Assembly: GCA_024137785.1 (NCBI GenBank) | Contig: JAHRHZ010000111.1 | Coordinates: forward strand, 13,456,888-13,520,887 | From: Ginglymostoma cirratum | Taxonomy: Eukaryota | Reading direction: 5' to 3' | DNA: 64,000 nt | Shown: positions 1 through 64,000 of the stretch, piece by piece | How positions within the stretch are numbered: the stretch's first letter is position 1 | How the letters are laid out: every line of letters begins with the position of its first letter | Made by a program: the position numbers and the translations under genes | The notes under the pieces: model-generated | What the model saw: the letters and a program-made list of their open reading frames with translations, nothing else | What the model was told of the DNA's origin: nothing | Database searches by the model: none

Positions 1-236
1 AATTAAGAATCTAATGATGACCATGAATCCATTGTCAATTGTGGGGAAAAACTAATCTGGTTCACTAATGTCCATTAGGAAAGGAAACTGCCGTCCTTAC
101 CTGGTCTGGCCTACATGTGACTCCACATCCACAGCATTGTGGTTGACTCTTAACTGCCCTCTGAGCAATTAGGGATGGCAATAAATACAGCCTAGCTAGC
201 GACGCCCTCACCCCATGAATGAATAAAGAAAAAAAA
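1..236 (+). mobile_element. 3' part of a SINE whose tail is shared with a LINE family in this window
   Basis: Tail ...ggcaataaa...cccatgaatgaataaa-polyA; related copy near 33680-33980; same tail ends the LINEs at 23460 and 61600. Confidence 0.55.
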
Positions 237-239
237 CTC

Positions 240-1330
240 TTGCAACCTTCTTTTATACCCCCTGCTAGTTCACCCTCATGTTTCATCTTCTCCCATCTTA
301 CCACTTTTTTAGTTGCTTTCTGATAGTTTTTAAAGGCTTCTTAATCCTCTGGCTTCCTACTATTCCTCACCATGTTCTATACATTAGCTTTTATGCTGTC
401 TCTGACTTGTCAGCCATCGTTGCCTCATCCTCCCTTTAGTATGTTTCTTCTTCCTTGTATGAATTCCTGGTGTGTCTCCCGAAGTACCCTCAGGAACTCC
501 TACCATTGCTGCTCCACTGTCTTCCTTGCTTCCCCTTCCAGTCTACTTTGGCCAGATCCTCGCTCGTCTTTGTACTTACCTTTACTCAATTATAATACTA
601 TTACATCTGATTCAAACTTCTCCCTGTCAAACTGCAAGATGAATTTTATCATAGTATGGTCACTGCTCCCTAGGGATTCCTTCACCTTAAGCTCCCTAAA
701 TCAAGTCTGCCTTATTACACATTACAGAATCCAGTATTGCCTGATCCCTAGTGAGCTGTATCACTAGATGCTCCAAGAAACCATCTCATTCCATGAATTC
801 TTTTTCTCGGGACCTGCTACTGACCAGATTTTCCCAATCCACCTGCATATCAAAGCCCCCAATGATTATTGTAACAGTGCCTTTCTTATGTGCCTTTTAT
901 ATCTCCAGATTTATTTTCTGCCCACATCCTGACTATTCTTAAGAGGCTTGTACACAACTCTCATCAGGGTCTTTTTCCGTTTGCAGTTCCTCAACTCTAT
1001 CCACACAGGTTCTACACCTTCTGACCCCATAATGCTTCTTGCTATTGATTTCATTTCATTTTTTTCCTAACAAGACAACTCCACCCCTTCTGTCCATCTG
1101 CTTATCTTTTCAATAAAACAGTGCTCTGGTTAATTTGCTCATCTCCCTACAAGCTCCTGTTCTCATCCACAGAGGGAGCAAGAATCTCAAACCCGTTAGA
1201 CAAGTCCAAGTGTTGAGGCTTTCAGTACTACCTCCTTGATCCCTCTACCTGCCTCACTCACAGCCACATCCTCCTGTACTTGACCCCTGATCGAATTCAA
1301 GGTAGTTAATCTAAGGAATGTGACTTCCTG
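240..1330 (-). mobile_element. CR1 LINE fragment (endonuclease region), decayed
   Basis: Minus strand reads EPLGSSDHTMIKF-like CR1 endonuclease motifs. Confidence 0.7.
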
Positions 1331-1857
1331 CTGAAATAGGTTAGCATAATATTCCTACTTTTCATTATTATCCCTTTAGAATTAAAACATAGGCCTGAAT
1401 TTTTGCCCCTGACAGAGGAGCTTTGAGTTGGAACATTTGTCAGCTCCGCAAGCCCACAAGTTATAATTTTGCTTTTCTGGGAACCAGGTTCTCTGAAGTG
1501 AGGTCATCTGATGCCATAAAGAAAGCAAAGTCTGTCATGTACAGAAGCGGCTGGATAGGAGCCCAGCCTCAGGGCTTTTGCACTGTGTCCTTGTACCTAC
1601 CATACCATCCTCCTCAGGTCGCATCATGAACAAACCTGAATTCTGTTTCATACTGAAAGAAAATAAAATTTGTTGTTGCAGAATTTATTTTAAAAAAGTA
1701 AACTTACTTAGAAAAACCCATTCACTGTATTTACATTCATTCAACTATGTAATCCCTTACAAGAACAAACATTTCATTCAAGTGTTTTAATCCCTTATTA
1801 AAAACAAGCATTGGAATTCATAATCCTACTTCAAAGAATTTATAAGTACTTTTGGAT

Positions 1858-4130
1858 TAGAGTCACAGAGTCATACATGCATAGAAACAGACCATTTGGC
1901 CCAACCAGTCCACACCAACTATGTTCCCAAGCTAAACAAGTCTCACCAGCTTGCGCTTGGTCCATATCCCTCCAAACTTTTCCTATTCATGAACTTGTCC
2001 AAATATCTTTTAAATGTTGTAACTGTACCCGCATCTACCAGTTTTTCTGGCAATTCATTCCGCACACGAAGCAGTCTCTATGTAAAAAGGTTACCCCTCA
2101 GGTCTCTTTTGAAATCTTCCTCCTCTCACCTTAAAAATATGCCCCCTAGTTTTGAAATCCCCCACCCTAGGGAAAAGATCCTTGTCGTTCACTTTATCTA
2201 TGCCCCTCATGATTTTATAGACCTCAGTATTGTAACCCCTCAACCTCTTACACTCCAGTGAAAAAGGTCCCAGCCTTTCCAGTCAATTTTTATATTTCAA
2301 ACCCTCCATTCCCGGCAACATCCTTGTAAATCTTTTCTGAACTCTCTCCAGTTTAATAATATCCTTCCTATAACAGGGCAACCAGAACTGCACACAGTAC
2401 TCCAGAATAGGCCGCAACTATGTCCTGGACAAACCCAACGTGATGTCCCAACTCCTTTATGCAAAGATATGAGCAATGAAAGCAAGTGTGGTAAACACCT
2501 TCTTAATCACCCTGTCAACCTGTGATGCAAATTTCAAAGAATTACATACCTGAACCCCTGGGTCTATCTGTTCTACAACACTATCCAGGACCCTATCATT
2601 AATTGTATAAGTCCTATCCTTGTTTGTATTACCAAAATGCAATACCTCACACTTATCCAAATTAAACTCCATCTGCCACTCCTTGGCCTATTGACCCAAT
2701 TGATCAAGATTTCTTTGTAATCTTAAATAACCTTCTTCAGTGTCCACTGTACCACCAATTTTGGTGTCATCTGATAATGTATTAAAGATATCAAATCATT
2801 TATATAAACAGCAAACAAAAATGGACCCAATACGGACCCTGCGTATGGACCCTGCGGAACACCACTGATCACAGGCCTCCCGTTCAAAAAATCCTCCAAC
2901 ACCACCACCTACGGTCTCGTCCCATAAAGCCATTTGTGTACCCAATTGGCAAGCTCACCCTGAATCCAATGTGATATAACTTTACTAATTAGTCTATTCT
3001 GTGGAACCTTATCAAAGGCTTTACTGAAACCCAAGTAAACAACATCCACTACTGTACGTCCATTAATTTTTTTTTTGGTTACTTCATTAAAATAATGAAG
3101 TATAACAGACATGATTTTCCTTGCACCAAAACCATGCTGACTATCCCTAATCAATCCTTGCCTCTCCAAATGCATATCTTTCAGAATCGCCTCCAATAAC
3201 TTATCACTACTGATGTCAGACTCACAGGATTATAGTTTCCAAGTTTCTCCTCACTGACTTTCTTAAGCAATGGCATGATGTTAGCCACCCTCCAGTCCTC
3301 CAGTACCTCACCTGTGTTTATAGCTGATACAAATATTTTTACTAGAGGCCCTGCAATTTCCTCCCTAACTTCCCACAACATCCTGGGATACACTTGATCA
3401 GGTCCTGGAGATTTGTCAACCATTATGTTTTCTAAGACCTCCAGCGTTTACTCTTCTGTAATAAGAACTGTTTTCAAAACATCGATTTTTATTTCCCTGA
3501 GTTCTCTAGCCTCCATTTCTTTCTCAACAGTAAACACTGATGCAAAACATTCATTTAATATCTCTCCCATCTCTTGAGGTTCAACCCAAGGACAACCTCT
3601 TTGTTCTTTAAAGGATCCTTCTGTTTCTCTAGTTGTTCTCTTACTCTTAATGTATTTGGAAAATGTTTTTGGATTATCTTTCACCTTATCTGCCAAGGCT
3701 ATATCATATGCCCTCTTTGCCTTCCTGATTTCCCTCTTAAGAATGCCCCTACATTCTTTATACTCTTCAAGGTATTCAGTTGATCCCAGTTGTCTGTATC
3801 TAATATATGATTCTTTTTTATTCTTGACTAGAACCTCAATATCTTTGTTCATCCATTTTTCCCTAATTTTTACCAGCTGTGCCTTTCACTCTAACAGCCC
3901 CTGAACTCTCACTATCACACTTTTGAAGGCCTCCCACTTGTCAGTCAGCCCTTTACCTAGGAACAGTCTACTCTAGTCAACTTTTGAAAGTTCTTGTTTC
4001 ATACCCTTAAAATTTGTCTTGCTCCAATTAAGAACTTAAACTTCTATGGAAGACTTATCCTTTTCCCTAACTATTTTAAGACTAAAAGTACTATGATCAC
4101 TAGTTCCAAAGCATTCCCCTATTGTGTCAA
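1858..4130 (-). mobile_element. CR1 (HER1-like) LINE, ORF2 RT through 3' end, frameshifted
   Basis: ORF-track fragments KSPGPDQVYPRML, YLGFSKAFDKVP, SGVPQG, MEFNLDKCEVLHFG. Confidence 0.92.
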
Positions 4131-4584
4131 TCAAATTGTAAAATAGTAGGCACAGCACTATGGTAATGGAAGATTGATAAATCAGTCATGCTGCACTAAT
4201 CCAATAATGATAAACTTCAGGCTTACATCATACAGTGTATGAACTAGCAAGCATACTTCTTTCAGACACTCCAGATGTCTTTAAAAAGTGTTTTAAAGTA
4301 TGTGACTTTTAAGTGCCTTTAAAGCTTGGCGGCTGCTTTTGACACTTAACGAATACTCCGACAGTTCCTTTTGATACTTCTGACAGTTATTTTTGAGAAT
4401 TCTTTTTGACACTTTGTCAATTAATTTTGATAGATCTGTTAACTGTTTGCATCTGTGCACTTTTATACGCATTCATTTCTACTTTTACCAATCACAAAGG
4501 GCACCTTACCTCTCCTAAATGATACCTGACCTGCCCCAGTGGTGTCCCAGGAAGTAAGGCTACCTTTGCTCTCCAAGATGATAA

Positions 4585-5495
4585 AATAAAAGAAAGAAAT
4601 GGGGATGTTAGAGATCTGAAATAAAAACAGAAATTGCTGGTGAAATTCAGCAGGTCTGACAGCAACTGTGGATGGAAAGCAGAGCTAACATTTTGGGTCC
4701 AGTAGCTCCTCATCATAACTGATAACAGCAAGGAAAACTTGGTGTTTATGCTGAAGATGGGGTTGGGGGTTTGGGGGAGATATGCGCGGATAGGTAGAGT
4801 TGGAGTCCAGACAGAGAGATATGAAAAAGGTAGGCAAACAACATTGATAATAGGCCAGGACAGAAGAGAAGCTGAATAAGTGATCTTGAGAGTAGGAGAG
4901 AATGAGTAGGCTGTGCTAAAAGCAACCCATGTCATAACAAGACCAGGTTTGGTGTTGGGTGAAAAACATGGAAGGATGGAATCAAGCTGTCAAGTTAGTG
5001 AACTCAATGTTGAGTCCTCGAGGTTGCAGGATCCTTAAGCGGAAAATAAAGTGCTGCTCTTTGAGCTTGTGCTGAGGCTAGCTGGAACGTTGCAGCAGGT
5101 CTGTGAAATAAATATTGGCATTTAAGGGAGCTATGTGTGGAAAGTTCTTTACGCAGAGGGTAGTGGGTGCCTGGAATGTGTTGCCAGCAGAGGTGGTAGA
5201 GGCGGGCACAATAGCGTCATTTAAGATGCATCTAGACAAATACATGAATGGGCAGGGAGCAGAGGGATAATAGGCGACAGGTTTAGATAGAGGATCTGGA
5301 TCAGCGCAGGCTTGGAGGGCCGAAGGTCCTGTTCCTGTGCTGTAATTTTCTTTGTTCTTTAACACAGTGGGGTGTTGAAGTGGCAGACAACTGAAAGGTT
5401 TGGTGTCATTTTCAGCATAGATACCATTTTTTGCTAACTGCTAACAGTTCTGATGAAGAGTCATGGGACTTGAAATGTTAACTCTGCTTTGTCTT
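4585..5495. mobile_element. Penelope-like element remnant with inverted ends; CR1 3' fragment nested at ~5115-5360
   Basis: aaaacagaaattgctgg...cagcaggtctg terminus; hammerhead-like motif ctgatgaagagtc...gacttgaaatgtta at 5450-5480. Confidence 0.6.
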
Positions 5496-5859
5496 CAAAA
5501 TAGAACCCCTCATCTCCAACAATTCTGTAAAGTTCTGTCTTACTCCTGTCAGGTCTAATCTATGCATATTGTGTTTCAGACACAACATTGAATCACCAAA
5601 ATCACATACCAATGGAAGCAACTGCCGGTTTACATGGGTAGCTGCTGCCACAAAATGCACATGTGAAGTACGACCCACTCCCGATCCCATCCCTACAAAA
5701 ATCGTGGGTGTCATGTTCAGACGTGGGACCTGCAGCTTTTGGCTCTCTCTACCATTTCTGCAATGATTGTCTCTCCATCATTTGTATTGTATTTTATTTG
5801 TACCCTATTAGACTTGCACATTCTAAGAAATAAGTGGCCTCCCAATTACTCTTACTGAA

Positions 5860-7240
5860 ACTTATTGCCTCCATTTATATGTGTTCAACTTATTTGTCTA
5901 TTCTGCAAGTTTGTTTATGCCATTTTTTTTGTTGCAGTTCTTCTCAGGGTTAACTCTCCCCCTAATTTGTTGTCACCTGCAAATTTAGAAATTCTGTTTT
6001 GATTCCAAAGTCCCAATTATTGATGTAATAATGAACAACGCTGATCCTTGTGGAACACCATTTCTCACTTTCTGCCATTCTGAATAAGTACCTTTTACTC
6101 CCATTCTGCTTTCTGCTTTGAAACCAACCAGCAATCCGTTACATCTTTATTTCCTGACTTTCCATTGTCTCTGACCTTGTTCAATACTTTATTAATGGGA
6201 CACCTATCTAAGGACTTTTGAATATCTAGATAAATTACATCTACTTGACCATTCTCTACAAATAAGGTTGATCAAGCAAGATTTCCCCTTTTAAATCTAC
6301 ACTGACTGTTCATTATTATCTTATTTTTTATTTCTAGCTGTCCCTATATTCTCTCATTTATTGAGGACTCTGATATTTTTCCAATCATTGACATTAAACT
6401 AACTGGTTTATTAATCCCTGTACATGTTATGATGTTCCATTCCCCTCTTCTCAATATGTTGGAAATATGTTGGCTATCTGCCAGCCCCCTTTTCCCCAGC
6501 AAATTATTAAATATGAGTTGTAATGCCTCTGTTATCTTTTTCCTAGGTTATGTTAAATATGTGGAATCAGTCCATCCACACCAGGGGTTTTATCTTCTTT
6601 GGGTTTGCTATTCAGTACATCCCCATTTTTATTTTATGTGTATTTAATACATTGTTCATCTCATCACTTAATGTCAACCTTTTCTATTGCTGTGGTAAAT
6701 ACCAAGGCAAAATATTTTTTTAATGTTCCTGCTCTCATACCAGAGGTATTATCATGCCTATCTCTTAATCGTGCTATTCCCATTACAGCTTTCCATTTTT
6801 ATGTAATGTACCAGTAAAATGTTTCATGGTTTCAATGCTCCTTGGTAATTTAATTTTATAATTCTTCTTTGCCTTCCTAATTGTGTTTTTAACTTCTCTC
6901 CCAATCTCTAAATGTTCACTTATGTCCTTCCCCCTTAATGGATGATTCTTTCCAAACTATCAGTTGTTCCACTAGGTCTTTATTAATCCATACAGTCCCA
7001 ATTGCATTTAATTTGTTCTTTCTTCTAATGGAATATATTTTTCCAGCACCCTGTGTTTCCCATTGTTGTTTGACATTGTTTACCAACATTGTTGTTCATT
7101 TTACTCTCCTCAGTTCTATTTTCAGCACCTCAAAATCAGCTTTTCCCCATCTTTTAATTTGGTTCTTGTCATATAAATGTCCTTCTCCATCATTTTAAAG
7201 CAAAATATATTATGTTCTCTGTTGCCTAAGTGTCTACAGT
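5860..7240 (-). mobile_element. Old CR1 LINE fragment
   Basis: Degenerate GVPQG and YLDIQKSLD-like motifs on the minus strand. Confidence 0.65.
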
Positions 7241-7299
7241 ATTACTGTTTATGGAGAGAAAAATAATTTAATGGTGAAAAGGTGAATGCGGCTTAAGGG

Positions 7300-7640
7300 A
7301 AGAGGGTGAGAGAAAGAACTCCCAACGATATGCGTAGTTTCATAACCTCACGATGTCCCAAAGCACTTTGCAGACAATGAGATACTTATGAAGTATAATT
7401 GCTGTTATAATGTTGAGATCAGAGCAGGTAATTTGTGCAGAGTAAGGTTTAAACAAACACCAGTGAGAAAGTCATCACATAATCTGCTTTAGTAATGTGG
7501 GCTGGGGGTCAATATTGGCCAGGATACTGAACAAAAGAAAACAATTCTGCATTTCTATGTAAAATTTGTTTGAAAACATTTTTGAAAAAAATAAAATTTT
7601 CTTTGAAAACAATGTTGAATCTTTTATATCGAAGTTAGGG
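7300..7640 (-). mobile_element. Deu-type SINE, decayed
   Basis: Reverse complement of cctggccaatatt core and tail; related copies at ~12185-12540, ~27760-27990 and 35085-36170. Confidence 0.55.
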
Positions 7641-7846
7641 GCCCAATCTTTACTCCCAATCCTAATTCAGGGGTGCTATGCTCACAGTGATGCATCAGAT
7701 CAGATCAACGCAGCATTTTAAATCCTTCTTATCAACCATATCCAATACATCTACAGGTATTTTGCCTTTCATGAGTTTCATTTATTGTAACCATCCTCTT
7801 TCTATCTATCTTCAAAGATTGTTTCTTGGCTTTGATTTGTGCTCAG

Positions 7847-8072
7847 ATGTCCATGTCACTTGACTTCAGTGTAAATCAGAAACGCCAAGTGCGTCCTCTT
7901 TGGGCACGTCAAAGTGCGGTGGGGGATTTTAGTTCCAAGGAGGAGGTCAAGGCACGAACTCAGAGTTCTGACTTGAATGCCGGGATTCGCCCAGCGCCAG
8001 TTCGACCTGCCATACCAACAATGAGCGAGAAGGGGCAGAAAGCGACATTGCGAACCCAGAGAAGTGTTCCTT
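7847..8072 (+). CDS. FBXO16: Internal coding exon, probable F-box only protein 16 C-terminal region (MSMSLDFSVNQKRQVRPLWA...LNAGIRPAPVRPAIP...RTQRSVP)
   Basis: Pyrimidine tract plus ...gctcag acceptor (7845-7846) and gtgagt donor (8073). Only one of three frames is open. Phase-1 end joins the exon at 10394. NAGIRP-PVRP motif recalled from non-mammalian FBXO16; FBXO16 lies near PNOC in human. Confidence 0.72.
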
Positions 8073-8204
8073 GTGAGTAACAATTGTTATTGCATTATTG
8101 ACCTTTTCAGTTGCACTTGAGCAATACTGGTAATAGCAAGTTATGCAACCCAGAACTAGTATATCAGCAATGGTAATTGAAAGAAAAGAAAGCTCTTGTA
8201 TTTA

Positions 8205-10020
8205 TATAAGAGAATAAGAAATAGTAGGCCATTCAGCTTCTCAAGTGTGCCCCAAATTCCTAGAAGATCATGGCTCATCTGCCTCAGGACTCAACTCCTC
8301 TTTCATACCAGCTCCTCATCGTCCTCAATTGCTTGACTTTTCAAAAATCTGTCTACGTCCTGTTTAAATATTTTCAATGATCTAGCATCCACTTCTTTCT
8401 GTGGTAGAGAATTTAAGGCATTCACTATCCTGTGAAGGAAGAAATTCCTTTGCATTTCAGTTTTAAATGTTTAAATCTTAAGTGTCTCCTTATTCTGCAA
8501 CTGTGTCCCCTTAATTGAACGTCTCCCATTAGTGGAAACATCTTAAGATCTGCCCTGTTGAGCCCCTTAGGAATCTAGCATGTTTTAATAAGATTCTAAA
8601 TTATTCTAAACGGGAATGAATAAAGGCTGAACCTATTTAGCCACTCTTAATAAGTCAACTCCTTCATTCCAGGAATCGGCCTGGTGAATCCCTTCTGAAT
8701 TGGCCCAAGACCAGTATATCCTTTCTTAAATGGACTAATCAGATTTGCACGCATTACTCCAGGTGCAGCCTTACCAAACTCTGTACAGTTATAACAAGAC
8801 TTGCCTAAAATTAAACTCCAACACCGAGCAATAATGCCCAAAATATAATTTGCCTTGCTGCACTTGCATGCTAACTAACTTGTGTTTCACACCCAAGGAC
8901 ACCCAGATCCCTCTGTGCTGCACTGCTTTGGAATTTCTCTTTGTTAAGTAATAGCTGATTCTTCCTACCAAAGTACATAACCTCAGACTTACCTCAATTA
9001 AATTCCCATCTGCAAAACTTTCATCCACTCACTCAACTTCTTTATATTGCCTTGAAGATTGAGGTCCTGGGACTAATCCTTATGGCACTCCACCAGTTAC
9101 ATCTTTTCAACCTGAAATAGACCCATCAATCCCAACTCTCTTTCTTCAATGTGTTAACTAATCATCAGTCCATTGTAATACATTACCCCCAATACAGTTA
9201 GCTCCTATCTTGTACTCTGACCCTTTTTGTAGCAATTATTAAGTGGCTTCTGGAAATCAAAACATCCTACATGTATAAGTTCCCCTTTATCATCACTACT
9301 TGTTATGTCCTCAAATAACTCCGGCAAATTTGTAAAACATGATGTCCTTTTTACAAAACCATGTTGACTCTGATTGCATTAAGCTTTTCTAAATATCCTG
9401 AAATTTCCTTCTAAATAACCAGTTCTAGTGTTTTCCTAATAACAGATATTAAGCTAACTGGCTGATAGTTTCTTGCTTTCTATCTCCCTCCCTTATTGAA
9501 CAAGAGTGTCACATTAGCAGTTTTCCAATGCACTGGACTTCTCCTGGAATCCATTGAGTTCAGGAATATTTTAATCAATGCCTCCACTATCTCTACAGCT
9601 ACTTATTTTACAACTCTAGAATGCAGGCCATCAGATCCCTAGTGGCTTGTATTTCTTCAGTCCTAATAGTTTGTCAAATACCTAGTCCCTCATGATAGAG
9701 ACTGTTACAAGACCTTTCCTCCCATTAGCACCTTGTTCATCTGATATCTTTGCGTATAGTGTCCTTCACCGTAAAGACTGATGCACGATATTGGTTTACA
9801 TTATCTGCCATTTACCTATTCTCCATTATGTATGGTCCAGTCATGTCCTCCAAGAATTCCACAATCTTTTTAACTAGTCTTTTTTTACATATGTAGGAAC
9901 TCTTGCTGTTTGTTTTTATATTTCTTGCCAGTTCAATTTCATCTCAATTTTCTTGCTTTTTAATATCTTTTTAGTCATCTTCACGAGAAGTATTTCCAAT
10001 TCCCTGGCCTACCACTAGTT
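8205..10020 (-). mobile_element. Old CR1 LINE inside the last FBXO16 intron
   Basis: CR1 3' end near 8210; GFTRPIPGMKELTY and other RT remnants. Confidence 0.75.
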
Positions 10021-10393
10021 TACACTGCTTTGGAAATGTGTGTACTGTGCATTGCCTTGGGACTAAATGGAAATGCTGAATTTGTTTATAATCAGCTGGA
10101 AATGAACCCTTATTCACTATTTGTTCAATATAAAACTGTATAGATATGAATAAACACATGCATGTCTTAAGTTTTGTCCGAGTTCAAGGCCATGAAGCAA
10201 TCGTTACTGTACTGGGGAAATGTGCTTCTTTTCTGATGAGGTCAGTGTTAGTATGACAGTAGTATTATTCTTGTTACAAGATAATGGATTACACAGTCAC
10301 TCACTTTAAGCTTTGAAGAGGACAAGAGTAATGCGCTCCAGAAAAGAGCAAATAACTGTCTTACTGTGTACTCTGCTCTTGGTTTTCCTCCAG

Positions 10394-10464
10394 CATGCCC
10401 ACTCTTTGAGAGTCTGCCGTGGCAAATCCCAGCATCTAACAGAGACTCTGATGAAGCAGAATGA
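10394..10464 (+). CDS. FBXO16: Terminal coding exon, probable FBXO16 (S-CPLFESLPWQIPASNRDSDEAE*)
   Basis: Acceptor ctctgctcttggttttcctccag; phase matches the previous exon (T|CA = Ser); TGA at 10462-10464; PLFE..PW...SDE tail recalled from fish FBXO16. Confidence 0.7.
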
Positions 10465-11519
10465 GAGGGAGAAACCAGCTGGAGCATAGACAGTAAACCC
10501 ATCAATGGACCGAGTCAGTTGACACAGAATGGTGAGAAGTGGGTGAACTACACTGAAGGAACAGCTGGATTGATGTGTTACGACCTCCTTTGATCATAAC
10601 ATGAACTGCAGCACTTTGAAACTCCTGGTTTCATTTTAGTGAAAGTGAGAAACAAATATTAGAACAAAAGGTCGTGTCTATGAAATGTTAAATTCAATTT
10701 GCTTGCTTCTCTTGCCCCATCTAATGTTGAACTTTGCACATCATCAGATATGTTAGGACAGGGTGCAAAGATAAAAAGATAGGGACTAGAGGGGGGAAAT
10801 GAAGCCTAATGCAACTGCCTTAACTGGGGGTTTTAGGCAGAGTTAGCTGAGGCCTGAAATCCTCACGTGGGGAAACTTAGAGGAATGAAATGGCCACAGT
10901 AATTTTTTTTTCAACACTGAAGTCTACAATTACTTCCTTCCAGCCACAGAGACCTTGTCTTTACACAATATCCAAAGAAGCACAGATTGTGCTGGACTTT
11001 TGAAAGTTATCTTAGCTCTACCCTCTGACTGGTATGTTGTGATATAATGGCCAATGGACCAGAGTGAAGTACAAACGATAAAAGTGAGGAAAAATAAATG
11101 CGACCCCCATACCCCTCCTCAAACCCCTACTTTCCCCATCTTCCTCACCATATTGCTAGTAAAAATATTCTTAAAAAGTTCATTTTTAGGATGTGAGCAC
11201 CCCTGGCAAGCTGCCTTTACTGCCCAGCTCTACTTACTGCAATTGAGGGACTTTGAAAAGCCACTAGTTAATTAAGAATCAAATATTTTGTTGTGGAACT
11301 GCAGTTACAGAAAAGCTGAATCAGGTAAAGATAGCAGGCTTCCTTCCCTGAAGGACACTAATGAACCAGCTGGCAATCTAGCAGCTTCATTTTTCGCTTT
11401 TCACTTCACTTTTTAAAAAAATGTGTTCAAATGCACACAAAACACTGACTGGACTTTAATTTGCATTTTTAAGATTATTATTTGAGTAATTTAATTCAAC
11501 CATAGCTAGTTAGAATTTA

Positions 11520-11737
11520 TTTTAAATGCTGGAAATTACAGCAGGTCATGCAGCATCCACGGAGAGAGAGAGCAAGCTAATGTTTTGATTCTAGATGACT
11601 CATCATCAGACTTCATCAGTCGTCTAGACTTGAAACGTTGGCTTGCTCTCTCTCCATGGATGCTGCTTGACCTGATGTGATTTCCGGCATTTTTATTTTC
11701 AGTACAGATTCCAGCATCTGTGGTAATTCACTGCTAA
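11520..11737. mobile_element. Palindromic Penelope-derived terminal-repeat element
   Basis: Inverted arms gcaggtca.gcagcatcca.ggagagagag / ctctctccatggatgctgcttgacctg with decayed hammerhead motifs at the centre. Confidence 0.65.
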
Positions 11738-13229
11738 GATTTATTTATGTACACCTGCACCCCAGGCTGCCATCCAGAGCCATGAGCAATGTTGTTCACC
11801 TGTCCATCACTTGAAGAATACTTACTGATCATCGCTTGAGATCACTAATTACCAGCAGTTTGGATAAAGTACCAGCATTTTGTACTGCTGACTAAAGCTC
11901 TTCAGTTAGTTACTGGCCACTGGAAGATTAAACGGATTTTGTTCCATGATTATAAAACAAAATGGGAGAGCCTTTACCTGAATTATACTGACACTGTAAA
12001 AAAAAGTGAGGAGTATGAACTATGCACGAGGTTGAGTTAACTATGAAAAGATAGGTGAGTAGTCAGTACTTACTGGAAATTTGGATGAAACCTATCAATA
12101 GCAGCAATTTTCAAATAAATAATATCAAAATGCAGCATCAAGTCATTGAGTGCCAGATTATGTTGATTCAATAATAGAAACAGCCCAGACACTGATTCAT
12201 AAGCAGGGAATAAAAGAACCTTTCACAATCTCAGGCCGTCCCAAGACACTTTATAGCCATGAAATCATAAAATATGGAAAATGCTGCAGCCATTGTGTGT
12301 ATAGCAATGTTCCTTATAAGAATGTGATAACGATCAGGTGATCTGATTTTTTTTTCCCTGATGGTGTTGGATTTTGGAATAAATGTTGGTTAAGATAACA
12401 AGGATAAAGTCCCCTGCTCTTCAAATAGTGTAATGGATCTTTTTACATCCATCTCAGAGGGGAGATTGAGCCTTGTTTTTAAAATTTCATCTGAAAGCTA
12501 TCACCTTTGACATTGCAACAATGCCTCAGTGCTGTTATTCTTAATATATTCATATTTGATATTTTTAAATGTTCAACCAACTTCACTTTGTCAAAACTGT
12601 TTTAAATTACTTTATTAAAACTAGTTTAGATAATTTTTAGAAAGTTTTACATTTTAGTTTAACTCTATAATTTGAAAGTTGAAAGATTTGTAATCTCAGT
12701 TTAATGGTATCCTACACATCATTTAATTTTATTTGGTTCTGTTCGGGTGGAGTGCTATGCAAATATAATCAAAGAAGAAAATGTTTAACTATGGAGGAAT
12801 GCATGTATATTATAATTGAAAGAAAAAACACTCAAAAACGCTGTTTCCTTTAATGCTTGACTTCTAGATTTGTTAACTGTTCAAATGGCATTGGATGCAG
12901 GTACATCTGCTTCGAAAGAGTTCAACTCACACCCCAATGACCCTCATGAAAAGTGTATAAAACTAGAATATTAGGAATGTGTGCAAATATCAAGATATCA
13001 GGTGTATCTTTAATATTCTGTATATTGAGATATTAGGACTGATTTATTGTAAGTACTAGGATCAAGCGCGTCTGTAAACAGGGAGATATTGAGAGGGTCT
13101 TTATTGTAAATGCTAAGATATTGGAACTGCTTAAATGGTAAATACTATGAAATTAGGCATGTTTTTATAACTAAACATGAAGGTATTGGAAGATGATGAA
13201 TTTCATCATTTCATTATGATGAAACCCAA

Positions 13230-13680
13230 AGTTCTCCTGGCCTTCCTCCCATTTTATACTTCCCACAACTTTTAATTTATCCAAACTTCTGCTGTCTACA
13301 CCCTAACTCACAACATGTCTAATTCATTCATCCCCTGTGTTCACTAACTAACTTTGCTTCAGAGTCCATCAATACTTCAATTTAAAAATTCTCACCCTCA
13401 CATTAGGATCTCTCCATGGTCTTGACCATCTTCTTTCTATAAAAACTCTTTAAAAATTAGCCATGTACCTCACTGTTAAATTGGTTCCACCAATTCTGCC
13501 CTCATGAATTTCCTCCTTTCGCCCCATCATCAGCCATCTCGGCTGTAAACTCTAGAATTCTGAACCCCCCATCTCGCTCCTTTTAATACACTCCTTAAAA
13601 CTCACCTTATTAATCAAGTTTCTCATTATCCCTTCTATTTTTTGGTGAGAATTTGTGCTTAATTATGCTCTTAAGTGTCT
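13230..13680 (+). mobile_element. L2 LINE 3' fragment
   Basis: Decayed LHWLP..FKIL-like coding remnant and ctccttaaaactcacct tail; similar to 36180-36600. Confidence 0.55.
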
Positions 13681-14089
13681 TACTTCAGCCATAGGATAAA
13701 CTACTTTGATATATTTGTCACTGAAAAACATCTATGAATTGAGCAATGCATCAGGAGGTATATGGGAGCTTTGAAATCTTTGTCAACAAACAAATAGAGA
13801 AACGGAGAGATGCACTTAAGCAGCTCTGTCAAAGACAGGACTTAATAGATCTGGAGCATGCTTCCATTCTGAATCAAAATTGGTAAAAATGGCTGAAAGT
13901 GTAGGGAAAAATGAATGGACAGGAACAAATCTGGAAAAACCATTATCTTCCTCCAACACAGGGTAAATAAAGAATAAACTAATTTATTCATAGATTCCTA
14001 TGTACAGTTTATAATGCTGCAATTTGGTGGTCAAATATACAAACAACATTACAAACATTTTGCTGTTTTGACAATGAAACTAGGTTCTC

Positions 14090-14095
14090 TTTATT
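14090..14095 (-). promoter_or_regulatory. Candidate polyadenylation signal of the PNOC-like gene
   Basis: AATAAA on the minus strand followed by a GT/T-rich tract; another AATAAA at 13988-13983. Confidence 0.35.
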
Positions 14096-14676
14096 GGTCA
14101 TGCTCAGTGGTATGGAACTGCATGTAAGAAAGTGGCTGAAGCAAGAACCAATCTATTTTAATCAAATCCAAAAATACAACTTTCTGTAGGCTGGCTATAG
14201 AGCTGCAAACAGAAAAAGCAGTTTTATAAATTATATCGCTGGTTACAATGCATGCAGAAGCTAAACTAAATACAAGTAATATCAATTAAAAGAGAAGTCA
14301 GCCTGAACTATGTAATGTGCCTATTCATTTGAAGTGAGTGAGGTGGGAGGGGGCGAAGGCTCATCTGAAACATTTTAAGAGCGAGAAAATGAACTGGTTC
14401 TGTTTAGGTATATTTAGAAGGCAATTAAATTAATGACATTAAAATGCAGAAAGTGTGTCTTTACCAGACAGACCGACTACAGGTTTCAAGTAAGCGAGCA
14501 GATGGCTCAAATTTAGAATATTAGATAGATGGCAGCCATTACAGCACACTAAACAAAGACTTCAATTTCCTACAAATTTGTAACTGTCACCTGATCTTCT
14601 CAATCTTTTCTCGGGCCACATTGTTGCCACTATTAGTTCTATTAGTAATTATAGAACACCAAAGTTATTTAAATTA

Positions 14677-14830
14677 AGAACAAACATAGAAATTGCTGGA
14701 GAAACTCTGCAGGTCAGAGTTGACGTTTCAAGTCCAGTGACTCTTTATCAGAACTCTTCCACAGACCTGCAGAGTTTCTCCAGTAATTTCTATGTTTGTT
14801 TCTGATCTCCAGCATCTGCTCTTCTTTGTT
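14677..14830. mobile_element. Palindromic Penelope-derived element flanked by direct repeat ttatttaaatta
   Basis: Arms aaacatagaaattgctggagaaactctgcaggtc / gacctgcagagtttctccagtaatttctatgttt; flanking repeats at 14665-14676 and 14831-14842. Confidence 0.7.
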
Positions 14831-16321
14831 TTATTTAAATTAGGTTTGCTATGAATGTTAACTATGGAAAGGGAAGAGCAATAGGACTTTGTAAAATAAT
14901 GAGTGGGATCAAGACAACCTACAAATCCATTGGGTGCCTCGGTTTCTCAGCATATATATTTTAAAATAAATTGGTAAAATAACTTGTTACCGACAAAAAA
15001 GAGTGGCAGATACTGTCATTTTCATGAGCCTTGAGGCAGGTAATGAGTCATCATAAATACGACTGCTGATCTTACAATTCATTGTATAGGTAAAAAGAAT
15101 GAAGCTTCGATTGACTGATTGTAAAGTCAGTAAAGGCAACAAACGAAAAGTCTCTTCAATAAGTAAATTTTACGTGAAAATGTTATAAGGTAAATGGAGA
15201 ATGGTGGTGGGGAACAAGGGTTCAATCAATCTGTTGCTGTAACTTAGGGGCAATTGATGAAATTACCTTTAACAGAACCATTATTCAGCCAATCTTTTGT
15301 AAAGTTATGCTGGAAAATCAGAAAATATTAGAAATTTTACCCCATGTAATCACCTTTACTCATGGAGCAGGTAATTTACAGCATAATGTAATAATGATAC
15401 TTTTGTCATTGGCGTTCAATGTGAAAGTGTTCAAATACCATCATTAAAATTTTAAATTATATTTTAAAAATCTCCTGATCCAAAAACTTACAGCAATTGG
15501 AAATGAAAAGTAGAATTGATTGAAGGCTTGAGTGAACACTACAAGGTCAGAAGGCCTTGCATAACTTTACCCTGTTTAGTCAGACTTACAATGCATTGTG
15601 ATCATTTTTATATTCTGGTGTTCACAGCCTTATCATAGAATCCCTACAGTGCAGAAGTGGTCTGCACCAAACCTCCGAAGAACGACGCATCCAGATTGAC
15701 AATGAGGAGCTTTTATTTTCCACACCAACTTGTAATGCTCTGGAATAAACTGCCTGAAAGGATCCAACAATAACTTCCAAAAGAGAACTGAATAAATACT
15801 TGAAGGGGGAGAAACTACAGGACTTTGGAGAACTGGAAGATGAGTGGGATTAATTGAGTAGTTTTAGCAGTAAAGTTTCTTATAGCACGGAGTGCCTGCC
15901 CAATTGAACACGCTGTATATTTGCAATGTAACAATGTCGAACATCCAACAGGTCATTTTTTAATGGTGGAATCTTTCCAGATTAGACAGATTCAATCAGT
16001 GATAATCACTTTATGGACTTTTATCTACCTACCTAGTCCAATATCTCACTTGACACTTTTCACAGACTTCTTTAAATCATTGTGGAACTGTGAAAAATCA
16101 AAACATTAATTTTTTTCTTTGAGCAAGTGAGCCATTAGCGAGTATTGTGTTCAGCAGTCGTATCTGTACATTTATCTCTGAGTTAGGTGTTTCAACTATC
16201 ACAGAATAGTCATGACTTGAGCTAATGTTAAGGCTGACTCCTCTATAATCTAGACTAGGCATCAGCTCTACTCAGTCCCACAATCTCAAATTTACACAGC
16301 CAAGTTGCTTGGTACACTGTC

Positions 16322-16780
16322 CTACTCAGTAGAATGTGTTGTCAGTCCTAGGTACTGCCTCAGAAATTTGCTATATCTCTTCTGATTGGTCTGTCTATTC
16401 AAATTGCTCCAGTTCCTAACTGATTTTCTGACTCCCATGAAGCCTCCATATCTTTTCTGGAAACTTCTGTTGCCCTCTGCAACTTCTCTGATATGATGTT
16501 TCCTCTCTGTCTCTCGTTGACTGTTGTCCATCTCAGATATGGTCTCATCCCCATCATCATAGGCGTGCACCACACTGCCATTGGGCCACATGGTCTTCAT
16601 GGTTTGAAGAAAGCCCCAAGTGTTTGCCGAGTTGATTCTACTATTGCTTCCAGCATTACCAAAAGACAGGCTTCTGGTTTGAGATGTAGTTACACCCACA
16701 GGTGATGCTGAGGCGATTTTTCTGCAGTCTTCCCAAACGACAGAGGATATAACTTTCCCTTTGCACTGTTGAATACAGAC
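16322..16780 (-). CDS. PNOC-like: Prepronociceptin-like opioid precursor, second coding exon (152 aa + stop)
   Basis: Acceptor gttgttttag at 16782-16781. Reads VCIQQCKGKVISSVVWEDC...QKR-YGGFMGVRKSVRNWSNLNRQTNQ-KR-YSKFLRQYLGLTTHSTE*, the nociceptin + nociceptin-II layout. Confidence 0.95.
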   Translation of the reverse strand, partial: VCIQQCKGKVISSVVWEDCRKIASASPVGVTTSQTRSLSFGNAGSNSRINSANTWGFLQTMKTMWPNGSVVHAYDDGDETISEMDNSQRETERKHHIREVAEGNRSFQKRYGGFMGVRKSVRNWSNLNRQTNQKRYSKFLRQYLGLTTHSTE

Positions 16781-16952
16781 CTAAAACAACAGGAAAAGTT
16801 ACTCAGTGATTGAATGTACCTCTGATTCCTTTAAATTAATAATTTGATTATATCAATCTACAAGTTTTTGCATTCTTATATAGGACTGGGTGTAGACCAT
16901 TATCAAATTAGATCATGACCTTACCCTGAAGTCACGCCTTTGCTTCACCTCC

Positions 16953-16973
16953 TCCCCCCCCCCCCCCCCCCCC
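16953..16973. repeat. C21 homopolymer (G21 on the PNOC-like sense strand)
   Basis: Read directly from the sequence. Confidence 0.9.
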
Positions 16974-18017
16974 GCTTTATCCAACAATAATCGAACAACA
17001 AAACAGAAAATGCAGCATAAACTCAGCAGGTCTGGCAGCATTTGTGGAGATACAAAGGATTACCATTTCAAATCCTATTACAACTTCTTCAGATAGGAAA
17101 TATCCTAGCAGTATTAGTCTTGAAAGATCTAATTGATCCTAGCATCTGGTGCCTTTTGGGAAAGATTTCCAGATTTGCATTAACCATTGTTTGAAGAAGT
17201 GCTTTCTAATTTCACTTATGAACAGTTTAACCCAACATTAAAATTGTTTCCTGGCTCTGGATTCCCCAATTAGAGGGAATGGTTTCCTCAATGTGCCCTA
17301 TTGAATAATTTTATAATTTAAACCCCAAAATCAGATAAACCCCTTAACAATCAAAAATCAAGGGCATCTAAATCAAGCTTTTATAAAATATTATAATTTA
17401 GACCTGGAAGTTTAGTATGATTCCAGTAAATATGAAACCCAAGGAACGGCATTCTCAACTGAATAGTTCTTCAGATGAGGACAATCAAAGCTTTGTACAG
17501 ATCACACATAGTTCTGGTGTTTGTTGTGACCATGGAGCTCATTACTAATTACATGTTAGTGAACAGTTCCAGAAATGACGCTGATGGAACTGATCATACT
17601 TCCACTAAATCGATCCATCGACTGTCTGAAGGAGTCAAGCGCCACACTTTTCATCCTGAACCTAAAGTCCTGTAATTCAGTCCTGCACTCCCACCTTCCC
17701 GCCAGTGGTTGGTGCTAGTGTACTTTGTACAGCCCATACTTGTTAACGTATTCTGAAAGGCTTACGCTGTGGTAGCGCTGTGCTTTGTCTGTCAATGAAA
17801 TTTCTCGGTCCACAGTGAGCCCCTATGTATCTTCTGTTTACGCCTCCTTGGTCTGTATCAACCTCAAAGAAAACAATTTCCCCTTATCTAATCTCGCCAA
17901 CCTTACAATTCGTTACACAATGGATTACAGATCAGATAATACCGTGAGAGACAACCAGTGACAAAACCCCATAAATACAGATTAAAATAGGCATGCAAGA
18001 GGGATACAAAGACTCAC

Positions 18018-18143
18018 CAGTACATTGAAGTGTTGGCGCTGATAGAAGAGTTTGTGACAGGTGAGGCACTCAGCCACACAATCTCCCTGCGAACAAGGAA
18101 CCAAATAAAAGAGCAGTACTAGAGATAGGAGACAGATCTTCAT
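18018..18143 (-). CDS. PNOC-like: Prepronociceptin-like precursor, first coding exon: signal peptide and Cys motif (MKICLLSLVLLFYLVPCSQGDCVAECLTCHKLFYQRQHFNVL); whole exon 18163-18018
   Basis: Not in the ORF track (42 codons). Acceptor ttttttttctttttcag (18165-18164), ATG 18143-18141, donor gtgagt at 18017. Phase-0 join completes the six-Cys opioid precursor domain. Confidence 0.93.
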
Positions 18144-18517
18144 ATTGACTCAAATAGGATGGGCTGAAAAAGAAAAAAAAGTATGTTAAACATTCAGCTG
18201 AAATATCAGTTTCATTTAGTTGCTCTTCAGACATATTAATAACATAGTATATAACTGAAATTCAATGAAGTCTCTTGCGGTGCAATGGTAGTTTCCCTAC
18301 TTCTGGGCCAGAAGGCCTGGGTACAGATCCTATCTGCTCCGGAGGTGTGTAGTAACATCTGTGAACAAATTGATTAGAAAATATCAATAACTGAAATTCA
18401 AATGTGATCTTGGATAAGAGATAAAAGGTACTGCAGATGCTGGAGAATCCGAGATAACAAGGCGTGGGGCTGGATGAACACAGCAGGCCAAGCAGCATCA
18501 TAGGAGCAGGAAAACTT

Positions 18518-18545
18518 GACGTTTCGGGCCTAGACCCTTCATCAG
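18518..18545 (-). ncRNA. Minimal type I hammerhead ribozyme motif, sense to the PNOC-like pre-mRNA
   Basis: Exact reverse-complement copy of 18998-19025. Confidence 0.65.
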
Positions 18546-18571
18546 AAAAAATTTTTTCTGATGAAGGGTCT

Positions 18572-18971
18572 NNNNNNNNNNNNNNNNNNNNNNNNNNNNN
18601 NNNNNNNNNNNNNNNNNNNNNNNNNNNNNNNNNNNNNNNNNNNNNNNNNNNNNNNNNNNNNNNNNNNNNNNNNNNNNNNNNNNNNNNNNNNNNNNNNNNN
18701 NNNNNNNNNNNNNNNNNNNNNNNNNNNNNNNNNNNNNNNNNNNNNNNNNNNNNNNNNNNNNNNNNNNNNNNNNNNNNNNNNNNNNNNNNNNNNNNNNNNN
18801 NNNNNNNNNNNNNNNNNNNNNNNNNNNNNNNNNNNNNNNNNNNNNNNNNNNNNNNNNNNNNNNNNNNNNNNNNNNNNNNNNNNNNNNNNNNNNNNNNNNN
18901 NNNNNNNNNNNNNNNNNNNNNNNNNNNNNNNNNNNNNNNNNNNNNNNNNNNNNNNNNNNNNNNNNNNNNNN
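18572..18971. other. Assembly gap (400 N)
   Basis: Run of N. Confidence 0.99.
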
Positions 18972-18997
18972 AGACCCTTCATCAGAAAAAATTTTTT

Positions 18998-19025
18998 CTG
19001 ATGAAGGGTCTAGGCCCGAAACGTC
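18998..19025 (+). ncRNA. Minimal type I hammerhead ribozyme motif
   Basis: CUGAUGA-A-GGGUC/UA/GGCCC-GAAA-CG-UC: intact core, stem II and GUC cleavage triplet. Confidence 0.7.
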
Positions 19026-20619
19026 AAGTTTTCCTGCTCCTATGATGCTGCTTGGCCTGCTGTGTTCATCCAGCCCCACGCCTTGTTATCTCGGATTCTC
19101 CAGCATCTGCAGTACCTTTTATCTCTCACAGAACAATAAAATCACTTGTTTTAATTAATGCCAGAATGTTCATCTTCTGGCAATTAATTGTGCACTCACC
19201 TTTACTGGCTCCAACCCCGCCTTTTTGACCTGTGTGTCTCCTCTCCAACTATCTTCTTCTTTATCCATCTTCTATCCGCCTCCCCCTCTCTCCCTATTCA
19301 TTTCAGAATCCCCTTCCCCTCCCCCATTTCTGATGAAGGGTCTATGCCCGAAACGCCAAGTTTTCCTGCTCCTATGATGCTGCTTGGCCTGCTGTGTTCA
19401 TCCAGCCTCACACCTTGTTATTTCAAATGTGATCTTGTGGCACAGTGGTAGTGTCCCTACCTCTGGGCCAGAATACCTAAATTCAAGTTCAACCTGCTGT
19501 AGAGGTGTGTCATATCATGTCTGGATAGGTTGATTTAAAATATCTATCACTGAAACACAGATTTCGAATAAATAAAACACTGAACTAATATATTAACAGC
19601 AAGTACTGGAGAAACTCAACATGTCTGCCAGCATCCATGAAAAGGAAAAACAGAGTTAATGTTTTGAGTTCAATATGACACTTCTTCAGGAGTCTCAATT
19701 ATAGCACATATGGAACAACTAAAATACTAACCTCTCTAAAACTAACAGATCCAGAATAATTAAAACACAGCTTTCAATAAGTGACTGCAACAGAACAGTC
19801 CATGTCACCTTCCAATTTTTCTGATCCGAATCTGTCATAATCATTTTTCTTATGCTTGTCCATTTTCCCTTGAAATGCAAAAATATATATCAAACACTCC
19901 TTGAGTCAGAGTTTTACATTTTAGCACTGTTTAGGTGAAGACATTTCTTCTGAACTCCCTATCAATTTCTCGGTGACAACCTTACGTTGCTACCTCTAGT
20001 TCTGTTCTTCTCCACCCTACTAAAACTTTTCATAATATTAAAGGCATTTAATAGATCGTCCCTCAGAATGTTTTTCAAGAGAAAAGCAACCCACATTGTC
20101 AATTCTTTCCTGCTATGTATACTCACTTATACTTTTCTAGTATCATTCTCGTAAATCTTCTCTGCACCCTCTCCAAGGCTTCTATACGCTTTCTTTAATT
20201 TAGTAATTAGAACTGTACGCAGTATTCTGACTCACAGTTTCACAACAATAAAGAGCCTCTCCATTATGGTAAAAATGTGGCAGAGTGGCTGAAACTCTTT
20301 AGTCCTGCACCCAAACATGACACTTGTGCATTTTGTGCATAATCATTCTACGGAGGCAACTGGCTGTTTAAATCACCAGCTGCCTATGGAAGTGGGATTT
20401 TGTTAGCCATTGAAAATGAAACCCAAAGTATAAAGATTAGATCTGGTGAGAGCTGATCTGAACTTTGTGCATTTATTTGGATAGCCACCATGTCCCTTGG
20501 AATCTGCTGCCAAGATGCCTTTGGAGGAGGTGTGGCACACTTAAGAATTGCCTAAAGTGGTCATAAATGTGCATAAATTCACTAACTGCCAAAACCTGTT
20601 AGAAGCACCTGTCAAAACT

Positions 20620-20948
20620 ATCATAGAATCCTTGTAGTGCAGAAAGAGGCCATTCAGCCCATCGTGTCTGCACTAACCTTCTGAAGAGCAACACCCATCA
20701 CCACAACCCAGCACTTACCATGGCTAATCCACTTAGTCTGTACATCACTGGACACTATAGGCAATTTAGTATAGCTAATCTACCTAACCTGCATATCTTT
20801 GGACTGTGAGAGGAAACCAGAGGAAATCCGCACAAACACAGGGAGATCATGCAAATTCCATACAGACAGTTATCCAAGGCTGGAATCAAACCCAGGTCTC
20901 TGGCATTGTGAAACAGCAGTGCTAATCACTATGCCACCATACCGCCCC
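20620..20948 (-). mobile_element. HE1-type V-SINE
   Basis: tRNA head, V-domain gtggattagccatggtaa, CR1-like tail. Confidence 0.8.
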
Positions 20949-22449
20949 AGACTTGTCAGAAGACTGGTGGCAGGGTAATAGGCTGGCAGTAATCTGACAA
21001 AAATGGTCTAATATCATACAGTGGTGTTGCGCCAGGCCATGCCCACACAGTCCACCTCAGCAACAGCCTCCATTCTCATCTGCAGTTACCTCCCAAGTTT
21101 CGAATAACTTCCATACTTTTGAAATCCAACCCTCCAAAAATAAAGGCGAGTGCTCGTTTTTGTGTTTTTGTTTAAATGGCTTTGCAAACCTGTGGCTAAG
21201 CTTTTAAACGGTTGATGCGTTTGTACTTCAAAATCCCTTTGTTCCTCTATCCCAACTAGATTTACACCTTCCAAGTAATTAGTGACCTCCCCTTCTTTGT
21301 GACAATATGTACTGTGACACATTTATGTGTTGAACTTTGTTTGCATATTATTTGCCCTTTCTGTAAGTCTATTAATGTCTTGCTGTAATTTGTTGCAGTG
21401 TTCTGCAGTGTGAAGTAATAAAATATTGAACTTTCTGTAACTAACAGACATAGAACGAATTAAGCTTCCAGCTTTCTAAGACTGGCAGACACAAAACAAA
21501 TACACGCTGCTAGTTCAAGAACTGAAAGATATGGAACAACTAAAACACCCATTTTAACACACAAATCACTGATTTTCCTGTAACCAAATCACTGAATTAG
21601 AACACATAATATATTGACATCTATACAATTTAAATAGATTAAATTACTAAAACATTGTGCATTTAATATCTGAAACACATACAGAACAAATAAAACACTG
21701 CACTTTCTACAAATGTATTTGTACGTAGTCAGGATCACCAGGTTAGGAAAGTGGACAAATGCATGAATAAGTTATGTGGGAAAGAAGAAATGTATTTTGT
21801 GGACTCTGGGAAAGGTAGAAAGAGTAAGTTTGTCTGTCACAAGTACTTTTAAATTGTAAATATCTGGAGAATTTAGGTGGAAAGGTAAATAATGTCAAAA
21901 ATAAAAGGAAGAAAGTAACAGACAGAAATTGTATGTTAGGCACTACAAATTAAAGGAAATCCAAAAAATGTAAAAAACACAAGGTAGGTAAAAGAAATAA
22001 GGAATTTATGAGTAAAATATGAGAGTAGGAGGACTAGTTATGATGTGTCACATAGGTAAATTTTCTTTGTATAAACGCAGAAATGGAGAGATAAATAGAA
22101 CAACCTGCAGATGCAAACTTAACTTGAATCATAGACATAGTGGCCATTACTGAGACACGAGCTGCAAGGTGGTCAGTACTGGGAACTAAATGTTCTAGGT
22201 TATATAATCTTCAGTAAAATTAGGGAAAGTGTCAGTTGTGGAGGAGCTGCCTTAAAGATTAGGAATGAAATTGTTTTGATGATAAGAGTTTGTAATGAGA
22301 GGAAAGAACAGATTTCAAATATACAATTAAGAAATAGAAATGGACTTAATATTATAGTGAGATCTGTGGGACCTTCACCCAAAAGCACCAGTGATGTGGT
22401 AGTGGAACAAATGGAATTTGAACCATGTCTCCAGGTTCAGAGATAGGAA

Positions 22450-23462
22450 CATTTTCATTGCACCTCAACAGGCCCCTTTGTTCCTCAGGGTCTTTTCTAG
22501 ATTCAGCTGTCTTCAGCTGCTTCATCAATGTCCTTCCTCCCACTCGCCACCACACCCCCAACACTCCCATCATAAGATCAGAAAGGGGATGTTCACTAAT
22601 TATTGGCACAATGTTCAGTACCATTCATGACTCCTCAGATACTGAAGCAATCCATGTTCAAATGATATTGTCCAACAAAACGTACTGTCAACCTGGACAA
22701 CTAGGCTTGGGCTGATAGCTGACAAATAATATTCACAAGTGGCAGACAAATACCATATTCAACTTGGGAGAATCTGACCATTGATATCGAATGGCATTCC
22801 CATTGCTGAATTCCCTCATTATCAACATCTTAGAAAATTGAACTAGACATTTAAATACAGAAGTTACAAAAGCAGGTCAAAATGTAGGAATCCTGCAGTG
22901 AGTAACTAACCTTCAGACTCCCTAAAACCTGTCTACCGTCTGAAAGTCACTAGTGAGGAGTGTGATGAAATACTGTCCACTTGTCTGGATAAGTTGGATG
23001 AACTCCAACAATATGCAAGAAGCCTCACACTGTCCAGGTCATTTATTAACATCAGAGCCTCAAACGTCCACTCCTTCCATCACTGATGTGCACTTGCAGC
23101 AGTATGTACCATCTGCAAAATGAATTTCAGAATGTCTCCAAGGATCCTTTGCCAGCACCTTCCTAAACTATAACCACAACCATCTAGAAGTACAAGGGCA
23201 ACAGATACTAATGAATATCACCACCTGCAAGTTCCCCTCCAAGTCACTCACCACCCTGACTTGGAAACATATCATTGTTCCTTTGGCGTTGCTGAGTCAA
23301 AATTCTGGAACTCCTTCTCTAACAGAATTTTGTTTGTCCCTACACCAGGTGGACTATAACATTCAAGAAGACAGCTCACCTGTATCTTCTCAAGGGCCAT
23401 CAGAGATGGGCAATAAATGCTGGTTCTGCCTGTAGAGCCCACATGCAATGAATGAAAAAAGA
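22450..23462 (+). mobile_element. Non-LTR retrotransposon 3' fragment nested in an older + strand CR1 (CR1 pieces at ~22060-22380 and ~26280-27720)
   Basis: HSFHH..ALAAVCTI.KM-like RT C-terminus and gggcaataaatgctgg...aatgaatgaaaaaa tail. Confidence 0.7.
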
Positions 23463-24261
23463 AAACTGGGCACATTAGTCCATGGGTAAAACAATTGAAG
23501 ATCAGTGTAATGTTCAAAAAATAATTTAATGTGATATAAAATCAATTGAAATAGCAAATTGTGATAGTCCGAACTACATAAAGGAAATGTGAAAATAAGC
23601 TTGAAATGAGTATCGAAATTGCACTGTGCTTTTGGTGAAAAGCCATCTATCTTATCTTGAGATGATGGACCTTTTAAAAACTAGGATCCAGTTTCCAATT
23701 TTAAAAAAAAGTTCCAATTATCCAATGACCAAGTTGCCTGAGAGATGCACAACAGAAAACAATTGTGAAAAATAGGTGGGTTCTTTTTCTACAGCAAGTT
23801 GGAGAGAAGAAAACATCTCAGCACACTTCCACTAAAGTATTGAGTATTGGCTAAAAGTATAGTTCTAACATTTATTAACTGAAGGAGTTTGCTAACAATG
23901 AGTTGAATTTCTGGTGCAGGTAAACTTGAGGAGAGAGAGACACACAAGTTTATATACAAAATTTAAAGAATATCAGAACCAGAAAGGTTCTGATTGGAGG
24001 TAAGACCCAGAGACATCTGTGTTGAACAGGGAGTTTGCAACCTTAGCATGCTTGAAGGAGATTTGATGAGCCAATTTATTGTAAATAAATGGAGGGCTCA
24101 AAAAAATCTCAACAAATATACAAATCATTGACACAGTACCCAGAACAAGTGGTTTATATTCCAGGTTTTAATAAGATCTGACTTGATGATTTTAGGGTGT
24201 AAGTCTGATGAAGGTATAAGGAAAGTGGAATTAAGTTATTAAATTTAGAATTGTCATAGAA

Positions 24262-26140
24262 CCTTAGAGTCATACAGCATGGAAACAGACCCTTCGGTTC
24301 AACTAGTCCACACCGACCATGTTCCCAAACTAAACCAGTCTCACTTGTCTGTGTTTGGCCCATGTCCCTCCAAACCTTTCCTATTCATGTACTTATTCAA
24401 ATGACTTTTAAACGTTGCAACTGCACCTGCATCCACCACTTCCTCGGGCAGCTCATTCCACCCACTAACTGCTCCCTGTGTAAAAAAGTTGCCCCTCGCG
24501 TCCTTTTTAATTCTTTCTCCTCTCATCTTAAAAACTTGCCCTCTAGTTTTGAACTCCCCCACTATAGGGTCCCTCATGATTTTATAAACTTATATAACGT
24601 CCTACGCTCCTAAAAACCTCCTATGCTCAAGTGAAAACTGTCCCAGCCTATCCAGCCTATTTTTATAACTCAAACTCTCCATTCCCAGCAACGTCCTGGT
24701 AAATCTTTGTTGAACCCTCTCCAGTTTAATAACATCCTTCCTATAACAAGGCACACAGTGCTCCAGAAGAGGCCTCACTAATATCCTGTACAACCGCAAC
24801 TTAACATTCCAACTCCTATACTTAAAGCTCTGAGCAATGAAAACAAGCGTGCTAAATGTCTTCTTAACCATCCTGTCAACATATGATGCAAATTTTTAAG
24901 AACTGGGTACCTGAACCCCTAGATCTTCCTGTTTTACAACTCTACCCAGGGCCATACCGTTAATTGTATAAGTCCTGCCCTTGTTTGTATTACCAAAATG
25001 CAATACTTCTCATTTATTCAAATTAAACTCCATCTGCCACTCCTCAGCCCATTGACACAATTGATCAAGATTTCTTTTTAATATTAGATAACCTTCTTCA
25101 GTGTCTTCAATACCACCAATTTCGATGATATTTGCAAACTTACTAACCATGCCTCCTATATTCTCATCCAAATCATTTACATAAATGACAAACAAAAGAG
25201 GACCGCATACCAATCCTTGTGGGACACCAGTGGTCACAGGCGTCCAGTCCGAGAAACAATCCTCCACCACCACCCTCTGTCTCCTACCGTCAAGCCAATT
25301 TTGTATCCAATTGGCAAACTCACCCTGAATCCCATGTGATCTAACTTTACTAATTTGTCTAATATGCAGAACCTTATCAAAGGCTTTACTAATGTCCAAG
25401 TAAAAAATATCTACCGCTCTGCCTTCATCTATCTTCTTAGTTATTTCCTCAAAAATACGCAATCAAATTTGTGAGACATGATTTTCCTTGCACAGAACCA
25501 TGCTGACAATCCCTAATCATTCCTTGCCTCTCCAAATGCGTGTAAATCCTATCTTTCAGGATCACCTCCAACGACTTACTCACCACCAATATTTACAGGT
25601 CCCAGGCTTCCCCTTACAGCTTTTCCTAAATAAAGGCTCAATATTAGCCACCCTCCAGGCCTCCAACACCTCACCCATGGTTATAGATGAAAACAATACT
25701 TCTGCTAGGGACCCCATAACTTTTTCCCTAAATTCCAACAACGTCCTGGGGTACACTTGATCAGGTCCAAGAGATTTATCCAACTTTATGTTTTCTAAGC
25801 ACTTCCTCTGTAAACTATTTCAAAACATCTGTATTTATTTCCTTGAGTTCTCTAACCTCCACTTCTTTCTTCACAGTAAACACTGGCACAAGATAATCAT
25901 TTAATATCTCTCCCATCTCCTGAGGGTCAATACAAAGACGATCTCATTGATCTTTAAGGAGCCCTACTTTCTCTCTAGTTGCTCTTTTGCTCTTAATGTA
26001 TTTGTAGAAATCTTTGGATTATCCTTAACCTTATCTGCCAAGGCTTTCATATATCCCTTCCTGATTTCCCTCTTAAGAATGCGCTCACATTCTTTATACT
26101 CTTCAAGAGATTCAGTTGATCCCAGTTATTTACATTTAAT
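24262..26140 (-). mobile_element. CR1 (HER1-like) LINE, same family as 1858-4130
   Basis: YLDISKAFDKV, TGVPQGLV, WAEEWQMEFN, KLERVQQRFTR. Confidence 0.92.
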
Positions 26141-27209
26141 ACCTTTATTGTGTTCATTGTATTTTTATAATGTTTAGAAGTAACGTACTATTTAAGATAG
26201 AACGTAGTTATTAAATGATATTTATGTAGCAAAATTCTTTTGGTTAAAAATAATTAACTATGTGATTTTGTTCAGAGCTCTTCTTTCTAAAAGGTAAGAG
26301 CTAAAAGAAAGTGGTCTCTACTGAGCTCACGACATTAAAATTCATGAAAAATATTTTTCAATTTAAACTAGGGAAAAAAGAAGGTTAACATGAGCAATGT
26401 GGTCTCTTTGACGACTGATAATGGTGCTATTTGCATTGGAAGTGAGGAAATGGCAGACGTGCTGTATAATTACTTTGTGCCAGTATTTTCAGTAAAGGAA
26501 GAGGCCAACATGCCTGACAAAATTAGCATAAACAAAATGCTTTAAGGAGTAAAATAATGGCACTAAAGGACCAGATGGTCTCTATTAGAGAGTTCCTAAG
26601 AAAATAGGGAAAAACATTGCAGATGCTTGAACCACAATCTTTCAAAGTTCTCCTGATTTGGGAATGGCTCCTTTAGATTCAAAAGTGTTAATGTTATTCC
26701 ACTATTTAAGATGGATTACAGAGGGAAACTGGGAATTACAATATGCCTAATACCTGTTGTCTGGAAATTCCCACAGTTTATGATTAAGAAAGGAAGGACT
26801 GAACACTAAGATTTTTCAGCTGATCAGGAAAAGTTGGCATGGATTTGTAAAAGGTTGTAAAATTTGTAAATGCTGATGGGTCTGATTGAATTTTTCAAAG
26901 AAAACCCTAAAGTAATGGATGGGAAGAGCATTTATGAATTTAATTTATATGAATTTTAAGAAGATATTTAATCAATTCCATAATAAGAGACTGGTCCAAA
27001 GTTGAAGATTATGGAATTGAAGGCAAATTATTGATCTAGTTAAGAAATTGGCTGAGAGACAGAAGGTAGTAGAGGGGGGAAGTAGAGAAATGGGCATATG
27101 CACTACTTCTAGAATCTAACTAGTGATGTCTTCCAAGGATATATGTTGGGCCCTTCAACTATTCATAATATCTGTTAACTACATGATGATGGGATGGAAA
27201 GCCACAGTT

Positions 27210-27498
27210 AGAATTTAGAATCCCTACAGTGTGGAAACAGGCCCTTTGGTCCAACAAGTCCACACTGACCCTTGGAGCATCCCACCCAGGCCCATCCCCC
27301 CTATGACCCACACACCATGGGCAATTTAGCATGGCCAATCCACCTAGCCTGCACATCTTTGGACTGTGGGAGGAAACCCACACAGACACAGGGAGGATGT
27401 GCAAACTCCACACAGACAGTCACCTGAGGCTGGAATCGAACCTGGGTCCCTGGCACTGTGAGGCTGTAGTGCTAACTACTGAGCCACCGTGCCACCCC
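27210..27498 (-). mobile_element. HE1-type V-SINE inserted in CR1 RT
   Basis: ggtggcacggtggctcagt A-box, ggttcgattcca B-box, V-domain, CR1-like tail. Confidence 0.85.
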
Positions 27499-30400
27499 AC
27501 ATATCCAAGGCTGTTAAAACACAAAGATAGAGTGCACTGTAAGTAATGAAGATGACAATATAAAATTACAAAGTGATGTGGATCGATTAAGTATCATGGG
27601 CAAACCGTGACTGATGGCTATAGGTAAATGTGAGATCATCCTCTTTACATCTAAAAATGTCAGAACAGGCACATTCTGGATGGTGAAATGTGACAAACAG
27701 AAATGGTCCAAAGCGACCATGGAGAGGGGGGACACCTCCTTTGGGTGTCCTCTCAGATCACTGTTGTCATGCAGGGAAATGTAACATCCATGTTGTGCTC
27801 AGCATGATTTCACCAATAGCAATGAAATCAATGAGCAGATAATCAATTTTTAATTATGATGGTTGAGAGATAAATGTTCGTAGGAAGAACTCCTCTGCTG
27901 ATCTTCCAATAGTATCATGGGATCTTTTGCATTTCAGTGAACAGAGATATGAGGGCCCTGGTTCAATGTCTCACCTGAAAAAATGGCACAGAATTAGCTA
28001 ATAAAATGCTGTACTGTAATCATTATTGTGCTTCTTTGGTATTTAGAATATAAAAGTAAACAAATGTGGAAATTAATCCAGAAGAAACTGAGTTGCATTA
28101 AAACATTTGTACTTAAACCAAAAAGTTCCAGACTTGGACCCAGTTCTCAAAACTCTGTCCCACATGGACTGTGATTTTATACACTGAATGACTGTTGGGC
28201 TCAATCCATTTATTTCCCCAATGATCTTTATTATTCAACTAGCTGCAAACCATTTCATCTTTTGGAGATCGCATTAGAACTGATGCCAAATTTCCTGCTT
28301 TGTTGTAAATATCACAAAGATAGAGAGTCTGCAGGAAGGTCACTGTCCCAAGCATTGCCAGCATTACATTACTAAGAGGTTATCACTGTAAACTGACTGC
28401 CATATCATAATCGTAAATGTGTTTTCACCCTTTGTACAAGGCAGTTATGAAGGACATTTCCAATAAGGCTGTTGGTGGAAAGCCAGACCAACAGAGCAAG
28501 AGTTCATTTTCAGCAGTGCATAGTCTTTCAAATTGTTATTAGTTGATGTTTAGTGGGAGTTTGTTTAAATGATTGCTATGGTGGGATTAATAATCTTATC
28601 CTTCAGGCCCATTCTACATGCCCAGTGTACCAGCCATTTTCACATGGCATTAGATTTATTTTTGAAAACATATTTGGTTACAGCCTCCATCCCTATATCT
28701 CAATTTCTGCCCTTACTGAATATAACTCTATCGAGCTTTGTCTTAAAAGTCCCAGTTGACTCAGCTCACACTGTTGATGTTATCGACCAGACCTCCACAA
28801 TAGAAAACAGAAAATGATGAAATTAACTTGCATTTGCTCCACATCTCTCGTTGCCCTAGGCTAACAAAAGCTTATCCAGCTTTAGCCTTGAAAACTCCAA
28901 CCCATTCCCAGCATCAACAGACTTTTTTTATGGGGGAGATGGTGAAAAAGTTTAAGATTTCTATTATTTTCTGTGTGATAAAATGCTTCAGAATTTCACT
29001 CTGGAAAGGCCTTACTCAAATTATAATATTGTGTCTTCTAGATTCCCAACCAGAGAAAATACTGTACTCCATACATCATTTAAAATAAATGAATAGATTT
29101 CATCTCATCTTTCTAAACTCCACAGAATACAAACCAGGGAATGCTGCCTATATTCAAAATTATCATCAGTAACATCCACAGACTCATTCTATTGTTAATT
29201 GTGACACCTGCTGAAACAAAATAACCAGTAGGTCAACAACATTGTATTTAGTGCAGCATTGCAAAGAAACTTAAAACATACTATTGGGTTGAAATAACAA
29301 TTCAATGAATGAGGGTTGAAAGAGGAGAGAATATTTCTAAATCTGAAGCTCTGGTACTCTATCTGAATGTCTGGTCTTTATTCTTGACCCCGTCTCCATC
29401 TTTCAAATTGCTGTATCCAATAGAAGCCTTGTCAAAGAGAGCTGACGGGATGTAAAAGTGCAACAGCAGGGTGTAGCCTCGTGGTAAAAGCAAATGGTAC
29501 TTTTTCAACGTGAGCTTTCTACAAATGCCTGCACCTCTTTTATTGTTCATATCTCGTCTCTTTATCCAATTTCGATTCTTTAGCCTTCACCGTTCTGGTC
29601 TATTTTTCACACCTCTGCCGTCTTTCTTACCTACCTCTCCCTCTCTCTGCCCACTGCTGTTATCTACATTTGGCAGTTCCCCGGGACGGGACACTGACCC
29701 TCAGGTGAAAGCTGTCCACGACAGAGCAATTTGCACAATGGGGGACATGAGAGGGAGCTGGACCGTGGGACCGGGATGTCTGCACAACCAGATACAGACA
29801 ACTCGGTAAATACACACACACACACACACACAAACTGAACTCAGAACCAGATTGCACACCCTCTGATCCAAGCCCCCGCCTCTCCATTTCTGTTTGTACC
29901 TTCTTTGTTATCTCTTTAAACGTTATTCTGCGATTTAATTGGGAACTCGGTGGGCTCCCGGTTGCAGTGGCTCATGCCCACACCCCCTCCTTGCCCTCAT
30001 TGAGGGAGCTCTCCCCAGCCCTCCCGGACTATAGGGAAGTGAAGGGTTAGACAGGGGCGAACCGAGCTGGGAAATGCGGCTCTATCACCTCCCTCTCAGC
30101 AACTCTACAAGGATTGAAGGAGACAGAGAGGGACAGGGACCTGGGGAAAAGCGGGGGCTCGGGCGGAGGGTAAGTGTTAAACGGACAAGTTAAAGGTCGC
30201 GGGAGGGGGTAGGAGTGGATAAATGAGAGGGATTAAACGAAATAGAAGTTCTGCGGGATAGGAAACCTGGCGACTTCTCCACTAAGAGAAAGAAGGAAGA
30301 GAAAAAGTTTCCATTAGGAAGAATATCGGTTAAAATAAACCAATAGAGACGAGAGTTGGTTCAAAGGATGGAGGCAGTGAGAGTGGGAGCAGAAACAGCG

Positions 30401-30513
30401 AGGAACTGGTAGATGCAGGGAGCCCAGACTCTCACTCAGAAACAGCAACAAAGTTTAAACCGAACACCTGATCTTTATCGGGAATGAGAGGGAGACTTGA
30501 GTAAATCTCCTAC

Positions 30514-30710
30514 CTGAGAATGTCCGCCAGTGACTGGGTAACTGCTGTTGTGAGCTCTTCCTTCTCTCTCTCTCTCTCTCACACACACAGAGCAAGATTC
30601 GTCTCCTCAATCCTAAAGCAGGGTTTCACACTGTCCTTGTGTTTAACTCCCCTCTTCTGATATACCCTGACTGGACAGACAAACCAGACAGTCAGCAAGC
30701 GAGAGCACAC
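30514..30710 (-). other. PNOC-like: Probable non-coding exon 1 (5' UTR) of the PNOC-like gene
   Basis: Donor CAG|gtagga at 30514/30513, no ATG in the exon, directly downstream of TATA-like and CCAAT motifs. Opioid precursor genes typically have an untranslated first exon. Confidence 0.55.
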
Positions 30711-30730
30711 CCCTTCCAGGAAGAGATGCA

Positions 30731-30801
30731 TTTGTATAAGCAGCTTCCTGGAACCCCTCACATTGGCTCAGATGACTGACACATCCTCACTCCCTGAGTC
30801 A
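30731..30801 (-). promoter_or_regulatory. Putative core promoter of the PNOC-like gene
   Basis: Minus-strand TATACAAA (30738-30731), CCAAT (30766-30762) and AP-1 site TGAGTCA (30795-30801), correctly ordered upstream of the candidate exon 1. Confidence 0.5.
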
Positions 30802-30817
30802 CACAGGCACTGTCTCC

Positions 30818-31410
30818 CGACACTTACCTGTCACTAATCCCCGACATGACCCTGACTGTCAGTCAGTAAAACTCGCCCCAGTCACTAACCCCGACAGCTA
30901 TTCCGCCAGAGTCACTGACCCCTCTCCTAGCCCACAGTCTCTGATTATCACTAATAATTCCCAAAGTCACTTTGTCACTATCCATCCACACAAAGTCATT
31001 TAGTTAACTACCAACGATTACTGACTGACCCCAACACTCACTCAGTTACTGACTCAGCCAATGACTTAGTCACTAAGTCAGGGAAACTGACAGTCACTCA
31101 GTTTGTAACTTCCAACAGTTACAAGCATGTCATCAGTTTACTAACAGGTTACTCAGATTGCTAACACCTCACTCTAACATAAACATACAATAGTTACCCA
31201 TTCACTAAATCCTAACAATAACACATTGCTCACTCCCTGATCTCTTGACAGTCACTCTGTCACTAACCTGTCACTCCATTACACACCCCAGTCACATGGG
31301 TCACTAACCTGTTGCTTTGTCAATAAATCCAAATGGTCACCCGGGTCACTAATCTGTCACTCTGTCAATAACCCAAGACAGTCACTCAGTCACTCAGCTG
31401 TCACTCTAAC
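30818..31410. repeat. Degenerate GTCACT-based tandem repeat
   Basis: About 15 GTCACT copies plus variants, all in the same orientation. Confidence 0.7.
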
Positions 31411-34363
31411 ACACCTCCAAGTGATTATCTGGGATCTTTGAAATATAGGAAAAGGAATAGATCATTTCACCCTTAAGCATGTTCTCATAGTCAGTGAGAT
31501 CGTGGCTGAATTAGGACTAAACTCGTTACATCTGCCTTAGCACAACACAGCTCAATCTCTTTGGCTAACAAAACCTCAAACTCAGATTTAAAAATACAAC
31601 AAATCTAGTATCAATTGCCATTTTGTGAAAGAGAGTTCCAAATTTCAACCATGATTTGTGTGTAAAAGTGTTTTCTAATTTCACTCCTGAAATATCTTTA
31701 ATGTTTGACTCTGCCCCTTAGACCTAAACATCCCAACCAGCAGAAAGAGATGGAAACTATCAACCCTACCCGTTCTCATTAATCTCTTGAAATCTTCAAT
31801 TTAATTACCGTTTTAACCTTATAAATTACAGGGAATACAAACTCAAGATTGAGTAATCTTTTCTCTTAATTTAACCCTTGAAGTTCAGCAGTCAGACTGT
31901 TACATATACACATCCAAGGTCTGAAGGAATCTTACTCAGAACCGTTCATAGTTTTTCAGGTGTATTCAAACTAAGGTTTGTGTAGCTGAAATGTGATTTC
32001 AAACTTATGTTGTTATGCCAGCATTCCATTAAATTTGGTCACTTTCTGTACATGCTTATAACGCTTCTGAGGGTGCAGATCTCAAGCTCTCTGTAGTTTG
32101 TGCAGGCATCACAGGAACAATATCTCAATATCTGGTCTGAAAATGCACCCAGTGTAATATAACTCCAGATCCCCACAGATCTTAATTTCTCTCTAGTCTG
32201 AGTGTGCATTGAGAATAGTGCAACTCATGGAGAGAGTTCTAATCTTATTCCATTCTGGATGAATTTCAGTAACTTCCGTGCATTGTAATGCAGCTCCTTA
32301 TCCATTTTAAAATTTTGAGCAGAATTTTTAAAATGTCACAGAATGGTGAAAAACGCAACCATGTATTTTTTCCAAGCATGAAAACTTAGTAATTCAGAGC
32401 TTGGTGCCTGTACTGACCTAGTTGGTTGAAGTTCCTTCGTGGTTGGCCTGAATCTGATTAAGTGAGTGGACAAGACTGTGGCAGATAGAGTTCAATGGTG
32501 GGGTGGGGGAGAAGTGAGAGGTTATCCACTTTGGATTAGTGAAAGACAAATTAGAATATTTTCTTGATATTCAAAGACTGAAAACTGTGAACAGCAAGTA
32601 CAGAAAGTAATTGAGAAGCCTAATTGAATGATGTATTTATCTTATGGAGGTCAGAATACAAGGGAGGGAAGTTCTCCTTCTGTCCTGCAGAACCTTTGTC
32701 AGAACCCCATCTGAAGAACTGTATTCAGCTCAGGACACCAAATCTCAGGAAGGATATATGATCTTGGATTGGATAATTTTTTAAGCTCAGTTTACAGAAA
32801 ATTAGACAATATTCTCGTCTATTTAGTAGGTTGATGGGTGAGTCAAGGCACAGTTCCCACCATTTGAGGTTACCAGAACAGAGGCTTAGAGAACTGTGGT
32901 GAGTTACTTCATTAGAAGAGTGCAGCTCGACGCTATCCAGGACAAAGCAGCCTGCTTGATTGGCTCCCCATTCTTAAGCCTTCCCTAATTCTACCCCCTG
33001 TATATAGTAGCAATGTTGTACCAGATGCATCCTTGTTAAGTCTCCTTCAAGAGCTCCTTGTAAACATGCATCCTCTACCACTAGGGGAGCAAAGGAAGTA
33101 AATGCATCACAACCTGCAAGTTCCTGTCCAAATTCACAGACTTGCTGTTTTTTACTGTTACCATGTCCAAATCTTTGAACTCCTTCCCTAACATTACTAT
33201 GGGTGTATCTACATTATATTGATCTCAGCAGGTGAAGGCAGTTCACCACTCCTTCTCGAGGGCAAATAGACAAGGGCAATAAGTGCTGGCCTCGTCAGTA
33301 ACACTGAACATCCAAACAAAGGAGTTTATAAAACTCCCTTCATTTCCATAATCCAAAATGACAATTTGTTCCCATTTTATTATAGTCAGTTACAGTGAAC
33401 TAGATAGTCTGTGAGTTTTAGACAGAAATGTTTGTTCAGTGGTTGAGTTCAGGAGTTCACAAAAAATGTTATAAATCATTGATATCTTGACCATAATTAA
33501 TAAAAAAAAAGACATTTTTCAATGTGCTTGTCCAGGTTTTGTTTGTAAATATTCAGCTTATTGTCCCTCAGATCTCCTTCTCTTCCCTGGGTCATATTCC
33601 CCACTGACAGTATCAATTTAAAACCCACTAGCCACCATCCTCTCTACCTCTCACCCACTCCAGTCCTTATCCTGGGGAAGATAGTGGTGACATGGCTGGT
33701 CTAATAATTCAATAGCTCATGCTAGAGCTTTGGCGACATCGGTTCAAATCCTGCCATGCAGCTGGCAGAATTCCAATTAAATTAATCAACTCTGGAATTG
33801 AAAGATGGTCCCAGTGACCTTGAAACTACGATTAATTGTGCAAACTAAGTCTCCTCTTTATGTGACTCCAGATCCAAGGCAATGTCATCATCATAGCAAA
33901 TGGTCCAGCAAGCTTCTCAGTTCAAGGCAAATTGGTTAACACATACTGGTCTTGCCAGTAACAACCAATAAATAAATAGAATAAATGTAAACAAAAAGAT
34001 ACAATCTTAGAGTTGGGCCATTCAAGGTAAAATCAGGAAGGGTACTGGAAATCTGGAGTTCTCTGCTCCAAAGGAATATTGACGCTGGGTGTCAGTTGGT
34101 GATTTCAATATTGAAATGGATAGGTTTTTGTCAGTTGGGTGTATTGAAGGAGATGAAACAAAGGTGTATAGATATCATCACTACCTGTTTTCTATCACAA
34201 AACTTGGTCAGATAGCACCATCATCAACGTGAGCTGCATACAGGTTATTGGGAAGTTTACACACAGGATCCTGTGTTCATTCTTACAGCCCAACTCCAAG
34301 CAATTACATTTATTCGAAAGCAGAGCTGAGTGTCATTGAAATGCAAGTCATTAAACAGACATT

Positions 34364-34484
34364 AAGGACTCTTATGGTGCGTTGGCAGTGTACCTGCCTC
34401 TGGGGGCTAGAAAGGCACAGTTTCAAGTCCCACCTGTTTCAAGAGGTGAGTCATATCATCTCTGAGCAGGTTGATTAAAAATAC
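34364..34484 (+). mobile_element. Short tRNA-derived SINE with 12-bp target-site duplication
   Basis: TAAACAGACATT at 34352-34363 and 34485-34496. Confidence 0.7.
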
Positions 34485-35084
34485 TAAACAGACATTTTCC
34501 TGGGAGTATTCGTACCAATATTCGCTCTTGCACTTTGTTGATGAGGACTTCATCTTATTAATAGGGATGAATATCTTGGTCAGAGTAAAAGCAAAGAAGT
34601 GAAAGGGTTAATGTTAGTCAAAACCAAAATCAAATCATGCATTGAAACAGGGAATGAGTAGGTGTATGATTTAATCAATTCCTTTCAGAATAAGTAGTCT
34701 GGCAGATAGTAACAGCAGAAAAGGATGAATGAAAGGTTATTTCCATCCTGCCACAGCAGGTTGCATTAAGATGGATGTAATTTCTGATTGTAACAGGGAA
34801 AGATGACTTAAAGGTTCATTTCTGATTTTAAAAATATTGATTGTGTGAACCAGTCAAATCTAAAACTTCCTTGCTCATTCTCATGGGCTATACATCTGCC
34901 TAATGGATTGTACCATATTAATTAAACCGAGAAGATTTAAGCCATTGCTTTCAGTCTTGAGTGACCATGAACTATTGTCACCATTTCCTGGTCACTCAGA
35001 CTGTTTCTGTCTGCACCAGCCCTACTCGACTCTAAACTGGATTTTCCACCCAAATGCTTCTCCATTACCAAAGCAGCCTACTGC

Positions 35085-36170
35085 AATATCAACTATCAGT
35101 TGTGTCTCAGATAAAAACAGTTTCGCCTCCAAGTCAAAGGTTGCGGGTTCAAGTCCCATTCCAGGGCTTAAGCACAAGGGTCTTAGCTGATGCTCAGCTG
35201 AAAAGTAACGTAGAAAAATTGTAGATAGGAGCAGGAGTACGCTATTCCACCCCTCGAGCCTGGTCCACCATTCAATATGATCATGGCTGATCATCAAGCT
35301 CAATATTCTAATTCTACTCTCCCCCAATATCCCGTTAGCCACAAGAGCTATATTTACTTCCTTCTTGAAAACATGATATTTTGGCCTTACCCCTTTCTGT
35401 GCTAAATGAATTCCATTTGCTTACTACCAGGTGAAGAAATTTCTCCTTGTCTCTGTCCTAATAGGTTTACCTCTTATCCTTAAACTATAACCCTTGTTTG
35501 TGGATTCCCCCATCGGGAACATCCTTCCTGCAGCTAAACTGTCTAGTCCTGTTAGAGTTTTATAGGTTTCTTTGAGATCCCCCCACATTCTTCTAAACTC
35601 CAGTGAATACAATACAATCTCTCCTCATGTCAGTGCTGCCATCCCAGAAATCAATTCGCTAAACCTTCGTTGCACTCCTACTATATCAAGAACATCCTTC
35701 CTTATAGCAGGAGGCCAAAACTGCACACAGTACTCCAGGTGTAGTCTCACCAATGCCCTGTATTATTGCAGCAAGACATTGTTGTTCCTGTACCAGAATC
35801 CTCTCACTATGAAGTATGAACATACCACTAACTCAGGCAGAGGAAATGCAGCACTGTCAGATCTTCCTTTGTTCGGATGAGTGGCTAAATCCAGACCCTA
35901 CCTCCCCTCTCAGGTGGACATAAAATGATTCAATGTCGTTACTTTGAATATTAACAGGGGAAATTATCCCAGGAGCCCTGGCCAATATTTGTCCCTTGAT
36001 CATCACAAAAAAATTATCTCATCATTATGTCGCTGTCTGAGAGCTTCCGTTGTGCAAATTTGTTTCCATTTCCTACAACATAATTGTGAATACATTGCAA
36101 GAAAGTACTTCATCAGCTGTGCTTTGGCACATCCTAATTTTGTGAAAGGCACTAACTACATACAAGATTT
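35085..36170 (+). mobile_element. Deu-type SINE interrupted by a minus-strand CR1 3' fragment (~35205-35820)
   Basis: B-box ggttcaagtccc; Deu-like core ttcggatgag...ctctcaggtggacataaa...cctggccaatatt. Confidence 0.7.
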
Positions 36171-36574
36171 TCTTGTCTCAATCCTCATTCATCCAACTTG
36201 TTTAAAATGGCTTCCAATTAACCCAGATTTTGAATCTGAAATCCACAACCTCATCTTTAAACCTCATCCATATGTTCCTTTCTCTTGCTGTAATCGCCCA
36301 TAACGCTACAAACACCTTTGAGCTCTCTGTTCCTTTGATTCTGGACTCTTCTGCATTGTTCAATCTCTTCACATCATAATTGACAGCCACGCTTTCACCC
36401 ATCTAGCTCCTGAACTCTGGAATACCTTCCATTAGCAACTCTGCTTCCACTATCCCCTCTTTGCCTTAAAACACTCCCATTAAAACCGACCCCTCTGAAT
36501 AACCATTTTGTCACTTTTCTTATTAATTCCTCTTTTGGTCCAATCAGCAATCTATGCAAAATACCTCAGGTTGT

Positions 36575-37570
36575 TTTCCAGCACTGAAAGCTCAATGTGA
36601 TTATATTTTACTGTTGTTTCAGTAATATTTAATCTTCAGTATTTGTTGAATGTTGTGAAACTGGAATGGATTATTGAGCAATGGAAATCAAATGCAGTGA
36701 TAATTCTCACAGAACTTCAAAAACCTATCTGCCAGGATGCATTACCACATTTGTAGTTATTATTCCACGCCATTAGGTTTGACCATTTCATTGACCACTT
36801 TGATAAACCGTGTTTTAAAAACGTCAAAAGAAATGAACATGTCAGCAGGTGCAGTTTTTGCACATTATTCTTTATGCCTTTGAAACATGGTAAAATAGTC
36901 AGAATTGTGGCTCATCTGTCGCAAAAGTGGGTGCAAAGAAAGATATTGCATCAAATGAACTGTGAGTGAAATTATAAGACCACGTAAATTTCTCCCATCA
37001 ATTTCCAAAAATATGAACACACCGGATAATGTGGTGAATATCCGCTAAACAAAACCCAATCTTTAAACTCTCAGACAATTTCTTCTCGGCTCATGACCAA
37101 TGCTGGCAAATTAGGCAGTCATTCATACTTATACAATGTCCTCATCAGTTCAGAATGCCCTAAATGAAATACTTGTGAAGTGCAGTCACAGATGTGAGAC
37201 TGGGGAAAAGGAAGCCCCATCTACAGCTGACCCCATTACATTGAGCTAAAATTGGTAACCAGCTGTCTTGGATGTTGTCAACACAGTTACCTGGCCACAA
37301 ATGTTTCCCATGGAGCTGGACATACAATATTCCTCAGAGTGGTCTGTGTGTCCTTAGGATAATGTGCTTTCCAGGTCCTCACAAAATGCACTGCAGTGAT
37401 AGTGGCTTTAGTTTTCAGGATTCTTCGTTACTTCCCAAGTTACTTTTGGATTATGACAGATTGTACCCAGGCGCTGCACCCACATCAGCAGGAAATTAAA
37501 AATATCCTGATGCATGATGTGGAGTCACTTTTTTTAGCATTCTTAAGATTTTCTTAGGGGTTACCTTTTA
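36575..37570 (+). repeat. Arm A of a long inverted duplication
   Basis: Reverse complement of 42675-43830; core 36628-37011 differs at ~10 of ~380 positions by hand count. Confidence 0.92.
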
Positions 37571-37829
37571 ATTCTCACTAATTCCTTTATCGGGTGGTGC
37601 AGTCACATAGCAGCATTATCATCTGCAGTGGACATCTGGGATTTTTGGTCTCAAACAGCAGCAAAAGTTGAAGAATTCAAGAACATCCTCAAAAATCAAC
37701 ATTAAATGTAAAACCACAAAATAAAGGAAAGCATTAATATCAAGATAGGACAGTATTTAGATTGGCACATGATAGCAGTCCTAAGTTAGCAACAATTTAA
37801 TTTTTAAAAATGCTGACAAGAACAATACG

Positions 37830-38285
37830 TAAAAAAACCATCACTAGATTCACGACAAAAAGCATCCTACCTGGATGCATCACAATCTGGTTTGGCAAAT
37901 GTTTATCTCAAGACCACAAGAAACTACAGAAAATTGCAAACACAGCCCAGTCTATTACACAAACCAGGTTCCCATCCGTTGACTTCATCTACACTTCCCA
38001 CTGCCTCTGGAAAGTAACAACATAATCAAAGACACCTCTCACCAAGTTATACTTTCTTCCACCCTCTTCCATTGGGCAGAAGACATAAAGGTTTGATTAC
38101 ACATATGAATAGAGTCAAGAACAATTTCTTCCCAGCTGTTATCAGACTTTTGAACGGACCACTCAAATGCTAATTCTGACCTCTCTCTCTGCATCTTCTC
38201 TGTGGCTGTAACATTGCACACTGCACTCTGTTCTGCCACCTTGACGCACTTTTAACTGTATCTGGGTGCATGTGAAAGCAATAAA
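37830..38285 (+). mobile_element. Rex1/Babar-like LINE 3' fragment
   Basis: SILPGCITIWFGKC..QDHKKLQKIANTAQSIT matches the recalled Rex1 RT C-terminus. Confidence 0.75.
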
Positions 38286-38839
38286 TCAACCAATCTTATG
38301 ACTGGGGAGATCGTAGATTATCTAACAGAGTCACTGCACTTGGAACAATTTATAGTGTGGCATGCGACAACACACACACGTGAATCTTCATGAAATTAAC
38401 CTGTTCAGGAATGCATTATCCTATTTACGGTGTTATTCATAACAGTAATATTCATACAAAATGCTATTCTTTGTTTTCTACTCAGGGGAGTCTCCTCTCA
38501 TCTTGCCACCTCTCCCCACACCGTCCCCCAACCACCTCTGTCTCTCTCTGTCTCTCTCCCCTTGCTCACCAGTGTTGCTTCTCACTTGCTCTCCAGCCTT
38601 GCTACCTCAAACAGTGGCAGAGTTACTCACCCTTTCTCTGCATTTTCCATTCAGAGGCTACTTCCCTCCTGCGTGTGCTGCTGATAGGCTCATGCAGATG
38701 CTGGAGTCAGAAGTGATACAGTGTGAAGCTGGAGGAACACAGCAACTCAGGCAGCATCAGAGGAGCAGGAGAGTCGATGTTTTGGTTCAGGACCTGATGG
38801 GACATGGGTGATTTCGACTCTCTGCTCCCGGATATTTTG

Positions 38840-39900
38840 AGTGTTGGCCCAGAAAAAAAAATGGACAATTACATTCAAAAAATGTTTTGTTTCTATAAGA
38901 AGAGCATCGAGGTTTAGTCAATCGTTTCAGTTGGATATACTTCAGAATTTGATAACACCATAAGACTGTTGTGCACAATGAATATGAGTTAGTCCCATAA
39001 AAGGCAAATAAACATCTGAAAAAGAAACATATCAGACTTTTGTTCAATTTACTAGAGAAAAGGAAATGCTGTTTGCTGGACAGTATAGGCCTATGAAGCT
39101 GGGAAGAATTTTAATACAATATTCATTTGGGAATGAGGTCCCACCTATGCAACCATAAAGCTTCTATATGAATGGAGGCAGATGATTACAAACCAGCTCA
39201 AGAGCAGACAGGTGGTAGCAAACCTTTCTTTGCAAACCTAAAAGAAGCTGTCGAGGTGATGAACAGAACATGAATTATAGTGAGGGTGATAACAGAAGTG
39301 AAAAGACAGATGCACCTCAGAACAGTAAAAAAAAGTGTGAATTAGGCCTGAGTTGAGGTAACAATATACTGCTTTTGCCATGTAAAAGACAAACCATGTT
39401 AAAGCAGACTTTGTGAAAATGCAAGCTAAACTCTTGGATATGTCTAGTGGTTGTTCTAGAAAATTTTGTATCAGTGAAGCTATGAGAACTGGGAACCATC
39501 TAATGTATTATTTTGTGGACGTAGATCAGAACATAAATGATCATGGGAGTTTCATATTTGAGGGTAAAATAACTCAATTTTTGTCTGTTGATGGGCCATA
39601 AAATCATTACCGTTAAAGGTACAGGGTTGGATTAAGCACTACTGTTAGCAAAAATTTTCTTTCTAGGAAGTGTGCTAAATAAAAGTGTTTCATACAAGAT
39701 ATCAACTGAAATTGTTTAATTATTGTGTGGAATGAATCTGAACTATCCTTTAGTCATTTAGCCAGTTATTATGGGAGTGGTGCCCAACGTGCCTGATAAT
39801 AAAGTCAACATTATCTTCGGAAAGACTCCAGCAGGTGATGGTGGGATGCTGCTGAACATTTCCACAGGATCTATTGAGATTATTAAGGCTAAATCTGTAT
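38840..39900 (+). mobile_element. Highly decayed Gypsy/Gmr1-like LTR retrotransposon gag-protease
   Basis: Broken frames give YELVP, QTFVQFTREKEMLF, CFC..HVKAD (zinc knuckle), KGTG..ALLL (DTG protease site) and VIMGVVP..P..VNIIFGKTPAG. Confidence 0.65.
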
Positions 39901-40332
39901 TTTCAAGGTAAATGGATATGGGAAAAAAACCCTATGTTGTTTCTGAATCTGTTGTGGAGGATAATGGTTTGACCGTCGAGTTGACAGTTCTAAACTCTGA
40001 AATTGAAAAGATATTTAAATCTCAGACTGAGAACAAAGAGTTAACAACCTCTGGAAATGAATTGATTCTGTCTGAATCAAATTTGCCCTCAAGTCCTAAT
40101 GCACAGGTATCAAATCAAAATTCAAGAGCCTTCAAGTCTAATCAAAACAAAATGACTTGGCTGGAACTAATGTTGTTACTATGGGACTCTAAAGATGTAT
40201 TGAAGTCTTAGAACACAAATTAAAAATAACAAAGGGGTGCATCTTTTGCTTAGAAAGAAATGCATAAAGTTCATGGTGAGTGTTAAGCTGAGAATACATA
40301 ATAACTTTACAGCTCACTAGAAACAAGTGTAA

Positions 40333-42360
40333 GGGGCTCAATCTGACTGTAAATCAGATGTGTCATTTTCATTGAGTTTCATGGAGGGTTTCTCTCCACG
40401 TGGCTCAGAGAGGTTTCTCACGCTATCTTCCCAAACTCATCTCATAACTTATGCCCCATGCCTGTGTGGCAATGCTGTGTCCCTGTTTTCCCACTCATTG
40501 CAGGTAAAAGTATTCACCGCTGTTGAGACATCCCAGGATCCCTGGTGACGATGTCATCTTTAAAACACAGCAACATAGAAAATAGGATCAGGAATGGGCT
40601 ATTTGGCCTTTCGAGCCTACTCTGCTATGCAGTACGATCACGGGTGGTCATCCTACTCCGTACCCTGTTCCTGCTTTCGCCCCATTCCCTTTGATCCCTT
40701 TAGCCCTAAGAACTGCATGTATCTCCTTCTTGAACACAGTCATTGTTTAGCCTCAACAGTTTTCTGTGGCAGAGAATTCCACAGGCTCACCACTCTCTGA
40801 GTGAAGACATTTCTTCTCATCTTAGTTCTAAATGGCCTACCCCATATCCTTAGACTGTGACCCCTGGTTCTGGATTCCCCGGCTGTGGGGAATATTCCTG
40901 TGTTTACCCTTTTTTGTCCTGTTAGAATTTAATAGGTTTCTGTGAGATTCCCCCTCATTCATTGCACTCCCTCCACAGCCAGAAAGTCCTTCTTCAGACA
41001 AAGAAACCAAAACTGTGCACTGTTCTCCAGGTATGGTCTCACCAAGACCCTGTCCATTTGTCATTCCTGCTCCTGTACTTAAATCCTCTCACTATGAAAC
41101 CAACATACCATTTGCCTTCTTCACTTCCTTAGCACCTGCATGCTAAATTTCAGCAACTGGTGTATAAGGACACCCAGGTTTTGTTGCACATCCCCCTTTC
41201 CCAATCTATTGCCATTCAGATAATCTGTTTTCCTGTTTTTGCTACCAATATAAATAACCTTGCTTCTGTCCACATTATACTCAATGTGCCATGCATGTGC
41301 CCACTCACTCAACTGGTCCAAATCACACAAACTATCTCTACATCCTCCCCATAGTTCACCGCACCCCACCCAGCTTTGAGTCGTCTGCAAAATTGGGGAT
41401 ATTACATTTAGATCCATCATCTAAATGTTTAGTATATATTGTAAATAGCTGGGGTCTAAACACTGGTCGCTGCATGCCACTCAGGAAATTATCCATTATT
41501 CTTATCCTTTGTTTCCTGTCTGCCAGCCAGTTCTCAATCAGTGTCAGTCCACCACTCCCAATCCCATGGGTTTAATTTTACATGTGAGACCTTATCAAAA
41601 GCCTCCTGAAAGTCCAAGTAAACCACATCCACTGGTTCCCCCTTATCAACTCTACTAGTTCTCCATCACATCCTGCTACTGGTTTCCAAGGGTTCTGATG
41701 TTAATTCTTTTATATCAGACTCTTAGAATTTTCCATACAACTGATGTCAGGCTGACAGATCTATATTTCCTGTTGCCTCTCTACCTCCTTTTTTAAATTG
41801 AGGAATTGCAATTGCTACACTTCAATCTTTTAGGAACTTTTCCAGAGTCTGGAGAATCTTGAAGGAATGACCAGCAATGCATCCAGTATTTCTCAGTCCA
41901 CTTCCTTAATTACCCTGGGATGTAGATTATCAGGCCCTGGTGATTTAATCCCATCTATTTCTAACAAAACACCATTTGTTAATACTGATTTCCTTTGGTT
42001 CATCTCTCACACTGGACCATCTGTTCCTAATATTTTTAGGACGTTATTTGTGTCATCCTTTGGGAAGACAGTCTCAAAATATGTATTTAATTGGTTTTCC
42101 ATCTCTTTGTTGCCCATTATAATTTATAAAGAAGACTGTTGTGCACCCAGTCAAGTGCTGTCATTCTGAAACGGCCCTGCATGGCTCCCTGTGAATTGCT
42201 CCAGGCGTGGCAAACAAGGGAAAATTACTGTAAGTTTTGCAGGCAGTGACCTAGACGACCTGGTGTATGGGGTGGTGCACAACAGAGTTGACCTCCTATC
42301 CCATTACCAGCAGAGAGGCTACAACATCAGACCCTGTCAGCCCAGTCCAATGTTACCACC
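40333..42360 (+). mobile_element. Harbinger relic (terminus plus Myb/SANT N-terminus at ~42190-42330) split by a minus-strand CR1 (~40565-42125)
   Basis: 40333-40455 resembles the reverse complement of 51075-51190; FAGSDLDDLVYGVV resembles the Myb-like start near 50950. Confidence 0.5.
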
Positions 42361-42674
42361 CTTGCATCATTTACGGGCTGAGAAGATACCACCCAAGAAT
42401 CATCAACCATCATTGGATCATCAACACAACCTCAACAAAGATCTTAAAGCATCAAAAGGGGATTTTTCTCAACAGAGAAACGAACTGCTGACACCAAAGA
42501 AGACAGTGCTTCTCCTGGGAATGAACACTGAAAGTTTTCATCTTGGGAGGTAACAAGAAATAGAAAAATGTACACCAGCATTTAGAGAGGAGGAAGGCCA
42601 TTTAGTTGTTTGTCTGGCTGAGGCACTCTTTATTGAGGTGGAAGATAAAAAATCTACACCTGCAACAGGGAACA

Positions 42675-43830
42675 GAAAAGTAACTCCCGAGAAAATATTG
42701 AGGAGTCCTCAAAAAAACAAGACTCCACATCATGCATCAGACTACTTGCTGATGTGGAAGTTGTTGCACAGCCTGTGTGTAATCTGTCATAATCCAACAT
42801 TGACTTGGAGATTAGCAAATGATCCTGGAAACTAAAGCCAATACCATTGCTGCATATTATGTACAAGGACCTGGAAAGCTTGTTACTCCAAAGCCTCACG
42901 CACCTCTTTGAAGATTACATCCCTAAGAAACATTGTATGTTCAGATCCATGGGAATACCAGCACAGCTGGTTACCAATTGTAGCTCAATATGACAGGGTC
43001 AGCTGTAGACTGGAGATAGTAGGAAGTGCAGATGCTGGAGAATCTGAGATAACAAGGTGTAGAGCTGGATGAACACAGCAGGCCAAGCAGCATCAGAGGA
43101 GCAGGAAGGCTGATGTTTCGGGCCTAGACCCTTCTTCAAGCTTGGCCTGCTGTGTTCATCCAGCTCTACACCTTGTTATCTCAGCTGTAGACTGGGCTGC
43201 CTCTTTCCCTGTGTCACAATAGTGACTGCACTTTGATTTGCTGTAAAGTACTTTGGGACATTCTGACCTATTGAGGGCATTGTATAAATGTAAATGACTG
43301 CCTATTTTGCCAGCATTGGTCATGAGCTGAGAACAACTTGTCTGTGGGCTTTATGCTGGTGGTTTTTGTTTGGTAGATATTCAGCGTGTTTTTGGAAATT
43401 GTTGGGAGAGATTTACGTGGTCTTATAATTTCACTCACTGTTGATTTGATGCAATATCTTTCTTTGCACCCACTTTTGCGACAGATGAGCCACAATTCTG
43501 ACTATTTTACCATGTTTCAAAGGCATAAAGAATAATGTGCAAAAACTGCACCTGCTGACATGTTCATTTCTTTTGACTTTTTTAAAACACAATTTATCAA
43601 AATGGTCGATGAAATGGTCAAACCTAATGGCGTGGAATAATAACTACAAATGTGGTAATGCATCCTGGCAGATAGGTTTTTGAAGTTCTGTAAGAATTAT
43701 CACTGCATTTGATTTCCATTGCTCAATAATCCATTCCAGTTTCACAACATTCAACAAATACTGAAGATTAAACATCACGGAAACAATGGTAAAATATAAT
43801 CACACAGATGCTTCAGTGCTGAAAAATAGT
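42675..43830 (-). repeat. Arm B of the long inverted duplication, carrying an extra insertion at 43014-43180
   Basis: Reverse complement of 36575-37570. Confidence 0.92.
43014..43180. mobile_element. Palindromic Penelope-derived insertion with 15-bp target-site duplication
   Basis: TCAGCTGTAGACTGG at 42999-43013 and 43181-43195; same family as 18413-19421. Confidence 0.8.
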
Positions 43831-46800
43831 CTGGAGTCAGAACTTGAACCTCTAGTCCAAAGACTGAGGTCAGAATCCTCCCAGCCCTTGAGCAGCATGA
43901 GCAATGTTAAGAAATTTGGAAGAACGTAGCAAGAATGATAGAATGAGATTCACAACCTTGAGAAAAATAAGTCTGATTTTATCCTTAAGGCTTCAACAGT
44001 TAGACAAGAATCTCACTTGTTAGCATCAAGAGCCCGGTTTGCAGTTATTTGCATCTCATTATTAGCTAATCTACACTCATTTTTATGCACTTTGTGATTC
44101 TTCGATGTAGTGATGAGAAATTAGACAGAGACAAGTCCCAGATTGAAAGTGTAAGTACTGCAGTTCACTAGTGCATTCTCCTGGCCTGTATATTTGCAAT
44201 CATTCCACAAACCACGGCCCCCCTCCCCTCCCCACCCCGCAGCACCCCACCATCCGTGGATGTCAATATTGGCAAAACACCAGCCTAATCATCTCCTCAT
44301 GGCCATTTTTGGAATCCTTCTGCACTAATTATTACTGCACTTCAGAACTCACTGGCACCTTGCATTGAAATGTTCCTGCCAGGCCATTTTGTGCAGAGGG
44401 CCATTCGCACATCTCATGCATCTGCACAGGATGTCTGTCAGGACTCTGAGCTTTTTCTTTAATTCACTCAGTATTTATTGCCTGACCCTCAATTGCCCTT
44501 GGGTAGGTGGTGTTGAGCTGCTTTTTCGAGCTGTTGCAGTCAATGCATTGTAGGTAGACCCACAATGTCCTCAGGGAGGGAATTCCATGATTTTTACCCA
44601 GCGATAGTGAAGGAACGGCGGTATATTTCCAAGTCAGGATAGTGAGTGGCTTGGAGGGGATCTTGGAAGTGGTAGCATTCCTATACATCTCCAGCCCTTG
44701 TCCTTTTAGACGGCAGTGGTCATGGGTTTGGCAGGTGCTGTCTAAGGACATTTGATGAATTTCTACAGCGCGTCTTGTAGATAGTACACACTGCTGGTTT
44801 GTGGATGTGGTGCCAATCAAGAGGGCTGCTTTGTCCTCAATGGTTTCAAGCTTCTTCAGTGTTGTTGAAACTGCACTCATCCAGGCAAGAGTATTCTGTC
44901 ACTCTCCTGACTTGTGCCTTGAAGATGATGGACAGGCTTTAGAAAGTCGGGAGTGAATTACTCGCTGTAATATTCCTGGCTTCTGATCTGATTTTGTAGC
45001 CACTGTGTTTGTATTTCTAGTCCAGTTAACTTTCTGGTGAGTGGTCAATTGATTGCATTATTAGAACTCACTCACCTTGTGCTTACTTGGACACTTGCTG
45101 CACCGTGTTTTTAGCGCAGATAGAAAATCAGGCAGCTCATCATTGCCAGTCAGCACTGAATAGATAAGAAGGTTGGACAGGTGACTGTATGGCACTGTGC
45201 TATGTCAATGTCACATCTGCAGCACGTGCCAACAGCTTCTGTGGAAACACACTGCACATGGTTCACCTTCATGGCCAAGTCCAAAACTCTAAGGGGACTA
45301 GTCTAATGGGAACTATGACCAGTCAGTGGTGCCACCACACTCAGGCAAGGACGTCGAATGATCTCAGTCCAATGGGTTGACCTTGGTCAGAAGAGTACTT
45401 GGTACAATCAGAGTCTGGGAATTTGTGTCCTTTTAATCCAGGGATTGGGCTATGGACAAGTCTGATCAATCTGGGAGGTACAGGTAAGTCAGTCAGGGAG
45501 CTGTAAGGACATCAGTCAGGTGCCTACTGTCCTCAATCAGGGTTGTCCGCACAAGTCAGTCCAGATGGTGGCACATGGCTAGTCAATGGTTAGTTGGACA
45601 GTAAATATCAAGAGTGGTTATCAGAGACCAGAAATACTATGTTGGGGAAAGTAGGAAATGCAAGTGTGGGGATTGAAGGCATTACACTGGGACACAAAGG
45701 GAATAATGACTGTGAAGGGGGTCAACTCCAAAACTAAGGGTGGCATCTGATATGGTATGGGATGCTGCAGGGAAGTGAGAGGTAGTGACGTGTTCGCAAG
45801 TCACCACCACCTGGTTTCAGCGTTGGGACTGGGGATCTCAATTATGGATGGGGCTATGAAGCAGACTGGGGCCGACAGAGAAAGTAAGGGATATCGATTG
45901 TTAAGTAAAAGGCTTGGTCGAGAACAGCGAGACCCTCAAAGCTGCTGGGGTGATAGGGACAGTGATACAAAGGATACATTAAGCGTTGGGGGTAGAATCT
46001 TGGCTTTGAGGTCAGGGCCTGGAACTCACTGTCACAAGCATGAACTGGGTAACATTCCATCTTCCACCAAATCTCAACATTGTAGTAAGAACAAAAAAAT
46101 GGCTGCCAACACTTTCACAGTGGATAGAGTAAGCTTGTTTTGTTTCTTCTGTTGGGCGTGGGCTGAATTGTGGGTGATATGAGGTTCTTCAACCTGGAAT
46201 TGCATTCAGGCATCTATTGATTCAATGAAGACATATTTCTGGCATCAAGTGACTCTACATGTGTTGCTCAGACACTGACCAACAACACACATTACAAATC
46301 CTGGCCACAAAATCATGGCCATGCATTGGTCATCATAAATTAATCCAAGTAAGCTTTGTGATGCAGTAGTAATTGCAGGTGAACTGAAAAATGTTGCCTG
46401 TGTGTGTAAATTCTCAATCAAAAGTTCTTGTAGCTAGATGCACAAGGCCACAGAGCTTCTTTCTCTCAAAGAGAAGTCCAAGTATGTGTGAACATAGGCC
46501 CTTATACTCAGTGTTATATTTCAGGGCTGACTCAGGCCAGGGCCAAAGGTACTATTCCTACCACAGTTACAATATCCCAAGGTATTTATACTTATGATGA
46601 CAGGGTTTGTGATACATACACCTACACCATGTCTATGGTCCACTTAGATGAATCTCATTGCCCTCATTTTGGGAAGCCTCCATGTCGTATTGTAAAGTCG
46701 TCTATGGTAAACTGTTATTTGTGTTTAATTTGACCACCTGGGAATCATTTCACTGATGAAGTATTATGTTTTTGGTATTCCCCACAAATGTTCATTACAT

Positions 46801-46984
46801 CCACCCTGAATGGTTCCTGCAATAACATGTGCTGTATCATTGTCGCAGTCATATGAAGACAATGCAGATGAATTCAAGAGGTTCGAAGGCATCAGAAACA
46901 CAGCAACCTCCAGCTGCTGCCTGACACCCTGTTTGTGAAGAAGTCGCAGCAGAAACTCCTCTCAGGATGTGCAGGGGTTTTAAA

Positions 46985-48240
46985 AGGCCCAGACTGTACA
47001 GGCCTAGCTATCATTTCCTCCAGACAACTAAAGCTCAGTGTAGGCACTGACTGAGGATGTCCTGTAATGGGGCAGGGATCCCAAGATACAACAGTGTCAT
47101 CTGCTGGCGCAGGACATGCTCTGAAGGAGTCAGTGAGCATCCCCCTCTAACTGGCAGTCAAGATGAAGGAGGGCTTAATTTTATGCGACTGGTCAGTCCT
47201 CAATACAAATGTACCAAAGATGTTAAAAATGAAATTTATGCAAAATCACACCACTTCATATCATTTCCCTGTGATGAGGTCAGTGCTACAGCCTGGTAAG
47301 TGGGATTTTCCAACATCACAGGCTATCACAGGCTATCACAGGTGCAGAGTGCTTTAGACTGCTCACACATATTATGATGTGGCTGAATTCATGACAGGAA
47401 AAGGTGTCACTTGATCAATGTTCAAATCATCCGTAATCTTTGCTACCATATCTTAGAGGTCTGTGCCTGGCATCCTGAAAGCTGTAAAGATACCTATATT
47501 CTTGATACCTCACGAATTCCTGCTTTATTCCAACGGTGAAATGCCTTACAAGGATGCAAGGCCACACTCCCTAACACATTTAAGGAACCCCTAACCAAGG
47601 CAAAGCAGATACCGTGCAGCCCATGGTTCACCAGGGCCGTCACAGAACAGACAATCGGGCTCCTCAAGATGAGGTTCCAATGTTTGAATCGGTCTGGAGG
47701 GGGCATTGCAATACACTGCAGATGGAGCAGTTCAGCTATGAAGAGAGGTTGGATAAGTTCAGATTGTTCTCTATAGAGCAGAGAAGGCAGAGAGGGGACG
47801 TGATATAAATCTATAAGATTGTGTTAGACGTGGACAAGACAGATAGAATGCAACTATTTCCCTTAATTGAAGGTCAATAACAAGGACCTAATTTTAAAGT
47901 GAATTGCAGAAGGTTTAGAGGGGATTTGAGGAAAATGAATTTATTTTACCTACAGAGCAGTGGGAATCCGGAATGCACTGCCTGGGAAGGTAGTTGAGGC
48001 AGGAAAACTCATAACCTTTAAAAGTACTTAGATAAGCACTTGAAATGTCATAAGAATGAAGAATATGGGCCAAGTGATGGAAAGTAGGACTGGTGTAGAT
48101 TTAGAGTAGTTCTTTGGAGTAGAGTAGGTGCAGATGGGATGGGCTGAAGGGCCTGTTTGTACTGTATGATTCTATGAGTGTGCCATTAATCCTGGTGTGC
48201 TGTTCTCTGCACAACTGGAGCCGGCAAAGAGGGGACGTCA
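46985..48240 (+). pseudogene. Harbinger (HARBI1-like) DDE transposase pseudogene interrupted by a CR1 3' fragment
   Basis: RLYRP..HFL..QCR, ALDCSH, RK..INVQ, TRAVTEQTIGLLKMRFQCLNRSGG, then after the insertion CCSLHNW..QRG. Confidence 0.8.
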
Positions 48241-49699
48241 TGGATGCTCAGGAGCTGAATAAGTGAAAGCATAGGAAAATGAGGGCATTGGACAGGAGGA
48301 ACATCACTTTCACCAGCATCGAGTGCAACAAGCCAGACTGAACTTCATTGATACTCACTTTGAAGAGATACTGAATTAGGTGAGTACATTATTAACTGCA
48401 TATGGATATCTGTCATTGCAAAGGCAAGCAGCAAATTTGATGCATTAAAACAAATGCATTTTCTTTGCTATTTCTTTCTCTGCCTTTCCTGTTGTATAAT
48501 GAAAGTTACCGTAATCAATCCTTTGAAAGTTTTACATCTCTGCTGCTCATATTCAGGACTGACAACATTGTCTGTTCTGAAAGGCATTAGAGAAAGATTA
48601 TCACTGATTCAAACAATATTCTAACATTGTATAGCACTAAGTGAAGTTCATATCTGAGGCCCCCTTCACGCTCTGGCATCCAAGAGCTACGCAATGAGTT
48701 CTGCCATGGCCATTATCAGTGTGAAAGGCATTTCTGCACAGACCCGTCTTACCCAAAATGGTTCAGCATTTGTGAATTCACATACTGTTAAATGAGCATG
48801 CAGTGTGTCAATAAACTTCACTACAACGTTTAAAATTCTGAACGGTGCTTAAAAATTCTTCTCCAAATAGACAAATGCACAATATGTCAAGTTTGAATGT
48901 TAATGGGAATACTGGACATTGTTCATCCTTGAGTGAGTGCATGCTTCCTTCTAAGGCATAAATGTAGAATTAACCCTTGCTCCCCCACCCCACCCCAAGA
49001 ATTGTAAAATTAATGAGCACTTATTTACACATATGAAGTTACCAAAAACATGGCATAAGTAGAGGAGAGTAGAAAGGATGTTCTCATTAATTTTGCAATC
49101 AGTAATCTCACTACCATACTAAGTCTTGGCTGTGGTCATAGACATAATTGTTGAAGGATGTGTGAAGTCTATAGCTATCTCGGATGGCGATAAGATTTAA
49201 GCAACGTCTTACCGTCATAATTTCTACCCTCCTTGGGATGTGTGAAGTGACTGCTTAACTTCGAAATGATCTTCAGTTAACCATGTCCTACATCTAAAAT
49301 GACTGATAGATTGAAAGTGCACATATTTACAGATGTGAATTTCTATTTACAATGCAATAACACTGTGCCACCTTTGTGTCCTCAGGGTTTTCTTTGTCTT
49401 TGTCTGTATCTAGGTGCAGTCCGAGGTTCCACAGCTGGAATGCAGAGAGACTGCTCTGCAATAGAACCTGTTGGCCTTGAGGATGTGGGTGGGTGACCAT
49501 AGACGATTGGGGCAGAAGGACCTACATGTGCTGAGGGTGTCCAGGCTAGATGCTGTTGCACACTCCTTAGCCACAACATCCACATAATTGGGGATTGCAA
49601 CTCCCAAAGGAGTTGGAGATGCTTCACAACTCAGAAAAGTCCTGGGAAGAGGCTCCTTGGGTGGGTGGGTTGGGGGGGCAGTGGTGCTATACGTAGTTC

Positions 49700-50955
49700 C
49701 TTCTCTATCTGGCTACCTGCTGGCACTACCCTGTCTCCTGGAGAGGAAAGGGTATCTGAAGTGAGCTTGAAATCTCTTGTCACCTTGCCAGGTTACAGTG
49801 TTTGTTGAACACCAATGGATAAATGTAGGTCTGTGTTCGTTTCTTGCAGCCAGTGCATGTTCTAATAGACCTGACTCCTCCAACCTTTGATTCAATGTAA
49901 CAATTGACTCTGATAAATCCGTCTGCTGCCCTTCTGTCTGCCTGAGCATTTGCACAAAGTTACTCATGGCTCACACCACGGGGTCCTCTCCTGCTTGGGG
50001 CTGAGTAGGTGTCTGGTCTCTGACAGTCCTCTGAGTGCCAACGGCTTGGGGCATTCCTTCCTCGGCCAGTTACAGATATGTTCCAGAGAGGTACTGATCA
50101 AAATGTGCTCCTGAGTCTAACCTGGGTAAAGTACAAAGCGAGATATCGGTATCTGAGCTGATAGAGGCTGCAGGAGGCAGTCTTCTCAAGTGAATCCACT
50201 GAGGGATCTGTGTCTGATGGCTGGTGGGGCTGTTTTGTTGTGGGAGGCACAAGTGTGAGTGTTGCTGGTGCCTGCAGAAGACAGACAGAGAGAAATAGTT
50301 GTGCAACAGGAAGTTTGAGAATACTATGAACATGTAGTGCTAATGGGAGAGCATCCTAACAGATCACAACTAATTTTATTGGCCATGGAGATCTCAGCAT
50401 CTGTAGAATCTTCTTTTCAAAGGGGTGAATGTTTTCATGCACTCACACATTTTTGACCTTTCTGACAGGTTTTGAGAAGGCTCCTCCTGCAGTGAGACAA
50501 AGGGAGGGGTTGGGTCAGATGAAAGTGCTTGGAAGGGTTGTTAGTTAGTGGTGGTGCAGGAAGAGGAGAAGTGGTGAGGTGTCTGTAGTGAATGAGTAGA
50601 GAACACAGGAAATCACAGTGTCCAGAGGAATGAGGTGGGTGCGATGGTTGAGAGTTGTTAAGTGAGGATGATGTGTGCAATATTGACATTGGTAGACTGT
50701 GAGCCTTTGTAGGAGCTGTGCACAGTGGTAGATTTACAGTGAATGTGAGGTAGCATACAGAACTTGGTGGCTTTTACCCTTGTGATGTGCAGAAGGTCAC
50801 TAACCCTCTTGAGGCATTGCTGACCAATCCTCCAGATCATTTCCTGGGTGGGTACCTCTGACCAGGCTGACAGAGTTTGGTTCCATCAGTCCTGAGGCAT
50901 AAGGACAGTTGTGTTCTCCACCACCCCATCCACCAAGACTATCAGTTCCATGTGG
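49700..50955 (-). pseudogene. Harbinger Myb/SANT-like partner pseudogene
   Basis: ELIVLVDGVV...QTLSAWSEV...GQQCLKRVSDLL followed by a splice donor. Confidence 0.65.
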
Positions 50956-53779
50956 TTGCTCCTAGTTTGCAACGTTCGGAGTGATGTGCAGCTGAAGTTC
51001 AACTATGTGTTGGTAGTTGCTGGCAGCAGGGAGCATTCCCGGTTCTGCAAAAGCACAAATCAATGAGAAGGTTTGTTGCATAATTAATGAATTGAGCAGA
51101 GGAAGACTATGCGAGAAAAGTTGCCAGGGCTCATGGAGGGAAAACCTCAGTGAAATTCCCCGAAACTGACAATTAGCCAAGATCCAGCCCTGTGTTTAGA
51201 AGTCAACATCCTATTAATAATATATTATCTGGTTCTGCATGAAAGCAAATACATAGATTGAATGAGGAATGGATTTATGATGAAGGATTCTGTCTTGATT
51301 TACAGCTTACACCTAATGGAATTTGAAAATCACAGGAATTATCTGTCAGTGTCATTGTCAGTCTTGACAAAACTCCCCATTCAGAATCAATTGGGAAATC
51401 TTTCAACCTAGAACATGGAAGCACTGTGAAATTTACTTAGGAGAGATCTACTGTGACACATAACTGAAGGTGAAGCCACTAGCCGTGAAACTAGTTCTTT
51501 TTTTATATAAGAGGAATATCTCCTAACTTTATAATCATTTGTTTGATAGAGGCTAAACTTTGTGATGTTGCCAAGTTGGACTGTCGAGTAGAAAAATGTG
51601 ACAACATGGTTCAGAAATCTTATTTGAGCTGTGTATAGTATGTCTGTGGGTCAAGTGTTCAGAATAACAAATTTCACGGTTTTGAAAAATCATCATCATC
51701 TTTTCATCTTTTAGGGATGGGTATGAGATTCTTAAGATTACTATATTTTCGGACAATGTTTTTAACGTAGCATAAGATTAAAGTGTTCATGTGATCTGTT
51801 CTGATGTCTGCCTAACAACAGACCATGGTGAGGGGTCTGTAAGGAAGGCCCAGATTTATTTGTTGGAATGAAGGTGTAAGGGGTTCACATGGAGTTATAG
51901 ACTCATACAGTATGGAAACAGACCCTTTGGTGCAACTCGTCCATGCCAACTAAGTTTCCCAAACTAAACTAGTCCCACTTGATGACATTTGGCACATATT
52001 CCTCTAAAGTTTTCCTATTCATGTGCCTGTCCAAATGTCTCTTAAATGTTGTAAATGTACATTCATCTACGACTTCCTCTGGTGGTTCATTCCTCATACG
52101 AACCACCCTCTGTGTGAAAAAGTTGCCCCTCAGGTCCCTTTTAAATCTTTCTCCTCTCAGCTTAAAAATATGCCCCTAGTTTTGAACTCCCCCACCCTAG
52201 AGAAAGGAATTTTGCTATTCACCTTATCTATGCCCTTCATGATTTTATAAACCTCTATTCAAGGTCACTCCTCAATGACAATAACATTGTGGTTATTGGA
52301 TAGACTTTATCATCAAAGTACCAGGAAAGTATCAAGAATGCCATGTTGTGAACAGTTAAACTTCAGATTGTCCATTTGCTTCCAACTTAAAACTGAGTTG
52401 GGATCTAAAGAATATCCAGACAGTATTTGTAACTGAATATAAAGCCCATGTGATTCATGTTGTGTTGGAAATGGGCTTTAAGACAGGGAAGAATGCTTAG
52501 GAAATTATTTGTGGGATTGGGTGACAGATTTTCCTTTGTTAGAAGAACTTCTGTTTCCACAGTCTCAACTGGTTGATCCAGAATCATTGGGTATGGCAAA
52601 CCAGCCCCAGCAAAGGCACTTCCCATCAGTGGGCAAATTAGGTGCAATCTTCACAATTATACAGCTACTAATTAAAGTACATTTACAAACCACCTCTGAC
52701 CACCAGCAAGTGGCTGATCCAAAATCTCTAAAAGTAACAACTCTAATTCCTGTCTTGAAGAGAGTGCAGTAAACATTTACAAAAAACAATTCCAGAGATT
52801 AAAAATAAAGTTCATTAAGTAATGAAGATAGATTGGGGAGGTTGAGACTGTTCTCCTTAGAGAGAAGGCTAAAAGGAAATCCGATCGAAGTTTTCAAAAT
52901 CATGAGAGGTCTAGATAGAGTAGACAGATCGAAATGGTTGCTGCTGGTAAAAGGATTAAGAACAGGAGGGCAAAGATTTAAAATGAATTGCAAATATTGC
53001 AAATGTGTTGTGAGAAAAGTTCTTCATACAATGAGTAGTTTGGTTCTGGGATGCACTGCTTGGAAGTGTGATGGAGGCAGAGTCAATGGAGGCATTCAAG
53101 ATGGCATTGGACGAGTGTTTAAATAGAAACAATGTGTAAGGATATGGGCAAAAGGCAGGTGAACAGTCCTGAGTCAGTATGGCCAGCTGGAGAACCAGTG
53201 CAGAAACAATGGGCAGAGTGGCCTCCTTCTGTATCATAACAATTCTGTCACTACACATCAATGAGAATACTTTAACTTTAAACAAAAAACTTCCATAATT
53301 CATTCCAGCCGTCCCACTGAATTATTGAAAGCAGGATAACCTGCCGGTTTGTCATCAGTTTTACCCACTGTGCAGTAATTTCTGGAGTACTGAACAGTTC
53401 TACAAATGCTCCAGTCTTGCTTTATACTTTCCAGCATTCCACACTTACTCGTCCTTTTTTTACGAGAAAGGTGACATCAGTACCATTGAAACAAATTTAA
53501 CTACAGGACTGTCTCTCTTAATGCTCTGAGAACAGTCTGCAAACACAATCTGAATAAAATAATCCAACTTTCTTCTGGATATTATGGTTTCATAGCAATG
53601 TTTTGATTTGACATTCGATGCATTTCAACCCTTTCCTGACTGAACTTGGGTGCTATGTGAATATTGCTTACCAAGTTAGGACGAAGACTTACATCAAAGG
53701 CACACTGATTGATATGCATGGAACGTCACAGAAGCCGCACAGGTCACACAGTCTAGAAGGAATGTTGCGTAAACACCCA

Positions 53780-54097
53780 AAAACCCTGCAGTGTGGAAGC
53801 AGGCCAATCTTCCCATCAAGTTCACACTGCCCCTCTGAAGAGCATCCCACCCCCCCACATCCTGTAAGTCTGCATTTCCCATGGCTAATCCACCTAGTTT
53901 GCACATTCCTGGTCACTATGGGTAATTTAACATAGCCAATACACCTAACCTGCACATCCTTGGACGATGGGAGAAAACTGGAGCACCCGAAGGAAACCAA
54001 CACAGACACAGGGAGAGTGTGCAAAACTCCACACAGACTGAGCCTGGGTCCCTGGTGCTGAGACAGCAGTGCTAACCACTGAGCCAACATGTCGCCC
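53780..54097 (-). mobile_element. HE1-type V-SINE
   Basis: Same organisation as 27210-27498. Confidence 0.8.
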
Positions 54098-55989
54098 TAT
54101 GTTACAGGAACTAACATAAGTATTGCTTCATCAGGTACAAACACCCGGCTGAGGGCAAAAGCCCACAACATGATGGTAGGTCAGCTGTGAAATGAATTTA
54201 AAACATCAACAGATTAAATTAAACTCAAGTCATAAAAGCAAGAACAGAAACAAGCTAGAAATAACATGGGGTTATTTCAGAAGCGTACGGAGGGAGGAAT
54301 GGCATAATTCCATCACATCATTAAAGCACTTTGAATTTTGCATGAGATAGCTGCAGCCTGTAGGAAACTACAATTTTGATTGCTGCAGTAGTCAGATTAG
54401 ACAGGATTATTCAATGTATAAATGTGTGTGCTGGACAAAAGACCATTTGCTATTGATCTACCAGAAGAGGAGTACAAATAGGAACCACCTGCTGTTAAAA
54501 GTGAGGAAGGGGGTAAATTTAGACCTTTTTAACCAGATATCATGATCCCAATTATCTGTGGTTTCTCTGAACTTTGTAAAGGTTTTGCTGAAGGAAGAGA
54601 ACAGCAGGTAGTAAAAATGTGCAGGTGTTTCAGGGCAGTCCAGGAAGGTGGGTGGCCCATCAAAGGGAAAGAAATCAAATAATCATTTCATTAGTCACCA
54701 ACTGAAATATCACTTTCAGTATGTCTGTCATTGGGCTGTTGAGATCAGTATTGCAGGGAAGTATGGGAAATTAGTATGCTGTAGAACAATTCAATGGCAG
54801 CAGGACTAGTTGAAATAAGCTATCTGGAAAGATCAGGAAGAATGGGACTAATATAATATCTTGGGTTTACAAAGATATGATTTTTTTGAATAGATTCTTT
54901 CTGTGCTGCAAGATTCAATATGAGAAGCTAGGGCCTATCAAGGGTACCCTTCCAAACCCTATTACTAAGAGAGACTGATTGATCAGATCATTGACTAAGA
55001 CTTGGAGTGTTCAGGCATTATATCATTGTGCTACACACAATCAAGCTATGCAAGCTCAGAATCAAAGATATAGAGCTTCCCTCTCAGCACACCATTGTCA
55101 CAAAGCAATTAGTACTGCTACCCAATAATGAGCAGTATTAGGTAGTGAGTGTAGAATGTTTTATAATGCTGCTGCTGAAGACCTACAGGAGGTTTGCTTT
55201 TCAGGCAGTTGTAAGGACAATTTGTTTGGCATTTTCTCCCTTTTTCCAGCCATAATCATGACACAGCCCCACTTCCAGTCTGCATCCATCCCTTGTGACC
55301 AAGTGGAGATTGCAAATTCAGTGAATGGTGGATGTATACCATGGTGTCCTATAAGTTCATAGCACCTCATTTTATAAATCTCTCTGCACCAGTTCATCAG
55401 ATCAGTCACTAGCCTCAGTGACCATTTCTTCCACCATTGGCAAACTGTAACTGCAGTGTCTAACTATGATGGTGGTCCGCAAACTTCTTGGTTGACAGAT
55501 CCCTTATAAATGGATTATTAATCACAAACTCAGTCTAAATTCTAACTATAGCGACTCTGAATATGATAGTGTGGTATGTAAAGATAAATTTAATAAGGTC
55601 TTTAAGAAAACTGATAGTTACTTTGAGTAACATTTTGAGGATTGTCTCACCAGTGTCAGTGGTAATGAACAGATTGGACAAACCTGACAGAAAATGTAAG
55701 TGTAACTCCACTAGTATTCTAGTTCATGCCAAATGAACTGAATTTAATATGATTAAATTTTGGCTATATATGGAATTAACTGACAATTGGTTCTTAGATC
55801 ACATCTGATATAAACAGCTTCTGGCCAAACAGTCTTACCACTGCTTCAATAGGTTCAAGGCAGGTTCTTATTTAAATTTAAATAAAGTTCCCAAAAACAC
55901 TGGAGTTTCATTCTCTCCAATTCCGTTACCAAATGTGACATTCTTAGGAATGTTATCCAGACCTGTACAAATCCAGTGCAATTTTTCAG

Positions 55990-56255
55990 TAATAAAAACA
56001 GAAAACACTGGAGAAACTCAGCAGGTCTGGCAACATCTGTGGAGAGAAAACAGAGCTAACATTTTGAATCCAGTAACCCTTCAACAGAAATGAAAACAAC
56101 TGGGAAAGGATGGTATTTGAAGAGTACTGAGAAAGAATCACATTAGACTCAAACTGTTAACTCTGTTTCTCACTGCACAGATGCTGCCAGAGCTGCTGAG
56201 TTTCTCCAGCACTTTCTGTTTTTATTTCAAATCTCCAGCATTTTCAGTTCTTTAC
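55990..56255. mobile_element. Palindromic Penelope-derived element
   Basis: Arms aataaaaacagaaa..ctggagaaactcagcag / ctgctgagtttctccagc..ttctgtttttatt. Confidence 0.7.
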
Positions 56256-56898
56256 TTTTGGCCTACAATGTTTGGGTTTAAATCCCAGATTGATGAAGAA
56301 CCACATTCAAATTTTCCTTATAGATATGAACCCTAGCACAGAGGTAAGGACAATACCTTTGCACCACAAGAGTTAATTGAAATCTTTTGGCTCTCTTTTG
56401 GATGGAAAACAATTCTTGCAATTGGTTTCCAACCAATCAAAAATGAGTTTGTACTATTGGAGTTGTTATGCACTAAGACAATGAGGGCCAGGTGGAACCT
56501 TTTTAAGGCAGGGAGCGAGTCACAAAAACACAGTATGGAAGAGGGGGAGAAAGGATTAGGAACTTGGTTGAAAGATGAAATGACCTTTTTTTTAAAGAGT
56601 TGGGGGAAATTTTAAAAGTACAATGTGCATTGAATGTATTTGATGTTATTGTCCCATGTTTATTAGATAAGTTATTGTTTGAGGCATTTAACCATAGATT
56701 GCTTCTGGTAACAGAGACCTTTCCCACAGATACATGGGTGATGGAAGGTTAAATTTCAACCTGTGGTTTCATTTTCTTATAATATACCTAACTTAGTCAT
56801 ACTTAATTTAGTGGTGGGGCTTCAGGATTAAAGCAGTTGAGTTTCAGGAGTTGGCGGTGATACGAGTGGGAGGTACCTGGGTGAAGAACTGGATTGAG

Positions 56899-57444
56899 AT
56901 GGAGAAGCTATGCCACTATGAGATTGTTGGGGAACTTGGCCAAGGGAGTTATGGGACTGTGTATGAAGCAAGACACTGCAAGAGCCAAGTTAAAGTTGCT
57001 TTGAAGAAAGTGTTGTGCAACTCTCCTGAATCTTCAGAACTGGCTCTGCAGGAATTCTGGGCACTGAGCAGCGTGAAGAAGAGACACCAAAATGTGATCT
57101 GGCTTCATGAGTGCATCCTGCAAAAGGAGGAGATCATCCAGAGGATCAAGAAGGCTCCTCAGGAATCAGAGAGCCATTTGCTCCTGATCGAGACTTGCCT
57201 GAAGGGGAAGTGTTGCTTTGACCCTAGGATGTCCCATGTTTTGTGGTTTGTGATGGAGTTCTGTGATGGGGGTAATCTGAATGACTACTTGCTGAGCAGA
57301 CATGCTGATAGCAGGATGAACAATCGCTTCATACAACAGCTCAGTGCTGCTGTGGTGTTCCTGCACCTCAACCAGATCATCCATCGAGACCTCAAACCAG
57401 ACAATGTCCTCATTGCCAACACTCCAACTGGACCTCTTTTAAAG
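56899..57444 (+). CDS. STK35/PDIK1L-family Ser/Thr kinase, first visible coding exon (182 aa)
   Basis: GQGSYG loop, VALKK, family signature ELALQEFWALSS, LWFVMEFCDGG, HRDLKPDN; donor AAG|gtgagg at 57445. Confidence 0.93.
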
Positions 57445-57654
57445 GTGAGGAGTTGAAGTTATTCTTTATGCAAAAGGGTAAGTACACATTTGCATTAGTA
57501 CTTCAGCTGTTATGGCACATTTGGCCCATTGTGTTTGTGCAGGTTCTGTTACCTAGTGTCAGTCTCCTGTCTGTCCCCATATTCCTGCACGCTGAATCAT
57601 AAGTTGGATCTAAAGGCAATGTCCTCTTGAATGCCCCTCCTTTTTCTGACTTTA

Positions 57655-58555
57655 GGATGTTGGAGCTGGGTCTGTTTTTGTCATTTTATCTAAATGAGTT
57701 TAGATGAGAATATAGAAAGCATGGTTAGTAAATTTATGGATGATACCAAAATTGGTGATTTTAGTAGACAGTGAAGAAGGTCATCTAAGATTACAAAGGG
57801 ATCTTGATCAATTAGCTGAATGGGCTGAGGAATGGCAGATGGAGTTTAATTTGGATAAATGCAAGGGATTACACTTTGCTAAAACAAACAAGGACAGGAC
57901 TTGTATAATTAATGGTTGAGTCTTGGGTAGTGACCTAAGGGTTCAGGCACATAATTCTTTGAAGTTTGTGTCACATAAATAGGGTGGTTAAAGTGTGTAG
58001 CACGTTGCTGTCATTGCTCTGACGGTCTAGGAGTTGGGATGTCCTTTTGAGGTTATACAGGACATTGGTAAGGTATCTTCTGCAGTATTGTCTAATCTTG
58101 GTTGCCCTGTTAGAGAAAGGATATTAGACTGGAGATGGTTCAGAAAAGATTTCAGGATGATGCTGGGAATAAAGGGCTTGAGTTACAAGGAGAAGCTGGG
58201 ACTTTTTTCACTAGTGTAGGAAGTTGAGGGGTGACTTTGTAAATATCTATACCCCTCATGACCTTATAGAAAGTGTCTTATTCCTAGGGTGGGGTACTTT
58301 CAGATTAGGGGACACATTTTTATAGTGAAAAGAGAAAGATCACGTGGCAATTTTTTTTCTTTAAACAGTTGGTTGTGTGGAATGAACTTCTAGATGAAGT
58401 GGTGGATGTGGATACATTTTTTTTTGTACAAGGTTTAAGACACTTAAATATGTACACGAATAAGAAATGTTTGGAGGGATATGGGCCAAGTGCAGTTAAG
58501 GGGGATTATAGTCAGTATGGACTGGCTGGACTGAAGGCTCTGTTTCCAGACTGAG
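57655..58555 (+). mobile_element. CR1 3' fragment in the kinase intron (further CR1 pieces at ~51895-52275, ~52820-53240, ~58710-59210, ~62290-62795)
   Basis: KFMDDTKIG, WAEEWQMEFNLDKC. Confidence 0.8.
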
Positions 58556-60599
58556 TGTTTCACAACCAATAAAGTGTAAACACTTTTCCTTTATGAAGAA
58601 TAATAATAATCTGTGCAAAACAGACTCTTAGACAACATGAGTGACCAAGCAATTTGTTTGCCATATTGAAGTATCAATATTATTCTGGGTTGTCCACTTC
58701 CTATAAGTCCAGAAGAAATAAGGACAGGAGGTTGCTGCTCAGCCCATCCAAGTCTGTTCCACTATTCAATCAGATTATAGCTGATCTGACATTTCTCATA
58801 ACCACTTTCTTGCCCATTACCTGTAACCCTTGATGCCCCTACTGATCAAGAATCTGTGTATCTCAGCCTTAATTACACACAAGGACTCGATGACCAGGGG
58901 ATTAAAATCCCTTAACCCTGAGGGAAGAAGTGCTTCCTCATCTCAGTCCCAAATTGCTGCCCCTTTATTCTGAGACTGTGCCCCCGATCCTAAATCGTCC
59001 CATGAGGGGAACTATCCTCAGCATTTACCCTATCAAGCCCCTTTAAGAATCATCTGTTTGTTTCAATGAGATCACCTCCCATTCTTCTTAACTCCAGTGA
59101 GTAGAGTCCCAACCTCTTTGGCCTTTATTCATAAGACAATCTGTCCAGTACCAAGGATCATTCCTAGTGAACTGTGTTGAACTGCCTCCAATGAAATGAT
59201 ATCTTTCTCTTGCAAATAATGCAGCAGTATCTTTTACATCCAGCACTGTCAATGTGGTGACTGGATCTCCAAAATGCAGTGTTTCACAGTCCAGAGATTA
59301 TGCATCGTCCTGTCTAGATGGGATTGAACCTATGACCTTGTGAATAACGTACAAATGAAGTCATTTTCTTTCTGAGGATTCACTCTAGCTTTTAAGGACG
59401 GTGTCACTAACCTACTGACACCATTACCTATTATCCATTCAGACCTCAGCTACTGATTAGTATCTAATTTTCCATTAGGATGAAGCCTCGCAATCTTGAA
59501 CCTGAAATGTAATTCTGTCTTCACCCTGATTTTTTTTTCAAAAACGTCTGACCTCATGAAATTAAATCTGTTTAAAGTGCAACCATTTGAAATTCTTCTG
59601 AGCTGTACTAACAGATCTGTTGCTAGTGCACAATCCTGCTCCATTGTAGCCCCAGACCTATCCTGAAAACCCAACAGTCGCTCTTGGTGTTTTCTGCTCT
59701 TTTTAAATGTACACTTTTAACCTGAATTGTTGCAGAATCAGCTGGAAAATAACTTTGCCTTGATACTTACTCTGGCACAAACTTTTCAGACCACACTTTT
59801 GATTTACTTAGGCTAGATCTGACAATCCTTCCTCTTTATATATTGCAAGCCTTGAAAAGTCAGTACAACTTTAAACATTCAATGTTGTCATAATATTTAA
59901 AAAGTGGAATATTCTGACACATTAAGAGGTGTAGATTTTACAGTGGGTCTTATTGAAAAGTCATTAATGGTTATCATTTAAATGGTATTACAATTTGGAA
60001 GGAAATTGGTTGACCAGCTTGCAATCAGCTGAGACAGACGCCGACTTTTGAATGTTGGCTGCAATAGCTTCTCTAAATTGACTGTGCAGCAGATGTAACT
60101 ATTGCAAAAAAAAACTCGGGTCATTTTTTTTTTTGGATGAAAAAAATCAGTAGTTTAAAGACTGTGTGCAAGCAGTCTAATCCAGGATCCTGCTCTTGCT
60201 GTGAATTTCAATAGGGAGTTTGCATTCGAGCTCCAGGAAGCAAAGTTCACAATTCATGTGCAATTACTAAGTGAATGAACAGAACCTCAACATCCTCAGG
60301 GGCTAAGAATTAGAAGTGGAACTGGGCTCAGATGAGACACTAAAGTACAAGGAGAAACAAAAATGAGGAGTTGCAAAGATAGAGGGCTGAGTGACATTTT
60401 TGATTTTAATCTGAAGGGGAATAATCAGGCTCTGTAAAACCTAGAGCAAGGATGCTGTTGTGTGAAGAGGCCACAAATCTGAGTTTATACTTTTAATCTC
60501 TAGTTACCACACTTAGTGGGGAGGGTTCTCCTCTGGAGAGAAGTTAGGTTTGAGGGAGAGAGAATGGGATTGTTTATGTGGGGGTGGGGATGGGGTCAC

Positions 60600-61600
60600 T
60601 TCCACTCAACCAGGACCATCAAGCCAGGAGATCAACTCTGGCTCCATGAAGAGTGCAGGAGGGCATGCCTGAAGATGAGGGGTCAACCTGGTTAAGTTAC
60701 CAAACATCACTACTTGCACACCAAACAGTTTAAGCAGCAAGTGATAGCCAAATGATCCCAAAACTACCAAATCGATCTTAAAGCTCTGCAGTCCTGTCAC
60801 ACGTCCAGTTATGAATGGTGGTGGACAATTAAACAATATTTGGAGAAGGAAGCTCCACAAATCTCCCCATCTTCAATGATGAAAGAGCCCCAGTATCTGT
60901 GCAAAATAGAAGACTGAAGTATTCACAGCAATCTTCAACCAGAAGTGCTGACTGGATGATCCATCTCAGCCTCCTCTGGTAGTCCTCAGCAGCACAGTCT
61001 TCAGCCAATTCAATTCACTCCAAGTGATATAAGAAAGGAATACTGCAGCAAATAACTCCTCTCCTCCAAAGCCTGTCTGCCATCTACACTGCACATGTCA
61101 GGAGTGTAATGGAATGCTTACCACTTGCCTGGATGGTGCAACTGCAGCAATATTGAGCTTGACACCATCCAGGACAAAGCAGCCCACTTGATTTGGCACT
61201 GCATCCACTCCCTCCATCACCAATGCTCAATACACACTGTTTCTATCTATAAAATGCACTGAAGAAGTTGACCAAAGATCCTTAGACAGCACCTTCCAAG
61301 CCCATGACTACTTCCATCTTGAGGGTAATGGGCAGTAGATACATGGGAATGCAACCTCCCGCTTTTTCCAAACCCACAAGCCATTCCCCATCCTGACTTG
61401 GAAATATATCACTGTTCCTTCACTGTTGCTGTGTCAAAATCCTAGAATTCCCTCCCTAATGTCATTGTGGGTCAACCCACAGCACGTAGACTGCAGCGGT
61501 TCAAGAAGGCAGCTCACCACCACCTTCTCAAGGGCAACTAGGGACAAGCAATAAATTCTGGTACAGCCAGCAACACCCACGTGCCATGGGTGAATAGAAC
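60600..61600 (+). mobile_element. Non-LTR retrotransposon fragment, same family as 22450-23462
   Basis: LDTIQDKAAHLI motif and shared 3' tail. Confidence 0.7.
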
Positions 61601-62883
61601 ACTTACTATAGGCAACTGCTCAAGCAGCTGCCTCCTGTGCTGTAATAATTTTGATTGGATTCAATTTTCTGCTGTATCTACTTTTTTCAGCTTAGCAGTA
61701 AATGTTGTCTGTTTTAGCTGATTGTTACCATTGAGCACTCACTCAATGCATGATGGACAATTTTTGTCAGGACATGCAATGGAACTGAAGAACTAGAAAT
61801 AATTTTAATTATAAAAATGCTAAAGGTTGCCAGCTCTTTGTTTGTTTACAGATGCTGGAAATCAGCACTGCTTTTCAGTCCTCACTGGAGGTTGAGGTGG
61901 TGTTAATCTGTCCTACGTCATCATTGTTTGTAAACATTAGCTTTTCAACCACTTTTTTAATAGAAAATGTTTAACTTTCAGATTTGGTACTGACTAATTG
62001 AGTCTGAAATTCACTAATTGTCAACTGTTGAAGCAGACTGTGACAGTATTTAAAACCGGATTAGATGGGTGATGGAAAGAACAAAGGGGTATAAGAACCA
62101 AGCACTGTAGTCGTAGGAGGTTAAACACCAACATGGACCTGCTATTTCTGTCCTGTAACTATGTTCCCCTCAATTTTGCTTCACTCATCCATAATGTGAA
62201 ATCTAGTAGCTTAAATCACAGGCCCATCTGCTAAAATCCTGAATCTATTAAATATCTGATTATGTACAAATTCAGGATGAATCTTACAACTATAGAGCTG
62301 TACAGCATTGAAATGGACTCTTGGTCCAACTCCTCCATGCTGACCAGAGATCCTAAATTAATCTAGTCCCATTTGGCCCAGATCCCTCTTAAACCCTTCC
62401 TGTTCATTCCCATCCAGATGCCTTTATAAAGGTTGTAATTGTACCAGCCTCCTCCACTTTATCTGGCAGCTCATTCCATACATGCACCACCCTCTGAAAA
62501 AGTTGCCCTTTGGGTCCTTTTTTGGTAAATCTTCCCCTCTTGCCTTTAAACCTATGCCCTCTACTTTTGGACTCCATTACTCCAAGGTAAAGACCTTGTC
62601 TATTCACCCTATCCATGCCCCTCATGATTTTGAAAACCTCTATAAAGGTCACCTCTCAACCTCCAATACTCCAGGGAAAATTGCCCCAGCCTATTCAGTG
62701 TTTCCCTGTAGCTCAAACCCTCCCATCCTGCCAACTTTCTTGTAAGTCTTTGAACCCTTTCAAGTTTCACCGCATGCTTCCTATAGGCAGGGAGACCACC
62801 TTCCTTTTAAAATAAATAACTAAACACTACTGGATCCCACGGATCCCCATCACCCAACTCTTGGTATCTGGTCAGTGAATTAG

Positions 62884-63219
<336 letters not shown>

Positions 63220-64000
63220 TGAGTGCTGATGGTGTTTGGGTGGGGTGTTATTACCAGGTGAATGTCAGAACTCTTCAAACACATTTGATAAGCAAAGGTG
63301 ACAAATTGGGCCTTAACTATTGCCTTCCACTGCACGTAGGCTTTTTATCTACGTGGCATACACCTCAACCTGAGCACCAACAAGCTTGTGGTTATGTAGT
63401 GGCTTTAAAACAAAAGTGGCCTAAGACACTGCACAAAGTAACACCAAACGAAATTTTCTGGGCCATTAAAGGAGACATTGGGCTGGGTGGATTTCAAGCA
63501 GGGGAGAGAGGGAAATATGGAAAGGTTGGGAATGAAATTCCAGAGCTTGAGGCCTAGGCAGCTGAAGGCAGGGCCACCAGTAGGTTTTTAAAATTGGAGG
63601 CTTAGGGGCCTGCAACTGGAGGAAAGTGGACTTCCTAGAGTTATAGGAAGTCACCTGGATGAGGAGAGGCAAAGTCAGGGAAAAATTTGTTAAACCAGGA
63701 GCCAAGCTAAGCCTGTGATACAGGAGTGATGACTGAATGGATGAGTGTTAGGACATGGGTAGCAAAGGTTTGGATAACTATGCTTGTAGAGGATAGAATA
63801 TAGGTGGTTGGCCAGGAGCATGCTAAAACAATCCCTATGTTTGTTTTGTTAGTTTGGAATGATGGGTTCCAATGTAGAAAGATTGAAATGGCAATCTTAG
63901 TGATTGATTGATTTGCAAGATGAGCTTCTGATTTTGGATAAATAGGATACTAAGGTAGCAAACATTCTGTTTTACTTTCTCCTAGAAAGGATTGAGTTGG

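Follow-up and report, generated by a model that had tools for sequence, protein, structure and literature searches.

The prepronociceptin gene of the nurse shark and the 23-residue Met5 nociceptin of cartilaginous fishes

Background

The opioid precursors of jawed vertebrates form a set of four genes, and a six-Cys N-terminus with one coding intron is a feature of the family (passages of PMC2865548). Mammalian nociceptin has Phe1 and Thr5 and is inactive at the mu receptor (passages of PMC8279409), whereas the shark peptide that we discuss here, from the same gene lineage, has Tyr1 and Met5. Sturgeon orphanin is a ligand of every rat opioid receptor (PMC2865548, in part), mu and kappa are targets of zebrafish nociceptin, the zebrafish nociceptin receptor (NOP) binds dynorphin A and naloxone (passages of PMC9608236), and kappa is activated by chicken nociceptin (avian review), so that mixed NOP and opioid agonism is not new. 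For cartilaginous fishes, Supplementary Figure 4 of PMC10280075 already shows a catshark 23-mer under the name of nociceptin, and the available main-text passages of that paper hold no discussion of its length or of Met5.

Among the closest described genes are the PNOC genes of bony vertebrates (sturgeon, zebrafish, frog, chicken, lungfish and coelacanth), which share with the shark gene the pattern YGGF-x-G-x-RKS-x-R, Trp14, the terminal Gln and the KR flanks, and also the six-Cys N-terminus, one coding intron, a tail peptide and the locus. PENK, PDYN and POMC have multiple cores, dynorphins or HFRW, whereas the PNOC described here has one core, no HFRW and a nociceptin-type address. The YGGFM start of shark nociceptin is also that of Met-enkephalin, dynorphin A and beta-endorphin, but the precursors of these are encoded by separate genes, on contigs C228, C87 and C269 respectively.

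The gene and its transcripts

The window is the whole stretch of 64,000 nucleotides of Ginglymostoma cirratum DNA that was analysed, and is part of contig C111. The PNOC gene is on its minus strand, and two coding exons give a precursor with a total of 194 aa. The parts of the gene, in order of transcription, are:

30514..30550, minus strand: non-coding exon 1, 3' end only; a loose end of reads matches 30521-30550, with a GT donor after 30514
18301..18358, minus strand: non-coding 5' UTR exon; joint 18163/18301, with AG/GT sites
18018..18163, minus strand: whole exon with the start codon (ATG at 18143); encodes Cys22/26/29 and a leader of about 20 aa
18143-18018, minus strand: coding exon A; 42 aa, ATG at 18143, GT donor at 18017
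16781..18017, minus strand: intron between the coding exons; 1237 nt, joint in reads, AG/GT sites
16780-16322, minus strand: coding exon B; AG acceptor, 152 aa and TAG (16324-16322)
16322..16780, minus strand: coding part of the last exon; Cys44/48/61, spacer, nociceptin, C-terminal peptide, TAG

The RNA joint that skips the 1237 nt is in 27 polyA reads of run X10, with about 22 start places, and the same splice is in one contig each of runs X1 and X2. The original prediction, made from the DNA alone, of a spliced 194-aa precursor with six Cys and a KR-flanked 23-mer at 16450-16382 is confirmed by these reads and by the exon coordinates, and the possibility raised with it, that the gene is never transcribed, is answered by the spliced polyA reads. 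The joint 18163/18301 is in 21 reads of X10 and one X2 contig and the X1 contig is unspliced there: the 137-nt intron below the 18301..18358 exon is retained in some PNOC transcripts and removed in others. Exon 1 was placed by the loose end of 10 X10 reads. An X2 contig departs from the window at 18289 with a 255-nt loose end, possibly a further 5' exon, for which no place was found within the window.

Beyond the stop the minus strand has AATAAA at 15717 and ATTAAA at 15964, both candidate polyadenylation signals, and read depth continues as far as 15900, where the mapped stretch ends. There is a 400-base run of N (18572-18971) within 18420-19085, between inverted copies of one repeat element, and N runs between copies of such a repeat recur at two other loci in the genome. 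At window position 16563 both X2 and X10 have a G/A variant, by which Ala115 of the precursor becomes Val, as it is in whale shark and epaulette shark.

With regard to the protein, the mature region has six Cys (22, 26, 29, 44, 48 and 61) and the hydrophobic leader two more, the signal peptide being assigned by inspection and from homologues. The two exons match Pfam PF01160 at positions 1-23 and 24-46 respectively, and each match taken alone is below the curated cut-off. The precursor thus has the opioid-precursor N-terminus with its six conserved Cys and single coding-region intron, followed by a KR-flanked [YF]GGF-x-G-x-RKS-x-R peptide and then a non-opioid tail peptide. Searches gave 13 chondrichthyan homologues with E values from 7e-90 to 5.5e-13, all 13 of them prepronociceptin by name, and the PNOC reading frame is therefore not due to chance. 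Identity to the nurse shark precursor is 94% for whale shark, 86% for epaulette shark, 57-62% for other sharks, 45-48% for batoids and 36% for chimaera.

The 23-residue nociceptin

The peptide region has three features to be considered:

16382..16450, minus strand: nociceptin 23-mer, YGGFMGVRKSVRNWSNLNRQTNQ; KR at 16456-16451 and 16381-16376
16373..16408, minus strand: two decayed tandem 18-nt units, at peptide positions 15-20 and 21-26
16325..16375, minus strand: non-opioid C-terminal peptide of 17 residues, YSKFLRQYLGLTTHSTE

A 23-residue nociceptin starting with YGGFM is present in all 14 chondrichthyan sequences, with positions 1-6, 8-10, 12, 14, 17, 19 and 23 invariant and the KR after the 23-mer intact in each. 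Among the 107 bony-vertebrate nociceptins in the best 120 of 813 matches, 106 are 17-mers and one is a 19-mer, and position 5 is Ile in 105 and Val in two, with no Met. The shark peptide is not of the canonical 17-residue form with Ile, Val or Thr at position 5, and we class it as a chondrichthyan variant. The tail peptide of human PNOC, up to its RRR site, also has 17 residues, a match in length to that of the shark which may be a coincidence.

The six extra residues come after Trp14. Codons 15-20 and 21-26 are identical at 12-13 of 18 nt at a lag of 18 in the one species compared, and the 16373..16408 region holds every one of the 13 exon windows in which at least 11 positions match at this lag. 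Codon shuffles, again for one species, reached 12 matches in 0.4% of 20,000 trials (p = 0.004). The invariant Arg19 (16396-16394) is at the place expected for the Arg of an old KR site. We think it probable that the six residues came from an 18-nt tandem duplication, in which the peptide end x-N-Q-K-R-Y would have been doubled in the chondrichthyan ancestor, the first copy then losing its Lys and keeping its Arg as Arg19.

The original prediction also had cleavage at the internal RK releasing a 7-mer, YGGFMGV. However all 120 parsed nociceptins have RK at positions 8-9, which marks it as the normal basic address and not as a cut site specific to sharks, and we find no specific support for the 7-mer.

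Copy number, locus and tree

It had been proposed, chiefly from the divergence of the peptide, that the gene might be an extra opioid precursor paralogue rather than PNOC proper, and copy number in the genome and the locus bear directly on this.

The degenerate pattern [YF]GGF[IMT]G[VIAT]RK, drawn so as to cover the N-termini of mammalian, bony-fish and shark nociceptins, has a single match in 4.36 Gb, which is this PNOC gene. The pattern K[RS]-[YF]GGF has 37 matches in the genome, compared with 24 for a reversed-pattern control. Eleven of the 37 are in precursors, with six in PENK (C228), three in PDYN (C87) and one each in POMC (C269) and PNOC, and the other 26 are in short frames without precursor features; 34 of the 37 were translated, the remaining three being inside the PENK exon. 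With coelacanth PNOC as query the best match in the genome is this gene (8e-11), followed by PENK and PDYN. Searches by protein, by the PF01160 family and by pattern found no second PNOC in the nurse shark genome, where the assembly may have gaps and the searches, which score the best candidates only, give lower bounds on copy number. The PF01160 search misses POMC, which was detected through the opioid core pattern, and marginal PF01160 matches on C16 and C75, together with lower-scoring ones, are frames without an opioid core. Thus four precursors were detected, one each of PNOC, PENK, PDYN and POMC, and among the best 120 of 813 profile matches each chondrichthyan species occurs once.

The other three precursors have some features of their own. 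All but one of the opioid cores in shark PENK, PDYN and POMC are YGGFM. The PDYN gene (C87, 13.03 Mb) encodes an 18-residue Met5 dynorphin A and two degenerate upstream cores, and a catshark dynorphin is the same as that of nurse shark PDYN (passages of PMC10280075). The POMC exon (C269, 0.86 Mb) has four HFRW melanocortin cores and beta-endorphin. It lies on a separate contig of 1.3 Mb; in chicken, opossum and teleosts PNOC and POMC are on one chromosome.

The gene order on C111 is EXTL3 (13.07 Mb), FZD3 (13.35), PNOC (13.47), an STK35-family kinase (13.51) and ELP3 (13.58), with ELP3 68 kb past the kinase and FZD3 and EXTL3 about 120 and 400 kb away on the opposite side. This order, with ELP3 on one side and FZD3 and EXTL3 on the other, is that at PNOC in human. 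ZNF395, a neighbour of PNOC in human, was not found on C111, the DUF4772 matches being only on C19, C77 and C87, and its motif has no match in the window or in the 200 kb below it. The matches on C77 and C87 presumably represent ZNF704 and SLC2A4RG, as judged by neighbourhood, and the DUF4772 gene on C19 (0.767 Mb), away from PNOC, could be either a ZNF395 that has changed place or a further paralogue. EMILIN1 flanks the teleost PNOC locus, and a search for the EMI domain gave nine matches with none on C111. Together with the absence of ZNF395 from C111, this speaks against a fully conserved locus.

The kinase is in part within the window:

56899..63213, plus strand: STK35-family kinase in head-to-head orientation to PNOC; two exons, at about 56899-57447 and 62998-63213

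Its last exon is beyond the mapped part. There are three STK35-family kinases in the genome, this one, one 72 kb from PDYN on C87 and one on C25, and we assign the kinase beside PNOC to STK35L3 by its position. In opossum and frog STK35L3 has PNOC on one side and ELP3 on the other, it is reported as lost in placental mammals, and STK35L1 adjoins PDYN (passages of PMC2737284).

In a tree of the last exon PENK and PDYN are split from all 28 PNOC rows with support of 99/97, and the chondrichthyan and bony PNOC groups have support of 100/98 and 78/83 respectively. The chondrichthyan stem is long, and the tree is to be read with a long-branch warning, with the turtle and gar rows having dropped out and POMC left out. 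As judged from these sequences the tree fits orthology, and alone would not tell an orthologue from an old sister paralogue, so orthology is decided by locus and copy number and not by the tree.

Lineage-specific changes in carpet sharks

Among the bony PNOCs in the matches listed, 105 of 106 have an upstream opioid core 24-25 residues before nociceptin. Six sharks have such a core or its relic 24 residues ahead of nociceptin, but only two of the 14 chondrichthyans, sawshark and Heptranchias, have a dibasic site (KR or KK) before an intact upstream core, and the motif is gone in four batoids and chimaera. The two-core PNOC layout of non-amniotes is not present in the nurse shark. The upstream core is missing in mammals also and so is not a defining feature of PNOC (PMC2865548, in part). 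Two changes are involved in the carpet sharks:

16505..16507, minus strand: approximate site, from alignment, of a 25-codon deletion relative to white shark, which removes the upstream core
16292..16324, minus strand: TAG and relic in-frame tail (DSVPSNLAV, then TAA); the TAG replaces a Tyr of most other sharks

Both the deletion and the early TAG are common to the three carpet sharks, nurse shark, whale shark and epaulette shark. The early TAG is what brings the tail peptide down to 17 residues. The remaining sharks and rays differ from nurse shark in having precursors of 224-233 aa with a tail of 26-27 residues.

We can now consider two readings in which the gene is not an ordinary PNOC. The deletion, and the TAG with its relic tail, could be seen as a PNOC gene decaying to a pseudogene in carpet sharks, or the TAG as an assembly error, but the whale shark (P0003) and epaulette shark (P0004) proteins have the same 194-aa form, and their 23-mers are identical to that of nurse shark although the exon is 86-94% identical. 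In addition the transcripts are spliced, and at the TAG, where X10 has a depth of about 70, the reads show no variant. We regard decay or error as all but excluded. The extra paralogue would be a fifth opioid precursor, PNOC-like, alongside a canonical PNOC. It could draw on the Met5 and the 23 residues, unlike all 107 of the bony-vertebrate nociceptins in the best 120 of 813 matches, on the long stem of the chondrichthyan clade, and on the name "prepronociceptin b" carried in databases by chondrichthyan proteins, namely those of whale shark, epaulette shark, catshark (P0007) and ten others. However the a/b naming stems from the duplicate PNOC genes of teleosts (passages of PMC2865548), and the label on shark proteins is probably annotation transfer only. 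The divergence, which had been taken as a sign of a paralogue, is the same in all 14 chondrichthyan sequences, and there is one entry per chondrichthyan species among the best 120 of 813 profile matches. The genome searches also gave no PNOC besides this one, which the tree places with PNOC and which occupies the ELP3-kinase-PNOC locus. A PNOC-like paralogue had been mentioned as reported for birds, but the avian review counts four precursor genes, and the words "paralog" and "fifth" do not occur in it. We conclude that the gene is almost certainly the true PNOC orthologue, and that a fifth precursor is very improbable.

The nociceptin receptor of sharks

A search for opioid receptors with a TM3 motif gave four receptors in the genome. 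The NOP gene is on C87 (5.168 Mb), and the receptors taken as delta and kappa are on C25 (17.84 Mb) and C75 (24.74 Mb). Its best PDB match is NOP, with kappa narrowly behind, it is 99% identical to a Chiloscyllium nociceptin receptor, and in a quick tree of the last exon it falls inside the NOP group with SH-aLRT 99.

Human NOP has Ala216, Val-Gln-Val at 279-281 and Thr305, whereas shark NOP has Glu5.39, Ile-His-Ile at 6.51-6.53 and Val7.39 at these places, the residue at 5.39 in elasmobranch NOP being Glu and not Lys. His6.52 is present in all five chondrichthyan NOP proteins, from four species. Among 64 bony NOPs, taken by source name from the best 120 matches, it is present in only three (two squamates and Gambusia) and 61 have Gln6.52. 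The chimaera NOP (P0143), a ragged gene model with a long branch, has Lys5.39, Ile-His-Ile and Val7.39, which are the residues of fish kappa receptors. With regard to the effect of these residues, the change Gln280His in human NOP reportedly raises opioid affinity and lowers intrinsic activity, as given in the title of a 1996 paper cited in PMC8838650. A change of four residues reportedly turns NOP into an opioid-binding receptor, and positions 5.39, 6.51-6.53 and 7.39 of the pocket together would make this switch.

Two further observations concern these receptors. The ECL2 region of NOP has 3-4 acidic residues in elasmobranchs compared with 6-8 in lungfish, frog, bird and opossum, and the mu-like receptor (C18, 1.366 Mb) has Arg at 5.39, where Lys is conserved. 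In classical opioid receptors both His6.52 and Lys5.39 are involved in binding of the phenol, His6.52 contacting Tyr1 or its phenol (passages of PMC9604311 and PMC8840597).

Predicted processing and action

We have good confidence in a reading in which there is a single detected and transcribed PNOC gene in its normal locus, with a 23-mer that is predicted to be excised intact and that likely acts first at NOP, and more weakly at the classical receptors. The precursor would enter the regulated secretory pathway, and cleavage at the two KR sites, within secretory granules, would free the 23-mer and the 17-residue tail peptide. By analogy this is highly likely for entry and convertase cleavage alike, as it is the general course of proneuropeptide processing. 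The basic address RKS-x-R would then drive activation of NOP, very likely the main target for this reason, and Tyr1 and Met5 would add classical activity, which we expect to be measurable at mu, kappa and delta, a likely outcome by analogy if a little less so. Norleucine is an isostere of Met. On the human 1-13 backbone a Tyr1/Nle5 analogue has a pEC50 of 8.77 at NOP and 6.74 at mu, and with Tyr1/Val5 the mu curve is incomplete (passages of PMC8279409). On the other side of the account are the lowered intrinsic activity of opioids given for Gln280His and the Glu at 5.39 of elasmobranch NOP.

There are two other ways in which the peptide could act. Its selectivity for NOP in the shark could equal that of mammalian nociceptin, with Met5 and the extra residues neutral or affecting stability only. 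The 23-mer does retain the basic address, for which Glu5.39 could give an extra acidic contact, and the Tyr1/Nle5 and Tyr1/Leu5 analogues prefer NOP about 100-fold at human receptors, the Nle5 compound being a 13-mer on the mammalian backbone (PMC8279409, in part). However Met5 is the residue of Met-enkephalin and its isostere raises mu potency (same source), cross-reaction is reported for the Tyr1 nociceptins of sturgeon, zebrafish and chicken, and shark NOP retains His6.52, so that full selectivity seems to us unlikely, and mixed NOP/opioid agonism of the shark 23-mer, which was proposed in the original prediction, is likely by analogy with these cases. The main products could also be shorter, an 18-mer cut at the relic monobasic Arg19 or the 7-mer cut at Arg8-Lys9, or both. 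Convertases follow a basic-Xn-Arg rule, which Arg12-X6-Arg19 would fit, with Arg12 eight places ahead of the bond, and Arg-Lys is a poor convertase site. Arg12 and Arg19 are invariant in all 14 sequences, with Arg19 where the old KR ended, and tissue-dependent monobasic and dibasic processing of opioid precursors is described in the avian review. But the same 14 sequences also share Leu17, Gln23 and an unbroken far KR, as would be expected if the full 23-mer is under selection. The RK is common to all 120 parsed nociceptins, and mammalian nociceptin is an intact 17-mer (PMC8279409, in part). Shorter forms as the main products are less probable still than full selectivity for NOP, and even partial cleavage at Arg19 to give some 18-mer is doubtful. 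Thus we prefer the whole 23-mer, acting mainly at NOP, as the product.

Significance

The PNOC gene is an ordinary, annotated one, and the odd 23-mer is a class-wide form which both the databases and one review supplement already contain. The picture of four precursors and four receptors in jawed vertebrates stays unchanged. In the literature searched, with most subscription journals outside it, we found no account of the truncation in carpet sharks, of a duplication origin for the extra residues, or of shark nociceptin and NOP pharmacology and the chondrichthyan NOP pocket.

In chondrichthyans, the earliest-branching jawed lineage, both ligand (Tyr1, Met5) and receptor (His6.52) look classical, and they thus offer a direct test of whether NOP selectivity arose after their split. 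We suggest tentatively, at rather less than an even chance, that the nociceptin system of cartilaginous fishes is still a classical opioid one, in which the 23-mer would be potent at NOP and at mu, kappa and delta, shark NOP would bind enkephalins, dynorphin and naloxone, and an 18-residue form may add to this. If so, the opioid-blind NOP would have been built stepwise in bony vertebrates only, starting with the change from His6.52 to Gln, and sharks would be a living test of the ancestral NOP pocket, with relevance to the possible action of opioid drugs in sharks and rays.

Follow-up and report, generated by a model that had tools for sequence, protein, structure and literature searches.

Genes and repeats in the window

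The window, which is the whole 64,000-nucleotide stretch of Ginglymostoma cirratum DNA that was analysed, contains an opioid precursor gene on the minus strand (16325..18143), a kinase gene on the plus strand (56848..63219) and an inverted duplication. The opioid gene comprises coding exons near 18018-18143 and 16325-16780, a signal peptide and a Cys motif. Its match to PF01160 (E=3.6e-4) lies below the cut-off of that family, and by its likeness to known peptide sequences the gene is taken to be PNOC-like. The kinase gene has a PF00069 domain and exons near 56848-57444 and 62995-63213, and is probably STK35L3. In opossum and frog, PNOC flanks STK35L3 according to the available part of PMC2737284.

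The most CpG-rich stretch of the window, 29501..30830, holds candidate first-exon donors at 30170 (+) and at 30827 or 29630 (-), chosen by motif score. The plus-strand site ranks 6 among 1646 GT sites, and an acceptor-like site near 56847 precedes the first coding exon of the kinase gene. The original prediction placed the duplication between the two genes, and this location is uncertain, as the motifs suggest that the repeat may fall within intron 1 of the kinase gene.

Structure of the two arms

Self-BLAST of the window pairs arm A (36574..37568, plus strand) in inverted orientation with arm B (43826-42676, minus strand) around a spacer of ~5.1 kb. The core of the arms, 36628..37010 (+) in arm A and 43390..43772 (-) in arm B, has 10 mismatches in 383 columns of the global alignment, zero gaps and a K2P distance of 0.027. 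The outer flank has 11 mismatches in 54 columns, and the inner flank has 97 in 495 with 17 gap openings and a K2P distance of 0.23. This confirms the predicted near-identical core between flanks about 75-80% alike with indels, the observed mismatch level in the flanks being ~20%. The contrast between core and flank mismatches is strong (Fisher p=7.5e-17), and the lowest count in any best 383-column window of 5000 permutations was 27 mismatches, against 10 in the core.

Half of the ten core differences are clustered at 36792..36822 (P=0.023 for five or more in 31 bp), whereas the overall clustering of all ten is not significant (P=0.07). This cluster is probably an unconverted patch between conversion tracts. 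At the inner edge of the core (37011..37032), 18 bp are absent from arm B, and a patch of intermediate identity with 12 mismatches in 86 columns follows at 37075..37160. Two related species, here termed organism A and organism B, have an orthologue of arm A, and orthologue pieces of arm B occur in organism A. Arm B of organism A has 21 gap letters across 36881-37118, and judging from contig ends its two arms appear identical over 37089-37125.

Neither arm contains a tandem repeat. Arm B carries a later insertion, as predicted, which is a hairpin repeat at 43014..43180 bounded by 15-bp direct repeats at 42999-43013 and 43181-43195. It is 87-89% like the hairpin repeats at 18418-19428 (self-BLAST) and makes arm B 182 bp longer. 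Both arms also carry a fragment of an old dispersed repeat (37148..37243 in arm A), with a depth peak and loose ends in three of four sequencing runs, and since it is present in both, it would have been inserted before the duplication. The fragment may resemble Deu-domain SINEs. The spacer (37569..42675) consists mostly of repeat relics according to self-BLAST and nhmmer, some of them assigned to putative families. These relics include a hairpin-repeat copy at 38693-38794 and a LINE remnant at ~40570-42130, which splits one element into 40359-40463 and 42190-42368. A Pfam scan at E 0.05 found no match in the 12 spacer frames among 15 frames scanned. Elsewhere in the window, a 400-N gap lies at another hairpin.

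Composition of the core

An nhmmer search of the window found no further copy of the core, in line with the earlier statement that it matches no other repeat there. Contig pieces and depth indicate that the core is single-copy in organism B and two-copy in organism A, so it is not a young transposon of high copy number. The arrangement of inverted arms around a spacer with many transposon relics would suit an old DNA transposon with the arms as its terminal inverted repeats, or two insertions of a young high-copy element as the core. Such an origin is nevertheless extremely improbable in view of the one or two copies per relative with no further copy in the window, the old repeat fragment common to both arms, and the lack of any Pfam match above cut-off, any Rfam match and any protein match other than a spurious one.

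The prediction that the core holds no convincing open reading frame agrees with a Pfam scan of 12 frames, none of which gave a match above cut-off. The same 12 frames lend no support to a decayed LINE reverse transcriptase, an origin that was considered. Among the matches listed, none of the reverse transcriptase fragments of the window significantly matches the core. One frame across 36601-36969 has a single stop. A near-open frame is not rare, as 103 of 339 window tiles do as well at a count of 2 stops. Its sole match among 1.84 billion proteins is a six-fold tandem repeat with ~27 bits per single alignment and was rejected as spurious. The core indels of organism B would shift reading frames. 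Rfam gave 0 matches in the whole window, and the fold of the core (z=-0.34) indicates no stable structure. A 25-base core word had 0 matches in a metagenome collection, and no RNA run is among those listed as containing core words, which has no bearing on expression.

The E-boxes CAGGTG and CATCTG noted earlier are present, but E-boxes are no more frequent than chance would give (5 seen against 3.1 expected, P=0.18). Only arm A has a perfect TGACCA-N6-TGACCA repeat; arm B has another letter at 36792, and in organism B a 1-bp deletion at 36794 falls inside the repeat. A spaced hexamer repeat of this kind turns up in 62% of 500 shuffled sequences.

Arm differences in related species

The differences between the arms were dated against contigs of organisms A and B, using 40 of 150 differences of the relatives and 27 of 169 contig pieces in their presumed order of listing. 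The window side of the comparison is the assembled sequence, and the best share of core words among the listed runs is 0.31. Organism C has just two low-depth contigs of 106 bp and 31 bp and was left out. The conversion argument thus rests on two informative relatives.

Both arms are present in organism A. The duplication therefore predates the split of the window lineage from organism A, as the arms are 23% apart and the species distance is 4.3% (30/704). The arm divergence also exceeds the distance to organism B about threefold. Within the core, the window arms differ by 2.6%, which is less than the species distance to organism A. Among the core sites listed, window arm A has a letter unlike arm A of both relatives at 10, and window arm B has that letter too at 8 of them, whereas beyond the core only 1 of 12 such listed sites is common to window arm B (p=0.0015). 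This is the evidence that bears out the predicted arm-to-arm gene conversion.

Seven of these core sites in window arm A carry B-type letters (36637, 36638, 36681, 36683, 36931, 36939, and 36952), and at all seven, arm B of organism A already has the window letter. The letter at 36692 is common to both window arms and absent from both arms of organism A and from organism B; it is a new mutation found in both window arms. The letter of window arm B at 36660 is that of arm A in organism A, which requires at least one transfer from A to B, and arm B probably also carries the arm-A letter opposite 36748. The transfer is non-reciprocal, since the two window arms agree at 36660 and at each of the seven B-type sites. 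These sites show that, after the split from organism A, the core was copied non-reciprocally and patchily, mostly from B to A and from A to B at one or two sites.

The arms of organism A are likewise more alike in the core, with at least 16 core differences and at most ~12% divergence. They collapse to one contig at 36824-36910, which has one letter not listed for organism B. The collapsed contig and this private change suggest separate conversion in the lineage of organism A.

A two-way mosaic could also be produced by mixed consensus calling if reads of both arms were combined in assembly or polishing, and the 400-N gap at another hairpin of the window would fit with this. A partial artefact of this kind is very unlikely. 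At the switches 36627/36637 and 36638/36660/36681, the distance to the following diagnostic site is 9, 21, and 20 bases, too short for a k-mer path switch. Arms 4-12% apart map uniquely, and ten differences survive, one of them isolated at 36708. The independent contigs of organism A have both copies, with the 87-bp collapsed stretch between, which speaks against an assembly collapse.

In organism B, one core copy was seen in the orientation of the window, with about 92% of the run covered and records filtered. Short second pieces near 37239 and 37467 were not counted as arm B because that run has many 40-60-bp matches at 80%. The missing second copy carries no weight by itself. The orientation seen bears on the idea that the 5.1-kb spacer inverts recurrently by exchange at the core, whose identity would be a by-product of crossover. 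The geometry is suitable, crossover and conversion have common intermediates, and human HsInv0209 offers a parallel in the available part of PMC3961182. The recurrent inversion put forward in the original prediction is not shown, however, and is quite unlikely: one contig of organism B runs from the left flank through the core and inner flank A into the beginning of the spacer, in the window arrangement, and crossovers swap letters between arms, whereas both window arms carry identical letters. Because the contigs of organism A break within the core, the orientation seen in relatives is that of organism B.

Possible constraint on the core

Organism B retains 2 of 39 core words, which equals the expectation at background divergence (P=0.53), and its core has indels at 36794 and 36961. 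An extra divergence of 1% or less in the core of organism B is rejected (P=0.011 or lower), while 1.5% gives P=0.036 and 2% gives P=0.08. In the window lineage the core changed 3 times where 6.9 changes were expected (P=0.09), which hints at mild constraint. By these counts, clear conservation of the core between species is not evident; strong constraint is rejected, and mild constraint would fit with P=0.08-0.09. The proposal of a duplicated enhancer under strong constraint is not supported, given the near-background core divergence, the indels and the single copy seen in organism B. Nothing found in the sequences points to a conserved-enhancer role for the core.

Conversion may be real and yet sustained by moderate purifying selection on a regulatory core, in which slower change keeps the copies able to pair. 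This is unlikely. It draws on the shortfall of changes in the window lineage, the greater similarity of the organism A arms in the core, the persistence of the core beside two genes, a precedent in the available part of PMC3924837, and CAGGTG and CATCTG E-boxes that carry no difference among the differences listed. Against it stand the word retention of organism B, with the limits on extra divergence given above, and its core indels and single seen copy. In addition, core words occur only in organisms A, B, and C among the runs listed, the motifs are at chance level, and three of the five E-boxes hold a site that differs in relatives.

Proposed history of the locus

The sequence comparison makes it probable that the locus is an old inverted duplication whose core was homogenised by arm-to-arm gene conversion after the species split. 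An ordinary non-coding piece of ~1 kb, with an old repeat fragment inside, would have been duplicated in inverted orientation long ago. Breaks in one arm may then have been repaired with the other arm, at a distance of 6.4 kb, as template, each tract covering some tens to a few hundred bases. The core looks young because the copies have overwritten each other, and conversion would keep returning to it because it is the last stretch alike enough to pair. The flanks may have escaped through indels, insertions, and substitutions. This process probably involves little or no selection. The tract sizes and the indel boundary agree with the available parts of PMC3924818 and PMC3924837, while the yeast cases in the latter, where conversion lasts long only in sequence under purifying selection, count against a neutral reading.

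Two further proposals give the pairing of the arms a function. The donor-like site at 30170 (+) and the acceptor-like site near 56847 would place both arms in one intron, such as the first intron of the kinase gene, where they could pair as RNA in one spanning transcript under selection for pairing. This is highly unlikely, as the gene model is drawn from motifs, no second arm was seen in organism B, 6.4 kb separate the core arms, and DNA-level conversion already explains the identity. It is also very doubtful that selection maintains the core as a long-lived conversion hotspot, with both arms in an STK35L3-type first intron transcribed from a CpG-rich promoter common to the PNOC-like gene, and with arm pairing as RNA or DNA tuning both genes while the sequence drifts. 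If true, this would be a structure conserved without its sequence and overlooked by conservation scans.

Under homogenisation by gene conversion, the locus illustrates a trap in which near-identical non-coding copies mimic a constrained enhancer yet stem from conversion, and two relatives are enough to separate the two. Conversion persists in both directions, probably in two lineages, in a remnant of 380 bp while the rest is ~20% diverged. As a locus of a non-model vertebrate, it can be used to gauge how long tracts are and how duplicates escape concerted evolution.

Comparison with known systems

Literature searches, which cover few subscription journals, found no title on this locus among the matches listed for shark gene conversion and inverted repeats, and nothing on PNOC in elephant shark. 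Among the matches listed for duplicated enhancers and conversion, no title describes such a case. The locus is a further case of a known process, interlocus gene conversion. As in the concerted evolution described in the available parts of Fawcett and Innan 2011 (PMC3924837) and Mansai et al. 2011 (PMC3924818), substitutions are common to paralogues within species, orthologue divergence is near neutral, tracts measure 50 to several hundred bp, and substitutions, indels, and transposon insertions end conversion. Unlike the duplicates in those parts, the window duplicate is gene-free and has mostly escaped, with only a 383-bp remnant homogenised.

The intergenic inverted repeats of Caenorhabditis (the available part of Zhao et al. 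2007, PMC1803023) are similar in that arms are closer within species than orthologous arms, and in that the structure is kept in some lineages and degenerate in another. Their arms lie beside pairs of paralogous genes and, in two examples, have spacers of 126-414 bp between them, whereas the flanking genes of the window are unrelated and its core arms are 6.4 kb apart. Mammalian Y and X palindromes (PMC3723533 and PMC8981503, in the parts available) also undergo arm-to-arm conversion in an inverted duplication. Their arms are large and over 99% identical, in contrast to the arms of 1 kb, 80% alike outside the core, at this PNOC-STK35L3-type locus. The human HsInv0209 and FLNA-EMD inversions (Aguado et al. 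2014, PMC3961182, in the part available) share diverged inverted duplications, a short near-identical patch and a spacer of a few kb. In HsInv0209, the inverted duplications are 94% identical and a 782-bp patch of 99.9% identity is the likely breakpoint. The window differs from these human inversions in that no inverted arrangement was seen and organism B has the window orientation.

Structure of the inverted repeat

Self-BLAST of the window matches 36574-37230 with 43826-43181 (86%) and 37220-37568 with 43009-42676 (69%), both in inverted orientation. In the global alignment of the arms, the core (36628-37010 in arm A, 43390-43772 in arm B) differs at 10 of 383 columns and is free of gaps, whereas the outer flank has 11/54 mismatches and the inner flank 97/495 with 17 gap openings. 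The near-identical core and the much more diverged, indel-bearing flanks of the original prediction are thereby confirmed. The arm-to-arm K2P distance is 0.027 in the core and 0.23 in the inner flank, a contrast far above chance (Fisher p=7.5e-17), and the lowest permuted window has 27 mismatches (5000 permutations) against the 10 observed. The core is bounded by an 18-bp gap at 37011 on one side and lies near the outer limit of homology on the other. A stretch of 31 bp contains five of the 10 remaining differences (P=0.023, against P=0.07 for clustering overall) and is probably an unconverted patch. The later insertion expected in arm B consists of 167 bp from a hairpin repeat, bounded by 15-bp direct repeats.

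As predicted, the core has no second match elsewhere in the 64-kb window. A high-copy young transposon as its source, the reading set against the prediction, is opposed by this result and by the core's failure in the copy-number test. No Rfam match was found, the fold is not unusual (z=-0.34), and the 12 frames scanned gave no Pfam match above the cut-off. One frame, 36601-36969 (+), runs for 123 codons with just one stop. It was rejected as coding since it has no credible protein relative and is frameshifted in organism B, a related species represented by public sequencing runs; the absence of a convincing ORF stands. The motifs previously singled out are unremarkable: there are 5 E-boxes where shuffling gives an expected 3.1 (P=0.18), and a spaced hexamer repeat, the kind of motif that the TGACCA repeat represents, turns up in 62% of 500 shuffles.

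Gene setting and spacer

An opioid precursor gene lies to the left, on the minus strand, and a plus-strand kinase gene to the right. At 16325-16500 (-) the precursor comprises only one peptide that begins with YGGF, the sole YGGF/YGGL in a six-frame translation of the window, and after it another that begins with YSKF. We take these peptides to resemble PNOC, and the pair to be PNOC-like. The locus is probably PNOC-STK35L3, because PNOC flanks STK35L3 in opossum and frog, as stated in an excerpt of PMC2737284.

An acceptor-like site precedes the first coding exon of the kinase. CpG richness in the window peaks at 29501-30830 (highest at 29.5-30.5 kb), a stretch with donor-like sites at 30170 (+) and at 30827, 29630 and 30513 (-). 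This stretch may serve the two genes as a shared promoter or as overlapping head-to-head promoters, in which case the first intron of the kinase would span 26.7 kb. Because of the acceptor-like site and the plus-strand donor-like site at 30170, the inverted repeat may, at the level of motifs, be intronic. Selected pairing of the arms inside that intron is very improbable.

The repeats in the window would fit a shark, as stated in the original prediction. The spacer consists largely of transposon relics. A dispersed element (paralogue 50839-51173 (-)) is split into 40359-40463 and 42190-42368 by a LINE insertion at ~40570-42130; its right half resembles a Harbinger Myb-type protein start. A decayed coding-like stretch at ~38900-40200 (+) has no Pfam match and resembles a Gypsy-type retrotransposon relic. 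Beyond arm B, a decayed Harbinger-like transposon occupies ~44150-47750, with DDE_Tnp_4 just under the cut-off (E=6.4e-5) near 47630-47690. Arm A is adjoined on the left by an old, weakly self-complementary element (35838-36153; paralogue 12215-12529, E=7e-10). Separately, 18417-19126 comprises a perfect 155-bp inverted repeat around a 400-N gap, with the same 40-bp palindrome at both gap edges. This is probably one hairpin element with its apex assembled twice, and therefore the gap may be false.

Copies in related species

Public runs were searched with 36596-37010 as the query and 39 sampled words; 24 runs were listed, of which 15 share part. The share is highest in organism A (0.31) and is 0.05 each in organisms B and C, the first two being related species. 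Since no listed run reaches half of the words, the window's own species seems absent and the comparison covers relatives only. Contigs of 4 of the 24 runs were aligned to 36380-37800 (arm A only), where contigs of both arms stack. The site comparison uses the best 40 of 150 differences, 12 of 18 indels and 27 of 169 pieces, apparently ranked by contig support; therefore, sites common to both relatives should be nearly complete and single-relative sites mostly unseen.

Organism A has two copies, on which two samples agree. For copy 1, records 11/19 come in from the left flank and records 17/25 and 18/26 pass gap-free into inner flank A; copy 2 runs off at 36574 (12/20) and has 21 gap letters over 36881-37118 (16/24), compared with 20 in window arm B. 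Differences from the window are 15/364 at 36380-36743, 11/238 at 36881-37118 and 30/704 (4.3%) at 37096-37800. In organism B a single contig spans 36380-37600, differing from the window by 89 substituted letters and 36 gap letters; depth stays flat over the core, and indels lie at 36794 and 36961. No second copy was found in its filtered records, covering all but ~8% of the run, even over the well-matching patch 37075-37147. Spacer inversion through the arms is possible in principle by analogy with human HsInv0209, as described in part of PMC3961182. However, the flipped arrangement was not seen, and in organism B the left flank, core, inner flank A and spacer follow one another as in the window.

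Gene conversion

Diagnostic sites are those, among the differences listed, at which window arm A is unlike its counterpart in both relatives. Inside the core, window arm B carries the letter of window arm A at 8 of 10 such sites, against 1 of 12 outside it within the arms (p=0.0015), which bears out the suggested arm-to-arm gene conversion; the outside sites are private arm-A mutations. Organism A arm B already has the window letter at 36637, 36638, 36681, 36683, 36931, 36939 and 36952, which shows copying of arm B into arm A. At 36692 a letter absent from both relatives stands in both arms of the window. Copying in the A-to-B direction is seen at 36660, where the window's arm B carries the letter found in organism A arm A; 36748, on a contig not assignable to an arm, is probably a second case. 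Identical letters in the two arms at these sites mark the process as conversion, not reciprocal exchange. The list shows just two core changes private to arm A (36708, 36809) where 6.9 would be expected (P=0.03), so copying is recent on the window branch. An assembly artefact behind the core identity is unlikely, since each switch point has a further diagnostic site 9-21 bases away and the structure is also found independently in organism A.

The core tract was homogenized before this window-lineage conversion. Between the arms of organism A there are no fewer than 16 core differences (9 substitutions and 1 deletion from the list, 3 contig breaks, plus the count of 8 against 3 in records 13/14), or at most about 12% by contig totals, against 20% in the window flanks. 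Over 36824-36910 these arms collapse to a single contig, which differs from the window once, at a site absent from organism B's listed differences. Given the apparent ranking by support, we read this as a private change in both organism A arms, hence a separate conversion there.

Constraint on the core

Given its listed differences, the organism B core retains 133 of 385 words intact, yet only 2 of 39 sampled words were found. Simulation assuming random sampling rejects extra divergence of <=1% (P=0.011 or lower), leaves 1.5-2% marginal (P=0.036-0.08), and fits the ~4.9% background estimated from contig totals (P=0.53). As a strongly conserved element the core thus fails on substitution rate; strong constraint is excluded, and the proposed duplicated enhancer is unsupported as an element under such constraint. 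Slowing of up to about two-fold is compatible with the data. Window-lineage core changes number 3 against 6.9 expected (P=0.09), and in yeast, according to sections of PMC3924837, long-lasting conversion is confined to constrained sequence; both count against an unconstrained reading.

Mechanism and comparison with known systems

The comparisons demonstrate an old inverted duplication and a non-reciprocal, patchy exchange that is confined to the core and postdates the species split. From established knowledge, breaks would be repaired with the nearby inverted copy as template, copying tracts of 50 to several hundred bases between arms, the range reported in the portion consulted of PMC3924818. 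Tracts would stop where substitutions, indels and insertions upset pairing, as in the account in PMC3924837, available in part. High core identity would promote further conversion, so that recurrence is explained without selection. No publication on this locus was found in the literature searched (main texts, few subscription journals). The inverted repeat is real and accounted for by a known process: the locus behaves as a duplicate under interlocus gene conversion and shows the features tested. The maintained inverted repeats of Caenorhabditis offer a parallel, as far as an extract of PMC1803023 describes them, and so, at a much larger scale, do the palindromes of sex chromosomes.
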